Source: Mobula hypostoma | Taxonomy: Eukaryota | DNA length: 64,000 bases | Assembly (NCBI RefSeq): GCF_963921235.1 | Contig: NC_086097.1 | Location: forward strand, 105,216,001-105,280,000 | Direction of reading: 5' to 3' | Part shown: positions 1 through 64,000 of the stretch, one piece after another | Numbering within the stretch: position 1 is the first letter of the stretch | Layout of the letters: every line of letters begins with the position of its first letter | Notes under the pieces: model-generated | Database searches by the model: none | The model's input: the letters and a program-made list of their open reading frames with translations, nothing else | What the model was told of the DNA's origin: nothing | Program-made: the position numbers and the translations under genes

Positions 1-143
1 GAGCTGGGGTGGGGTTTGGGGTTCTGACATTTAACTGTCATTCATTCTTTGGGGCACTCCTCTGTTTTCGTGGATGGCTGCAAAGAAAGAATTTCAGGAT
101 GTATATTGTATACATTTCTCTTGACATTAAATGTACCTTTGAA
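1..143 (+). repeat. 3' end of an unclassified interspersed repeat, same family as 14870-15572
   Basis: Closely similar to 15420-15572 (ttctaacatttaactgtcattcattctttgggg...attaaatgtacctttgaaa). Confidence 0.7.
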
Positions 144-440
144 ATTCCTACTTGTCATTGTGCAAGTCTGATCAGCAGCTACAGGAAACATTTGGTGGAG
201 GTTATTGCTGCTAAAGAAGGTTCTACCAGTTATTAAATACAAGGGTTCACATACTTTTTCCAGTCTGGACTGTGAACGATAAAACAATGTGTTTAATAAA
301 GATATGAAAAGCTGAATTGTTTGTGTGTTACTAGTTTACACAGATTCTGTTGGCATTATTGTGACTTAGATGAAGATTAGTACACATTTTATGAGTAATT
401 AATACACAAAACCAGGTAATTACAAAGGGCTCACAAACTA
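144..440 (+). mobile_element. Tc1-like transposon 3' remnant
   Basis: Encodes IPTCHCASLISSYRKHLVEVIAAKEGSTSY*, a typical Tc1 transposase C-terminus, followed by TIR-like gggttcacatacttt. Confidence 0.7.
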
Positions 441-444
441 GAGC

Positions 445-2894
445 AAGGGGTTCACATGGGGTGGTTTGTTAGGTATGTTCAGGAAGGTTTCTTGACACAA
501 TATGTACATAAGCCTACAAGAGAAGAGACTGTATTTGATTTGGTATTGGGAAATGAACCTGGTCAGGTGTCAAATCTCTCAGTGGGAGAGCATTTTGGAC
601 ATAATGATCATAATTCTATCTCCTTTACAATAGCATTGGAGAGACAAGTTAGAAAAGTGCTTAATTGGAGTAAGGGGAATTATGAGGCTATCAGGCAGGA
701 AATTGGAAGCTTAAATTGGGAACAGATGTTCTCAGGGAAACGTACAGAAGAAATGTGGCAAATGTTCAGGGGATATTTGTGTGGAGTTCTGCATAGGTAC
801 GTTCCAATGAGACAAGGAAGTTATGGTAGGGTACAGGAACCGTGGTGTACAAAAGCTGTAATAAATCTAGTCAAGAAGAAAAGAAAAGCATACAAAAGGT
901 TCAGAGAGGCAGGTAATGTTAGAGATCTAGAAGATTATAAGGCTAACAGGAAGGAGCTTAAGAAGGAAATTAGGAGAGCCAGAAGGGCCCATAAGAAGAC
1001 CTTGGCGGGGGCAGGATTAAAGAAAACCCCAAGGCATTCTACAAGTATGTGAAGAGCAAGAAGATAAGACGTGAAAGAATAGGACCTATCAAATGTGACA
1101 GTGGAAAAGTGTGTATGGAACCGGAGGAAATAGCAGAGGTACTTAATGAATACTTTACTTCAGTATTCACTATGGAAAAGGATCTTGGTGATTGTAGTCA
1201 TGATTTGCAGCAGACTGAAAAGCTTGAGCATGTAGATATTAAGAAAGAGGATGTGCTGGAGCTTTTGGAAAGCAGCAAGTTGGATAAGTCGTCAGGACCA
1301 GATGAGACATACCCCAGGCTACTGTAGGAGGCGAGGGAGGAGATTGCTGAGCCTCTGGCGATGATCTTTGAATCAACAATGGGGACGGGAGAGGTTCCGG
1401 AGGATTGGAGAGTTGCGGATGTTGATCCTTTATTCAAGAAAGGGAGTAGAGATAGCCCAGGAAATTATAGACCAGTGAGTCTTACTTCAGTGGATGGTAA
1501 GTTGATGGAGAAGATCCTGAGAGGCAGGATTTATGAACATTTGGAGAGGTATAATATGATTAAGAATAGTCAGCATGGCTTTGTCAAGGGCATGTCATGC
1601 CTTATGAGCCTGACTGAATTTTTTGAGAATGTGCCTAAACACATTGATGAAGGTAGAGCAGTAGATGTAGTGTATATGGATTTCACCAAGACATTTGATA
1701 AGGTACCCCATGCAAGGCTTATTGAGAAAGTAAGGAGGCATGGGATCCAAGGGGACATTGCTTTGTGGATCCAGAACTGGCTTGCCCACCGAAGGCAAAG
1801 AGTGGTTGTAGACAGGTCATATCCTGCATGGAGGTCGGTGAACAGTGGTGTGCCTCAGGGATCTGTTCTGGGACCTTTACTCTTTGTGATTTTTACAAAT
1901 GACCTGGATGAGGAAGTGGAGGGATGGGTTAGTAAGTTTGTTGATGACACAAAGGTTGGGGGTGTTGTGGATAGTATGGAGGGCTGTCAGAGGTTACAGC
2001 GGGACATTGATAGTATGCGAAACTGGCAAATGGAGTTCAACCCAGATAAGTATGAAGTAGTTCATTTTGGTAGGTCAAATATGATGGCAGAACATAGTTT
2101 TTTTTGGCGTGTGCGTGCGTGTTCGTCTGTGCGCCTGCGTGTGCGTGCATGTGCAGCAGAATATCGTATTAATAGTAAGACTCTTGGCAGTGTGGAGGAT
2201 CAGAGGGATCTTGGGGTCTGAGTCCATAGGACACTCAAAGCAGCTGTGCAGGTTGACTCTGTGGTTAAGAAGGCATACGGTGTATTGGCCTTTATTAATC
2301 GTGGAATTGAATTTTGGAGCCGAGAGGTAATATAGGACACTGGTCAGCCCCACTTGGAGTACTGTGCTCAGTTCCGGTCGCCTCACTACAGGAAGGATGT
2401 GGAGACCATAGAAAGGGTGCAGAGGAGATTTACAAGGATGTTGCCTGGATTGGGGAGCATGCCTTATGAAAACAGGTTGAGTGAACTCTACCTTTTCTCC
2501 TTGGAGTGACAAAGGATGAGAGGTGACCTGACAGAGGTGTATAAGATGATGAGAGGCATTGATCATTGATCAAAGTCAGAGGCCTTTTCCCAGGGCTGAA
2601 ATGGTTGCCACAAGAGGGCACAGGTTTAAGGTGCTGGGGAGTAGGTACAGAGGATATGTCAGGGGTAAGTTTTTTCACGCAGAGAGTGGTGAGTATGTGG
2701 AATGCGCTGCCAGTAATGGTGGTGGAGGCAGATACGATAGGGTCTTTTTTAGAGACTTCGAGATAGGTACATGGAGCTTGGTAAAATAGAAGGCTATGGG
2801 TAAGCCTAGTAATTTCTAAGGTAGGGACATGTTCAGCACAACTTTGTGGGCCGAAGGGCCTGTACTGTGCTGTAGGTTTTCTATGTTTCTATGT
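445..2894 (+). mobile_element. CR1 LINE, 5'-truncated and degraded ORF2
   Basis: YRPVSLTS, GVPQGSVLGP and KFVDD motifs broken by frameshifts and stops; (TTTCTATG)n tail. Confidence 0.9.
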
Positions 2895-3156
2895 ATTTTT
2901 TGTTTGCAAATGTAAGTGGTAATTAGGTGAGAATGCACTTGATACAAAGAACCTTAGAAGTGACGTTTCCCCTGCTACCTATTTGTTAACCAGAAAGAAT
3001 TCAGAAAGCAGAATTTGATGTCACTTTTAATCAATACAATGTAAAGCATACTTGCATTTAAATTTGAGGAGGAAATATTGAGAGAACGCAATGAGGAGAG
3101 GTGATGGCGGAGGCTTGCAAGGGCAGTGCTGTGTGCCTGAAGTAATCCTATGTACT

Positions 3157-6100
3157 AGGTGTGAGGAGGTTAGTTCACAACAGAGGGATGGGAACCAGTG
3201 CAGAGAGACAGAGGGGTGTAAAGTGAGCGTAGAAGCAAAAAGTACAAAGGGGAAAAGTAAAAGTGGCAGGCCGACAAATCCAGGGCAAGCATTAAAAAGG
3301 GCTAAGAGAGTTGTAAAAGAGTGCCTGAAGGCTTTATGTGTCAATGCAAGGAGCATTCGTAATAAGGTGGATGAATTGAAAGTGCAGATTGTTATTAATG
3401 ATTATGATATAGTTGGGATCACAGAGACATGGCTCCAGGGTGACCAGGGATGGGAGCTCAACGTTCAGGGATATTCAATATTCAGGAGGGATAGACACGA
3501 AGGAAGGGGAGGTGGGGTGGCGTTGCTGGTTAAAAAAGAGATTAACGCAATAGAAAGGAAGGACATAAGCCGGGAAGATGTGGAATCGATATGGGTAGAG
3601 CTGCGTAACACTAAGGGGCAGAAGACGCTGGTGGGAGTTGTGTACAGGCCACCTAACAGTAGTAGTGAGGTCGGAGATGGTATTAAACAGGAAATTAGAA
3701 ATGTGTGCAATAAAGGAACAGCAGTTATAATGGGTGACTTCAATCTACATGTAGACTGGGTGAACCAAATTGGTAAAGGTGCTGAGGAAGAGGATTTCTT
3801 GGAATGTATGCGGGATGGTTTTTTGAACCAACATGTCGAGGAACCGACTAGAGAGCAGGCTATTCTGGACTGGGTTTTGAGCAATGAGGAAGGGTTAATT
3901 AGCGATCTTGTCGTGAGAGGCCCCTTGGGTAAGAGTGACCATAATATGGTGGAATTCTTCATTAACATGGAGAGTGACGTAGTTAATTCAGAAACAAAGG
4001 TTCTGAACTTAAAGAGGGGTAACTTTGAAGGTATGAGACATGAATTAGCTAAGATAGACTGGCAAATGACACTTCAAGGATTGACGGTGGATATGCAATG
4101 GCAGGCATTTAAAGGTTGCATGGATGAACTACAACAATTGTTCATCCCAGTTTGGCAAAAGAATAAATCAAGGAAGGTAGTGCACCCGTGGCTGACAAGA
4201 GAAATTAGGGATAGCATCAATTCCAAAGAAGTAGCATACAAATTAGCCAGAGAAAGTGGCTCACCTGAGGACTGGGAGAAATTCAGAGTTCAGCAGAGGA
4301 GGACAAAGGGCTTAATTAGGAAGGGGAAAAAAGATTATGAGAGAAAACTGGCAGAGAACATAAAAACGGACTGTAAAAGCTTTTATAGATATGTAAAAAG
4401 GAAAAGACTGATAAAGACAAATGTAGGTCCCCTTCAAACAGAAACAGGTGAATTGATTATGGGGAGCAAGGACATGGCAGACCAATTGAATAATTACTTT
4501 GGTTCTGTCTTCACTAAGGAGGACATAAATAATCTTCCAGAAATAGTAAGGGACAGAGGGTCCAGTGAGATGGAGGAACTGAGCGAAATACATGTTAGTA
4601 GGGAAGTGGTGTTAGGTAAATTGAAGGGATTGAAGGCAGATAAATCCCCAGGGCCAGATGGTCTGCATCCCAGAGTGCTTAAGGAAGTGGCCCAAGAAAT
4701 AGTGGATGCATTAGTGATAATTTTTCAAAACTCGTTAGATTCTGGACTAGTTCCTGAGGATTGGAGGGTGGCTAATGTAACCCCACTTTTTAAAAAAGGA
4801 GGGAGAGAGAAACCGGGGAATTATAGGCCGGTTAGCCTAACGTCGGTGGTGGGGAAACTGCTGGAGTCAGTTATCAAGGATGTGATAACAGCACATTTGG
4901 AAAGCGGTGAAATGATCGGACAAAGTCAGCATGGATTTGTGAAAGGAAAATCATGTCTGACGAATCTCATAGAATTTTTTGAGGATGTAACTAGTAGAGT
5001 GGATAGGGGAGAACCAGTGGATGTGGTATATTTGGATTTTCAAAAGGCTTTTGACAAGGTCCCACATAGGAGATTAGTGTGCAAACTTAAAGCACACGGT
5101 ATTGGGGGTAAGGTATTGGTGTGGGTGGAGAATTGGTTAGCAGACAGGAAGCAAAGAGTGGGAATAAACGGGACCTTTTCAGAATGGCAGGCGGTGACTA
5201 GTGGGGTACCGCAAGGCTCAGTGCTGGGACCCCAGTTGTTTACAATATATATTAATGACTTGGATGAGGGAATTAAATGCAGCATCTCCAAGTTTGCGGA
5301 TGACACGAAGCTGGGTGGCAGTGTTAGCAGTGAGGAGGATGCTAAGAGGATGCAGGGTGACTTGGATAGGTTGGGTGAGTGGGCAAACTCATGGCAGATG
5401 CAATTTAATGTGGATAAATGTGAAGTTATCCACTTTGGTGGCAAAAATAGGAAAACAGATTATTATCTGAATGGTGGCCGATTAGGAAAAGGGGAGGTGC
5501 AACGAGACCTGGGTGTCATTATACACCAGTCATTGAAAGTGGGCATGCAGGTACAGCAGGCGGTGAAAAAGGCGAACGGTATGCTGGCATTTATAGCGAG
5601 AGGATTCGAGTACAGGAGCAGGGAGGTACTACTGCAGTTGTACAAGGCCTTGGTGAGACCACACCTGGAGTATTGTGTGCAGTTTTGGTCCCCTAATCTG
5701 AGGAAAGACATCTTTGCCATAGAGGGAGTACAAAGAAGGTTCACCAGATTGATTCCTGGGATGGCAGGTCTTTCATATGAAGAAAGACTGGATGAACTGG
5801 GCTTGTACTCGTTGGAATTTAGAAGATTGAGGGGGGATCTGATTGAAACGTATAAGATCCTAAAGGGATTGGACAGGCTAGATGCAGGAAGATTGTTCCC
5901 GATGTTGGGGAGGTCTAGAACGAGGGGTCACAGTTTGAGGATAGAGGGGAAGCCTTTTAGGACCGAGGTTAGGAAAAACTTCTTCACACAGAGAGTGGTG
6001 AATCTGTGGAATTCTCTGCCACAGCAAACTGTTGAGGCCAGTTCATTAGCTATGTTTAAAAGGAAGTTAGATATGGCCCTTGTGGCTACAGGGGTCAGGG

Positions 6101-6220
6101 GGTATGGAGGGAAGGCTGGGTTCTGAGTTGGATGATCAGCCATGATCATAATAAATGGCGGTGCAGGCTCGAAGGGCCGAATGGCCTACTCCTGCACCTA
6201 TTTTCTATGTTTCTATGTTT
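3157..6220 (+). mobile_element. Young CR1 LINE with uninterrupted ORF2 frame (APE endonuclease + RT); no ORF1
   Basis: NARSI, ITETWL, YRPP, GDFN, SDH, PQGSVLGP and FADD all intact to stop at 6126. (TTTCTATG)n tail. 9-bp TSD CTATGTACT at 3148-3156 and 6221-6229. Confidence 0.95.
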
Positions 6221-6243
6221 CTATGTACTGAATTATCACGTAC

Positions 6244-6904
6244 CGCTGTTGCTCTTCTTCTCTTGCCCAGAACTTGGGTGTCATTGAGTTCACCGCCAGA
6301 AGTGTAGCTGCTATCAGTGGCACCATCTGCTGCAATGCAACACGGCACAGCACCAGAGGAACTCTGCTGGGCAGGCACCTCACCATCCTCCTCTAACTGA
6401 AGAGTGCCTTGTCGACAGGAACCATCACTGGCGGAAAGGAGAGATCCCTTTTCCATCCCACTGTTCTTCACAGGGATGCTGTCAAGACCAATATGTGAGT
6501 CTATGCTTCCTTCCATCTTCACTGTGGGGAGCTCCTGGGTTGAAGAGCTGGAATTGTCATCAGTCTTGCCAAGCTGGAGTGTTTCTGAGAGGGCAGGGCT
6601 ATCACGAGCAGCCTGACAGGTCGAAGTATTTGGTCCTGGAGGAAATGGAGGTAGCTTGCTGCTTGGAATGCTGGGAGCCCTGTCCTCCTCCAGGTGTTTC
6701 AAGTCATCGCCGAACAGATTATAAATTGATCGTTTGTCTGTGACCACACTGCTTTCAGAAAGGCTGCGCTTCCGAATGCTTCCGGCTGTTGCATTGGAGA
6801 TTCCCTCCCACTGAAAGCCTTCTAGAGAAAGGAAGTTTTTCTCCTCATCCAGCTGCAGAGCTTCCAAACTGGTTTGCACCGAAGGAACCATCTCAATCCC
6901 AAAC
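6244..6904 (-). CDS. ZNF106: ZNF106 coding exon 5 (661 nt), FGIEMV...SLEGFQWEG...RKRSLSESSV...KRRRATA
   Basis: Acceptor ttctttttccag and donor GCG|gtacgt. Conserved ZNF106 motifs. Downstream exons (WD40 region) are outside the window. Confidence 0.95.
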
Positions 6905-7583
6905 CTGGAAAAAGAACCGTAAACATGTTAACACAAAGCAAAGTCAATTCCACAGGAAGACTGATTACGAGTACATCTTAAGTACAAAGAAACACCGTGT
7001 GTGGAGGTACTCAATGCATTGCTGAACATTTTCCACCAAATGATTCCCCTGCTAGCGGGGGCCAGGGATAGTGACTGAAGGCCAGAACACTACAACACAG
7101 AAATACGTATTTCAGCCCATCTATTCTATTCTGCCTAGTCACATTGACCATAGCTCTCCATACTCCTCCCATCCAAACCTCTCTCAAACGCTGAAATTGA
7201 ATCCACATTCAACACTTCTGCTGGCAGCTCATTCCACACTCTCACTGCTAACCAATGACCTCTACTTCTCTTCCAACCTCAGTAGAAAAAGCCAGCTAGC
7301 ATTCATCCCATCTATACCCCTCACAAATCTATATAATATACTTATCAAATCTCCCCTTATTCTCCTACACTCCAGGGAATAAAATGTCCTAACCTATTCA
7401 ACCTTTCCCCACAACTCATGTCAAGTCCCAGCAATATCCTTGTAAAGTTTCTCCACACACTTTCAATCATATTGATATCTTTGTGCAGTTAGGTGACCAT
7501 AAAAGAGCACGCACAGTACAACAAATGAGGCCTCAACAACAGCTTATACAACTTCAACATGACATCACAACTCATTTACTAAA

Positions 7584-8032
7584 ATGTTACCTCGGTTTCA
7601 TCACCTAAGTTACAGAGAAAGGTTGAACAAGTTGGGCCTTTATTCTTTGGAACATAGAAGGTTGAGGGGGGGACTTGATAGAGGTATTAAAATTACGAGG
7701 GGGACAGATAGAGCTGACGTGGATAGGCTTTTTCCATTGAGAGTGGGAGAGATTCAAACAAGCGGACATGAGTTGAGAGTTAAAGGGCAAAAGTTTAGAA
7801 GTAACATGAGGGGGAACTTCTTTACTCAGAGAGTGGTAGCTGTGTGGAACGAGCCTCCAGCAGAAGTGGTTGAGGCAGGTTCGATATTGTCCTTTAAAGT
7901 TAAATTGGACAGGAATGGAATGGAGGGTTATGGACTGAGTGTAGGTCGGTGGGACTAGGTGAGGATAAGAGTTCGGCACGGACTAGAAGGGCCGAGATGG
8001 CCTGCTTCTGTGCTGAAATTGTTATATGGTTA
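7584..8032 (+). mobile_element. CR1 3' fragment nested in an older minus-strand CR1 remnant (~7090-8140)
   Basis: LSYRERLNKLGLYSLE...NFFTQRVV C-terminal motif and CR1 3' UTR. Confidence 0.75.
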
Positions 8033-8715
8033 TACTAAATACCTTGATTTATAAAGACCAATGTGTCAAAAGCTCTCTTCATGACTATCTACTTGTGATT
8101 CCACTTTCAAGGAATCATAGACCTTCATTCCCAGAACCCTCCAAGATAACCCCACAAAGGTAAAAAAGATCCAAGTTCTGAGTTGAAATGGCAGTGGAAG
8201 CTTTGTCAGTGATCAGAAGTTCCACTATGTTAATGGAGTCAGAAACTGACAAATCCCTTCTGCCCTACATCATTTTCCACCCCAACCACCTCCCCACACA
8301 CACAAACTCTTCCATATTCTTATTTATGTGGAGTAAGTTTGTTAATGCAACCACACAACACTCATATGGTGAGTTGATAGCTAGCCAAAGATCATCTCAC
8401 TGCAGACAAACAGTGCGTAGCAAGCTTCACCCTCTACACATCCATGTATTCTGAGTCACAAAACCAAAACAAGGTCCACAGGAATTGCTACAGCGTCAAC
8501 TGTGACTTACTGCACCATACTTGTAAGTCTGAAGACTTGAGTTCAAATCCATTCTGGAGGGTAAACACAAAGCCCTCAGTCAACATTGCCGTGAGGGCGG
8601 CACTGAGAGGTAAGACATGCTGTTGGACTGAAATTTTAACCGAACACCAATTCTGTCAGATGCATAGAAAAATTTCTACAAGCGAACAAGAGGAACAAAT
8701 TATTTCCTTACTGAC

Positions 8716-10875
8716 CTTGGTAAACCCTTGCCAAGCTCCTGTTTCTTTTTAGCGACTTGCTGTATAACTTGATCCCAATTGACATGATGCCGAGATACAT
8801 TCAGCAGCTGACGTACAGTTGGTTTCAGACCAGATTCCTTCTCGGATTCACTTTTCTTCTGACTTCCTATGTTCCGAATTCGGCGGGCGATATTGAGGTT
8901 TGGTTCAGGGACATGAGTACCAGGTCGGGACTTAGCGTTGATGTGGCGGGTTAGGTCTCTCTGTACAGAGGTGGGAAGTCCAAGCTTGTTGAGTTCAGAC
9001 AGGAGACTGTTGGAACCCTGGGTCCCTCCACTCTGTAGCTCAATATCAGAGGAACAATTATCAAATGTTTCAGGAGGCATGGAACCTTGGACCTCATTTG
9101 CATTTTTTGCTTCAGTCACTGCAAAGGAGAAAGTGAACGATGGCTGATCTCTTGTTCTTGAAGCCAAGGCCTTTGAATCACCTTTTGTGATGCAGACTTC
9201 AAAATCAGCATCATGCTGGGTACCTAATATAGCTGTTTGATCTTTTATTGTTTGTGCACAAGACTGCCTCTGATCTGAATGCATGCTGGCAGAATCCATA
9301 ATTGTATCTGAGTGAGATTCTTCTATTTTTTGTACACAAGTCTGGCCTGAACTTACAGCTGTAACTGGGTCCAACTCTTCTGAAATGCCAATAGGTTCTT
9401 GGCTCAGTTTCCTGGAGTCACCTGGTGCTTGCTGCACCATGTCTCCATCTGTGTTCTGCAATATACTGTTACTGTTTCTACCCTCCCCAGGTTCTCCACT
9501 ACTCTCTGGATGACTGTCTTGTCCACATTCAGACTGACTCTGCCTCAGGGCTTCTCTGGCCAGTCTCAGCATCTCATTCAAACTATTGTCCAGTGGCGAT
9601 TTGTCACCACAGCCTGGTGCAGCCAGTGAGGGCCGTACAGTTGTCTCTGCGGTAGCTTCTGTTGAAAGGGGAGCTGTTGATGTGCTTGGTGCACTGTTCA
9701 GCCCTTGTGTGCTCTTACTAAGTAGTGAACATTGTGTTCCCAAATTGGGGGACCTTGGCCACTTCTCACTTTCTATCTTAAATGAGGGTTCGTCTTTCTT
9801 TGGGTTTGAATCTGAAGCAGAGGATGCACGTTCAGGAGGAGGACTGGGTAAAAATTTGGCATGAAGCATGGCAGGAAGCTGGTTCCCATCTTCGTTTGCT
9901 GCTTTGATTTCATCCTCTGTTGAGTAACCATGTTGTATTACAGAGCTTGCACCACTGTTTGATCCTTCAGTCACTTTCCCAGAGTGCCGACCACCACTTC
10001 GGTGCCGAGTCTCAGTGTCTTTCACTCGTGCCGACCTGGAACTACTCCCAGATTCATTCACATTCTTGCTTCTAATACCAGGATCTGTGGCCAGATCTTT
10101 AGACCTCTGAGGACGATATGGAGCCCAGCGATGCCTCTTATCTCTCGGGGGACTTAAACTTTTCCCCCCCTTCTCATCACTTTTATTCTGGGCTTTTAAC
10201 ACAAGGTTAAAACTCAACATCCCTTCACTTGGCACATCATCACTGGTGAAATCCATGTGACATTCCTGAAAGGCATAATCGTTCTTGCTGTACCTGTCTG
10301 ACGTTTTTCTCCCTGGCCTCCTCCAGTTTTGTGCTTTCTCCCACGCACGCCGATCTCTCACACTTCTGCTATCCATTTGATTCAACTTCTGCATTTTCCC
10401 TTTATTCCATTTCCGATCCAGCTCCTCCACAGAATTACCGCTGTTACCAGGCTGATGTCGGGCATTCGACCTGCTGCTCATGTAGTGAGCTGCACTGTCT
10501 GCAACAGTGCTGGCACTAGTGTTCCAGTTTGATGGGCCCCCTTGGACCTTGCGATGATGACTAGGTGCCCCCCCTGGTCCACTGGAATGCCAGCTATGAT
10601 TGGAATACCAATTGGGAGCCGCTTCGCTGTCATCGGGCTGCCAACTGTGATGTCCCCACGAGCCCGGTAAGCGTCGGTTTGAAGAACCCCCTGAATTTGT
10701 CTTCCAGTGGTATTTGCTCAATCTGCAACTGGCATATTCCCTTGGGACCCAGTTCCGCTCCCGCTCTCCTGCACTTTCATGGTGCCATTGGCTCATAGGC
10801 TGGTCTTCCCTCATCCTCCAATATCGTCTGTCATCACCATCTGCTCGGTTTCCTGGCTTGGGCACATCATTCTTT
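8716..10875 (-). CDS. ZNF106: ZNF106 large coding exon 4 (2160 nt), low-complexity W/S/G-rich region
   Basis: Within ORF 8700..10898. Ends ...QRDLTRHI...PEPNLNIARRIRNI...VNWDQVIQQVAKKKQELGKGLPR as in ZNF106. Acceptor ttttgtgtag, donor AG|gtcag. Confidence 0.95.
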
Positions 10876-11149
10876 CTACACAAAACAAAATAACACACAT
10901 ACAGTTATTAAATTTACAGCACAGTAAGTAGCTATTGGTCCAACATGGAAAGAACATCAAACTACTGCAGATACTGGAAACCTGAAACAAAAACCAATGC
11001 TGGAATACTCGAGGTTACCTGTGGGAACTGTCAATGCTTTACGTGCAGGACCCGATGAAGAATTCCAAACCTAAAACATTAGCCGTTTCTCTTTCTACAG
11101 ATGCCACCTGACCTGATTGAGAGCTTGCAATTTTTTTGTTATTTTAGCC

Positions 11150-11705
11150 GTTGGTTGTTTGTCCATCATTGACGTCGATGAGGGCCTCGACATCATTATG
11201 ATGGTGTCAAGACTAGCGCGTGATTTGGATTTAAGTGAGGGAGAGTTGTGCAGCGTCAGCCTCACTCTCTCTTCCCAATTCCCATCTGGATCCAGTGGCA
11301 AGACAGAGTCTAGATGGCTGGAGATGGGACTAGGCGCAGTGGATAACCAGGACGTCTTCTGTGTCTTGTCCTGCTCTACACGTTCCACGACGCTTGCAGA
11401 GACCGCCTTCGTGACTGTTGGACCTTCCATAGGTCTCTCCGCTCATTCCGCCGGAGTCTGTCTTCACATGCTGGGATAGACAACTCCCTATCACACCGAG
11501 GGTTTGAGACCCGTCGGCTACCCTCACCTGGTTTAGCCGGCTTGTCGAAGCCATTGCCCGGGGTGTGGCCGCTGTCGCATGCAAACAGCTACGGGGAGCC
11601 ACAGGTGAGAGCTGAGTGCCAGGTGGGGACCAAAGGTGGACTAACCGCCCTGAAAAGGACGCGACTTTTTCCCCGACCAGAGGTGCTACCCCTCCCTGAC
11701 ACCCC
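11150..11705 (-). mobile_element. Non-autonomous RTE-derived element (5' UTR fused to 3' tail)
   Basis: No RT ORF; CAA-rich tail. 5' and 3' parts resemble recalled RTE-derived elements of the MAR1/RTE1_Mars type. Confidence 0.6.
11521..11705 (-). ncRNA. Putative HDV-like self-cleaving ribozyme at the RTE element 5' end
   Basis: P1 GGGGTGT(11705-11699)/ACACCCC(11566-11560). P2 CTCACCTG/CAGGTGAG. P3 GGC/GCC. L3 begins TCC with GG after P1' (P1.1). P4 GGCTT-CGAC-AAGCC. J4/2 CTAA. Confidence 0.6.
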
Positions 11706-13217
11706 ATACACCGTATGAGGTCTTCATCTGATGTTACTTGCTCCCAATGTAATTTCCATTCCTTCTCTAATTTATATGCTTCCCTTTTTACAATCAGATT
11801 CCCTTTAAATGGTAACCTTCATCACAGCAAGTTTCTTATACAAAGTATTTTTGAAACCATCTCTTTTGGTCCTTGGTCTTTACCCCTGTCTTATGCAAAC
11901 CAACTGTGACAATTGCTTCTTGCCCTGTGCCTCCTCACCTCTTGGATCCAACCATAGATTGCAGTCTCTTCCTCTCTGAACTCAATATGTTCTCAAAGCC
12001 TTTGGGCCTCTCCTCTAACCTCTATAGTGAGACTGAAGACAGTGCAAATAATTCTTCTCAAGGCCACAAGTGATATTATATATATTCCTCATTGCAATCT
12101 ATATTCTTTCTTAATCATCAGCCAATAAATATATATTACTTTCCCTCAAATCCTCCCACAACTTGATTTAACTTACATTTATAGAAAACCTTTCACATTC
12201 CCTTCAGGTCTTTGCAATCCGAAGAACCATTTTAAGTCACTATTAAAAGATGAGAAATTTAATTGACAGCAAGTCCCTACAAATAAAAACATGATTTGGA
12301 CTAGACAATGTTTTAGAAATTCTGAAACAGGAATAAATATTTGCCAAGGCACTGAGGATAACTCTCTTGTGCTTATTCAAGAGCAGTGGTTCTCAAACTT
12401 TTTTGGATTACTGCTCTCTTAGCTCCTAGATCATATCCCCCAAGCCCTTTTCCCTTTCCAGCAATAAAAAAAAATATAAAGAATTTAGGTTTACAATGCA
12501 GTGAAAGAAAATAGGAACTGCAAATGTAAAGCAGTGATAAATATTTGCAAAAGTTATTCATCTCTATTTAAAGCTACAAATAAAATTATATCCTTATTTA
12601 ATTACAGTACAAACAATTTTCATCAGCAATTTTAGAGCATACATTAGAAGTCCAAATATTCACTACTTCATAGCTTTTTCACCTTTCAGTGAGATGGATG
12701 GGCTTGGTGTAGAGATATCAGCTTCTCAATATCAGGCTGAATGTCACTCAGAAGGAGTCTCAAATCTCCACATTCAATAATTTGCCATCTGTTTTGTTAC
12801 TTTGAAAGACATTGGGTAGATTGCACTGAAACTGCGCTAACCTAAATTTGGTGTTGGAAAGGCAATAAAGAATACCTTGACCACAGTACAAGATAGTGTT
12901 CGGAGATCTCTTTCTGCAACTAAAAGTTTTGATATCATTTTTTTCAGCCTTGGCTTCAGCTCAAAGCCATTATGTAACAAGATCAGTTCTTTCTCTATTT
13001 TTCCTGTTAATTCTTCATTGCAAATGTTCAGGAATGGATGTATTACCGACTCTGGAATTTGGACCGAGAGAAGATCCTGAAATCTCTCTGACATGTCTTT
13101 ATGTAGCTCACATAGATGGGCATAGTCTACTTGAAGATCATCATCTGGTATTCTTCCTTTCTCTTCCAACTCAGAAAAGACCAGAAATTGGAAAAGGTCA
13201 CAACGGCCAATGCTGCA

Positions 13218-13857
13218 CTTAAACAGGGGTAACGGTGGGAGGAGAGAGAGCAGCGCACCTGCACGTGCGCAGCCCTCCAGTGAAAAATGATATTGTATCT
13301 GTTAAATAGGGGTTGTGGACAATTCTGATTTGATAGAGAATGACGTGAAAGCACAGAGGAACATCTGGAGAAATTTCTGAAACGTTCGTTCACTGCTGTC
13401 ATTACTGTGTGGTCGGGAATCTTTTGGAGGGTAGGCCTCAAAATCCCCGGCTTTGCCTGCTGTTAGCGACCGAGGTTGAGGTTAAATCGTTCGGATAGAG
13501 ATGGTGCTCAGTACTCGGTGTCGGAGAGCTGATCAGAGCTCGAAGTTTTCGGATGACTCACAGTCGGACTGTGGTCGGCGTGGCAGGTAGAGTTTTTCTT
13601 CCTTCTCCCGTCTGCGTGAGATGTGGGACATTTGAGAGACTTTGAACTTTTACTGTGCTCATGGACTTCTTCGTCAAGTTATGGTATTGTTGCACTGTTG
13701 TAACTATATGTTATAATTATGTGGTTTTGTCAGTTTTTTCAGTCTTGGTCTGTCCTGTGTTTTGTGATATCACACCGGAGGAAATATTGCATCATTTCTT
13801 AATGCATGCATTACTAAATGACAATAAAAGAACGGACTGCATGTCTTCATAATCTAA
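13218..13857 (+). repeat. Unclassified non-coding insertion interrupting the hAT transposase
   Basis: CpG-richer block with an AATAAA/aatct-type end; hAT sequence resumes on both sides. Confidence 0.55.
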
Positions 13858-14869
13858 CTTGGACAAAGATGTGGAGATGACTGATCTGATTCACATGATT
13901 TCCTTGCAATTGAAGCTTGGTTCATTAAATTGCTGGGGTGGTGTGGTTTGAATGGCCGGAAGGCTTGAGTACTGTGCTGTATCTCTAAATAAACAACTTG
14001 GCAAATAATTCTGATAAATAAGCAATGTCATGCCTAATATTCTTCAGCTGATTACTGAATGAAGCATTCAAGACTTCAGAGAATTTTTATCACAGTTTCA
14101 AAAAGTGCACAAAAGCATCTCAGGCAGGTTTTTTGTTGAGAGCCACCCGACCTCTCTGTGCAACAGCAAGTGCTCAAACTGTTCATCATTCTCAATACAA
14201 AGGTCTTGAAATAGTTGAGAACTGAGTATATGGGGCTTAACTTTATTTACTGTTGTGACAACAGTATTTCATCATTTGTGTAGCTGATCACTGAGGTTTT
14301 TTTGTGACAAGATGTTGTCTGTGAATTACTCAGTGAATAGTAAATATGTTAGGTACAATTTTATTTTCAAGAAAGTAATAACCCCATGGTGGCATCCTAT
14401 CATTGATGGTGCTCAATCTGTTACACAAGCAAGAATGCTGGTGAGTGGAATGTCCTCTTAAGATTGTCCAACAACCCAAAATATTGACTCCCACTTCTTA
14501 TGTTTCTAATTCTTTGCAAATAACAACTCTTGAATCATACTCTCATCTTTTATGAAATGAACATAACCATGAAACTAAGATTCTTGGCCTGGCAATGCAA
14601 CCACACAGCAAATTCTGCAGTTCTAAGTTGTACAATGGGTCTTCCACATTCTCAGACAGCTCATCTATTCATCTTTGAACAGAGTTGTCACTGAGCGGAA
14701 TTGCTTGAATATTTTGTCTGGTCTCTAATGCAGAAATGTACTCAGAACCTCTCTTACTGCTGGCAGAATGAGTTCTTCTCCAATTGTATGGGGCTTTCCA
14801 GATTTAGCAATGAGCAATGAAATGCAAACTATCACCATTTCCATCTTTAATATCTCTATTTTTCCCTTT

Positions 14870-15572
14870 CAGGGTTCTTTTGAAGACCCTGACCCGGAGC
14901 TACATGCTGACTACGGTTCTTTGCGGGAATACGACTGGCTCTCAGGGTTTCATGACTGGCCATCATACCACACATCAAGGGCTCGGCCTAAGAGCTTAGC
15001 TCACCTTCGGAAGGCTGAGATCTTGTGGCTCTGTAGACGGTCGGTGGTCGGTGTCCGGGCAGATCGGTGGGACATGGGAGATGGAAGATCTACGGCTGTG
15101 TGCCCAGAAACCCAAGAGCTTTGGGCACAGAGCTTGGAAAAAGCAACGCAGTGGACTTTTAACATCGTAAACCAGCGAGTTGTTTGTTATGTCTCCCCTC
15201 TCACTGTGAAATGGAGACATCTCTTTTTCCTTTATTAGGGAGAGAGAGAGCCTGTGGTACTTCAAAGACCAGGTGAACAAGTAGTCTTCGGGGTAACTGC
15301 AAGTCTGTGTCTTTGCTGTTGCTTCGCTCACGCTTGTGTGCTCGGTGGTGGGTGCCGATGCTTTTTTTTTGCCGGTGGGGGGAGGGAGGATTGTTGCTTG
15401 ATGCCACTTACGTGTGGGAGGGAGGGGAGCTGAGGTGGACTTTGGGGTTCTAACATTTAACTGTCATTCATTCTTTGGGGGCACTCCTCTGTTTTTAGGG
15501 ATGTTTGCAAAGAAAAAGCATTTCAGGATGTATATTGTGTACATTTCTCTGACATTAAATGTACCTTTGAAA
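14870..15572 (+). repeat. Unclassified non-coding interspersed repeat nested in hAT
   Basis: A second copy of its 3' end occurs at 1-143. Confidence 0.6.
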
Positions 15573-18500
15573 CTTTGTTGTGAGGTGCAGGCAAATATGT
15601 TTTGAAGGGTTTGCCATTATTGAAAGTTGTCGCAAAGTGACTGAAAATAAGCCAAGTTCTTGTTTGCTTTATCAATGTGTATTCTCTTCAAATAGTCAAG
15701 GAGCCAAGATGGTTTCATTGCTTCAACTGAAAAAACTTTTTTCACACAACAGACACCTGGTTGCTGGTTGGTTGGTTGTTTGGTGCTGATACAAATCCAT
15801 TTTTCTGAAACTACACACGATACCGTCTACACTTCTTTTTTGTTTGGTCTGCTTCTGCTATATTCATTATGGATTAATGATCACTATCAATCGCCTATTG
15901 TTCATGTTCAACTTCAAATACTGCAATCAATAAAGGGGAAAACTATGATACCATCATTGCTTAGGTAAAACCAGACTCTCTGACTGAAGGTACATAAAAT
16001 GAGGCAGTGATATCTTGGTTGGGCCATGGGGCTAGCAAAATGCAGTCAACACCATTTGAAAGGGCAGATACTTAACGTTACCCCATTGAACACCACACCC
16101 TAATTCACAGGATTTCATCACTGTGTGATTAGATTATGGGAACTATACTAGCTAATGCTGTACTACACTACTGAAGGGCAAAAACGCGTGGTCTGGATCC
16201 TGAGATAACACGATTTCTGCAGTGCAGTTTCTCAAGATATGCCAAATACAGAAGCGTAACTTTGCTTTTTAACAACTATATTGTGCTTTGAGCACAGTCC
16301 GAGAGAATGGTGGGTTAAACAAGATATGAAGTGATTATGCGATCACTACACTGTAATCAGTTATGAGGCAATACTTGCAATAAGTAATTCATTTCTTAAA
16401 TTAATCCCTCAACTACCCCCTTTGCTACTGAGCACCCTCCCCCTACTCTCCCAGGACTGGGGGCAATATCTTCCATTTTGAGAACCATTGTTGTAGTGCA
16501 TCAAGGGATCTTTTGCATTCACTGAAAGGTACAGTTGGCGGGGACGACTGACCAGGGGTAAGCCAAGGTGGCAGGGCCTCCAGCACTGAGTCTGACCCTG
16601 TGGTACACAGAAGAGGAGAGCTGTCATCACTGGGGACTCTATAGTCAGGGGAGCAGACAGGAGATTTTGTGGACGTGAGAAGGACACCCGCATGGTGTGT
16701 TGCCTCCTGGGTGCCAGGGTCCGGGATGTCTCTGACCGGGTGCACGACAACCTGGTATGAGAGGGAAAGCAACCAGAAGTCGTGATACATGTTGTCACCA
16801 ACGACAAAGGCAAGAAGAGGGATGAGGTCCTGAAGTGTGAGTTTTGGGAACTAGGCAGAAGGCTGAAGAACAGGACCTCAAGGGTGGCGTTCTCAGGATT
16901 GCTGCCAGTGCTACACGATAGTGATGGTAAGAATCGGAGGAGATGGTAGTTGAATGTGTGGCTGAGGAGTTGGCGCAGGGGGCAAGGTTTTAGATTTTTA
17001 GATCATTGGGATCTCTTCTGGGGAAGGTGGGACCTGTACAGATTGGATGGGTTGCACCTGCACTCCAGGGGGAGCAATATCCTTGCAGGTAGGTTTGCTA
17101 GCATGGTTCGGGAGGGTTTAAACTAATTTGCAAGGGGGATGGGACCCAGAGCGATAGAGCAGTGAAGGAAGTACATGGAGTAAAGCCAGATCTTAACATA
17201 TAGAGAGGCTTTGAGGAAAGAGAAGCAGAATAAAAGGTGTAAAGGTAGTAAGGTAGAAGGGCTAAAGTGCGTGTACGTCAATGCAAAAAACACCAGGAAC
17301 AAAGGTGATGAACTGAGAGCTTGGATACATACATGGAATTATGATGTAGTGGCCATTACAGAGACTTGGCTGGCACCAGGGCAGGAATGGATTCTCAATA
17401 TTCCTGGATTTCAGTGCTTTAAAAGGGATAGAGAGGGGAAAAAGGGGAGGAGGGGTGGCATTACTGGGTAGGGATACTATTACAGCTACAGAAAGGGTGG
17501 GTAATGTAGCAGGATTGTCTCTTGAGTCAGTATGGGTGGAAGTCAGGAACAGGAAGGAAGCAGTTACTCTATTGAGAGTATTCTATAGGCCCCCTGCTAG
17601 CAACAGAGATACCAAGGAGCAGATAGGGAGGCAGATTTTGGAAAGGTGCAAAAATAACAGGGTTATTATCATGGGTGACTTTAACTTCCTTAATATTGAT
17701 CGGCACCTGATTAGTTCCAACTGTTCAGACGGGGCAGTTTGTTAAGTGTGTTCAGGACGGATTCCTGTCACAGTATGTGGACAGGCCAACTAGGGGGAAT
17801 GCCATACTAGATCCAGCATTAGATAACGAACCGGGTCAGGTTACAGATCTCTCAGTGGGTGAGCATCTGGGGGACAGTGACCACCACTCCCTGGCCTTTA
17901 GCATTATCATGGAAAAGGACAGGAAAATTTTTGATTGGGGAAGGGCAAATTTTGAGGTTATAGGCTAGAACTTGCAGGTGTAAATTGGGATGATGTTTCT
18001 GCAGGGAAACGTACTATGGACATGTGGTCGATGTTTAGGGATCTCTTGCAGGTTGCTAGGGATAAATTTGTCCCGGTGAGGAAGATAAAGAATGGTAGGG
18101 TGAAGGAACCATGGGTGACAAGTGAGGTGGAAAATCTAGTCAGGTGGAAGAAGGCAGCATACATGAGGTTTAGGAAGCAAGGATCAGATGGGTCTATTGA
18201 GGAATATAAGGTAGCAAGAAAGGAGCTTAAGAAGGGGCTGAGAAGAGCAAGAAGGGGGCATGAGAAGGCCTTGGCAAGTAGGGTAAAGGAAAACCCCAAG
18301 GCATTTTTCAGTTATGTGAAGAACAAAAGGATGACAGGAGTGAAGGTAGGACCGATTAGAGATAAAGGTGGGAAGATGTGCCTGGAGGCTGTGCAAGTGA
18401 GCAAGGTCCTCAATGAATACTTCTCTTCGGTATTCACCAATGAGAGAGAACTTGATGACGGTGAGGACAATATGAGTGAGGTTGATGTTCTGGAGCATGT

Positions 18501-19809
18501 TGATATTAAGGGAGAGGAGGTGTTGGAGTTATTAAAATACATTAGGACAGATAAGTCCCCGGGGTCTGACGGAATATTCCCCAGGCTGCTCCATGAGGCG
18601 AGGAAAGAGATGATCTTTATGTCCTCTTTGTCCACGGGAATGGTACCGGAGGATTGGAGCGAGGCGAATGTTGTCTCCTTGTTCAAAAAAGGTAGTAGGG
18701 ATAGGCCAGTGAGCCTGACATCTGTGGTGGAAAAGCTGTTGGAAAAGAGTCTTAGAAATGTGAGCTATGGGCATTTAGAGATACATGGTCTGATCAGGGA
18801 CAGTCAGCATGGCTTTGTGAAGGACAGATCGTGTCTAACAAGCCTGATAGAGTTCTTTGAGGTGGTGACCAGGCATATAGATGAGGGTAGTGTAGTGAAT
18901 GTGATCTGCATGGATTTTAGTAAGGCATTTGACAAGGTTCCACACGGTAGGCTTATTCAGGAAGTTAGAAGGCATGGGATCCAGGGAAGTTTGGCCAGGT
19001 GGATTCAGAATTGGCTTGCCTGCAGAAGGCAGAGGGTGGTGGTGGAGGGAGTACATTCAGATTGGAGGATTGTGACTAGTAGTGTCCCACAGGGATCTGT
19101 TCTGGGACCTCTACTTTTCGTGATTTTTATTAACGACCTGGATGTGGGGGTAGAAGGGTGGGTTGGCAAGTTTGCAGACGACACAAAGGTTGGTGGTGTT
19201 ATGGATAGTGTAGAGGATTGTCGAAGATTGCAGAGAGACATTGATAGGATGCAGAAGTGGGCCGAGAAGTAGCAGGTGGGGTTCAACCCGGAGAAGTGTG
19301 AGGTGGTACACTTTGGAAGGACAAACTCCAAGGCAGAGTACAAAGTAAATGGCAGGATACCTGGAAGTGTGGAGGAGCATAGGGATCTGGGGGTACATGT
19401 CCACGGATCCCTGAAAGTTGCCTCACAGGTAGATAGGGTAGTTAAGAAAGCTTATGGGGTGTTAGCTTTCATAAGTCGAGGGATAGAGTTTAAGAGTCAC
19501 AAGGTAATGATGCAGCTCTATAAAACTCTGGTTAGGCCGCACTTGGAGTACTGTGTCGAGCTCTGGTTGCCTCACTATAGGAAGGATGTGGAAGCATTGG
19601 AAAGGGTACAGTGGAGATTTACCGGGTTGCTGCCTGGTTTGGAGAGTATGCATTATGATCAGAAATTAAGGGAGCTGGGGCTTTACTCTCTGGAGAGAAA
19701 GATGATGAGAGGAGACTTGATAGAGGTATACAAGATATGAAAAGGAATAGATAGAGTCAACAGCCAGCGCCTTTTCCCAAGGGCAACACTGCTCAGTACA
19801 AGGGGACAT

Positions 19810-20032
19810 ACATCAAAGTTGCTGGTGAACGCAGCAGGCCAGGCAGCATCTATAGGAAGAGGCGCAGTCGACGTTTCAGGCCGAGACCCTTCGTCAGGTA
19901 GTCCTGACGAAGGGTCTCGGCCTGAAACGTCGACTGCGCCTCTTCCTATAGATGCTGCCTGGCCTGCTGCGTTCACCAGCAACTTTGATGTATGTTGCTT
20001 GAATTTCCAGCATCTGCAGAATTGCTGTTGTT
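19810..20032. mobile_element. Penelope-like pLTR insertion in inverted (palindromic) arrangement, with hammerhead motif
   Basis: Perfect arms 19806-19898 and 19903-19995. 17-bp TSD TCAGTACAAGGGGACAT at 19793-19809 and 20033-20049. Confidence 0.85.
19898..19937 (+). ncRNA. Minimal type I hammerhead ribozyme
   Basis: GTAGTC-CTGACGA-A-GGGT-CTCG-GCCT-GAAAC-GTC-GACTGC: stem I 6 bp (one G-U), stem II 4 bp, palindromic ACGT stem III. Confidence 0.7.
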
Positions 20033-20593
20033 TCAGTACAAGGGGACATGGCTTTAAGGCAAGTTCAAGGGGGATATTAGAGGAAGGTTTTTTACTCAGA
20101 GAGTGGTTGGTGCCTGGAACGTACTGCCCAAGTCAGTAGTGGAGGCAGATACACTAGTGAAATTTAAGAGACTACTAGACAGGTATATGGAGAAATTTAA
20201 GGTCCGGGGGGGGCGGGGGGGGATACGTGGGATGCAGGGTTTAAGGGTCGGGAAAACATTGTGGGCCGAAGGGCCTGTACTGTGCTGTACTATTCTATAT
20301 TCTATGAACAGATTATTGTTTCCCTGAATGGACATCACCTCTCAGACAGTAACATTCCCTCCATACTGCACTCCAACGGTGGCCAACAATTCTGTGATAA
20401 CTCTGTAGTCAGACTTGACCTTGAGCTTTCTGGCTATTTCTCACCTGCAGACGACACCCCAGTAACGTCCTGTTCAACAGTTCATTTTCCCTTTTCCCCA
20501 ACCAATCACCATCTTTGATTTGACACAGGTTGAGCAGAAACCTTCAAATGAACAATGGACTGGTCTGAACATATGTCAGTGCAAGATGTTGTC

Positions 20594-22927
20594 ATAGAAA
20601 CATAGAAAATTGGTGCAGGAGTAGGCCATTCGGCCCTTCGAGACTGCACCGCCATTTAGTATGATCATGGCTGATCATCCAACTCAGAACCCCGCCCCAG
20701 CCTTCCCTCCATACCACCGATCCCTTTAGCCACAAGGGCCATACCTAACTCCCTCTTAAATATAGCCAATGAACTGACCTCAACTGTTTCCTGTGGCAGA
20801 GAATTCCACAGATTCACCACTCTCTGTGTGAAGAAGTTTTTCCTCATCTCGGTCCTAAAAGGCTTCCCCTTTATCCTCAATCTGTGACCCCTCGTTCTGG
20901 ACTTCCCCAACATCGGGAACAATCTTCCTGCATCTAGCCTATCCAATCCCTTTAGAATTTTATACGTTTCAATAAGATCCCCCCTCAATCTTCTAAATTC
21001 CAATGAGTATAAGCCTAGTTGATCCAGTCTTTCATCAAATGGAAGTCCTGCAATCTCAGGAATCAATCTGGTGAACCTTCCTTGTACTCCCTCTATGGCA
21101 AGGATGTCTTTCCTCAGATTAGGGGACCAAAACTGCACACAATACTGCAGGTGTGGTGTCACCAAGGCCTTGTACAACTGCAGTAGTACCTCCCTGCTCC
21201 TGTACTCGAATCCTCTCGCTATAAATGCCAGCATACCATTCGCCTTTTTCACCGCCTGCTGTACCTGCATGCCCACTTTCAATGACTGGTGTATAATGAC
21301 ACCCAGGTCTCGTTGCACCTTCCCTTTTCCTAATCGGCCACCATTCAGATAATAATCTGGTTTCCTGTTTTTGCCACCAAAGTGGATAACCTCACATTTA
21401 TCCACATTAAATTGCATCTCCCATGAATTTGCGCACTCACTTAACCTATCCAAGTCACCCTGCATTCTCTTAGCATCCTCCTCACAGCTAACACTGCCGC
21501 CCAGCTTCGTGTCATCCGCAAACTTGGAGGCGCTGCATTTAATTCCATCGTCTAAGTCATTAATATATGTTGTAAACAACCGGGGTCCCAGCACTGAGCC
21601 TTGCGGTACCCCACTAGTCACTGCCTGCCATTCTGAAAAGGTCCTGTTTATTCCCACTCTTTGCTTCCTGTCTGCTAACCAATTTTCTATGCACATCAAT
21701 ACCATACCCCCAATACCGGGTGTTTTAAGTTTGCACACTAATCTTCTGTGTGGGACCTTGTCAAAAGCCTTTTGAAAATCCAAATATACCACATCTACTG
21801 GTTCTCCCCTATCCACTCTACTAGTTACATCCTCAAAAAATTCTATGAGATTCGTCAGACATGATTTTCCTTTCACAAATCCATGCTGACTTTGTCCGAT
21901 GATTTCACCGCTTTCCAAATGTGCTGTTATCACATCCTTGATAACTGACTCTAGCAGTTTCCCCACCACCGACGTTAGGCTAACCGGTCTATAATTCCCC
22001 AGTTTCTCTCTCCCTCCTTTTTTAAAAAGTGGGGTTACATTAGCCACCCTCCAATCCTCAGGAATTAGTCCAGAATCTAAAGAGTTTTGAAAAATTATCA
22101 CTAATGCATCCACTATTTCTTGGGCTACTTCCTTAAGCACTCTGGGATGCAGACCATCTGGCCCTGGGGATTTATCTGCCTTCAATCCCTTCAATTTACC
22201 TAACACCACTTCCCTACTAACATGTATTTCCCTCAGTCCCTCCATCTCACTAGACCCTCTGTCCCTTACTATTTCTGGAAGATTATTTATGTCCTCCTTA
22301 GTGAAGACAGAACCAAAGTAATTATTCAATTGGTCTGCCATGTCCTTGCTCCCCATAATCAATTCACCTGTTTCTGTCTGTAGGGGACCCATATTTGTCT
22401 TAAACAATCTTTTTCTTTTCACATATCTATAAAAACTTTGACAGTCAGTTTTTATGTTCCCTGCCAGTTTTCTCTCATAATCTTTTTTCCCCTTCCTAAT
22501 TAAGCCCTTTGTCCTCCTCTGCTGGACTCTGAATTTCTCCCAGTCCTCAGGTGAGCCACTTTTTCTGGCTAATTTGTATGCTTCTTCTTTGGAATTGATA
22601 CTATCCCTAATTTCTTTTGTCAGCCACGGGTGCACTACCTTCCTTGATTTATTCTTTTGCCAAACTGGGATGAACAATTGTTGTACATCATCCATGCGAT
22701 CTTTAAATGCTTGCCATTGCATATCCACCGTCAACCCTTTAAGTGTCATTTGCCAGTCTATCTTAGCTAATTCACATCTCATACCTTCAAAGTTACCCCT
22801 CTTTAAGTTCAGAACCTTTGTTTCTGAATTAACTATGTCACTCTCCATCTTAATGAAGAATTCCACCATATTATGGTCACTCTTACCCAAGGGGCCTCTC
22901 TCAACAAGATTGCTAATTAACCCTTCC
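20594..22927 (-). mobile_element. Young 5'-truncated CR1 with open RT frame; same subfamily as 3157-6220
   Basis: ORF 20665..23025 is nearly identical in protein to 3091..6126 from EGLIS onward; (TTTCTATG)n tail at 20594-20609. Confidence 0.93.
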
Positions 22928-23199
22928 AAACTTGTCCTTTGGAAAGTCAAGGCAAGACTTTCACAGTGAACAGTCGGAACCTGCAGAGAGTTATTGAATA
23001 GAGAGGCTCTAGGGTTCACATACATGGTTCTCTGAAAGTGGCGTCACAGGTAGAGAAGGGTGGTGAAGTCAGCTTTTGGCATGTTGACCATCATCAGTCC
23101 AGGCATTGAATATTAAAAAGTCGGGAGGTCACAGTGCAGCCTTACAAGACTCTGCTGAGGCCGTACTTGTTGTATGTGTTCAGTTTTGGAAACCCACTA

Positions 23200-24522
23200 C
23201 AGACTTCCCCCACCATCCGAAGGTAGAGTGTTCCCGTGAAACGGTTCGTAAGCCAGAATGTCGTAAAGTGAAGAAGCAATTACCATTTATTGATATGGAA
23301 AAAATTAGTGAGCGTTCGCAGACCCAAAAAATAACCTACCAAATCATGCCAAATAACACATAAAACCTAAAGTAACAGTAACATATAGTAAAAGCAGGAA
23401 TGATATGATAAATACACAGCCTATAAAAGTAGAAATTCTTTTCTGCAATCATTGCACTGTCCACCGTAGTGAAAATCTCACGCAAGCGCTCTCGGCAGAA
23501 ACACTCGGCGCAAGCGCTCCCAGCAGAAACACACTCTCTCTAGTAACCTTTAAACTATGAAGCTACCAAATCATACCAAATAACACATAAAAATACACAG
23601 TCTATATAATGCAGAAATAATGTATGTACAGTGTAGTAACACTTACGGGAATCTAGAAGACAGTGAGCACGCTGATGATGGTGTGTTAGGCTGAGTCATC
23701 AGAGGTTGGGGTGGTGGGACACTGGGGTATCATCTCATCGTCGACTGTTTCCATCAGGGCAGGCAGGTCATCTTCTATCTCTGCCTGCCTCAATGTCAAA
23801 GGTTGAGGTTCGTCATCTGCTGTGGCTGATGTGGAAGGCTTGAAAAACGACAGTATGCTTGACTGCTTAGCCTCGCGCATTTTTTTATCATACAATTCTT
23901 TGTAAGCAAACCATCCTGCAAATATGCCCTAAACCTACGTAACCTTTCAGAATTAAAGTTGTACTTTTCTGCAATCATTGTTGTCAATGCAGCGAAAATC
24001 TCACGTAGTTGCTTCACCTTCAGTTCCTGGACGACTTCACTTTCCGTCTGTTTGCTACTGCATTCGGTTTCGATTGTTATCCTTTCCTCTTCCAATTGTA
24101 TCAGCTCTTCATCTATCAGTTCTTGGTCATTGGATGCCAAAACCTCTTCAACATCATCTTGGTCAACTTCCACAAGCCAAACTCACTTTGTCCTTACTTC
24201 GTTCACCGCGATCGAAATGATTAATTATGTCTAGTTTTACGCTAAGTGTTACGAGCTCTTTTAGGCTTTTCTGATATCTTAGAACTCATCTTGCTAACGG
24301 ATGCTCAAAATAAATCGACATAAAGCACAGATGCTCACAGGCATGTGTTAAAGCAATGCCGGCTAGAATGCAGTTCTGGGGGAATAGCTTGGCTGCTCCT
24401 TTTGACTGCTTTTTTTCGTAACAGTGAAAACACCTTCTGTTAGCGAAAACAGGTAACTAATGTAGGTCTTTTGTAACAGCGAGGTGTCGTAAAGCAAACG
24501 TTCGAAAAGCAGGGGATACCTG
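23200..24522 (-). mobile_element. TcMar-Tigger (pogo) internally deleted transposon in an old CR1 remnant
   Basis: TA-CAG...GGGGATACCTG ends; Tigger C-terminal remnant EVDQDDVEEVLAS..ELIDEELIQLEEE..KQSSILSFFKP. Confidence 0.8.
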
Positions 24523-25325
24523 CATATGAAATATGCTATTGAACTGGAAAGAATACAGAAAAAATTAACACGGATGTTGTCAAGATTTGAGAGACTGAGT
24601 TATACAGGGAAGTTGGATAGGCTGGGACTTTACTCTTTGGAGTGAAAGACTGAGAGGTGATCTTAGCGGGGTGTATTAAAATAATGAGGGGCATAGACAC
24701 AGTGAATGTACTCTTGTCTTTTTCCCCTAGGTTGGCAAATCAAGATCTAGAACACATAGGGGGGTGGAAGAGATTAACTTAAGGGGCAACTTTTTTTAAG
24801 AACACAGTGTGATGTGGTATGTAGGTGGAATGAGCTGCCAGAAGTGGTTGAAGCAAGCATGACAACAACTAAATAACTCGTCAACCAGTCCTACATACAC
24901 AAAAACCCATCGAGATACACACAGTGACATGCTCCCCAAACAGTGGACCCTCCGCCCGTCCACCGGTGCTACATAGGCCAACCTATCTGAGAGCTTCCTA
25001 ATCCTCCGAGACCTCTGTATCCCCCTCACCTAAACCCTAAAAGCTCGGACACTACTAGGGATACCTCGGGTCTGCTTGCCAGCTCCTCTCTCACTCATGC
25101 CACCACTACAACTCGGAGCCCCCTGTCCCATGTCTGGGGCCCCGTTTCTTTTCCTTCCTGGTCCTGCTGTAACCCAGACTGCCCACAGCTAGCCCTCCCC
25201 ACTACACCTAACTCAGTGGGAGAAGGGCCAAAGGTCTCTTCCTCAATCATGGGGAAGTTAGCGAAAGGCAGCATGTACCATATGTGCAGCACATCATCCT
25301 TCGAATCCGTATTCTTCCTCATTCC

Positions 25326-26075
25326 CTCGATTGGTAGATGCTGTTTAAGTTTCTCCAAACTGAAACATTTAGCCGGGGCTACCCCTTCAGCCTCCTGCAG
25401 TCGAGACGTCAGCTTCTTTGGGGACTCCTTCAACTCTCGCCACAGCCTCAGCAGTTCTGACTCAGGGTTCCTGGCCATCTCAATCTGGGACACAGTTACC
25501 CCACCAGCTTCTTCCACCCTGACCTGACAAGCAGCAGTTAAAGAACGTTCAGCCTCCGGTTGTTTCTTCCTGAGGGCGTCTTCCAGGTCAACTTTCAGTT
25601 TTTCCACTTCATTTAAACTGTCAATAGTCATCTTCAGGTTCCTTTCAAGCGTCCGCCTCCCTTTTCCGAGATCAGTCCTCCAGTTCTTCACCTCCTCAGG
25701 AGTGCAGTCAAACTCCCCTCCCTGGGCTCTTGGTTTTCTGTTTGCCTTAGTCAGACCACTTCCTTGATCTTCCCTAACTTGTAAGTCTTCCAATCTTTTC
25801 TGGATCTACGTCTTGAGTTTCTGCTGATCCCTTCGAAGGTGAGTCATTGTTTCTTCTCACTGGATTAATTCATCAGTACACAACCGCAGTGTCGGCTCAA
25901 AACTCCGTTGCTCCTTCTCCACGTTGACGAGCGTGAATTCCAAGTCTGCAATGGTCGTCCCACAAGTGCGGCACTCAGTCTCCGGTCAGCATTTCTGAGC
26001 ACTCAGTTCAGTGGTGCAAATCCCCTCTCTCCCGTGTCTCATTCAGACTGATGACCTGGGTTTCCATCCCCAGGT
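25326..26075 (-). pseudogene. Intronless myosin II heavy-chain rod fragment (MYH16-like) inside Gypsy pol
   Basis: [117 protein letters not shown] align to recalled sarcomeric myosin S2/LMM sequence. Confidence 0.8.
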
Positions 26076-27590
26076 CCACCACCGCCTATTCCAACACCAG
26101 GAAGTTCAACTGGTACGTCGGGTCATTTTTCTCACATTGCACCAAACTCCTCCGGCCAAAAACTCCTCCACATGTGACACTTCGCTTCTGTTGCCTGGGC
26201 TCAGCCACTCACCTCGCCTCATAGTCCCCCCAGTCGAATCCAAGCTCTAGGCAGTCATCCACATACACCAAAACTCCACACACCTTCACTTCCCCCATGG
26301 TCTTCCTCATGCCCCGCGGGAAGGTTGCAGGGGCTCCGGATATGCCCTTTGGCATCTTTTCGGATTGGAAGAATCCTAGGGAACTAATAACGGCCGTCTT
26401 CTCTTCATCAGCTGCACTCCTCGGGATCTGGCAACATCCACTCCTCAGATCCAGCACATTAAACTACGTTGCATAATCTGCACACACGCTGCCTACGTCT
26501 TCCACGGCGCCAGGGTCCACTGAGGTGTCTTCAGCGGTCAACTCCCCTCCCTCGTGGTAGTTCGGAGCGCCTGCTAAGAGGGTTTCACCCTCAGCTACTT
26601 CCCCCAGGCCGTACCACAGCTGGGTCTCGTTTAAATTCCATACTGGCTCAAGGCTGCTACACACGTCCTCAGAAGCAACTCGACACGCTGGGTGCCCCCA
26701 TGAACTCCAGGGTCATTAACCAATCATCGTCTTCTGGATAATTACTGGCACTGGTACCCAAAATCTCCGGTGCCCTTGCGGTTGTCAAGGGTAAATGCTT
26801 CAGACATCAGTTGTAAAACGAACTGTACAGCAACTTGACCTGCGCCCCGGGGTCGAGGATGGCTTTAGCATCGTTTCCCTCTATCCATAACGACACCCTG
26901 GGGCGTGGTCCCTCTAAGCCTTCAGGAATAGGGTCTTCTCCTTTCGGAAGTTCATTGGTACATTGCTGGGAACGTGCTCCTCCAGAGACCCCAAGCTGTT
27001 CCCCCACTGGGCCTCCACTAAGTTTCCCGACACCTCTCTGATCAGCTGAACAACTGGAGGAGGGGCTGATCCCCTGAAATGATCCCCCTGGCACTGCAAG
27101 CAATTTAGTTGCCCTCCCAAACACACAGAAAACTTTTCCCCCTCTTTCAAATAACTGACAGCTGTCACTACAGTGTAGTTGAACCTGACAGCTCTAACAC
27201 TGTCACCAGCCCACCTACTTAAACTTTCAACCAATCCCTGTCGCTCTCCCTCAACCAAGCACCGCCACTCATCTAACAACTGAGAGATCTGCTCCGCCCA
27301 CGTCTCGCACGCCTCCACCCCTCTTGGGGTGGACACTATCCCAAACGCCAGGTGGAGCCTGCCAGAGCTAGAACATTTATTCGCAGACACTACCTCCAAA
27401 TCAGACAACTCTTTCCTCTCTCTCCCAACAGCATGGACAGCCCCGAGTTCCACCCCCAACTCATCAACGCTAGTCTGAACTCGAACAAAGACCCCACTCA
27501 CCACGCATACAGCAATAACCAGCAAATAACCCACAGAGACACACATTACTGATTGAAACAGGGCAACCACACAGCATACCACTAGATCCA

Positions 27591-27610
27591 ATCCCGGACA
27601 AAAGCCCCCA
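27591..27610 (-). promoter_or_regulatory. Primer-binding site, tRNA-Pro-like
   Basis: TGGGGGCTTTTGTCCGGGAT versus canonical TGGGGGCTCGTCCGGGAT, 2 nt after the LTR. Confidence 0.7.
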
Positions 27611-27612
27611 AA

Positions 27613-28321
27613 TGTAGCCCCCCTGGCCACCCTCAGGGTCGCTCAGCTTGCTGTCGTCTAGAGAAACAGCCCTCGGCCCCGCCAAACTGGGTAATTAGTT
27701 TGTGTGGATGCTGTGTGATGTACCCCACCCCACCCAAATAACAGACAATACACTAGATACAATTAAATGATTTACAGTTTATAGATATTTCTGGAACTAT
27801 GTAATTAATAGAGAATAAAATATAAACGGAAAATAAAAGGCGCCAAACTTATCAAAGTTCAATCTATTCGTGCACAAACAGTTGGAGCTCAGGGCCCTCC
27901 TTCTTCACCCTGCAATCCCCTCAGACCACCTCAACCTACCGCCTGGGACCAACAATGGTGGTCGACCAGACGCTCCACGAGTCCATCTCCGTCTCCTCTC
28001 CTCGCTGAACACCCTGGACCTTGGACTCCTGCTCGGGGTCGGATCCTGTTAGCAGACTCACAGCACCTGGTCCATCCTCTGTCTCTCTCTCCCGCCTTCT
28101 CCCCAAAAACCTGCGCATCACAATATCTTACAGACACACAGAAAGCATAACACTATCCCAATTGGTTCATAACACCTTACCAGTAACATGATGCAAACAA
28201 CCGCTAGCGGGAGGACTTTCTCAGCAGTTAACATAACAAAGAAGCCCTTTCAATTATAACATAACAAAGAAGCCATTTTAATTAGACTACGCAGTGACAT
28301 AAAAAAAAGAAACCCCTTACA
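27613..28321 (-). repeat. 5' LTR of the Gypsy element (~709 bp)
   Basis: Minus strand begins TGTAAGGGG and ends GGGGCTACA, directly followed by the PBS. Confidence 0.8.
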
Positions 28322-29021
28322 CTACAATCAATTGAAACACCTTGACTGTACACAGTAATAGTCATAATCATACTTTATTGATCCCAGGGGAAATTGGTTT
28401 TCGTTACAGTTGCACCATAAATAATAAATAGTAATAGAACCATAAATAGTTATAGTAATATGTAAATTATGCCAGTAAATTATGAAATAAATCCAGGACC
28501 AGCCTATCAGCTCAGGGTGTCTGACCCTCCAAGGGAGGAGTTGTAAAGTTTGATGGCCACAGGCAGGAATGACTTCCTATGACGCTCTGTGCTACATCTC
28601 GGAGGAATGAGCCTCTGGCTGAATGTACTCCTGTGCCCACCCAGCACATTATGTAGTGGATGGGAGACATTGACCAAGATGGCATGCAACTTAGACAGCA
28701 TCGGGTAAGAAACATAATGTGACTGGGACCATGGTAATCTCCATTTAACTAATTATGAGACTTCTAAAACCAATTGGCTGCACCAGTGATGATTTGATGT
28801 GTCATATTAAACGGGGTGAATACTTATGCGATCAATTATCGTTTGTTTTATATTTGTAATTTAGATCACTTTGTAGAGATCTGTTTTCACTCTGACACAA
28901 CAGAATCTTTTTCTGGTGATCAGTGCCTAGAAAAGCCAAATTAAATCCACTTATTCCATGTTATAAAACAATAAAACATGAAAAACTTCCAAGAGGGGGT
29001 GAATGCTTTTTATAGGCACTG
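28322..29021 (-). mobile_element. Tc1-like transposon left end, interrupted by a Rex/Babar fragment
   Basis: Minus strand starts TA-CAGTGCCTATAAAAAGCATTCACCCC, with an internal repeat of the transposase-binding motif (ggggtgaatactt). Confidence 0.65.
28358..28702 (-). mobile_element. Rex/Babar-type LINE 3' end
   Basis: LHAILVNVSHPLH..RKSFLPVAIKLYN; very similar to 56080-56420. Confidence 0.75.
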
Positions 29022-30239
29022 TATTTCATGTATTTAGGAAAGGTCCATTTCCGTCCTATATGACTGACTCTGGGGCCTTATTATATTACAGGCCATAACG
29101 AAAAGTTCAGAGAATGTAGACCCAAGTTCTATAATACCAAAATTAGAATTTATGAACATAAGGAACACAAGAAGTCAGAGCAGGAAAAGATGCTCTGCAG
29201 TTCAATATGATCAGGGTAGCTTTTAGCATGACTTTCCCACACTACTAAGTCCTCGGAGTTGCTTAATATGTACAAAGCTGCGGACAGCTGTTTTACCCTC
29301 TGTCAGTAACTGACCTCCTCAGTCCTCTTTGCATTGAGAATTCTAAAAATTCACAATCCTCTGGGTGAGGTTTTTCACTGTTGTCCTGAATGGAGCCCTT
29401 CCATCTAAGATCTTTTTTCTACACACTCAAACCAATGGGAACATCAGCATAGCCTCTACCCTGGTAACACCCTGAATTTAAATAATATATAATCTAGATT
29501 AAATGGAGCATGAAGCTGCCAAGTAATCACAGAACCTAATTTATAGTTATACAGCATAGAAACAGGGCCTATAGCCAACTTGTCCAGACCAAACAAGTTC
29601 TGAATGAGTTCTGAATTGTCTGAGTCCCCTCTGCCCACATTTGGCCCATGTCCCTTTTAACTTTGTCTTTCCATGCACCTGTCCAAGTACCTTTTAAATG
29701 CTGCCAATGTACCTGTCTCAACAACATCCTCTGGTGCCTCCTTCCACTAACTTACCTCTGTACAATCATCCTGCACTCTCTTATACTCTTGCTCAATCTC
29801 TCTCCATAATCCTCATGTAGTGGCAATATCCTCATTAATCTCCTCTGAAGCTTAATGGCATCTTCCCTATAGCACGGTGACCAAAACTGAACATAATATT
29901 CCAAATGTCACCTCAACAACATCAAGATCCATCTTTAAATCCTGATAATCATCTTCACTCCCCACACCACCACCTATTTGGAGTCATCTCCAAACTCACT
30001 AACCATGCCTTGTACATTGTTGACCAATATCTTTTTAAGGAAGGGAATCTGCTGCAGTAAACATCTCCAGTCTAATGCCATTTCTTTACCCTGATTTCCA
30101 TAAGTTTTCACCACTATATTAAAGCAATAAGTAAAGAGTAATGAATGTATCGGGCTGTGACCAATCAACGAGAGGATGTGTGTAAATAAAGCTCCCTTTT
30201 CTGGTTAGCTGACTGGTTCCTTCCACTACCACTCTCATC

Positions 30240-31846
30240 CTTCTGGCAGAACTGGTCCTAACCCTCAATAAATTCTCCCTTGGCTTCTCCCACTTCCTTC
30301 AAACCAAAGGTGTAGCCATGGACACTCACATGGATCCCAGCTATGCTTGCTTTTTTGTCGGCTATGCAGAACATTCCATGTTCCAAGCCTACACCGGCAT
30401 CACTCTGCAACTCTTCCTGCGTTACACTGATGACTGCATTGGTGTTGCTTCCTTCATCCATGCTGAGCTCATTAACCACCAACTTCTACCCTGCCCTCAA
30501 ATTTACAACACCTGCCTCTCCTTTTTCAATCTCTCTATCTTCATCGCTGGAAACAGTCTATCTACTGATACCTTTTATAAGGATATTGATTCTCACAGCT
30601 ACCTGCACTATACCTCTTCCCGCCTGTCACTTTGCTATCTCCTTCTCTCAGTCCCTCCGTATCCACTGCATCTGCTCTCAGGATGAGGCTTTTCATTTCA
30701 GAACTACTGAGATACCCTTCTTCTTCAAAGGGGTTCCCTTCCTCTACCATCAACGTTGTGCTCACATACATCGCTTCTATTTCACGCATGCCTGCCTTTG
30801 CCCCATCCTCCTGCTGCCACGAAAGGTAAATATTTCCTCTTGTCCTTACCTACCACCCCACTAGCATCAGCGACTGGCACAAAATTCTACATACTTCCAT
30901 CATCACCAACCGGATCCCACCACCAAGCACCTCCTTCCTTCCTCCCCACTTTCCAGACTCACCATGGGATCCCCTTGTCTACTCATCCCTCCTGGTAGTT
31001 ATCCTTGCAAGCAGAACAAATACCACACTTGCCCCTACACCTCCTCCTTCACTACCATTCAGGGTCCCAAACAGTTCTTCCAGGTGGGGCAACACTTTTG
31101 AGTCTGTTGGGGTCATCTACTGCATCCGGTGCTCCTGATGTGGCCTGCTGTGCAATGGTGAGACCTGGCATAGATTGGGAGACCTCTTCGCTAAGCACCG
31201 ACGCTCCATCTGCCAGAAAAAGCAGGATCTCCTGGTAGCCACCCATTTCAATTCTGCTTCCCATTCCCACTTTGACACGTCAGTCCATGGTTTCCTCTAC
31301 TACCGCGATGAGGCCGCACTCAGTTCTGAGGAGCAAAATCTTATGTTCTGTCTGGGTAGCCTCCAATCTGACGGCATTAACATCGATTTTTCAAACTTCC
31401 AGTAGTTGTTGTCCCCCCCGCACCCCATCTCCTTCACCATTTCCCATTCTTGTTTCCCTCTTTCACTTTATCTTCTTACCTGCCCACCGCCTCCCTCTGG
31501 TGCTCCTCCTCCTCCTCTTTCTTCCATGGTCTCCTGTCCTCCTCTCCTCTGTCCCCCTTCTCCAGCCCTTTATCTCTTTCACCAGTCAACTCACCAGCTC
31601 AACTTAACTCCCTTCCCCTATCCCAGTTTCACCTATCACCTACACCTTAACTCCCTTCCCCTCTCCCAGTTTCACTTATCACCTACACCTTCAACTTCTT
31701 CCTACCCTCTGCCGACTTTCTAACTCTGACTTTTCTTTCTTTCCAGTCCTGATGAAGGGTCTCAGCTCAAAACATCGACTGTTTACTCTTTTCCATAGAT
31801 GCTGCCTGGCCTGCTGAGTTCCTCTAGCATTTTGTGTGTGTTGCTG
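30240..31846 (+). mobile_element. Penelope-like element remnant (RT + GIY-YIG + pLTR)
   Basis: GVAMDTHMDPSYACFFVGY..FLRYTDDCIG; VIYCIRCS..GET..RLGD..H..VATHFN; degenerate hammerhead cagtcctgatgaagggtctc at ~31744. Confidence 0.85.
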
Positions 31847-31864
31847 GTGAGTAGTGATTCTATT

Positions 31865-32800
31865 TTACATTAAATGTGAATGATTTGGATGATGGAATTG
31901 ATGGCTTTGTGGCAAAGATTGCAGACAATATGAAGATAGATGGAGGGGCAGGTGGCTTTGAGGAAGTACAGAGGCTACAGAAGAACTTAGATTAGCAGAA
32001 GGGGCAAAGAAATGGCAGATGGAATACAGTGTTGGGAAGCGTATGGTCATGCACTTGGTAGAAGAAATGAAAGGGTTGACTTTTTTTTTTAATATGGAGA
32101 GAGCATTCAAAAATCTGAGGTGCAAAGGGACTTGGGAGTCCTTATGCAGGATTCCCTGAAGGTTGAGTCTGTGGTGAGGAAGGCAAATGCAACGTTAGCA
32201 TTCGTTCTGAGAGGACTAGGATATAAAAGAAAGGATGTGATGTTGAGGCTGTATAAGCATTGGTGAGATCTCGCTTGGAGAATTGTGAGCAGTTTTAGGC
32301 CCCTTATCTAAGAAAGTATGTGTTGACACTGCAGAGGGTTCAAAGGAAAATGATTCTGGGATTGAAAGGCTTGTCATATGAAGAGCGTTTGATGGCTCTG
32401 GGTCTGTATTCTACAGAATTCAGAAGAGTGAGGGGTGATCTCATTGAAATTTATTGAATGGTGAAAGGCCTCGATACAGTGGATGTACAGAGAATATTTC
32501 CTATGATGGGACAGTCTAAGACCAGAGGACACAGCCTCAGAATAGAGGGGCGTCCTTTTAGAACAGAGATGAGGAGGAATTTCTTTAGCCAGAGAGTGGT
32601 GAATTACTGGAATTCATTGCCAAAGGCGGCCAAGGAGGCCAAGTCTTTACGTATACTTAGGGCAGAGGTTGACAGATTCTTGATTGGTCAGGGCATGAAG
32701 GGAAATGGGGAGAAGGCATGAGACTGGGGCTGACAGGAAAAATGGCAGAGCAGACTCGATGCCAAATGGCATAACTCTGTTCCTCTATCTTATAGTCTAA
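31865..32800 (+). mobile_element. CR1 3' fragment, degraded
   Basis: RT C-terminal motifs (TRGHSLRIEGRPFRTEMRRNFFSQRVV). Confidence 0.8.
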
Positions 32801-33584
32801 TAATAACTTCATCATGGTAATAAAACAAAACTAGATAGTAACTGTGCAAGTTCAAAAAAACGTACAAGATCCATTTAAGGAGAAACAGAGCCCAAGAAAA
32901 ATTTCAGTTCAATCCCAAGCTCACTGCGTATGAAGAGTCAGTTACTGTAGATCAGAAATCAGATGATTAGATGTTCATCCCCTCCTCCAATTCTGCCTCA
33001 CCAGCCCAGGTAATACAGCACCACTTCTGCTCCCTGCCTGAAACCAGCCAGGGCTTTGCATCTCCACACAACCCATTTCTCAAAACTGCTGAGCCATCAG
33101 TGAATATTAAAAAAGCACAGCTTAAAGGAACTCCTCTGGCACAGATGGAGAGTGGGACAAAGATGAGTTCTGACACAGGGTTTGACCCAAGATTTCAACA
33201 CTATTCTTCTTTTCACAGATGCTATCTGACTTATTGAGTACTTCTCGCATTTTGTGTTTTTCAGATTTCCAGTATTAACAGTACAGTATATACTTTTTAA
33301 AATTTTCATTTTCAGTCTATTATAAAAGCTCTGTTTTCATTATCATTCCATAATGGGAGCTGAAGCCAGTTATATTATATGGCAGATTAGTAGAACCTAA
33401 CATAAATGATAATTTCCTCTTTACGAATCTCCATTTAAGTCCACTGCCCCTTTTCAAATCCCACTTTAAAGGGGATGCTACAACATCCTCCAACAATATT
33501 TCAGTAAGTCTCTTTCTCAATCACCCAGACCCAGCCTTTTACTGCAAATAATTCCTGTTTATTTCTAAGCAATCAGACATCTTA

Positions 33585-33845
<261 letters not shown>

Positions 33846-34934
33846 TCATGTTCAGCAGGGACAAGGAGAGGGAAGTGCAGGTGTCAGGGGTGGTTACACC
33901 ATCCCCGGTTCCTTTAACTTAACATTTATTGCCGATGGCTGTGGCAGCCCATGTTTCTGCCATCTTCCCCTGCCCTGAGGTCAGTGCACTCACTCAACTT
34001 GGAACAGAGAAGTGAAAGTCACCTCGGACCCAAACACATGCTTCAGAGGCAATCACAGCGGATAATGTTAAGTCAGGTGGTGTGTGGCAGCCCTGGCAAC
34101 AACTTCTTTATTTAATCACATCTCATGCTAATTCTGACAACAGGGAGTTGCCACCAATTGCAGGCCTGTAACAGCCAGCCCAGTTTAGCAGTGCTGATCG
34201 GAATCTCAAAAGGGTGGATCTTGTGACAGCTGTCAGGATGTGTTCCATGAAACACTGCTTTATTTGGAGACACGACAGCTTTCATTTTCTCTTGCTGATC
34301 TTATACACCAAGACAGCAGTTGTTGCAGAGTTAACTTAACATCTGTTGCATCCCATGTGTTTCCTTCCATAAAGAGCTCACTTGTGCTGCCTTAAGTGGT
34401 TTACAGGGATATCATTCATTGGAATTCTATGTGGAAAATAGCTGACAGCTCAGATTATATAAGCAATTCCAAACATTCCTCTCTCAACAAGAATGAGTTA
34501 TATTTAATGAATCTACTGGAGTGCTTTGAGGTGTAACTAACAGAATAGATGAGCGGGAACATGCTGCTTTTGGATTTTTCAAAACTCTGACAGGCCCCAC
34601 TAAACTCCCACAGATTGACAATTAGTTAATAGACCAACAAGCAATGGGCACGAGCCATCCTCCTCACGCTGACTGACTGGTTCAGAGGTCCCCACTGAAC
34701 CAAGAATCTGGACGAGGGGATAGAGCTTAATATATCCAGGTTGTTTAAAACACAAAACAAACATGGGAATATGATAAACATGAGATATTCTGCAGGTGCT
34801 GTAAATCCAAAGCAACACACACACAAAATGCTGGAGGAACTCGGCATGTCAGGGAGCGTCTATGGAAATGAATAAACAGAATTTCTCTCAATAAAAATAA
34901 ATAATAGAACCTCCATGTCCATGTTCTAAAACTC

Positions 34935-35531
34935 AATCATTCGTAAATTCTGCCGACGCATCCTAGATTCCAAGTCAGAGTTTTTAAAAGTCAGAAAGTC
35001 AAGTTTCTTCTTCATTACATTAATTGTTTCCTCGATTTTCCCCATCCTAAGCTCACTTTGTTGCGCGAATTTTTGAAGATCAGATATAGCCGACTGATGT
35101 TCCGCAATACATGTTTGCATCTTATCAATTGAATCGGCAATTTTCTGAAGATTAGTTGAGATTTCCGTATGAATCAAGTCTTTAACAGAGTCTGCAATTT
35201 CCGTACGAATCACCTCCCTAACAGAGGTTGAAATTTCCCTCTGAATTAACTCCGATATAGCTTTCAAAGTCACCGGTGATTCAGTCGGGAGGAGATCCGT
35301 AGCTTTCGGTTTAACCGGAGGTTTACCATCCTTGCCGTTTTTCCCGTTCTTAGACATAGCAGATCTAAGTTCCATCCAGTTGTCGGAGAATTCAGTTTAA
35401 TTCAAAGTATTGTAAGAGTTGATGCCTTAATGGTTAATTAAAGTATAGCTGACCATAGAGAAAAAAAACTCAGAGGTAATGGAGCGAGTCAAGAACGCGA
35501 CTTCACTCCATGAGCGCTACCGGAAGTCCCC
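34935..35531 (-). mobile_element. L1-clade LINE 5' UTR plus N-terminal ORF1 only, flanked by a 16-bp TSD
   Basis: Starts GGGGACTTCCGG; coiled coil then DLESRMRRQNLRMI (L1 ORF1 motif). CCATGTTCTAAAACTC at 34919-34934 and 35532-35547. Confidence 0.8.
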
Positions 35532-36169
35532 CCATGTTCTAAAACTCGACCAATTGCTTTAGATACCCCTGCCACAGGAAAAAAGGTTTCTTACCGCCTA
35601 CACTATCTATGCCTCTCATAATCTTGTATCCCTCAGTCAGATTTCACCCTCAATTGCCCCTACTCAAAGGAAAACATACCCAAACTGCCCAGTGTCCCCC
35701 TGTAACTGAAAAACTCCACCCCAAGTCACATCCTGGGGAATCTCCTCTGCACTCTCTCCAGTACGATCACATCCTTCTGATAGTGTGGTGCCCAGAACTG
35801 TACACAGTGTTCCAACAGCAGCCAATCCAACTCCACACTCCTATAATTTTATCCCCCCTATCCCTAGTTCACCAATAAGTTGCCACCGTCAGGAATAACT
35901 GGATTTGCACATCGTGATTCCTCTGTTCCTCAATAATCTGCAGAACCCTATCTCTGTTACTACTCTCAAAATGCATCACCTTGCACCTACCAGTAAAACG
36001 TTCCTTTTGCCATTTCTTACACATTTTCCTAACCGAGCAATTTCACCTCTTCAGCATATAACCTGTAGCATCAGAGCTCCCAACACACTAGACCACTAAG
36101 GTTAGGAATGCCTGCTGTTCTATGCCCAGACTGGATCCCGGGCTGTCCTTCTGCCTGCATACAGGCAGA

Positions 36170-38740
36170 GTTTTCCCCAATCAGAACCCTGGATGAAACA
36201 TGAGATCCACAATCTGCTGAGGGCCAGTTCAAAGGCATTCAAGTCTAGTGACCAAGAAAGTTACAAGAGGTAACTTTCCGGAAATGCATCTCACGAGTGA
36301 AGTGGAAATTCCAGACTAAACTTGAATCAACAAAGGGTGCTCAACAGTTCTGACAGGGCTTGAATACTAACACCTCTTATAAAGTAAAATCAAGAAACAA
36401 AGGTAACAACAAGGCTTCGCTTTCAGATGAGCTCAATGACTTCCATGCTCGCATTGACTATCAAAACTTGGAGGAACCATCACAACTCCCACAGCCCTCA
36501 AATGACCCTGTGGGAAGCCCACAAAAAGCATCCGGCTCAAACGTGGTACCTGGCCAAGTACTAAAGCTCTGTGCTGAGCAACTGGCTAGAGTGATCACTA
36601 AAATCTTTAACTGCTTTGGCAGTCTGAGGTATCTATTTGCTTCAGGCAGGCTTCACATATACCAGTGCCTAAAACAAAGCTGGCAGCCTGCCTCAATGAT
36701 CATCATCCAGCAGCACCTGCATAGGCAGTGAAGTATTCTGAGAGGCTGCTGATGAAGCACGAGAAGTCATTTGCATCTGCTCCAATTTGCCTTCTGGTGC
36801 AACAAGTTCACAACAGATGCCCGGTGGTTCTTCCCACAACCCTGGAAGTTCTGCACAGCAAAGATACATACATCAGAATGCTCTTTATTGACTACAACTC
36901 AGCATTCAATACCATCATTCCCTCAAAATTAATCAATAAGCCCCAAGATCCTGGCCTCGGTACCTCCCTGTGCAATTGGATCCTCTATTTCCTCACTTGC
37001 AGACCCCAGAGAGTTTAAATTGGCAACATCTCCTCCATAATCTCCATTAGTACAGGAACACTACAGGGATGTATGCTTAGCCCCCTGCTCTACTCGCTTA
37101 CACTGTGACTGTGTAGCTAAGCCATGTAACAATGCCATGTTCAAGTTTGCTGATGACACCACTGTAGCTGGCCAAATCAAAGCATCTAGACGGGAGACTG
37201 AAAATCTAGCGGAGTGATGCCAGAACAACTTACTCAATGTTAGCAAGACCAAGAAGCTGATTTTTGATTTCAGGAGGAGGAAACCAGAGGTCCACGAGCC
37301 AGTCCTCATTAGAGAATCAGAGGAGGACAGTTAGTATTGTATTATCATCTCCAAGAACTTCTCCTGGGCTCAGCACGCAAGTGCAATCACGAAGAAAACA
37401 ATGCAGTGCTTCTACTTCCTTAGCAATTTGCTGAGATTCAGCATGACATGTAGAACTTTGACAAACTTCTATGGATGTGTGGTGGAGAGCATATTAACTG
37501 GCTGCATCACCGTGGTATGGAAACACCAATGTCCTTGAATGGAAAATCCTACAGAAGTAGTGAATACAACCCAGTCCATCATGGGTAAAGCACTCCCCAC
37601 CACTGAGCACGTCTACATGGAGTGCTGACACAGGAGAGCAGCATCTGTCATCAAGAACCACCCAACAATCCCACCCTGCACCCCCCCCCCCCCCCAGATT
37701 CTGCTCTCTTCCACTGCTGCTACCAGGAAGAAGCTACAGGAGCCTCGGAACTCACACAACCAGGTTCAGGAACAATTATTACCCCTCAACATCAGGCTCC
37801 TGAACCAGAGGAGATAACTTCACTCTACTTCACTTGCCCATCACTGAAATGTTCCCACAACCCGTGAATTCACTTTCAAGGGCTTTTCAATTCATGCTCT
37901 CTATATTTACAGATTGGCCTAATCTCGAAAGATAATGAGGCAGCCTACAGGGAAGAAGTCATCACCCTGACACAGTGGTGTCAAGAAAACAACCTCTCCC
38001 TCAATGTCGCAAAAACAAAGGAGCTGGTTGTGGACTACAGGAGGAACGGAGACAGGCCAACTCCTATTGACATCAATGGGGTTGCGAGGATGAACAGCTT
38101 TAAGTTCCTCGGCATACACATCACCGGGGATCTCACATGGTCTGCACATACCGGCTGTGTGGAGAAAAAGTCTCTTTCACCTCAGACGGCTGAAGAGGTA
38201 TGGTATGGGCCCCCAAATTCTAAGCACTTTCTACAGGGGCACAATTGAGAGCATCCTAACTGGCTGCATCACTGCCTAGTATAGGAATTGTACTTCCCTC
38301 AATCGCAGGACTCTGCAGACAGTGGTGCAGACAGCCCAGTGGATCTGTAGATGGGAACTTCCCACTATTCAGGACATTTACAAAGACAGGTGTGCAGCAG
38401 CATAAAAGAGAGGACCAACAGGCTCCGGGACTGCTTCCTCCATCAGGCCATCAGACTGATTAATTCATGCTGCTACAATTGTATTTGTTGACTGTCCTGT
38501 TTTACATATTAATTATTACAAATTACTATAAATAGCACATTGCATATTTAGGAGCTTTCTGTATTTGCACAGTTTGATGCCTTTAGCACACTGGTTGAAT
38601 GTCCAAGCTGCTGTGGTCTTTTACCGATTCTATTGTGGTCATTATTCTATTATGGATTTATTGAAAATACCCACAAGAAAATTAATCTCTGGATTGTATA
38701 TGGTGACATACATGCCCTTAGATAATAAATGTACTTCTTG
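36170..38740 (+). mobile_element. Rex/Babar LINE remnants (at least two fragments)
   Basis: [25 protein letters not shown] and [23 protein letters not shown] motifs. Confidence 0.75.
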
Positions 38741-39044
38741 AACTTTTAGCCTAAATGCTATCCTCTTCACTATCAACAGCACAACTAATATTTAAGTCAT
38801 CAAACAATTAATAACTATATCCTCTGTATTCACATGCAAACCCTTAATGTGCTGAATGTGTATCGCAGACAATAAGGGTCCGAGTACCTACCTCTGTGAT
38901 ACACAACTGGTCACGGGCCATCTAATCACAAAAGCAACTCTCCACCATTGCCCAGACATCATAATCCAAGTCAACTTTGGATCCAATTTGCCAGCTTTCT
39001 CTGGGATCCAAGGAATGTGGGCTTTGCAGGCTAATTGCTCATTG

Positions 39045-39265
39045 AATAGCAGGTAGTATGAAGCTATTACAGCTGAGGGCGTTTGGAGTTCAGAGTTCAA
39101 TTCTGTTGTCCTCTGCAAGCACGTTCTTTCCCACGTACATGTGGGTTTCCTCCAAATGCTCCAGTTTCCTCCTGCAGTCCAAAGACGTACCCATAAGTGG
39201 GTCATCGCAAATTGCTGGGTGGTGTGGCTCGAAAGGCTAGAAGGGACTGTTCTGCACCACATCTT
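39045..39265 (+). mobile_element. tRNA-derived V-SINE-like element
   Basis: Central gggtttcctcc..tgctccagtttcctcctgcagtccaaagacgtac, V-domain-like. Confidence 0.6.
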
Positions 39266-40851
39266 AAATTTTTAAAAAAGAAATACTAATTGCTCTTGAG
39301 AAGGCTGCCTTCTTGAACCACTGCAGTCTTTGAAGTGTGGGTATACTCACAACACTGTTAAAGAGGGAGTTTCACAATTAACTCAGTGATGATGAAGGAA
39401 CCTTTGGGAACAAGTCAAGGGTAACAAACAGTCGGCTGGAGGAACTGAGTGGGTCAGCTGAGTCTGTGATGTGGGGAGAAGGAATTGCTCACAAAATCCT
39501 GTATCAGGACAAATTTACAGGGACTTCATCCTTACTCAAGTCCAAGTAGGATCACAATCAGGACGGTAAAATAAGCCAAAGTTAGAGATCACCCAGTTGC
39601 AAAAGACACCTCAGGAAGCCGCCAATGGAGGTTTTCCAGACAGCTCTCAAAGGATGGATCAGGGCAATCAAACAACACAGGCAAACTGCAGGAGGAACTC
39701 AACAGGCCAGGCAGCATCTATGGAAAAGAGTAAACAGTTGACATTTCCGGCCAAGACCCTTCATCAGAAAAGGAAAAAAAGACGAGAAGTTAGAGCAAGA
39801 ATGTGGGTGGGGAGGAGAGGAAGAAGTGCAAGGTGGTAGATGACAGGTGAAACAAGAAGAGGGAGAGGGGTGAAGTAAAGAGCTGGGAAGCAAACAGATG
39901 GAAGAGGTTAAGGGTTTGGAAAGGGGGAATCTGATAGGAGAGGATACATGGAAGAAAGGGAAGAGGGAAGACCACCAGGAGGAAGGTGATGGGCAAGTAA
40001 GGAGATAAGGTGAGAGGGGAAAATGGGAATAGGCATGGGGGGGGCAACTACTGGAAGGTTGAGAAATCAAAATCGATGTTCATACCGTCAGGTTGGAGGC
40101 TGCCGGATGGAATATAAGGTGTTGCTCCTCCAACCTGAGTGTGGTCTCATTGTGACAGTAGAGGAGGCCATAGTTTGACATATCGGAATGGGAATGGGAA
40201 GTAGAATTGAAGCGGTGGCCACTGGGAGACCCCGTTTTTTCTGGTAGAATCTGTTCAGCGAAGTGGTCTCTCAATCTACGTATGGTCTCACCGAAATACA
40301 GAAGGTCACACTGGGAGTACCAGATACAGTAGATAACCCCAGACTCACAGGTGAAGTGTCACTTCAGCTGAAAGGACTGTTTGGGGCCCTGAACGGTAGT
40401 GAGGGAAGTGGTGTTGGGGCAGGTGTAGCACTTGTTCCAATTGTGAGGGCAAGTGCCAGGAGGGAGATCAGTGGGGAGGGACGAATATACAATGAAGTCG
40501 AGTAGAGAGCGCTCCATGCAGAAAGTGGAAAGGAGGGAACGATGTGCTTGGTGGTGGGATCCTGTTGGAGAAGCCAGAAGTTATGTGGAATTATGTGCTG
40601 GACGCAGGGGCTACTGGGGTGGTAGGTGAGGACAAGAGGAATCCTATCCCTGGTGGGGTAGCAGAGAGATGGGGTGAAGGCAGATGTGTATGAAAAGGTA
40701 AAGGCAGCGTTGATGTTGGAGGAAGGAAAGCCCCCTTTTTTAGAAGGGGCTTTATTTCTGTTATTTCTGGAATAATCACGTTATTTCTGGAATGAAAAAC
40801 CTCATCTTAAAAGCAGATGCGGTGAAGACGGAGGAATTGAAAGGAGGGTAT

Positions 40852-43225
40852 GGCATTTTCAAAGGCAGGTCATGTCTTACAAGCCTGATTGAACTTTTTG
40901 AGAACATGACTAAACATATTGATGAAGGTACTTTATTACTTTATTGTCGCCAAACAATTGATACTAGAACGTACAATCATCGCAGCGATATTTGATTCTG
41001 CGCTTCCTGCTCCCTGGAGTACAAATCGATAGTAAATATTAAAAATTTAAATTAAAAATCCTAAATAGAAAATGGAAAGTAAGGTAGTGCAAAAAAACCA
41101 AGAGGCAGGTCCGGATATTTGGAGGGTACGGCCCAGATCAGGGTCAGGATACGTTCAGCAGTTTTATCAGAGTTGGAAAGAAGCTGTTCCCAAATCTGGC
41201 CGTACAAGTCTTCAAGCTCCTGAGCCTTCTCCCGGACGGAAGAGGGACGAAAAGTGTTTTGGCTGGGTGGGTCGTGTCCCTGATTATCCTGGCAGCACTG
41301 CTCCGACGGCGTGCGGTGTAAAGTGAGTCCAAGGACAGAAGATAGGTTTGTGTGATGTGCTGGGCTGTGTTCACGATCTTCTGCAGCTTCTTCTGGTCAG
41401 GACAACTTCCGTACCAGGTTGTGATGCACCCTAGAAGAATGCTTTCTACGGTGCATCTAAAAAAATTAGTGAGGCTATTAGGGGACAGGCCAAATTTCTT
41501 TAGCTTTCTCAGGAAGTAAAGGCGCTGGTGGGCCTTCTTGGCAGTGGACTCTGCTTGGTTGGACCAAGTCAGGTCATTTGTGATACTGACCCCGAGGAAC
41601 TTAAAGCTTTTGACCTGTTCCACTTGCGCACCACCGATGTAAATGGGGTTGTGCAGTCCACTACTCCTTCTGACGTCAACAACCAATTCCTTCGTCTTGC
41701 TGACGTTGAGGGATAGGTTATTGTCTTCGCACCATGCCATCAGGTTCTTAATTTCCTCTCTGTACTCAAACTCATCATTACCTGAGATACTGTCTATAAT
41801 TGTGGTGTCATCAGCAAACTTATATATTGAGTTTGATGGAAACTTGGTTACACAATCATGGGTGTACAGTGTGTACAGCAGGGGGCTGAGTACACAGCCT
41901 TGTGGGGCACCGGTGCTCAGAGTGATTGTAGAGGAGAGCTTGTCCCCTATTTTTACAGCCTGGGTCCATTCTGTGAGGAAGTTGAAGATCCAGCTGCAGA
42001 TCTGAGTCCAGGTTCCGGAGCTTAGGAATCAAGTTTATTTGGAATGATTGTATTAAAGGCAGAGCTGTAGTCAATGAAAAGGACCCTTACATATGCACCT
42101 TTATTCTCCAGGTGTTCTAAGGAGGTAGAGCAGTAGATGTAGTGTACATGGATTTCAGCAAGGCATTTGATAAGGTACCCCATGCAAGGCTTATTGAGAA
42201 AATAAGGAGGCTTGGGATCCAAAGGGACATTGCTTTGTGGATCCAGAACTGGCCTGCCCACAGAAGGCAAAGAGTGGTTGTAGATGGGTCATATTCTGCA
42301 TGGAGGTTGGTAACCAGTGGCGTGCTTCAGGGATCTGTTCTGGGACTCCTACTCTTCGTGATTTTTGTAAATGACCTGGATGAGGAAGTGGAGGGATGGG
42401 TTAGTAAATTTGCTGATGACATAAAGGTTGGGGGTGTTGTGAATAGTGTGGAGGGCTGTCAGAGGTTACAGCGGCACATTGATAGGATGCAAAACTGGGC
42501 TGAGAAGTGGCAGATGGAGTTCAACCCAGGTAAGTGTGAGGTGGCTCATTTTGGTAGGTCAAATATGATGGCAGAATATAGCATTAATAGTAAGGCTCTT
42601 GGCAGTGTGGAGGATCAGAGGGATCTTGGGTTCTGAGTCCATAAGACACTCAAAGCTGCTACTCAGGTCAACTCAGACCCCACTTGGAGTACTGTGCTCA
42701 ATTCTGGTCGCTTCACTACAGGAAGGACGTGGAAACCATAGAAAAGGTGCAGAGGAGATTTACAAGGATGCTGCCTGGATTGGGGAGCATGCCTTATGAA
42801 AACAGGTTGAGTGTACTCAGCCTTTTCTCCTTGGAGCGACGGAGGATGAAAGGTGACCTGATAGAGGTATATAAGATGATGAGAGGCATTGATCGTGTGG
42901 ATAGTCAGAGGCTTTTTCCCAGGGCTGAAATGGCTAGCATGAGAAGGCATAGTTTTAAGGTGCTTGGAAGAAGGTATAGAGGAGATATCAGGGGTAAGTT
43001 GTTGTTTTTTTTTACACAGAGAGTGGTGAGTATGTGGAATGGGCTGCCGGTAGCGGTGGTGGAGGCGGAAACAATAGGGTCTTTTAAGAGACTCCTGGAT
43101 AGGTACATGGAGCTTAGAAAAGTAGAGGGCTATGGATAAGCCTAGGTAGTTCTAGGGTAAGGACATGTTCGACACAGCCTTTGTGGGCTGGAGGGCCTGT
43201 ATTGTGCTGTAGGCTTTCTATGTTT
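40852..43225 (+). mobile_element. CR1 3' half, interrupted at ~40930-42121
   Basis: KGRSCLTSLIE..KHIDEG| resumes as |[26 protein letters not shown] tail. Confidence 0.85.
40930..42121 (-). mobile_element. Rex/Babar LINE 3' part
   Basis: [49 protein letters not shown]; (AATAAAGT)n tail. Confidence 0.85.
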
Positions 43226-44156
43226 TACAAGTGACAGGGTGGAAAGCAGTAAAGTCCAGGTAGCTGTGAGCGGATAAACTGTCTCCACAGATAGAGACAG
43301 AGAGATCGAGAAAGGAGAGGGAGGTGTCGAAAATGGACTAGGTAAATTTGAGGGCCGGGTGGAAGGGCAAAGTTGATGAAGTGGATACAGAAAGCAGCAC
43401 TTATATAGTCATTGATGTAGTGTAGGAAAAGTTGGAGAGTGATACCAGTGTCGGCTTGGAACACAGACTGTTCCACTAGCAAGCAAAAAGGCATGCAATT
43501 GCCCATAGCTACACCTTAAGTTGGAGGAAGTTGGAGGAAGTGGGAGGAGTCGAAGGAAAAATTATTGTTTACTCTTTTCCATACATGCTGCCTGGCCTAC
43601 TGAGGTCCTCCAGCATTTAGTGTGTGTTGCTTGGATTTCCAGCATCAGCAGATTTTCTTGAGGTAAACAAACAATCTGGTTACTTATGTTGATAAGCAGA
43701 GGCACAGAATACGACAGCAAGATGGTTGTAATGAAGCTTCATGGATCATGAGTTTGACCTCAGCTAAGACAACGGACCATTCTGGACATCGGTAAGATGC
43801 CAAAGCCTCAGGAAAGGGCCAGCGCTAACCACCAGGAAGCTGCCAGTAAGAGAAAAAAATGGAAATGTAAAAATTATAACAAAAATATACTAATTGAAAC
43901 TGTCAAATGGAAGGCTTTCATGGAGTAGACAGAAGAAAACTATCCCACTGGTAAATGAGTAAATTAGCTGAGGACATCAGTGTAAAAGGGTGTAGAATGG
44001 GGGTATACAACCAGCATAGGCAGAGGGCCAAATGGCCTCCTTCTATGTTTGTATCATTATTCTGTGCTTACAGACAGAAATCCTCTGCTCAAGACACTTA
44101 GTTTTCCCCCACACAGTGTATTACAGAAGCAACAGTCTGCAACATTAAGTATTTAC

Positions 44157-44218
44157 CTTCCTTTGAGATTCTCCAGTTCCCTGTGGTGCAGCATACTCCT
44201 CATGTGTTCACCCATCTC
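44157..44218 (-). CDS. ZNF106: ZNF106 coding exon 2 (62 nt, EMGEHMRSMLHHRELENLKG[R]); completes the first C2H2 finger
   Basis: Found by reading the reverse strand: ttgtag|GAGATGGGT...AAAGGAAG|gtaaat. Phase 0 in, phase 2 out, fitting both neighbouring exons. Confidence 0.92.
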
Positions 44219-45577
44219 CTACAATAAACACACAAGGGCAATTGTTATATTTTTGCTTGTTTTTAATTATGGACAGAATCGCTTTTGGAAGAAGAAATGT
44301 TTATGGACAGGATAGGAACAAAAATCTGACCCTAATTGATTTGACATTGACTCCTGGTCAAGTAGTTAACATCTCAACTGGGAATCACTACATTTAGCTC
44401 AACTACAGCGAGGAAAAAAAGTAGCCTGTTCACTATCCTGTAACTATCTCTGGAATACTGTAGTTCTGATAACCCATGAAAAACACAAACTCTCCAGAAA
44501 CTCCCATAAAAGCAACCCACAGCACTGGGAAAGCACCTTGACAGACCACGGCTGCTGAAGGATGCAGTTCACCACTCCGTTCTCAAGGCCAGTGAGCAAT
44601 GGACTGTAAACACTAGCCTTTCCAGCAATATCCAGACCTTGGAAATGAGCGAGGTTGTTATTCAGCTGGCACGCAAATGCTATACTGACAGATAAAGAAT
44701 GGAAACTCATCAATGCTAGGTCCAGCAATTCTACACTCAGAGATAAAGAACAGAACCTCACCAATGCTAGCTCTAGCAGTTTGGGAAAAGAGTGACAGGA
44801 GAAACTGTAAGATTGGAGTTCTCACGCTCAGGAAATAACCGGCCTTCTAGGTGTCATAATTTCAAATTGCTGAAGTGCACGTTAGAAAGTTCACAATTTT
44901 GGCACATCTGCTTTAAGACAATCCAACTGAAAGCAGTGGTTTCTGGCTGAAGGCTGAGGATTTCCAAATTTAAAGCCTGATACCACATCAGAAGGTAACT
45001 GAACACAACCTTATCTTAACAATTGTTAGTGTTTCCTGAGGTATGGTAAGGATTAGGGCCTGTATTTGGGATCAGGGCCTTAGATGGATTAGTCTGAGAG
45101 AAAGATTTTATTTCAATTTTAAGGTAAGTTTGTTGTTTATTAATTTAGGCTAGATCCTTGTTGTAATTATTTTGATGTCATTTGTCTCCTACACTTCACT
45201 GCATAATAGTCCCCTCACATAGCTTGAGAGGCCCAAGTACCTCTATTTTCTTCACATCACATACAACAAAAGACAGCTTTGTGGCCATTATGTAAATCAA
45301 CTCCAATGCCTAAATGTGTTGGGAATCCAACTAATCCATGAGGTGGTTTGATGACTTCATCTAACTTGAATCTAGTGCTTCTGCTTTGTAGTTCAGCATT
45401 CAAGTCCTAATAAAGCACTCCAGCGTTGGTTATACATGTTGAGTTGAGTCATCTCTTTAGTTATTTATTGAAAACACATCATATTTTTTTCCTTTAGTAT
45501 GCTATCCTTCATATTTGATCAGCATTAAACTCCATTTGCCACTGTCCCATTCACTTGGGTACTCAGAGACTTCTGTC

Positions 45578-45690
45578 ACAACACGCTGGAGGAACTCAGC
45601 AGGTCGGGCAGCATCCGTGGAAACGATAAGTCGACGTTTCGGGCCGGAACCCTTCATCAGGACACACGATCCCAGCATCTGCAGATTATT
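45578..45690 (-). mobile_element. Penelope pLTR fragment with intact hammerhead core (45630-45663)
   Basis: Minus strand GTC-CTGATGA-A-GGGT-TCCG-GCCC-GAAAC-GTC-GAC. Confidence 0.7.
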
Positions 45691-45904
45691 TTGTGTTCAG
45701 AGACTTCTGTGCTGCATCTTCGTTCCATGCATCTCCAAGTTGTGCACATTTCACAAACGTGAAAATACAAACTTACATCACCAAACTATACAAAAGTCAG
45801 AATTACTTTTCACACTTGCAAGCACACCCCCCACCACAAAAAGGCACCCCAATTTGGCTGGACTTCTTCCTCAATCACTATGAACAATTAAATTAGGGCC
45901 CTGG

Positions 45905-46530
45905 GGGTGGGGAGCACTGCAGAACAGAGGGACAGAGTTCCCTAAAAGTGGCATCACAAATAGACAGGATGGTGAAGAAAGTTTTTGGTACCCGACCCTT
46001 CATTAGAAATGACACGGTATAGAAGCTGGGATGTTACGCCGCAGATGTACAAGATGTTGGTTAGGCCACTCTTGGAATATTGCATTCAGTTTTGCTCACC
46101 CTACTACAAGTAAAAATGCAATTAAGCTGGAAGATTTGCAAGGATGTTGCTGTGAACATCCTGGAACCTTTCTGGAGCAGAGAAAAATGAAGGGCGGCCT
46201 TGTAGATGTGTATAAATCATGAGGGTTATAAATAGGGTGAACGTGCACAGTCTTGTTCCAGGTTCAGGAATCAAGAACTCTTGGACATCAGTTTAAGGTG
46301 AGAGGGGAGATTAACAGAAACCTGAAGGGCAACATTTTCATCCAGAGCATGGTCAGTACGCACATGGAATGAGCTGCCAGAGAAAGTGATTGAGGCAGGT
46401 AAAAGTCTCTGAAACAAGTACATGGATAGGAACAATTCAGGGATATGGGCTAAAGGAAGGCATATGGGATCAACTCAAACAGAAATCATGGTCAGCATGG
46501 ACCTGTTGGGCCTTAGGGCCTATTTCCGTG
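45905..46530 (+). mobile_element. Old CR1 3' remnant
   Basis: Degenerate LVRPLLEYCIQF and GHQFKVRG motifs plus CR1 3' UTR. Confidence 0.65.
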
Positions 46531-46644
46531 ACTTTTAATCACCAGATATAACTTTTTTATCCACAGAAAAAATATCCCAGAGCTGGATGGAAACAATAAT
46601 AGATCTTTAGAAAGAGAGTTGTGAAGAGACTGTTTGAAAATTAC

Positions 46645-46698
46645 CCTTTTGGAACTGTAAATGATGTTACACAAAATGCATTTCCTCTCTCTTCCCAT
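46645..46698 (-). CDS. ZNF106: ZNF106 first coding exon (54 nt coding, MGRERKCILCNIIYSSKR); exon extends to 46729 as 5' UTR
   Basis: Matches the recalled N-terminus of the long ZNF106 isoform (MVRERKCILCHIVYSSKK). Acceptor ttcattcctag before 46729; donor AGG|gtaa at 46645, phase 0. Confidence 0.9.
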
Positions 46699-47074
46699 GA
46701 TGGAGGACTGAACAGCTGTTCATCTACACCTAGGAATGAAAAAACAAACTGTGAAGTTGCAGGTTAAGAGCCTTGCATGAACAATGTGACCTGCACCAAC
46801 TCAAATTCTTTTTTAAAACAGGATCCACCAAAATTTTCATTCATATGCCTTAATAAAGTTGATTAAATGATTTAATCAGAGAAAAACATAAAAACCTCTA
46901 GAACACATTAAGAGATCTGCAAATTAATAATCCTCTATAAATACTGTTCTCACTTCCTTTTCCCTTGAGAAATAATATTTACTTGGCATCCTCTGTCAAT
47001 TCTCTGATCATTTTCAACATCCTCTCAAAACCAGGCTTCAATTTCAATCCCACAAAACTTTCTGGAGAAAATCA

Positions 47075-47865
47075 AATCCAGAATCAATGTTGATATCACT
47101 AGCATACATTATGAAATTTGTGGCTGTGCAGCATCAGTAAACTGCAATGCATAATGATTAAAAAAACTATAAACGGCAATTTAAAAAATACATGAGCATA
47201 AAACAAGAGCAAAAATAAATGTATGTGGTTTCACTATCCATTTAGAAATATGATAGCAGAGAGGAAGAGCTGGTCCTAAAATGTTGAGTGTGTGCCTTCA
47301 GTCTCCTCATTGGAGATGAGAGCATGTCCCAGGTGATGGATGCCACCTTTCTGAGGCATCATATTTTGAAGATGGGGAGACTGGTGCCCACGATGGAGCT
47401 GACTGAGTTTATAACATTCTGCAGTATTCTCCGACCCTGTGCAGTGGCCCCTCCATACCAGAGGGTGATGCAATCAGCTAGTATGCTCTTCACCCTACAC
47501 CTGTAAAAATTTGCAAGTGGTGACATATCATGTCTCCTCAAACTCTTAATGAGATACAGCCACTGCCATTTCCTTCTTTGTAACTTCATCGATATGTTGG
47601 GCCCAGGATGGATCTTCAAAGATATTGACACCCAGGAACTTGAAACTGCTCAGCCTTTCCACTGCTGATCCCGCGATGAGGACCAGTGTGTGTTCCTGCA
47701 ACCTCTCCCTTTTCAACTCCACAATCTTGATCTTACTGATGCTGAGTGCAAGGGTTGTTGTGACACCACTCAATCAGCTGATCTATCTCACTACTGTATC
47801 TCATCACCATCTGAAATTCTGCCAACAGTAGTTGTGTTATCAGCTAATTTATAAATGACTTTTGA
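47075..47865 (-). mobile_element. Rex/Babar LINE 3' remnant
   Basis: VERLSSFKFLGVNI and LANFYRCRVKSILADCITLWYG. Confidence 0.7.
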
Positions 47866-48399
47866 AATGACGTCAGTGAACAACAATTCCTCGGGTGACT
47901 TTTTCCAGACAGCAAATCTCTTTAATTATTTCACTTTCTCTACGTCTCCTGCTTGTTCTTTTTGTTTTCACAGTGTTACGGAAACTGTTGAAGCCTGTGA
48001 TGTGCAGTTTGGAATTAGATTGAATGATTAGTGCTCTGCTGAGTCCGGAGAACTGCCTCATGGAGAAGACCAGAGACAGGGATCTAAAGAAGACACATTA
48101 GATCAGAGACAGAGCATGGAGTCATGAATGACTCCATTTAAAAGCACCAAAGAAGATTCACCATTGAGGTTAATATACAGGTCCACGGGGTCGGTAGCCG
48201 GGTCAGAGGCATTTGCGTTCGGTCCCAGCCTGACCACTAATCTTCACACGACTAAGTTCGTGCGGCCATTCTCTTTAAAAGTTGACGGAAGGATATTTTC
48301 GATATTCTGAGATTTACGTGATTATTAGACTGTATTTTATATTGGGCTTCTTCAGTTTTCATTGTTTTCTTTCTTTTTGCTGATTGGCAGTGGAGAATA

Positions 48400-49065
48400 T
48401 GTTGGGGATTTGGAGTCTGATGTTTGTTGGTGTTTTTCTGTGTGGGTGAACATGTTGTGTTTTGTGAGAGGAAGGTTGGGGGTTTGGAGTCTGATGTTGA
48501 TGTTTGTTGGTGTTTTTCTGTGTTGGTGAGTCTGTTTTGTTTTGTGTGAGCGAGGGGTTGGAGATTTGGGGTCTGATGTTTGTGGGTGTTTTTCTGTATG
48601 GGTGAAATCTATTATGTTTTGTGAAAGAAGGGTTGGGGGTTTGGGGTCTGATGAGGGTGTTTGTTAGTGTTTTTCTGTGTGGATGAATCTGTTCCGTTTT
48701 GTGAGAGAGGGGTTGGGGTTTGGGGTTTGATGTTGGTGTTTGATGGTGTTTATATGTGCTGGTGAACCTGTTATGTTTTGTGAGAGAGGGAATGGGGTTT
48801 GGGGTCTAATGAGGGTGTTTGTTAGTGTTTTTCTGTGTTGTTGTGTCTGTTATGCTTTCTGAGAGTACGGTTGGGGGTTTGGGGTCTGATGTTTGCTGGT
48901 GTTTGACGGTGTTTTTCTGTGTGGGTGAGTCTGGTATGTTTTGTGAGAGAGGGGTTGGGGGTTTGGGGTATGATGTTGGTGTTTGCCGGTGTTTTTCTGT
49001 GTGGATGAATCTGTTATGTTTTGTGAGAGAGGGGTTGGGGGTTTTGGGTCTGATGTTGGTGTTCA
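48400..49065. repeat. ~78-83 bp GT-rich minisatellite, about 8 copies
   Basis: Unit approx. gtttttctgtgtgggtgaatctgttatgttttgtgagagaggggttgggggtttggggtctgatgttggtgtttgttggt. Confidence 0.85.
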
Positions 49066-49229
49066 ATATGCAAGGAGATTGGGAAAATCAGGTTTGTGTC
49101 GGATCTCAAGAGAGGGAATTAGTTGAATACCTACGAGACTGGTTTTTAGAGCAGCTTGTGCTTGAGCCAACTCGAGGGAAGGCTACCTTAGATTGGGTGT
49201 TCTGTAATAACCCAGATCTTATTAGGGAT

Positions 49230-49457
49230 GTGTTGGGCACATGGCCAAGTGGTTAAGGTGTTCGTCTAGTTATCTCAAGGTCGCTAGTTCAAGCCTCAAC
49301 TGTGGCAGTGTGTTTGTGCCCTTGAGCAAGGCACTTAATCACACATTGCTCTAGTCTGTGCGAGGAGTGGCGCCCCACATAGACTTCCAATCTGCGCCTT
49401 GTAAGGCATGAGAATGCCCGACGCAGACCTCTCATGGTCTGAGTCGACGTTCCCTCC
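49230..49457 (+). mobile_element. tRNA-derived SINE
   Basis: A box TGGCCAAGTGG, B box GTTCAAGCC; approximate TSD cttatta(g/a)gga on both sides. Confidence 0.7.
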
Positions 49458-49958
49458 CTTATTAAGGAGCTTAAAGTAAAGGAATCCTTAGGAGACAGTG
49501 ATCAGAATATGACTGAAATCATACAGCAATTTGAGAGGGAGAAGCACAAATCACATGGATCAGTGTCGCAATGTTATAAAGGGAATTACAGAGACATGAG
49601 AGAGGAGCTTCCCAGCTGGATTGTAGGGGATACTGGCGGGGCTGATCACACAATAAAGGGGGCTGAAGGTTCTGGGAATAGTTCACAAGGTTCAGGATAG
49701 ATATGTCCCACAGGAGAAGTTCTCAAATGGCAGGGCTAGGCAACCATGGCTGACAAGGGAAGGTAAGGATTGCAAAAAAGCCAAGGAAAGGGCATATAAG
49801 GTAGCAAAAATAAATGGGAATTTGGATGATTGGAAAATTTTTAAGATCCAACAAAAGGCAACTAAAAAAGCTATAAGAAGGGAAAAGATGAAATATGAGG
49901 GCAAACTCGCCAACAATATAAAGCAGGATACTAGAAGTTGTTTCAGTTATATAAGGAA

Positions 49959-52900
49959 CTAGACAACGGGGTGACCCATTAGGGCATCCTTTGAGAGAAG
50001 GGTAGTGCAGTCTGATGTGACCAGAATGAACATTAAATTTTCCTGAATGCTATTGGTATTGCTTTGCTTTGGAAACTGAAGTAGAAAACCTCAGTTTGTT
50101 AAAGAAGAACAATGCATAGCAAAGCAAATATAGCTCCTCCTCATTTAACGAAGGACACTTTTGATGGCATCATTTCTAGTTTATCTGCCACCCTTGTGCC
50201 TCTCATTGTCATTCTGCAGATGCGCAGACCTTTCATCCCCCGTCTCTTCATCAGTTTCTTTGTCGCTGATCCTGGAGACGTGCATTTCTCAGCTCCTTTG
50301 TCTCTTCCTCTCTCCTCCTTCTGTGCCTGTTATTGTCATTCTGGAGACGTGCAGCCTTTTCATCCCCTGTCTCTTCAGCTCTTCTGCTGTTTGTTGTTTG
50401 TCTCTGATCCTGGAGACGTGCATGCCCCTCCTCCTCTGTCTTTTCTTCTCTCATCTTTTTTTGTCCTGACTCTTTGATCCTGGAGTCGTGCGGCCCTAGC
50501 CTCATCCGATTCTTGTTCTCTCCCTCTCCTTGCCGCTTCCCGACGACATTTGGCATCACCTCTTGATCATAATGTCCCCCTTCCCTTTCCACACGGCATG
50601 ATTAGGCTGACCATTTTTTTTTACCCTAATGCTGGATAGAAGATATGAAGCACTAACACCAAAGGACGCTGATTATTCTTGATGATGTGGTTGGTGCTCT
50701 CCGAAATGGACGTGATATAGTCACCGCTGTCCTTTGACTGCAGCAAAGGGTTGATGGGTGTCTCGAAGTACGTCATTACAATAAGATTTAATTATCTCTT
50801 ATTGATGGGTGGCAGTTAGATCTGTCCCAATCCTGCACATGCTGATGGTGATTAGTAGTATGTGACCCCTCGAAATAGAGCTGCCCTGCCCTTTTGCTCT
50901 GGTAGGTGTTGCCGCTGAGGCTGGCCGTGTGCATGCTCCAGGCTGTCATGTCCCGATTTCCATGATGGCCGATTGGGTCACGGGTGACAATAGACAATAA
51001 GTGCAGGAGTAGGCCATTTGGCCCTTTAAGTCAGCACCGCCATTCACTTTGATCATGGCTGATCATCCACAATCAGTACCCGTTCCTGCCTTCTCCCCAT
51101 ATCCCTTGACTCCGCTATCATTAAGAGCTCTATCTAACTCTTTCTTGAAAGCATCCAGAGAATTGGCTTCCACTACCTTCTGAGGCAGAGCATTCCAGAG
51201 ATCCGCAACTCTCAGGTGAAAAAGTTTTTCCTCAACTCCGTTCTAAATGGCCTACCGCTTATTCTCAAATTGTGGCCTCTGGTTCTGGACTCCCCCAACA
51301 TCGGGAACATGTTTCCTGCTTCTAGCGTGTCCAATCCCTTAATAATCTTATATGTTTCAATCAGATTCCCTCTCATCCTTCGAAATTCCAGTGTATACAA
51401 GCCCAGTCGCTCTAATCTTTCAACATATGACAGTCGCGCCATCCCAGGAATTAACCTCGTGAACCTCCGCTGTACTCCCTCAATAGCAAGAATGTCCTTC
51501 CTCAAATTTGGAGACCAAAACTGTATGCAATACTCCAGGTGTGGTCTCACCGGGGCCCTGTACAACTGCAGAAGGACCTCTTTGCTCGTATACTCAACTC
51601 CCCTTGTTATGAAGGCCAACATGTCATTAGTTTTCTTCACTGCCTGCTTAGTTTCAGTAACTGATGAACAAGGACACCAAGATCTTGTTGTACTTCCCCT
51701 TTTCCTAACTTGACACCATTCAAATAGTAATCTGCCTTCCTGTTCTTGCCACCAAAGCGGATAACCTCACATTTATCCACATTAAACTGTATCTGTCCAC
51801 TCACCCAACCTGTCCAAGTCATCCTGCATTATCTCAACATCCTCCACACATTTCACACTGCCACCCAGCTTTGTGTCATCTGCAAATTTACTAATGTTAC
51901 TTTAATGTATATCGTAAATAGCTGCGGTCCCAGCCCGAGCCCTGCGGTACCCCACTAGTCACCACCTGCCATTCTGAAAGGGACCCGTTAACCCCTACTC
52001 TGTTTCCTGTCTGCCAACCAATTTACAATCAACGTCAGTACCCTACCCCCAATACCATGTGCTCTAATTTTGCCCACTAATCTCCTATGTGGGACCTTAT
52101 CAAAGGCTTTCTGAAAGTTCAGGTACACTACATCCACTGGCTCTCCCTTGTCCATTTTTATAGTTACATCCTCAAAAAATTCCAGAAGGTTAGTCAAGCA
52201 TGATTTCCCCTTCGTAAATCCATGCTGACTCGGACCAATCCTGTTACTGCTTTCCAAATGTGCCACTATTTCATCCTTTATAATTGACTCCAGCATCTTC
52301 CCCATCACTGATGTCAGGCTAACCAGTCTATAATTCCCTGTCTTCTCCCTCCCTCGCTTCTTAAAAAGTGGGATAACATTATCTACCCTCCAGTCCTCAG
52401 GAACTGATCCTGAATCATTGGAAAATAATTACCAATGCGTCCACGATTTCTAGAACCACCTCCTTAAGTACTCTGGGGCTATCAGGCCCTGGGGATTTAT
52501 CAGCCTTCAGTCCCATCAGTCTATCCAACACCATTTTCTGCCTAATGTGAATCTCTTTCAGTTCCTCCGTTGCCCTAGTTCCTCCAGCCACTATTACACC
52601 TGGGAGATTGTTTGTATCTTCCCTAGTGAAGACAGATCTAAAGTACCTGTTCAACTTGTCCGCCATTTCCTTGTTCCCCATAATAAATTCACCCGTTTCT
52701 GTCTTCAAGGGCCCAACTTTGGTCTTAACTAATTTTTTCCTCTTCACCTACCTAAAGAAGATTTTACTATCCTCCTTTATATTCTTGGCTAGCTTGCCTT
52801 CGTATCTCATCTTTTCTCCCCGTACTGCCTTTTTAGTTATCCTCTGTTGCTCTTTAAAAGTTTCCCAATGCTCTGGCTTTCTGCTCATCTCTACTATGTT

Positions 52901-55189
52901 ATACTTCTTCGCTTTTATTTTTATACTATCCTTGAGTTCCCTTGTCAGCCACAGTTGCCCCTTACTCCCCTTAGAATCTTTCTTCCTCTTTGGAATGAAC
53001 TGATCCTGCACCTGCTGTATTATTCCCAGAAATACCTGCCATTGTTGTTCCACTGTCATCCCTGCTAGGGTATCTTTCCAGTCAACTTTGGCCAGCTCCT
53101 CCCTCATGGCTCCATAGTCCCCCTTGTTCAACTGCAATAATGACAATTCCGATTTTCCCTTCTCCCTCTCAAATTGTAGATTAGAACTTTTCATATTATG
53201 GTCACTACCTCCTAATGGCTCCTTTACCTCGAGTTCCCTTACCAAATTCAATTCATTACACAACACTAAATCCAGAATTGCCTTCTCGCTAGTAGGTTCC
53301 AGTACAAGCTGCTCTAAGAATCCATCTCGGAGGCACTCCACAAACTCCCTTTCTTGGGGTCCAATACCAACCTGATTCTTCCAATCTACCTGCATGTTAA
53401 AATCCCCCATAACAACCGTAGCATTACCTTTGCAACATGCCAATTTTAACTCTTGATTCAACTTGCACCCTATATCCAGGCTACTGTTTGGGGGCCTGTA
53501 GATAACTCCCATTAGGGTCTTTTTGCCCTTACAATTTCTCAGTTCTATCCATACTGACTCTACATCTCCTGATTCTATATTGCTCCTCCCAAGGGACTGA
53601 ATTTCATTCCTCACCAACAGAGCCACCCCACCCCCTCTGCCCACCTATCTGTCCTTTCGATAGGACGTATACCCTTGAATATTCATTTCCCAGCCCTGGT
53701 CCTCTTGCAGCCATGTCTCTGTTATTCCTACAGTATCGTACTTGCCAATTTCCAACTGAGCCTCAAGCTCATCCACTTCATTTCTTATACTTCATGCATT
53801 CATATATAATACTTTTAATCTATTTAAAGTAATATTTTTACTCCCCTCACCTTTCACATTGATTCCTATTGCACTTGCCCATACTCTCCGATCCCTTCCT
53901 GAGCTTTCTGCCCCGTTAATTCTGTTGTCTTTATTAACTTTTCTTATTCTCTCATTCCCTTTAACTCCATCCTTATATTCCCCCCCCCCCCAACTGTTTA
54001 GTTTAAACACACCCGTGTAGCAGTGGCAAACCTGCCTGCCAGAATGCCGGTCCCCCGTCTGTTAAGGTGCAACCCGTCCCCTCTGTACAATTCATCCTTA
54101 CCCCAAAACAGATCCCAGTGGTCCAAGAATCTAAATCCCTGCCTCACGCACCAGCTCCTCGGCCACACATTCAGATCCCCTATCTCCCTGTTCCTGCCCT
54201 CACCAGCATGAGAAACTGGAAGCAAACCGGAGATAACCACCCTGGAGGTCCTGCTTTCCAGCCTTCTTCCGAGTTCTCTGAAGTCACGCTGCAGAATTTC
54301 TTTCCTCCTCTTCCCAATGTCATTTGTGCCAACATGCACTACCACTTCTGGCTGTTCACCTTCACCCTTGAGGATGTCCTGCAATCAGTCCGTGACGTCC
54401 TTGATCCTGGCACCAGGGAGGCAACACACCATCCTTAAATCCCGCCTGTTGCCGCAGAAACCCCTTTCTGTACCTCTCACTACGGAGTCCCCTACTACCA
54501 CGGCTCTGCCTTACGTCTGCCTCCTTGGCTTTGCTTCAGCGCCAATTTTTGACTCGCAGACTTGTCCGCCTCTCAGACTGGCAGTGTCTTCTGTCCCAAC
54601 AGCTTCCAAGAGGGTGAACCTGTTTTCAAGAAGTCTCCTGTACTCCAAGCATCCATCCCTTCCTCATCGTCGCCCCCCTTCTCTCTTCCGGTGTCTTCGG
54701 TGTAACGATCTCGCTGTAGGTCCTGTCCAGAAAACTCTCATTTTCCTAGATGAACCTGAGGTTATCCAGTTGCTTCTCCAGTGCCCCGATACGGTCCTTC
54801 AGGAGCTGAACCTGGACATACTTTTCACAGTTGTAGCAGCCAGAGGCACCATCTGTGTCCCTGACCTCCCATATCATGCATCACACTGAATCAGTTTACC
54901 TGTCATTTCTTCACCACCTCTCACCCTCTCCAAATGTGGCATAGTCTCCTTCCTCAACCTCCTTGCCGAAGACTCTTGAGCAAAAATTGAAAGGCGGGTG
55001 AAAGCCAACTCGTTGAGTTTTGGTGAATGAGCAATTTTATACGAATATATAACCCTGAACTTTACCTGCATTCTGTAAGTCAGCGCATTTTAATTTGATT
55101 TAGCCAAAAAAAATGCCGCTGTAATGCACCGTTTGCGCTAATTGGAGGTCACAAACAGACAGAGCATGAGAGTTTTAGTAGTATATAGA
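49959..55189 (-). mobile_element. Non-autonomous Helitron containing a nested CR1
   Basis: 5' TCTATATACTACTAAAA; 3' small hairpin then CTAG; inserted between A(49958) and T(55190) with no TSD. Repetitive ARLQDQRQ peptide (50251-50592). Confidence 0.7.
50988..55060 (-). mobile_element. Near full-length CR1 (ORF1 esterase + ORF2), frameshifted
   Basis: VVVHVGTNDIG..DGLHLN ORF1; EN/RT fragments; (ATTGTCT)n tail at ~50988. 5' boundary approximate. Confidence 0.85.
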
Positions 55190-56079
55190 TAAAAGGGAAG
55201 GGAGAGTTGATATTGAACGACTGGAAAAGGATGCTGGTGACGTAGTAATGGGAGACAAAGAAATGGCAGATGAACTTAGTAAGTACTTTTGCATCAGTAT
55301 TCACTGTGCAAGACACCAGCAGTGTGCCAGAGGTCCGTGCGTGTCAGGGAGCAGGAGTGAGTGCCATTGCTATTACAAATAAAAAGTGCCAGGCAAACTC
55401 AAAGGTCTTAGGGTGGATAAGTCACCTGGACCAGATAGACTACATCCCAGTCCTGAGAGAGGTTGCTGAAAAGATAATGGATGTATTGGTCATGATATTT
55501 CAAGAATCCCTTGATTCTAGCATGGGAAAAATTGAAAATGGCAGCATTCTTTAAGAAGGGAGGAAGGTAAAAGACAGACTATAGGCCAGTTAGCTTAATC
55601 TCAGGTGGTTCGGAAAGTGTTGGTGTTTATCATTAAGGATGAGGTTTCAGGGTACTTGGAGACTAATGATAAAATAAGTCAAAGTCAGCATGGTTTCCGT
55701 GTAGGAAAACACTGCCTGACAAATCCGTTACAATTCTTTGAGGAAGTAATCAGCAGGGGGGAGAAAGGAGAGGAGGTGGATGTCATTTACTTACATTTTC
55801 AGAAGGCATTTGATAAGGTGCCACACACGAGGCTGCTTAACAAGATAATATCCTATGGCATTACAGGAAATATACTGGCATGGATAGAGGAATAGCTGAC
55901 AGGCAGGAGGCAGCAAGTGGGAATAAAGGGGGCCTTTTCTGGTTGGCTGCCGGTAACTAGTGGTGTTCCTCAGGGGTCAGTATTGGGACCGCTACTTTTC
56001 ACATTGTTTGTCAGTGATTCGGATAATGGAATTGATGACTTTGTGGCAAAGTTTGCCAAAGATAGGTGGAGGGGTAGGT

Positions 56080-56700
56080 AGTCATAGTCATACTTTATTG
56101 ATCCCAGGGAAATTGGTTTTTGTTACAGTTGCACCATAAATAATAAATAGTAATTGAACCATAAGTAGTTAAATAGTAATATGTAAATTATGCCAGCAAA
56201 TTATGAAGTAAGTCCAGGACCAGCCTATTGGCTCAGGGTGTCTGACCCTCCAAGGGAGGAGTTGTAAAGTTTGATGGCCACAGGCAGAAATGACTTCCTA
56301 TGACGCTCTGTGCTGCATCTTGGTGGAATGAGTCTCTGGTGAATGTACACCTGTGCCCAACCAGTACATTATGTAGTGGATGGGAGACATTGTCCAAGAT
56401 GGAATGCAACTTAGACAGCATCCTCTTTTCAGACACCACCATCAGAGAGTCCAGTTCCATCCCCACAACATCACTGGCCTTACGAATGAGTTTGTTGATT
56501 CTGTTGGTGTCTGCTACCCTCAGCCTGCAGCCCCAGCACACAACCAGCAAACATGATAGCACTGGCCACGACAGACTCATAGAACATCCTCAGCATCGTC
56601 CGACAGATGTTAAAGGACCTCAGTCTCCTCAGGAAATAGAGACAGCTCTGACCCTTCTTGTAGACAGCCTCAGTGTTCTTTGACCAGTCCAGTTTGTACT
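56080..56700 (-). mobile_element. Rex/Babar LINE 3' end nested in CR1
   Basis: KKGQSCLYFLRRLRSFNICRTMLRMFYESVVAS; (TATGAC)n tail. Confidence 0.8.
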
Positions 56701-57589
56701 CAGTCCAGTCCAGTACTGAGGAAGCAATGTGATTGCAGCAGGAATGCAGTGTTGGGAAATGTATGATAATGCATTTTGGTAAAAGAGACAATAGTGCAGA
56801 CTATTATCTAAATGGGGAGAAAATTCAAACATCAGATGTGCAGTTGGTCATGCGAGACTCCCAGAAGGTAAATTTACAGGTTGAGTCTGTGGTAAAGAAG
56901 GCAAATGCAATGCTGCCACTTATATCAAGGGAATAGAATATAAACTCTAGGAGATAATGCTGAGGCTTTATAGGACACTAGTCATGCCACAATTGGAGTA
57001 TTGTCAACTGTTTTGGGCCCCTTCCCTCAGAAAAGATGTATTGTCATTGGAGAGAGTCCAGAGGAGGTTGACGAGGATGATTCTGGGAATGAAGGGGTTA
57101 ACGTACAAGGAGTATTTGGCAGCTTTGGACTGGAACTCACTGGAATTTAGAAGAATGCGGGGGTGGGATTGCATTGAAACCTAATGAATGTTGAAAGGAC
57201 TTGCTTACAGGAATGTGGTGGAGGTATCCAGAACTAGAGACCATAGCCGAAAAATTATGTGGCGACTCTTTAGAACAGATGTAAGGACAATTTTTTTTAG
57301 CCAAAGAACGGTGAATCTGTGGTTGAGGCCAAATCCGCAGGTATATTAAAAGCGAAAGTTGGTAGATTCCTGATTGGTCGGAGCATCAAGGGATATGGTT
57401 GATAGACAGGTATATGAGGTTGAATGGGATTCATGATAAATGGCAGAGCGAACTTGATAGGCTGAATACCCTATTTCGACTCCTATGTCTTATGTCTTGA
57501 TACTTCCCCCTTCCATCTTTCTATGGTCTTCTGCCCTCTCCTATCAGATTCCCCTTTCTCTAGCCTTTTATCTCTTTCACCAATCAACT

Positions 57590-60500
57590 GCGAGAGTGGG
57601 CCAGTGAAAGAGTGGAGCTTTGAGGCTTTGACGAGAAGAGGCGGAGGACAAGCTAGCTCACAGTTAGTTTTTACAATGTCTCCTGACATGGTGATGTGCC
57701 TCTCATGTGAGATGTGGCAGTCTTGGGGGAACGCCCCTATCCTGCAGAGTTACATCTGCCAGAAGTGCATGCGGCTGGGCGATCTGGAAGACCGTGTAAG
57801 GAATCTGGAGCAGCAGCTGGATGACCTTCGACTCATAAGGGAGAATGAGGCAGTCATAGATGAGAGCTACAGGGAGGTAGTCACACCAAGGCTGCTGGAA
57901 GCAGGTCGTTGGGTGACATCAGACAGGTAGTGCAGAGCACCCCTGTAGCCATTCCCCTGAATAATAAGTTTACCGTCCTGGATACTGTCGGCGGGGACGA
58001 CCGACCAGGTGTGAGCCATGGTGGCAGGGCTTCCGGCACTGAGTCTGACCCTGTGGTGCAGAAGGGTGGGTTGGAGAAGAGGAGAGTTGTCGTCATTGGA
58101 GACTCTATAGTTAGGGGAGCAGACAGGAGATTTTGTGGACCTGAGAAGGACACCCGCATGGTTTGTTGCCTCCCGGGTGCCAGGGTCCGGGATGTCTCTG
58201 ACCGGGTGCACGACATCCTGGTACGAGAGGGAAAGCAACCAGAAGTCGTGAGGCATGTTGTCACCAACGACGTAGGCAGGAAGAGGGATGAGGTCCTGAA
58301 ATGTGAGTTTTGGGAATTAGGCAGAAGGCTGAAGAACAGGACCTCAAGGGTAACGTTCTCAGGATTGCTGCCAGTGCTATGTGACAGAGATGGTAAGAAT
58401 TGCAGTTGAATGCATGGCTGAGGAGTTGGTGCAGGGAGCAGGGTTTTAGATTTTCAGATCATTGGGATTTCTTCTGGGGAAGGTGGGACCTGTACAGATT
58501 GGATGGGTTGCACCTGCACTCCAGGGGGAGCAATATCCTTGCAGGTAGGTTTGCTAGCATGGTTCGGGAGGGTTTAAACTAATTTGCGAGGGGGATGGGA
58601 CCCAGAGCGATAGAGCAGTGAAAGAAGCACATGGAGTAAAGCCAGATCTAACATACAGAGAGGCTTTGAGGAAAGAGAAGCAGAATAAACGGTGTAAAGA
58701 CAGTAAGGTAGAAGGGCTGAAATGTGTGTACCTTAATGCGAGAAGCATCAGGAACAAAGGTGATGAACTGAGAGCTTGGATACATACATGGAATTATGAT
58801 GTAGTGGCCATTCCAGAGACTTGGCTGGCACCAGGGCAGGAATGGATTCTCAATATTCCTGGATTTTAGTGCTTTAAAAGGGATAGAGAGGGTGGAAAAA
58901 GGGGAGGAGGGCTGGCATTACTGGTCAGGGATACTATTACAGCTACAGAAAGGGTGGGTAATGTAGCAGGATCCTCTTTTGAGTCAATATGGGTGGAAGT
59001 CAGGAACAGGAAGGGAGCAGTTACTCTATTAGGGTATTCTATAGGACCCCTGGTAGCAGCAGAGATACAGAGGAGCAGATTGGGAGGCAGATTTTGGAAA
59101 GGTGCAAAAATAACAGGGTTGTTATCATGGGTGACTTTAACTTCCCTAATATTGATTGGCACCTGATTAGTTCCAAGGGTTTAGATGGGGCAGAATTTGT
59201 TAAGTGTGTCCAGGATGGATTTCTGTCACAGTATGTGGACAGGCCGACCAGAGGGAATGCCATACTAGATCTAGTACTAGGTAATGAACCGGGTCAGGTC
59301 ACAGATCTCTCAGTGGGTGAGCATCTGGGAGACAGTGACCACCGCTCCCTGGCCTTTATAATTATCATGGAAAAGGATAGAATCAAAGAGGACATGAAAA
59401 TTTTTAATTGGGGAAAGGCAAATTATGAGGCTATAAGGCTAGAACTTACGGGTGTGAATTGGGATGATGTTTTTGCAGGGAAATGTACTATGGACATGTG
59501 GTCGATGTTTAGAGATCTCTTGCGGTATGGTATGTAAGGGATAAATTTGTCCCGGTGAGGAAGATAAAGAATGGTAGGGTGAAGGAACCATGGGTGACAA
59601 GTGAGGTGGAAAATCTAGTCAGGAGGAAGACGGCAGCATACATGAGGTTTAGGAAGTAAGGATCAGATGGGTCTATTGAGGAATATAGGGAAGCAAGAAA
59701 GGAGCTTAAGAAGGGGGCATGAGAAGGCCTTGGCGAGTAGGGTAAAGGAAAACCCCAAAGCATTCTTCAATTATGTGAAGAACAAAAGGATGACAGGAGT
59801 GAAGGTAGGACCGATTAGAGATAAAGGTGGGAAGATGTGCCTGGAGGCTGTGCAAGTGAGCGAGGTCCTCAATGAATACTTCTCTTCGGTATTCACCAAT
59901 GAGAGGGAACTTGATGATGGTGAAGACAATATGAGTGAGGTTGATGTTCTGGAGCATGCTGATATTAAGGGAGAGGAGGTGTTGGAGTTGTTAAAATACA
60001 TTAGGACAGATAAGTCCCCAGGGCCTGACGGAATATTCCCCAGGCTGCTCCACGAGGCGAGAGAAGAGATTGCTGAGCCTCTGGCTAGAATCTTTATGTC
60101 CTCGTTGTCCACAGGAATGGTACCGGAGGATTGGAGGGAGGCGAATGTTTTGTTCCCTTGTTCAAAAAAGGTAGTAGGGATAGTCCGGGTAATTATAGAT
60201 CAGTGAGCCTTACGTCTGTGGTGGGAAAGCTGTTGGAAAAGATTCTTAGAGATAGGATCTATAGGCATTTAGAGAATCATGGTCTGATCAGGGACAGTCA
60301 GCATGGCTTTGTGAAGGGCAGATCGTGTCTAACAAGCCTGATGGAGTTCTTTGAGGAGGTGACCAGGCATATAGATGAGGATAGTGCAGCAGATGTGATC
60401 TATATGGATTTTAGTAAGGCATTTGACAAGGTTCCACACGGTAGGCTTATTCAGAAAGTTAGAAGGCATGGGATCCAGGGAAGTTTGGCCAGGTGGATTC

Positions 60501-61556
60501 AGAATTGGCTTGCCTGCAGAAGGCAGAGGGTGGTGGTGGAGGGAGTACATTCAGATTGGAGGTTTGTGACTGGTGGTGTCCCACAAGGATCTGTTCTGGG
60601 ACATCTACCTTTCGTGATTTTTATTAACAACCTGGATGTTGGGGTAGAAAGGTGGGTTGGCAAGTTTGCAGACGACACAGAGGTTGGTGGTGTTGTAGAT
60701 AGTGTAGAGGATTGTCAAAGTTTGCAGAGAGACATTGATAGGATGCAGAAGTGGGCTGAGAAGTGGCAGATGGAGTTCAACCCGGAGAAGTGTGAGGTGG
60801 TACACTTTGTGAGGACAAACTCCAAGGCAGAGTACAAAGTAAATGGCAGGCTACTTGGTAGTGTGGAGGAGCAGAGGGATCTCGGGGTACACGTCCACAG
60901 ATCCCTGAAAGTTGCCTCACAGGTGGATAGGGTAGTTAAGAAAGCTTATGGGGTGTTAGCTTTCATAAGTTGAGGGATAGAGTTTAAGAGTTGCGATGTA
61001 ATGATGCAGCTCTATAAAACTCTGGTTAGGCCACACTTGGAGTATTGTGTCCAGTTCTGGTCATCTCACTATAGGAAGGATGTGGAAGCATTGGAAAAGG
61101 TACAGAGGAGATTTACCAGGATGCTGTCTGGTTTAGAAAGTATGCATTATGATCAGAGATTAAGGGAGCTAGGGCTTTACTCTTTGGAGAGGAGGATGAT
61201 GAGAGGAGACATGAAGAGGTGTACAAGATAATAAGAGGAATAGATAGAGTGGATAGCCAGCACCTCTTCCCCAGGGCACCACTGATCAATAGAAGAGGAC
61301 ATGGCTTTAAGGTAAGGGGTGGGAAGTTCAAGGGGGATATTAGAGGAAGATTTTTTACTCAGAGAGTGGTTGGTGCGTGGAATGCACTGCCTGAGTCAGT
61401 GGTGGAGGCAGATACACTAGTGAAGTTTAAGAGACTACTAGACAGGTATATGGAGGAATCTAAGGTGGGGGCTTACATGGGAGGCAGGGTTTGAGGGTCG
61501 GCACAACATTATGGGCCGAAGGGCCTGTACTGTGCTGTACTATTCTATGTTCTATG
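57590..61556 (+). mobile_element. Near full-length CR1 (ORF1 zinc finger/leucine zipper/SGNH esterase; ORF2 EN-RT), inactivated
   Basis: CLSC..CQKC..LEDRVRNLEQQL; VIGDSIVRG; DGLHL; FADD; several stops and frameshifts. Confidence 0.92.
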
Positions 61557-61789
61557 TTACTTCCCAGACCTTCACTACACCCCCTTACCTGGTTTCACCT
61601 ATCTCCTGCCATCTTGAACTTTTTAATCCACTTCCCCGTAATTTCTTATTCTGATTCTGCTCCTTCCTTTCCAGTCGGATGAAGGACCTCAACCTGAAAC
61701 ATCAACTGCTTACATAGATGCAGGTTTCCTCCAGCGTTTTGTGTGTGATGCTTTGGATTTCGGCATCTGCAGATTTTTTACATCTATGC

Positions 61790-62450
61790 AAATCTCTGCA
61801 GCACCTGGGGACCCTGTGATCTCTGTCTCAGAGGCCACCGTCTTTCAAGAGGGTGAACCCTCGCAAGGCCCGGATGGTGTACCTGGTCGGGCAATGAAAT
61901 CCTGTGCCAATCAACTGGCAGGAGTGTTGCAGGATATCTTCAATCTCTCACTGCTGCAGTCAGAGGTGGGACATCTGCTTCAAAAAGGTGCCCAACAGCA
62001 GGGTGTGCTTCCTCAAAGACAACTGGCAGGAGTGTTGCAGGATATCTTCAATCTTTGACTGCTGCAGTCAGAGGTGGAACATCTGCTTCAAAAAGGTGCC
62101 CAACAGCAGGGTGTGCTTCCTCAAAGACAACTGGACAGTTGCACTCACATCTACTGAATGAAGTGCTTTGAGAGGTTGGTCACAGCCAGAATCAACTCCT
62201 AATGTTCTGGAGCTGCTGCAATTCGCCTGTCACCACAATAAGTCTACAGTGGATGCAATCTCACCGGCTCTGTACTTGGCCTTGGATCATCTGGACAATA
62301 GCAATACCTCAGGCTGCTGTTTATTGACTGCAGCTCAACATCTAACACCATCATACTTCAGTTCTAATCAACAAGCTCCAAAACTTGGGTCTCTATACAT
62401 TTCTTGACTTCCTCACCTGAGACTACAGTCAGTGTAGATCAGAAATAACT
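61790..62450 (+). mobile_element. Rex/Babar remnant with a 108-bp tandem duplication
   Basis: GPDGVPGR..CANQLAGVLQDIFNLSL; unit starts at 61912 and 62020. Confidence 0.7.
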
Positions 62451-62459
62451 CCGAAAGTA

Positions 62460-64000
62460 CTCTAAATCTACATCCTAACAATATCTTCCCAACCACTGAG
62501 GTCAGACTAAATGGCCTATGATTTATTTTCACAAACAAGAGAAAATCTGCAGATGCTGGAAATCTAAGTAAACACTGCAAAATGCTGGAGGAACTCAGCA
62601 AGTCAGGCAGTATCAATGGAAAAGAGTAAACAGTTGATGTTTTTGGGCTGAGACCCTTCAGCAGGACCTACCTCAGGACTCTTCCTGAAGGGTCTCAGCC
62701 TGAAATATTGACTGTACTCTTTTCCATAGATGCTGCCTGGCCTGCCGAGTTCTTCCAGCATTTTGCACTTGTTGCTATAATTTCTTTTCTTCCGCTTCTC
62801 TCCTTTCTTGAAGAGTGAAGCAACATTTGCAAATTTTCTTTCCTCTGGAATCAAGCCAGAATCTATTGATTCTTGAAAGATCATTACTGATGCCTTCACA
62901 ATCTCCTTATCATCACTTTCAGAACCCTGGGGTGTACACCATCTGGTTCAGGTGATTTAACTACCTTCAGGCCTTTCAGTTTCTCCAGCACTTTCTCGCT
63001 AGCAATGGCAACTTCACTCACTTCTGCCCCATAGCACTCTTGAACTTGCAGCATACTGCTAATGCCTTCCACAGTGAAGACTGAAGCAAAATACTTCTTC
63101 AGTTCATCCTTCATTTCCTTGTCCCCCATTACCACCTCTCCAGCATCATTTTCCAGTGTCTGATATCTACTCTCGCCCCTCTTTTACACTTCATATATTT
63201 GAAAAAACTTTTGGTATCTTTCTTAATATTATTAGCTAGCTTACCTTCGTATTGCATCTTTTCCCTTCTTTGTCTTTTTTAGTTGCCTTCTGTTGGCTTT
63301 TAAAAGCTTCCGAATCCTGACTTCCCATGATTTTTTGCTCCATTATATGCCCTCTCTTTGGCTTTTAAGTTGGCTTGGACTGCCTTTGTCAGTCGCGGTT
63401 GTGTCATCCTGCCCATAGACTACTACTACTTCTTTGGGATGTATCTATCCTGTGCCTTCCGCATTGCTCATCTACTGTCATCCCTACGAGTGTCCCCATC
63501 CAGTCAACTTTGGCCAGCTTATCCCTCATCTTTGTAATTCTCTTGACACCACTGTAATACTGATACACCTGACTTTAGCTTCTACTTCTCCATTTACAGA
63601 GTGAATTCTATCATATTATGATCACTGTTCCTTTACCTTGAGGTCTCTAATCTATTTTGGTTCTTTACACAACACCCAGTCCAGAATAGCTGATCCCTTA
63701 GTGGACTAAGCCACAAGCTGATCTAAAAAGCTGTTTCATAAGCATTCTACAAAACTCCCCTCTCCCCCGGAATCCAGCACCAACTTGATTTTCCCAATCT
63801 ACCTGCATATCGTAACACTGCCCTTTTGACATGCATTTTCTACCTCGGAGGTCTGTATTTCACTTCCATCAGGGACTTTATATTCTTGCAGTTTCTTGGC
63901 TCTAGCCACAACGGTTCTATTCTTTCTGATCATATGTCATCTCTTTCTGATGATTTAATTTCAGTTTTTACCAACACAGCCAACCCACCCCCTCTGCCTA
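62460..64000 (-). mobile_element. Degraded CR1 interrupted by an imperfect Penelope pLTR palindrome (~62530-62775)
   Basis: MKDELKKYFASVFT..KSPEPDGVHPRVLK; inverted pLTR arms centred near 62670. Confidence 0.75.

Follow-up and report, generated by a model that had tools for sequence, protein, structure and literature searches.

A probable HDV-like ribozyme fold at the 5′ end of a retroelement family in Mobula hypostoma, and its clipped copy in an intron of ZNF106

A fold resembling the HDV ribozyme lies in an intron of ZNF106 in Mobula hypostoma. Does it cut the pre-mRNA of the gene that houses it, or does it serve the mobile element that carries it? Within the window, i.e. the whole 64-kb stretch of DNA analysed here, ZNF106 is encoded on the minus strand, the same strand as the fold; over the part searched it is 100% identical to a Mobula hypostoma record. 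Its large coding exon (residues 106-826) occupies 8715..10877. As this exon begins at 10877 and the preceding coding exon ends at 33585, the fold lies inside a 22.7-kb intron, 644-828 nt from the large exon. These distances agree with a sequence-only reading of the locus, which had placed the fold on the ZNF106 sense strand 650-830 nt upstream of that exon.

All the following parts of the fold were read from the minus strand. P2 is formed by 11609-11602 with 11530-11523 and P3 by 11600-11598 with 11569-11567. The UCC that starts L3 (11597-11595) pairs with GG at 11559-11558 as P1.1, P4 occupies 11553-11538, and J4/2 is the CUAA at 11536-11533, with the putative catalytic C at 11536. These features had been named in the sequence-only reading along with a hairpin in L3, and every one of them was found in its place. 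The P1 named there, GGGGUGU at 11705-11699 with ACACCCC at 11566-11560, is likewise present as a pairing, but 11705 is not the first base of the element, which starts 7-9 nt further upstream.

The element family and its long partner

The fold belongs to a bipartite non-autonomous RTE-type retroelement. One copy, delimited by comparison with other copies, a long partner and an empty site, occupies 11152..11710 on the minus strand (at most 11150-11712); microhomology with the target leaves an uncertainty of 2 nt at either end. No second copy was found by blastn within the window. In the ray genome, a 30-mer from the core has 1,368 exact matches (0 for the control), and the region gave 1,743 first-look candidates, the best 40 of which were scored. 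The sample used below consists of 92 of the first 100 sites listed for one contig (C1), the ZNF106 copy, one other row and the last six being omitted. The second of two tandem motifs described in the next section is retained in 73 of the 92, and the other 19 are truncated further in. Copies are about 555-560 nt long and non-coding, and carry a short CAA/CCAA tail. Target-site duplications of at least 7 bp are present in 56 of the 73 copies (median 11). Such duplications with a microsatellite tail are the marks of a bipartite non-autonomous RTE element, although the duplication at the ZNF106 copy is only 4 bp.

One sampled copy (L106) runs on into an endonuclease frame. Its full locus (L201) matches element positions 50-515 and, about 2.9 kb further on, 523-561; the short element holds both ends of an autonomous partner, an RTE-type LINE of about 3.4 kb, with the coding region deleted. 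By comparison with L201, the junction of the LINE 5′ part with the 3′ terminal ~40 nt, followed by the short CAA/CCAA tail, lies at 11154..11200 (minus strand) in the ZNF106 copy. A search with the extra part of L201 gave 435 candidates, the best 40 of which were scored and 30 fetched. L201 and 29 other long copies have the 5′ ~520 nt in common, followed by an endonuclease-RT frame, and homologues of the partner are EN+RT proteins of about 1,060 aa. We infer that the partner is of RTE type from its one EN+RT frame, its ~3.4-kb length and its tail, and we take the RTE clade label to apply to it. No name for the family was found in the literature searched.

Non-CpG change amounts to 3.0% in the stems and 3.0% elsewhere, as neutral decay gives; after insertion the copies appear to decay with their stems under no selection. 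An inverted repeat at the junction is kept in 77 of the 92 short copies, and the end duplex of L201, one long copy, is no stronger than 45 of 139 control windows. Two variants of the element (L072, L077) carry a tRNA-like, SINE-type insert of ~140 nt where the two LINE parts join.

Further endonuclease and/or RT frames lie in the window at 3082-6126, 17956-19272, 20665-23043, 41144-42028, 52748-53644 and 60089-60973; none of them matches the element by blastn. A search with DUF6451 led to another RTE-like family that has nothing in common with the element. A second RTE-like family is seen at L181 (G000:C36:131598155-131605154), which has a 1,018-aa open frame and a 5′ region with a hairpin followed by UAA, an arrangement that we take to resemble P4-J4/2 of a ribozyme. 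A loose end of low agreement hinted at a third family, but a search of the ray genome (G000) did not recover it. Viral contigs gave 0 matches in pattern scans and 0 loci in protein-based scans, and the pattern scan of prokaryote contigs gave 0 matches. The protein-based scan returned five prokaryote-labelled contigs, which hold no 5′ UTR, as their matches begin past the start of the endonuclease. A 2,952-bp contig in a bacterial MAG (L326) encodes a 66% identical relative of the RTE-type protein and is likely host contamination.

The 5′ end and the choice of the P1 strand

The family opens with two tandem GGGGUGU motifs, 9 nt apart, and the position of the true 5′ end tells which of them heads the element. 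On a scale where 0 is the equivalent of 11705 and -9 that of 11714, the 73 copies start 50 times at -9, 6 times at -8, 6 at -7, 4 at -6 to -4 and 7 at -3 to 0 (one at 0 itself). When four sets not chosen by their 5′ end are pooled, 118 of 145 ends fall at -9 to -7, 10 at -6 to -4 and 17 at -3 to 0. The family thus begins at G1, at the equivalent of 11714. The sequence-only reading had expected the ends to coincide with 11705 and had offered this as a test of itself; the ends went the other way. The same 5′ end is seen in contigs of four other organisms, in which two more family bases follow 11712 before the consensus is lost. The 17 ends at -3 to 0 leave room for minor use of the 11705 site. 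Three of them (L039, L148, L212) look like indel artefacts, and in most of the others T, AT or TAT is common to copy and flank. Four 5′ junctions (L121, L143, L075, L100) have more partial repeats of the 9-nt motif, a hint at the origin of the tandem arrangement.

In the ZNF106 copy the true P1 5′ strand of the family corresponds to 11708..11714 and the second GGGGUGU, a possible spare P1, to 11699..11705, both on the minus strand. Six of the seven bases of this second motif are normally paired in P1.2, the J1/2 domain at 11614..11704 (minus strand), which consists of a 10-bp basal stem (11704-11695 with 11623-11614) and a long irregular hairpin. In the folding model the basal stem has a pair probability of 0.93-1.0 and is complete before P1′ is transcribed; across lineages P1.2 shows one-sided changes. 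In the family majority sequence, a P1 formed with the second motif is less favourable by 12 kcal/mol. When the core is forced, the majority sequence is found in the upstream register for 96-99% and in the internal register for 0.01%, in nearest-neighbour models that ignore pseudoknot and tertiary energy.

Related lineages were used to look for compensatory change. A metagenome scan gave 4 loci, and the ribozyme region is present in L233 and L234 only, L232 and L235 being omitted from the alignment. Searches with L233 and L234 returned matches no more than 83% alike, so no closer family was obtained. An older family 2 in the ray (L236-L265, 66 exact 21-mer matches) is 68-83% identical to the element over long stretches; it has the same fold and tandem 5′ motif, with P4 and J1/2 changed, and keeps the upstream motif at each position in 10-14 of 18 copies. 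The alignment holds five related sequences of four lineages. In L234, which is 70% identical, the first motif and P1′ change jointly from G-C to A-U and the second motif no longer pairs. Overall, 4 of 38 pairs change on both sides (one in the upstream register of P1, one in P2 and two in P4), a modest signal from five sequences in which the P1 change comes from the one contig L234. None of 500 shuffles attained the covariation score, whereas 12 of 500 attained the number of two-sided pairs; slid partners gave lower scores. In the register proposed by the sequence-only reading P1 shows no two-sided change, and L234 breaks a pair. Covariation accordingly favours the upstream motif as P1, as support and not as proof, the sample being small and related. 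A sub-lineage (10 of 55 copies: L066, L073, L105, L110, L114, L118, L126, L127, L130 and L138) has G6 changed to A in the upstream P1 strand with P1′ unchanged; it carries an A.C mismatch there, yet its 5′ start is at the upstream motif.

The clipped copy in ZNF106

In the ZNF106 copy a 4-bp target-site duplication lies beyond the 3′ tail of the element (11148..11151, plus strand) and, at the 5′ end, at 11711..11714 (plus strand), where it gives A and C in place of the family G1 and G2. The duplication was recognised by comparison with an empty site in run X9: one contig from another organism (depth 9.7) joins 11136 to 11711 with 13 letters between. The other three runs show no such joint among the matches listed. 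From the empty site and the 4-bp duplication it follows that A and C at 11714 and 11713 are target DNA and that the copy inserted without G1 and G2. The insertion is absent at the orthologous site in that organism, in contrast to the conservation of the CPEB3 ribozyme, and it appears to be lineage-restricted. The flank at 11715-11730 resembles the 3′ hairpin of the element in opposite orientation; it belongs to the pre-insertion site, and pairing is possible between it and what is left of the upstream P1 strand.

The copy differs from the family majority at 6 positions in 207 nt and its core is otherwise intact. Native P1 here makes 5 of its 7 pairs with 11566-11560; the two lost are positions 1 and 2, at the cleavage site, where A.C and C.C stand instead. 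The internal register offers a perfect 7 bp with U at -1. With the core forced, the damaged upstream register is populated to 9% and the internal one (11705) to 3.5%, so that neither gives an intact and accessible 7-bp P1. In HDV, U is the fastest base at -1, and at position 1 A1.C37 is tolerated better than any other substitute. P1 mismatches, even single ones, abolish or lower cleavage by the ribozymes of R2, Anopheles and SIDER2 (PMC3774820, PMC4035085), and P1 of CPEB3 is described as mutation-sensitive (PMC9901934).

Taken on sequence grounds, these observations are probably best explained by a family whose RNA releases itself from host transcripts through scission 5′ of G1, the ZNF106 copy being a mostly inactive passenger. 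In read-through RNA, P1.2 would fold first and hide the second motif, leaving the first motif to pair with P1′. The C at 11536 would act as general acid, and cleavage 5′ of G1 would yield a template that the LINE proteins copy from its 3′ end. Self-release of RTE and R2 elements from host transcripts by ribozymes is reviewed in PMC6765202. At ZNF106 the 5′ junction may have formed 2 nt short via GG microhomology, which would account for the A.C and C.C in the native P1, and the perfect internal motif would be mostly occluded.

A different outcome for this copy is that, with G1 and G2 gone, it refolds onto the second GGGGUGU and cuts ZNF106 pre-mRNA 5′ of 11705 fast enough to matter. The perfect 7-bp P1, the U at -1 and the intact core speak for such a rescue, as does the modelled rise of the internal register from its minute share in the majority sequence once the upstream strand is shortened. 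Some 10% of copies have their 5′ end near the 11705 G. A duplicated P1 in R2 is proposed to permit either site (PMC3774820), and the CPEB3 ribozyme tunes host mRNA (PMC10274809). Against it, the basal stem of P1.2 forms first and stays paired in the model. The internal register still costs 6.5 kcal/mol here and shortens P1.2; in the Anopheles ribozyme drz-Agam-2-1, P1.2 accelerates the reaction almost 1,000-fold and shortening it slows cleavage, according to PMC4908430, which describes a structured J1/2 and an extended P2. The ends near 0 look mostly like products of microhomology joining, and the insertion is missing from the other organism. We regard such a rescue as unlikely. The fuller proposal, that an active ribozyme with a helix in L3 and a hidden spare P1 switches strand in the clipped copy, cuts at 11705 and has become a young, CPEB3-like intronic ribozyme trimming ZNF106 output in devil rays, is quite unlikely in our judgement.

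Under the preferred reading, self-release at G1, the ZNF106 copy is predicted by the folding models to cut poorly and, lacking its first two bases, is unlikely to have a role in controlling the gene. Cleavage of ZNF106 pre-mRNA by this copy is weakly supported at best, given the loss of G1 and G2, the need to open P1.2 and the lineage-restricted insertion, and regulation of ZNF106 by the fold is unsupported. Slow cutting at 11705 may still occur, since the folding model omits tertiary energy. Nature has supplied in this copy a neat test of register switching, but no evidence of gene regulation comes from it.

The core, the hairpin in L3 and known systems

In the family sequence P1, P1.1, P2, P3 and P4 follow in the order of a nested double pseudoknot, with a 7-bp P1 that opens with G1-Y and a P1′ immediately 3′ of P3′. 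The catalytic-core region (11523..11609, minus strand) comprises P2, P3, an 8-nt L3 motif at 11597-11590, P1′ at 11566-11560, the GG of P1.1, P4 and J4/2. Compared with the HDV features given in PMC1874588 and PMC6326823, its bases correspond to U20, C21, C22, C24, G25, G38, G39 and C75; the 8-nt motif that opens L3 matches U20, C21, C22, C24 and G25, and G38, G39 and the next bases match J1.1/4. The motif and the 2-bp P1.1 are complete in family 1, and C24 is substituted in family 2, L234 and L233. CUAA, the candidate catalytic C of J4/2 followed by the A-minor A, is present in all five aligned sequences; its second base is U, where a design descriptor takes R. All seven pairs of the upstream P1 are kept in 35 of the 73 copies, and the whole core in 21.

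Nothing in Rfam reaches the gathering score on this fold, and relaxing the threshold to E<=10 brings up no relevant family. The plain MFE fold of the region is not unusually stable (z = -1.0). A descriptor with a strict L3 does not match the real sequence. One that tolerates the insert, composed after the fact, matches this site and no other on either strand of the window, and none of 3,000 shuffled versions of the region.

L3 is 28 nt long, against about 8 nt (U20-U27) expected, because of a hairpin inserted between the 8-nt motif and P3′ (11571..11589, minus strand). The hairpin measures 19 nt and comes right after the motif, where HDV has U27, a position that is extruded and tolerant of change. 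It has the same sequence in family 1, family 2 and L234; in L233 an insert is present, with its pairing not kept, and the hairpin pairs show no covariation in the five aligned sequences. A hairpin-less version of the fold was not found in the ray genome (G000) by exact pattern. No L3 insertion in an HDV-like ribozyme was found in the literature searched, although Webb 2009, Ruminski 2011 or Webb and Luptak 2011 may already show one.

Judged from its 5′ ends at the first GGGGUGU, the covariation of P1 there and the second motif locked in P1.2, the family probably carries an HDV-like ribozyme, one whose L3 has taken up an unusual hairpin. The bipartite anatomy and the alignment of lineages support the proposal of the sequence-only reading that an HDV-like fold with an atypical L3 hairpin heads an RTE-derived element. 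It is decidedly unlikely, in comparison, that the 5′ domain is a relic, or works as an internal promoter or translation signal, the uniform 5′ end being a transcription start and the L3 insertion having killed catalysis. Such a reading draws on an L3 three times the usual length, on the failure of Rfam and the strict descriptor to find the fold, on the propagation of the P1-mismatched sub-lineage and on trypanosome L1Tc, where the same 77 nt are reported to be a promoter as well. It is opposed by 5′ ends that coincide with G1 of a covarying P1, by the persistence of U20, G25, P1.1 and CUAA across lineages of 70-80% identity in which J1/2 and J1.1/4 have drifted, and by an insertion common to long and short forms, all of which spread. 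An alternative core, in itself compatible with self-release at G1, in which P3 closes right after the L3 motif (GGC with the next three bases, which can pair with one G-U in family 1, family 2 and L234) and the insertion lies between P3′ and P1′, is very unlikely, as it violates the rule that P1′ directly follows P3′, is mismatched in L233 and sits ill with the distal GCC kept in all four lineages.

A ribozyme heading a bipartite RTE element is a known arrangement, of which the helix in L3 and the hidden second P1 make this family a variant. It shares with the ribozymes at the 5′ ends of non-LTR elements a nested double pseudoknot at the exact 5′ end, variable upstream flanks and an RTE-type parent, and differs in the L3 hairpin and the tandem motif folded into P1.2; here the ribozyme is a predicted one. 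Like drz-Agam-2-1, it has a structured J1/2 (P1.2) and an extendable P2 flanking the core, but the part of PMC4908430 consulted describes no L3 insertion, and P1.2 of the ray family also hides a copy of the P1 strand. RTESINE1/2, MAR4_MD and RTE-N2_Lch, as presented in PMC5786205, likewise combine an autonomous RTE 5′ UTR with the 3′ end, have no ORF and no tRNA head, carry a microsatellite tail and keep the true 5′ end, whereas the ray family has a long 5′ part of ~520 nt; the same paper (Kojima) sets out this bipartite anatomy with its retained 5′ end and predicts ribozymes. The R2 elements with a duplicated P1 (PMC3774820) also have two tandem P1 candidates for one P1′; occlusion there is by substitution, whereas in the ray family the internal copy would be occluded by a helix. 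The CPEB3 ribozyme (PMC10274809) resembles the ZNF106 copy in having an HDV-like fold within an intron, in sense orientation and 5′ to an exon. It differs in being a single, conserved locus of demonstrated activity, whereas ZNF106 houses one of the many copies of a mobile family, and a clipped one.

Should an intact copy prove to cleave, the HDV core would be shown to accommodate a helix within L3, and such ribozymes may then be undercounted in vertebrate RTE elements, since strict descriptors miss the helix. With the whole core kept in about 3 in 10 of the sampled copies that reach the 5′ end, the ray genome may hold hundreds of potentially active ribozymes. Intact copies on the sense strand of introns are better candidates for an effect on a host gene than the copy in ZNF106.

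Follow-up and report, generated by a model that had tools for sequence, protein, structure and literature searches.

A Ty3/Gypsy retrotransposon family of Mobula hypostoma carrying a spliced MYH16-like myosin rod fragment within pol

A truncated Gypsy copy with a myosin insert

The minus strand of the window, that is, the whole 64,000-nt stretch of Mobula hypostoma DNA analysed here, holds between positions 28321 and 24869 an LTR, a primer-binding site, remnants of gag and pol, a piece of myosin cDNA and the tail of pol (Table 1). We interpret this arrangement with high confidence as a dead, 3'-truncated copy of a non-autonomous Ty3/Gypsy (Metaviridae) LTR retrotransposon family, a confidence that refers to the explanation as a whole, including the anatomy of the element, the origin of its cargo by capture, its spread and the passenger nature of that cargo. 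The Gypsy features recognized in the first-pass annotation (LTR, PBS, gag, protease, reverse transcriptase and RNase H) are borne out by homology. The ORF 27642-26914 matches the gag-like Pfam family PNMA (E 4.6e-5), the stretch 26463-26209 matches RVT_1 (E 3e-6), and a Gypsy gag-pol protein of Hypanus (P0125), with the Pfam order PNMA, zf-CCHC, RVT_1, RNase H, Integrase_H2C2 and rve, maps collinearly onto the window from its gag segment (residues 136-217) through the pol segments listed in Table 1. The remnants therefore follow the protease-RT-RNase H-integrase order of Ty3/Gypsy elements, the integrase itself being present in an autonomous-like relative (L065) and missing from the family. 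The RNase H match to P0125 stops at about 26074, and in the translation of the window copy the protease active-site stretch reads DPGA, not DTGS.

Table 1. Features of the element copy, in window coordinates
Feature	Position	Strand	Description
5' LTR	27613..28321	-	709 nt, TGTAAGGGG...GGGCTACA, TG..CA ends; sole LTR of the family in the window
PBS	27593..27610	-	tRNA-Pro type (presumed), mutated here; begins 2 nt past the LTR
gag remnant	26914..27642	-	242-codon open frame, PNMA-like capsid region, zinc knuckle broken
Zinc-knuckle/protease remnant	26702..27076	-	tblastn with P0125 437-563, 49% identity
Reverse transcriptase remnant	26212..26562	-	contains YVDD; P0125 874-988, 50% identity
RNase H remnant	26074..26163	-	..NFLVLE*AVVDLG; P0125 1166-1195; ends at myosin joint 26080-26075
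Myosin-rod cDNA, intron-free	25323..26080	-	about 760 nt; from a host MYH16-clade gene; 3 stops, 1 frameshift
Spliced-exon stretch E3+E4	25422..25516	-	88% identity to C68:14663723-809 + 14666491- (blastn, spliced CDS)
Pol tail, 3' of integrase	24869..25322	-	19-residue stretch, then RSRRIRKLSDRL; 77% identity to L065 1585-2044

The 709 nt of the LTR recur as the 3' LTR of other copies, 41 nt beyond the internal region; within the 64-kb window the LTR of the family gave a single match, with no second one. The PBS, which we take to be complementary to tRNA-Pro, reads TGGGGGCTCGTCCGGGATT in 5 of the 26 copies aligned. The window copy breaks off before the polypurine tract (PPT) and the 3' LTR, and the 3' end of the family is present in 28 of 29 other copies, where the purine tract GGTGGGGGGAGAG precedes the 3' LTR; the remaining copy (L002) diverges shortly before. 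As the window copy has neither a second LTR nor a target duplication, the evidence for mobility given below comes from other copies. The window is also rich in LINEs with long reverse transcriptase/endonuclease frames, and a phage sequence collection gave no match to the window element.

The myosin segment had been placed at 26075-25326, with one early frameshift and three in-frame stops. Both kinds of lesion are seen in the window copy and the span holds, although its limits are refined to about 26080-25323, the RNase H and myosin homology blocks overlapping at the joint (q2242-2247). At the protein level, the ORF 25805-25095 matches solved Myosin-7 chains over residues 1004-1088 (E 2.5e-5), with weaker patches at about 1145-1184 and 1372-1422, and the stretch 26015-25326, with stops read as X, aligns to frog myosin 937-1185 and 1380-1428 (pairwise E 2e-22, 27% identity). 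In frog myosin numbering, the insert covers residues ~915-1088, parts of 1100-1185 and ~1390-1430; it thus derives from the interior of the mRNA (roughly residues 900-1430 out of ~1940) and carries several internal deletions, with the jump to residue ~1390 at about 25424|25423. The window translation has no match to Pfam Myosin_tail_1 at E<=0.1, and the Pfam matches obtained in its myosin frames were discarded as coiled-coil noise. Against the same model, the myosin part of a less-deleted copy (L042) reaches E 4.8e-6 (25.2 bits) and the source exon E4 described below E 7.8e-9 (34.4 bits), with a cut-off of 38.1 bits; these scores come from short fragments, and descent from myosin is established by nucleotide identity. 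A chance resemblance to myosin is excluded, because the 88% nucleotide identity to spliced host exons in 25516-25422 runs across an exon-exon joint (25485|25484). Past the insert, the sequence returns to the C-terminal part of pol, as initially proposed, with pol-tail homology from about 25322 to 24869. This post-myosin stretch was also considered as the end of the integrase core, a candidate rejected on the alignment with L065, which places it in the pol tail after the integrase; pol proteins gave no match to it at E<1.

Source gene and capture joints

Nucleotide identity points to a MYH16-clade myosin heavy-chain gene on contig C68, at ~14.6 Mb, as the source of the insert. Four consecutive exons of this gene with GT-AG borders (14615500-590, 14651248-304, 14663723-809 and 14666491-) follow one another without a break in the less-deleted copies L044 and L056; three exon-exon joints are seen there, and exactly the intervening introns (35.7, 12.4 and 2.7 kb) are missing, which confirms the earlier proposal that the insert is spliced host myosin mRNA. 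The identity of element copies to the source exons is 87-97% (96.6% over 116 nt of the spliced CDS for L042, 94.8-95.7% for L041 and L054 and, over ~300 nt, 89% for L056 and 87% for L044), and the identity of the element to further MYH paralogues of the host is just 77-81% over about 60 nt. CDS positions 33-70 and 204-~300 are both retained by the window copy and by 26 of the 29 other window-type copies; the other three (L006, L010 and L029) match 204-~300 alone. Joined together, the exons read as an uninterrupted myosin-rod frame of 160 residues. A tree was built from 28 rows and 160 columns, four rows having been omitted for gaps; in it, the source gene and a second host gene (on C36) cluster with six teleost 'myosin-16-like' proteins at a support of 100/99, separate from MYH7B/7/3/13/fast. 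The suggested likeness to MYH16 is in this way substantiated, the label itself depending on 160 residues and on names assigned automatically by NCBI. No named orthologue of the source gene was found among elasmobranchs, the best named matches to exon E4 being 61-63% identical.

The host exons were reached with a query from a stretch absent in the abundant subfamily. With 988-nt and 216-nt DNA queries from the insert, element copies dominated the matches and no host exon was scored, and the 5.7 kb upstream of exon E3 hold no further exon. The exons seen exclude the source of the first ~600 nt and the last ~120 nt of the insert, and because of this both capture joints are defined on the element side alone. 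On that side they are single and common to the family: the RNase H region is shared by 33 of 40 scored relatives, all of which stop at the same base (position 1394 of L044), and every element type regains homology to L065 at ~1587, the integrase lying in the gap. These alignments show that one capture event replaced about 1.56 kb of integrase sequence, beginning in the linker between RNase H and integrase and reaching to the pol tail. The first-pass annotation had both RNase H and integrase replaced by the capture, and this stands for the integrase; the RNase H/myosin joint of the window copy (~26078) arose afterwards, by an in-frame deletion confined to the abundant subfamily, and the less-deleted copies L042 and L044 extend to P0125 1272-1293. 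In L042, L044 and L026 the pol and myosin alignments lie in one common frame. The arrangement is that of an LTR-mediated retrocopy, with intron-free host sequence between parts of one gapped LTR element.

Most likely, the enzyme would have switched, during Gypsy reverse transcription, onto a co-packaged spliced MYH16-clade mRNA, swapping ~1.56 kb of element RNA for myosin sequence in a single founding event. The founder would have had the structure LTR-PBS-gag-PR-RT-RNaseH-[~975 nt myosin rod cDNA]-pol tail-PPT-LTR, with the reading frame kept across the two joints and the integrase missing, so that the chimera could move only by using the proteins of autonomous relatives, abundant in the genome. 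Later in-frame deletions in pol and myosin, several of them at GAG-rich repeats, then gave rise to a 4.2-kb derivative that amplified to at least several hundred copies, the window copy among them.

The textbook route for retroviral oncogenes is read-through, and a comparable origin might be envisaged here, with an element in or upstream of the myosin gene, a transcript spliced into the myosin exons and reverse transcriptase recombination responsible for the 3' joint alone. The insert does begin near an exon start, as the exons of two host paralogues start 4 codons before LADAEERC, the motif found at the start of the insert, the position of the exon edge being read from these paralogues and not from the source exon. 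The same paralogues, however, share a conserved intron position that puts the joint about 11-13 nt inside the exon, off its edge, and the element side of the 5' joint in L065 reads GAGAG|CATTCC, with no GT donor. We therefore regard read-through as improbable, and a template switch by the reverse transcriptase as the better account of both joints.

Copy number, mobility and the open frame

A search of the genome with the myosin part returned 836 first-look candidates, and all 40 of those scored, one being the window's own copy, are full length at 92-94%. With the entire 3,451 nt, 34 of 8,322 candidates were scored and 23 places other than the window match at least 95% of the length at 87-90% identity; given the small sample of candidates scored, these copy numbers are rough lower bounds. 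Both LTRs are present in 15 copies, at K2P distances of 0.060-0.099 (mean 0.072), and 11 of the 15 are bounded by perfect 4-bp target duplications, within the 4-6 bp expected of Ty3/Gypsy elements, the duplication being imperfect in three and unreadable in one. The two-LTR copies sit in differing flanking DNA, with target duplications of their own. A multicopy non-autonomous family, which had been anticipated from the window copy, thus exists, and from the divergence of its LTRs its age would amount to tens of millions of years. Among 150 scored relatives there is no intact autonomous partner, the longest open frame having 637 residues; the autonomous-like L065 has an LTR weakly similar to that of the window copy.

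These observations also bear on whether a myosin processed pseudogene, made by LINEs and inserted in one dead Gypsy copy, could have given a composite spread by DNA duplication. The LINEs noted above show that the machinery for such an event exists. Nevertheless, the myosin end has no poly(A) or A-run and continues directly into the pol tail, the piece comes from the interior of the mRNA, stopping near residue 1430 of ~1940, and the insert substitutes for 1.56 kb of pol and is no mere addition. Together with the LTR pairs, 4-bp target duplications and differing flanks of individual copies, and with the same joints in every copy examined, this makes a later pseudogene insertion extremely improbable, in agreement with the first reading of the locus, and favors capture during reverse transcription followed by retrotransposition.

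The pol-myosin frame, damaged in the window copy, is long and open in the family. Across 28 copies, any stop that precedes codon 831 of the L026 frame is common to 11 copies at most, and a stop at codon 831 is common to 27 of the 28. The dN/dS of the myosin part is 0.67 between subfamilies, vs 0.69 within the family, the latter taken as a neutral control, and no constraint beyond this control is detected in the myosin part. The myosin piece is best read as a passenger, whose residues drift like the within-family control while the long frame stayed open in the lineage that propagated.

An alternative, which we consider unlikely, is that the coiled coil is not a mere passenger and that an open frame running through pol, myosin and the tail was selected, aiding competition for the particles of the parent or RNA stability. 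Both capture joints and all later deletions preserve one frame, ~667 codons of the founder frame have no majority stop, and the probability of a stop-free myosin part alone is 0.2-7% at 8-15% divergence. The short derivative is moreover represented by at least 836 candidates, vs only 17 that hold the least-deleted myosin stretch, 13 of the latter being other element copies. Against this, the dN/dS equals the neutral-control value, different subfamilies lose different parts of the myosin, and the protease motif is changed. It is equally doubtful that selection held the frame open through about 10% change and about eight in-frame deletions. Were this the case, translation through the cargo or a coiled-coil fusion protein would have helped an integrase-less chimera to outcompete its parents, possibly by escape from nonsense-mediated decay or by entry into the particles of a helper.

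Known captures and other rays

A number of systems are known in which an element carries host mRNA, and the Mobula hypostoma element is a myosin-carrying case of an already known mechanism, the LTR-mediated retrocopies of animals for which template switching by the reverse transcriptase has been proposed (Tan et al. 2016, Genome Res 26:1663, PMC5131818). As in the cases presented there, an intron-free piece of host mRNA lies in a discontinuous LTR retrotransposon without poly(A) or L1 hallmarks, and the chimera can be recopied as a non-autonomous element; microsimilarity at the fusion points is described in that work as a hallmark of such retrocopies, of which the ray element gives no more than a hint, in that a GAG-rich stretch at its 5' joint is similar to the start of a paralogue's exon. 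Unlike those cases, reported at one or a few insertion sites, the ray family numbers hundreds of copies and comprises a succession of deletion subfamilies. Its host is a cartilaginous fish, its cargo lies within pol as an in-frame fusion, and its age, from LTR divergence, would be tens of millions of years. The spread of a captured host fragment to hundreds of copies is rarely seen for this mechanism, and our literature search found no LTR element carrying myosin and no relevant report on Mobula transposable elements.

In crocodilians, ERV4 captured KIT-ligand and nectin3 (Chong et al. 2014, Retrovirology 11:71, PMC4299795). As described for these viruses, host mRNA was gained at the cost of an element gene (there nectin3 for env), and the captured sequence occurs at several places in the genome and in more than one species. 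ERV4, however, is a retrovirus in which, according to that account, entire host reading frames are kept by purifying selection and copies are few (six of nectin3), whereas the ray element belongs to Gypsy, and its hundreds of copies carry a 325-codon rod fragment whose drift matches that of the within-family control. MaLR/MERVL and ETn/MusD, named in PMC5131818, are further examples of elements that have lost internal parts, are moved in trans, as we propose for the ray family, and have become more numerous than their autonomous relatives; they differ from the ray family in having no host coding sequence.

The ray element shares with acutely transforming retroviruses and with maize Bs1, both also named in PMC5131818, a spliced host cargo, the in-frame fusion of this cargo to element proteins, and a loss of replication genes that makes a helper necessary. 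Unlike in these systems, the ray cargo shows no sign of selection for an activity of its own, and splicing does not appear to have formed its 5' joint.

The family provides a clear vertebrate case of Ty3/Gypsy transduction of a spliced host fragment followed by hundreds of dispersed copies. The gene of origin, the two capture joints and a graded set of deletion derivatives can all still be read, and the family constitutes a natural data set on template jumps by reverse transcriptases. Hundreds of copies of a myosin segment could also feed small-RNA cross-talk with the source gene, as discussed for gene capture in maize (10.1101/777037).

The survey of related species suggested at the outset places the same capture outside M. 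hypostoma. The element is covered by contigs obtained from runs of four coded organisms, two of them bridging the 26080 joint; as the 'RNA?' label of these runs is a guess, they have no bearing on transcription. Annotated proteins of Mobula birostris and Hemitrygon akajei, like those of M. hypostoma, carry the same internal jump and the same myosin-to-tail joint. Some of these ray proteins are named 'myosin-16-like' or 'myosin heavy chain ...-like', and because element copies are annotated in this way, the counts of myosin genes in rays are inflated.

The element and its family

Positions 24000-30000, read on the minus strand in three frames, contain a non-autonomous Ty3/Gypsy LTR retrotransposon copy with an intron-free myosin rod sequence inside pol (see the table), and the reality of an element carrying captured myosin is well supported. 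A search with a long open reading frame from a sister copy turned up P0125, a full Gypsy gag-pol protein of Hypanus sabinus with the Pfam order PNMA, zf-CCHC, RVT_1, RNase H, Integrase_H2C2 and rve, whose segments 136-217 (gag), 437-563 (zinc knuckle/protease), 874-988 (RT) and 1166-1195 (RNase H) are collinear on the window. Frog myosin residues 937-1185 and 1380-1428 align with 26015-25326 (X placed at three stops), and the coordinates, stops and frameshift that the first-pass annotation had given for the myosin part (26075-25326) are correct within a few bases. The copy departs from its family two bases past 24871 and no second LTR of the family is found anywhere in the 64-kb window; it is thus 3'-truncated. 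A CR1-like LINE fragment adjoins the truncation point, and both flanks (24500-24868 and 28322-28760) resemble CR1-like LINE tails, as in a plus-strand frame at 24493-24645 ending ..LGLYSLE and a minus-strand one at 28507-28752 (..SFLPVAIKLYNSS).

Features of the element and long LINE frames in the window
Feature	Position	Strand	Basis
LTR	28321 (TGTAAGGGG) to 27613 (..GGGCTACA)	-	sequence reading
Primer binding site	two bases past LTR end	-	sequence reading
Gag-like frame, 242 codons	27642-26914	-	Pfam PNMA match
RT frame	26463-26209	-	Pfam RVT_1 match
Myosin rod	from ~26080 on	-	frame 25805-25095 matches solved Myosin-7 chains, E 2.5e-5
Long LINE RT frame	1328-2221	+	
Long LINE RT frame	17956-19272	+	
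Long LINE RT frame	20665-23043	-	
Long LINE RT frame	60089-60973	+	

The 3,451-nt element stretch has 8,322 first-look candidates in the 3.48-Gb genome, and among the 34 scored, 23 other places cover at least 95% of its length at 87-90%. The myosin part (759 nt) has 836 candidates, and all 40 scored, the window's own copy being one, match at full length and 92-94%. In most copies the first 709 nt are repeated 41 nt past the end as a 3' LTR; the internal region closes on a purine tract, followed by the LTR, in 28 of the 29 other fetched copies, with one (L002) diverging just before. The 15 two-LTR copies show K2P distances of 0.060-0.099 between their LTRs (mean 0.072), and 11 of them have perfect 4-bp target duplications with differing flanks. 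The primer binding site of the best-kept copies is presumably of the tRNA-Pro type.

A spliced source on contig C68

Three kinds of genomic match to a frog myosin segment were found: exon pieces of the host fast-myosin cluster (contig C68, 15.3-15.9 Mb) at 77-82% identity, single continuous matches in element copies at 30-34%, and a few intermediate, intron-free matches at about 40%. The intermediate group comes from less common relatives of the element whose myosin piece is longer (L041, L042, L044, L054, L056, L057 and L058). The added part of that piece leads to a further myosin gene on C68, of which it marks four exons in a row. A 200-nt stretch missing in the abundant subfamily has only 17 genome candidates, three of which are exons at 14615529, 14651245 and 14663721; the fourth source exon, at 14666489, was found by a separate search. 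All have canonical borders, with ..AG before and GT.. after the exon. Because these exons are contiguous in L044 and L056, both copies lack exactly the introns of 35,657, 12,418 and 2,681 nt. L042 is 96.6% identical to the spliced CDS (116 nt), L041 and L054 are 94.8-95.7% identical, and over about 300 nt L056 reaches 89% and L044 87%.

In 26 of 29 further copies of the same type as the window's, CDS stretches 33-70 and 204-~300 are both kept at 79-92%; L006, L010 and L029 match the second alone. The window copy retains both, and its segment 25516-25422 is 88% identical to the spliced CDS across the joint of source exons E3 and E4 (25485/25484). The spliced exons hold an open rod frame of 160 residues, and in a tree with four gapped rows omitted this peptide clusters with a second host gene on contig C36 and six teleost 'myosin-16-like' proteins (support 100/99), in a clade separate from MYH7B, MYH7, MYH3, MYH13 and the fast myosins. 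The MYH16 assignment proposed from the sequence alone is thereby borne out, as far as automatic NCBI names and 160 residues allow. The source gene's E3-E4 intron also contains, at C68:14666090-14666209, a reverse-oriented fragment (~100 nt) that resembles older element copies in their non-myosin part, at 92% to L041 and 80% to L056.

Replacement of the integrase and the fate of the frame

With the RNase H region upstream of myosin in L044 plus 80 nt of myosin as query, 33 of the 40 scored places (from 1,541 candidates) match the RNase H part at 82-86% and end at about the same base, which puts the 5' joint of the original capture within the RNase H-integrase linker (P0125 ~1272). These relatives are abundant yet decayed, the longest open frame being 637 residues (150 scored of 2,401 candidates). 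One of them, the autonomous-like L065, has an integrase downstream of the joint (76% to P0125 1278-1565). Homology to L065 resumes at its position ~1587 in every element type, the window included, and extends across the pol tail as far as the LTR. Given the common end base and the common resumption point, a single event put ~974 nt of myosin cDNA in place of ~1,557 nt of integrase, both original joints being in frame. The RNase H/myosin joint of the window (26080-26075) is a later deletion, which took out P0125 1196-1272 together with ~20 codons from the start of the myosin part. Within myosin, all types skip from about residue 1185, past ..GAGTTGGAGGAG in exon E4, to ~1390, joining two ELEE(A) motifs, and further deletions differ by subfamily at similar GAG-rich spots.

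A 5' joint made by splicing is unlikely, since the insert begins at an LADAEERC motif whose exon starts four codons earlier in two host paralogues, and the parent element, as represented by the autonomous-like copy, has no GT at the capture joint. Template switching would be the better reading, judged from joints read on the element side.

Gag and the second frame are offset by one base in most copies. At nt 490 of its frame, the copy L026 has one base more than 23 of the 27 other aligned copies; past this base, the remnants of protease, RT, RNase H, myosin and tail all lie in one frame, and in L026 a run of 716 codons is naturally open from gag into myosin. Counted over individual copies rather than on a consensus, no stop before codon 831 is common to more than 11 of 28 copies, the stop at codon 831 is common to 27, and each copy has 4-12 stops in the 907 codons of the L026 frame, shared ones past codon 831 included. 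The probability of a stop-free myosin part is 0.2-7%, given 8-15% change in the founder lineage. Myosin dN/dS is 0.67 between subfamilies (150 pairs), equal to the 0.69 obtained within the family (435 pairs), which is used as the neutral control. Few shared stops together with this equality indicate a frame kept open without residue conservation, and a function for the pol-myosin frame seems improbable.

Both mechanism and kind are already published: Tan et al. 2016 (PMC5131818) report that LTR-mediated chimeric retrocopies can be re-copied as non-autonomous elements, and Chong et al. 2014 (PMC4299795) that crocodilian endogenous retroviruses captured host mRNA. Our literature search found no publication on a myosin-carrying LTR element. 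New here are the locus of origin and its splice joints, the two joints of the original capture with integrase as the replaced part, the ladder of deletions, and the open yet unconstrained frame.

Other species and other features of the window

A search of 1.84 billion representatives gave seven proteins at E<=1e-30. Matches from Mobula birostris, Hypanus sabinus and Hemitrygon akajei are called 'uncharacterized protein', and those from Mobula hypostoma 'myosin-16-like' and 'myosin heavy chain, skeletal / cardiac / striated muscle-like'. Several, including the Hemitrygon protein (58% identity), show both the jump peculiar to the element and its joint between myosin and tail; sequencing-run contigs from four organisms cover the element, two records bridging the 26080 joint. 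The chimera is thus common to the manta and stingray lineages, by descent or by spread. A Mobula birostris RefSeq protein of 450 aa (P0287), named 'glutathione S-transferase theta-2 isoform X1', shares 85% identity over its residues 276-450 with the myosin-tail frame of the window and falls into one 90% cluster with a protein derived from the element; apparently the gene model has taken in an element copy, or the name is wrong.

Elsewhere in the window, a stop-free frame of 1,014 codons at 3082-6126 (+) contains an AP-endonuclease domain as well as RVT_1 and is apparently a whole LINE second ORF, and strong GC-skew blocks track the strand of the LINEs. A 734-codon open frame at 8700-10904 (-) gave no Pfam match at a cutoff as loose as E<=1. 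The LINE RT frame at 41144-42028 (-) also matches Pfam ALKBH8_N (PF09004, E 6e-11) in its C-terminal part, and a tandem array at 48421-49063 comprises 8 copies of an 80-nt unit (79% matches) with a higher-order period of 322 nt.
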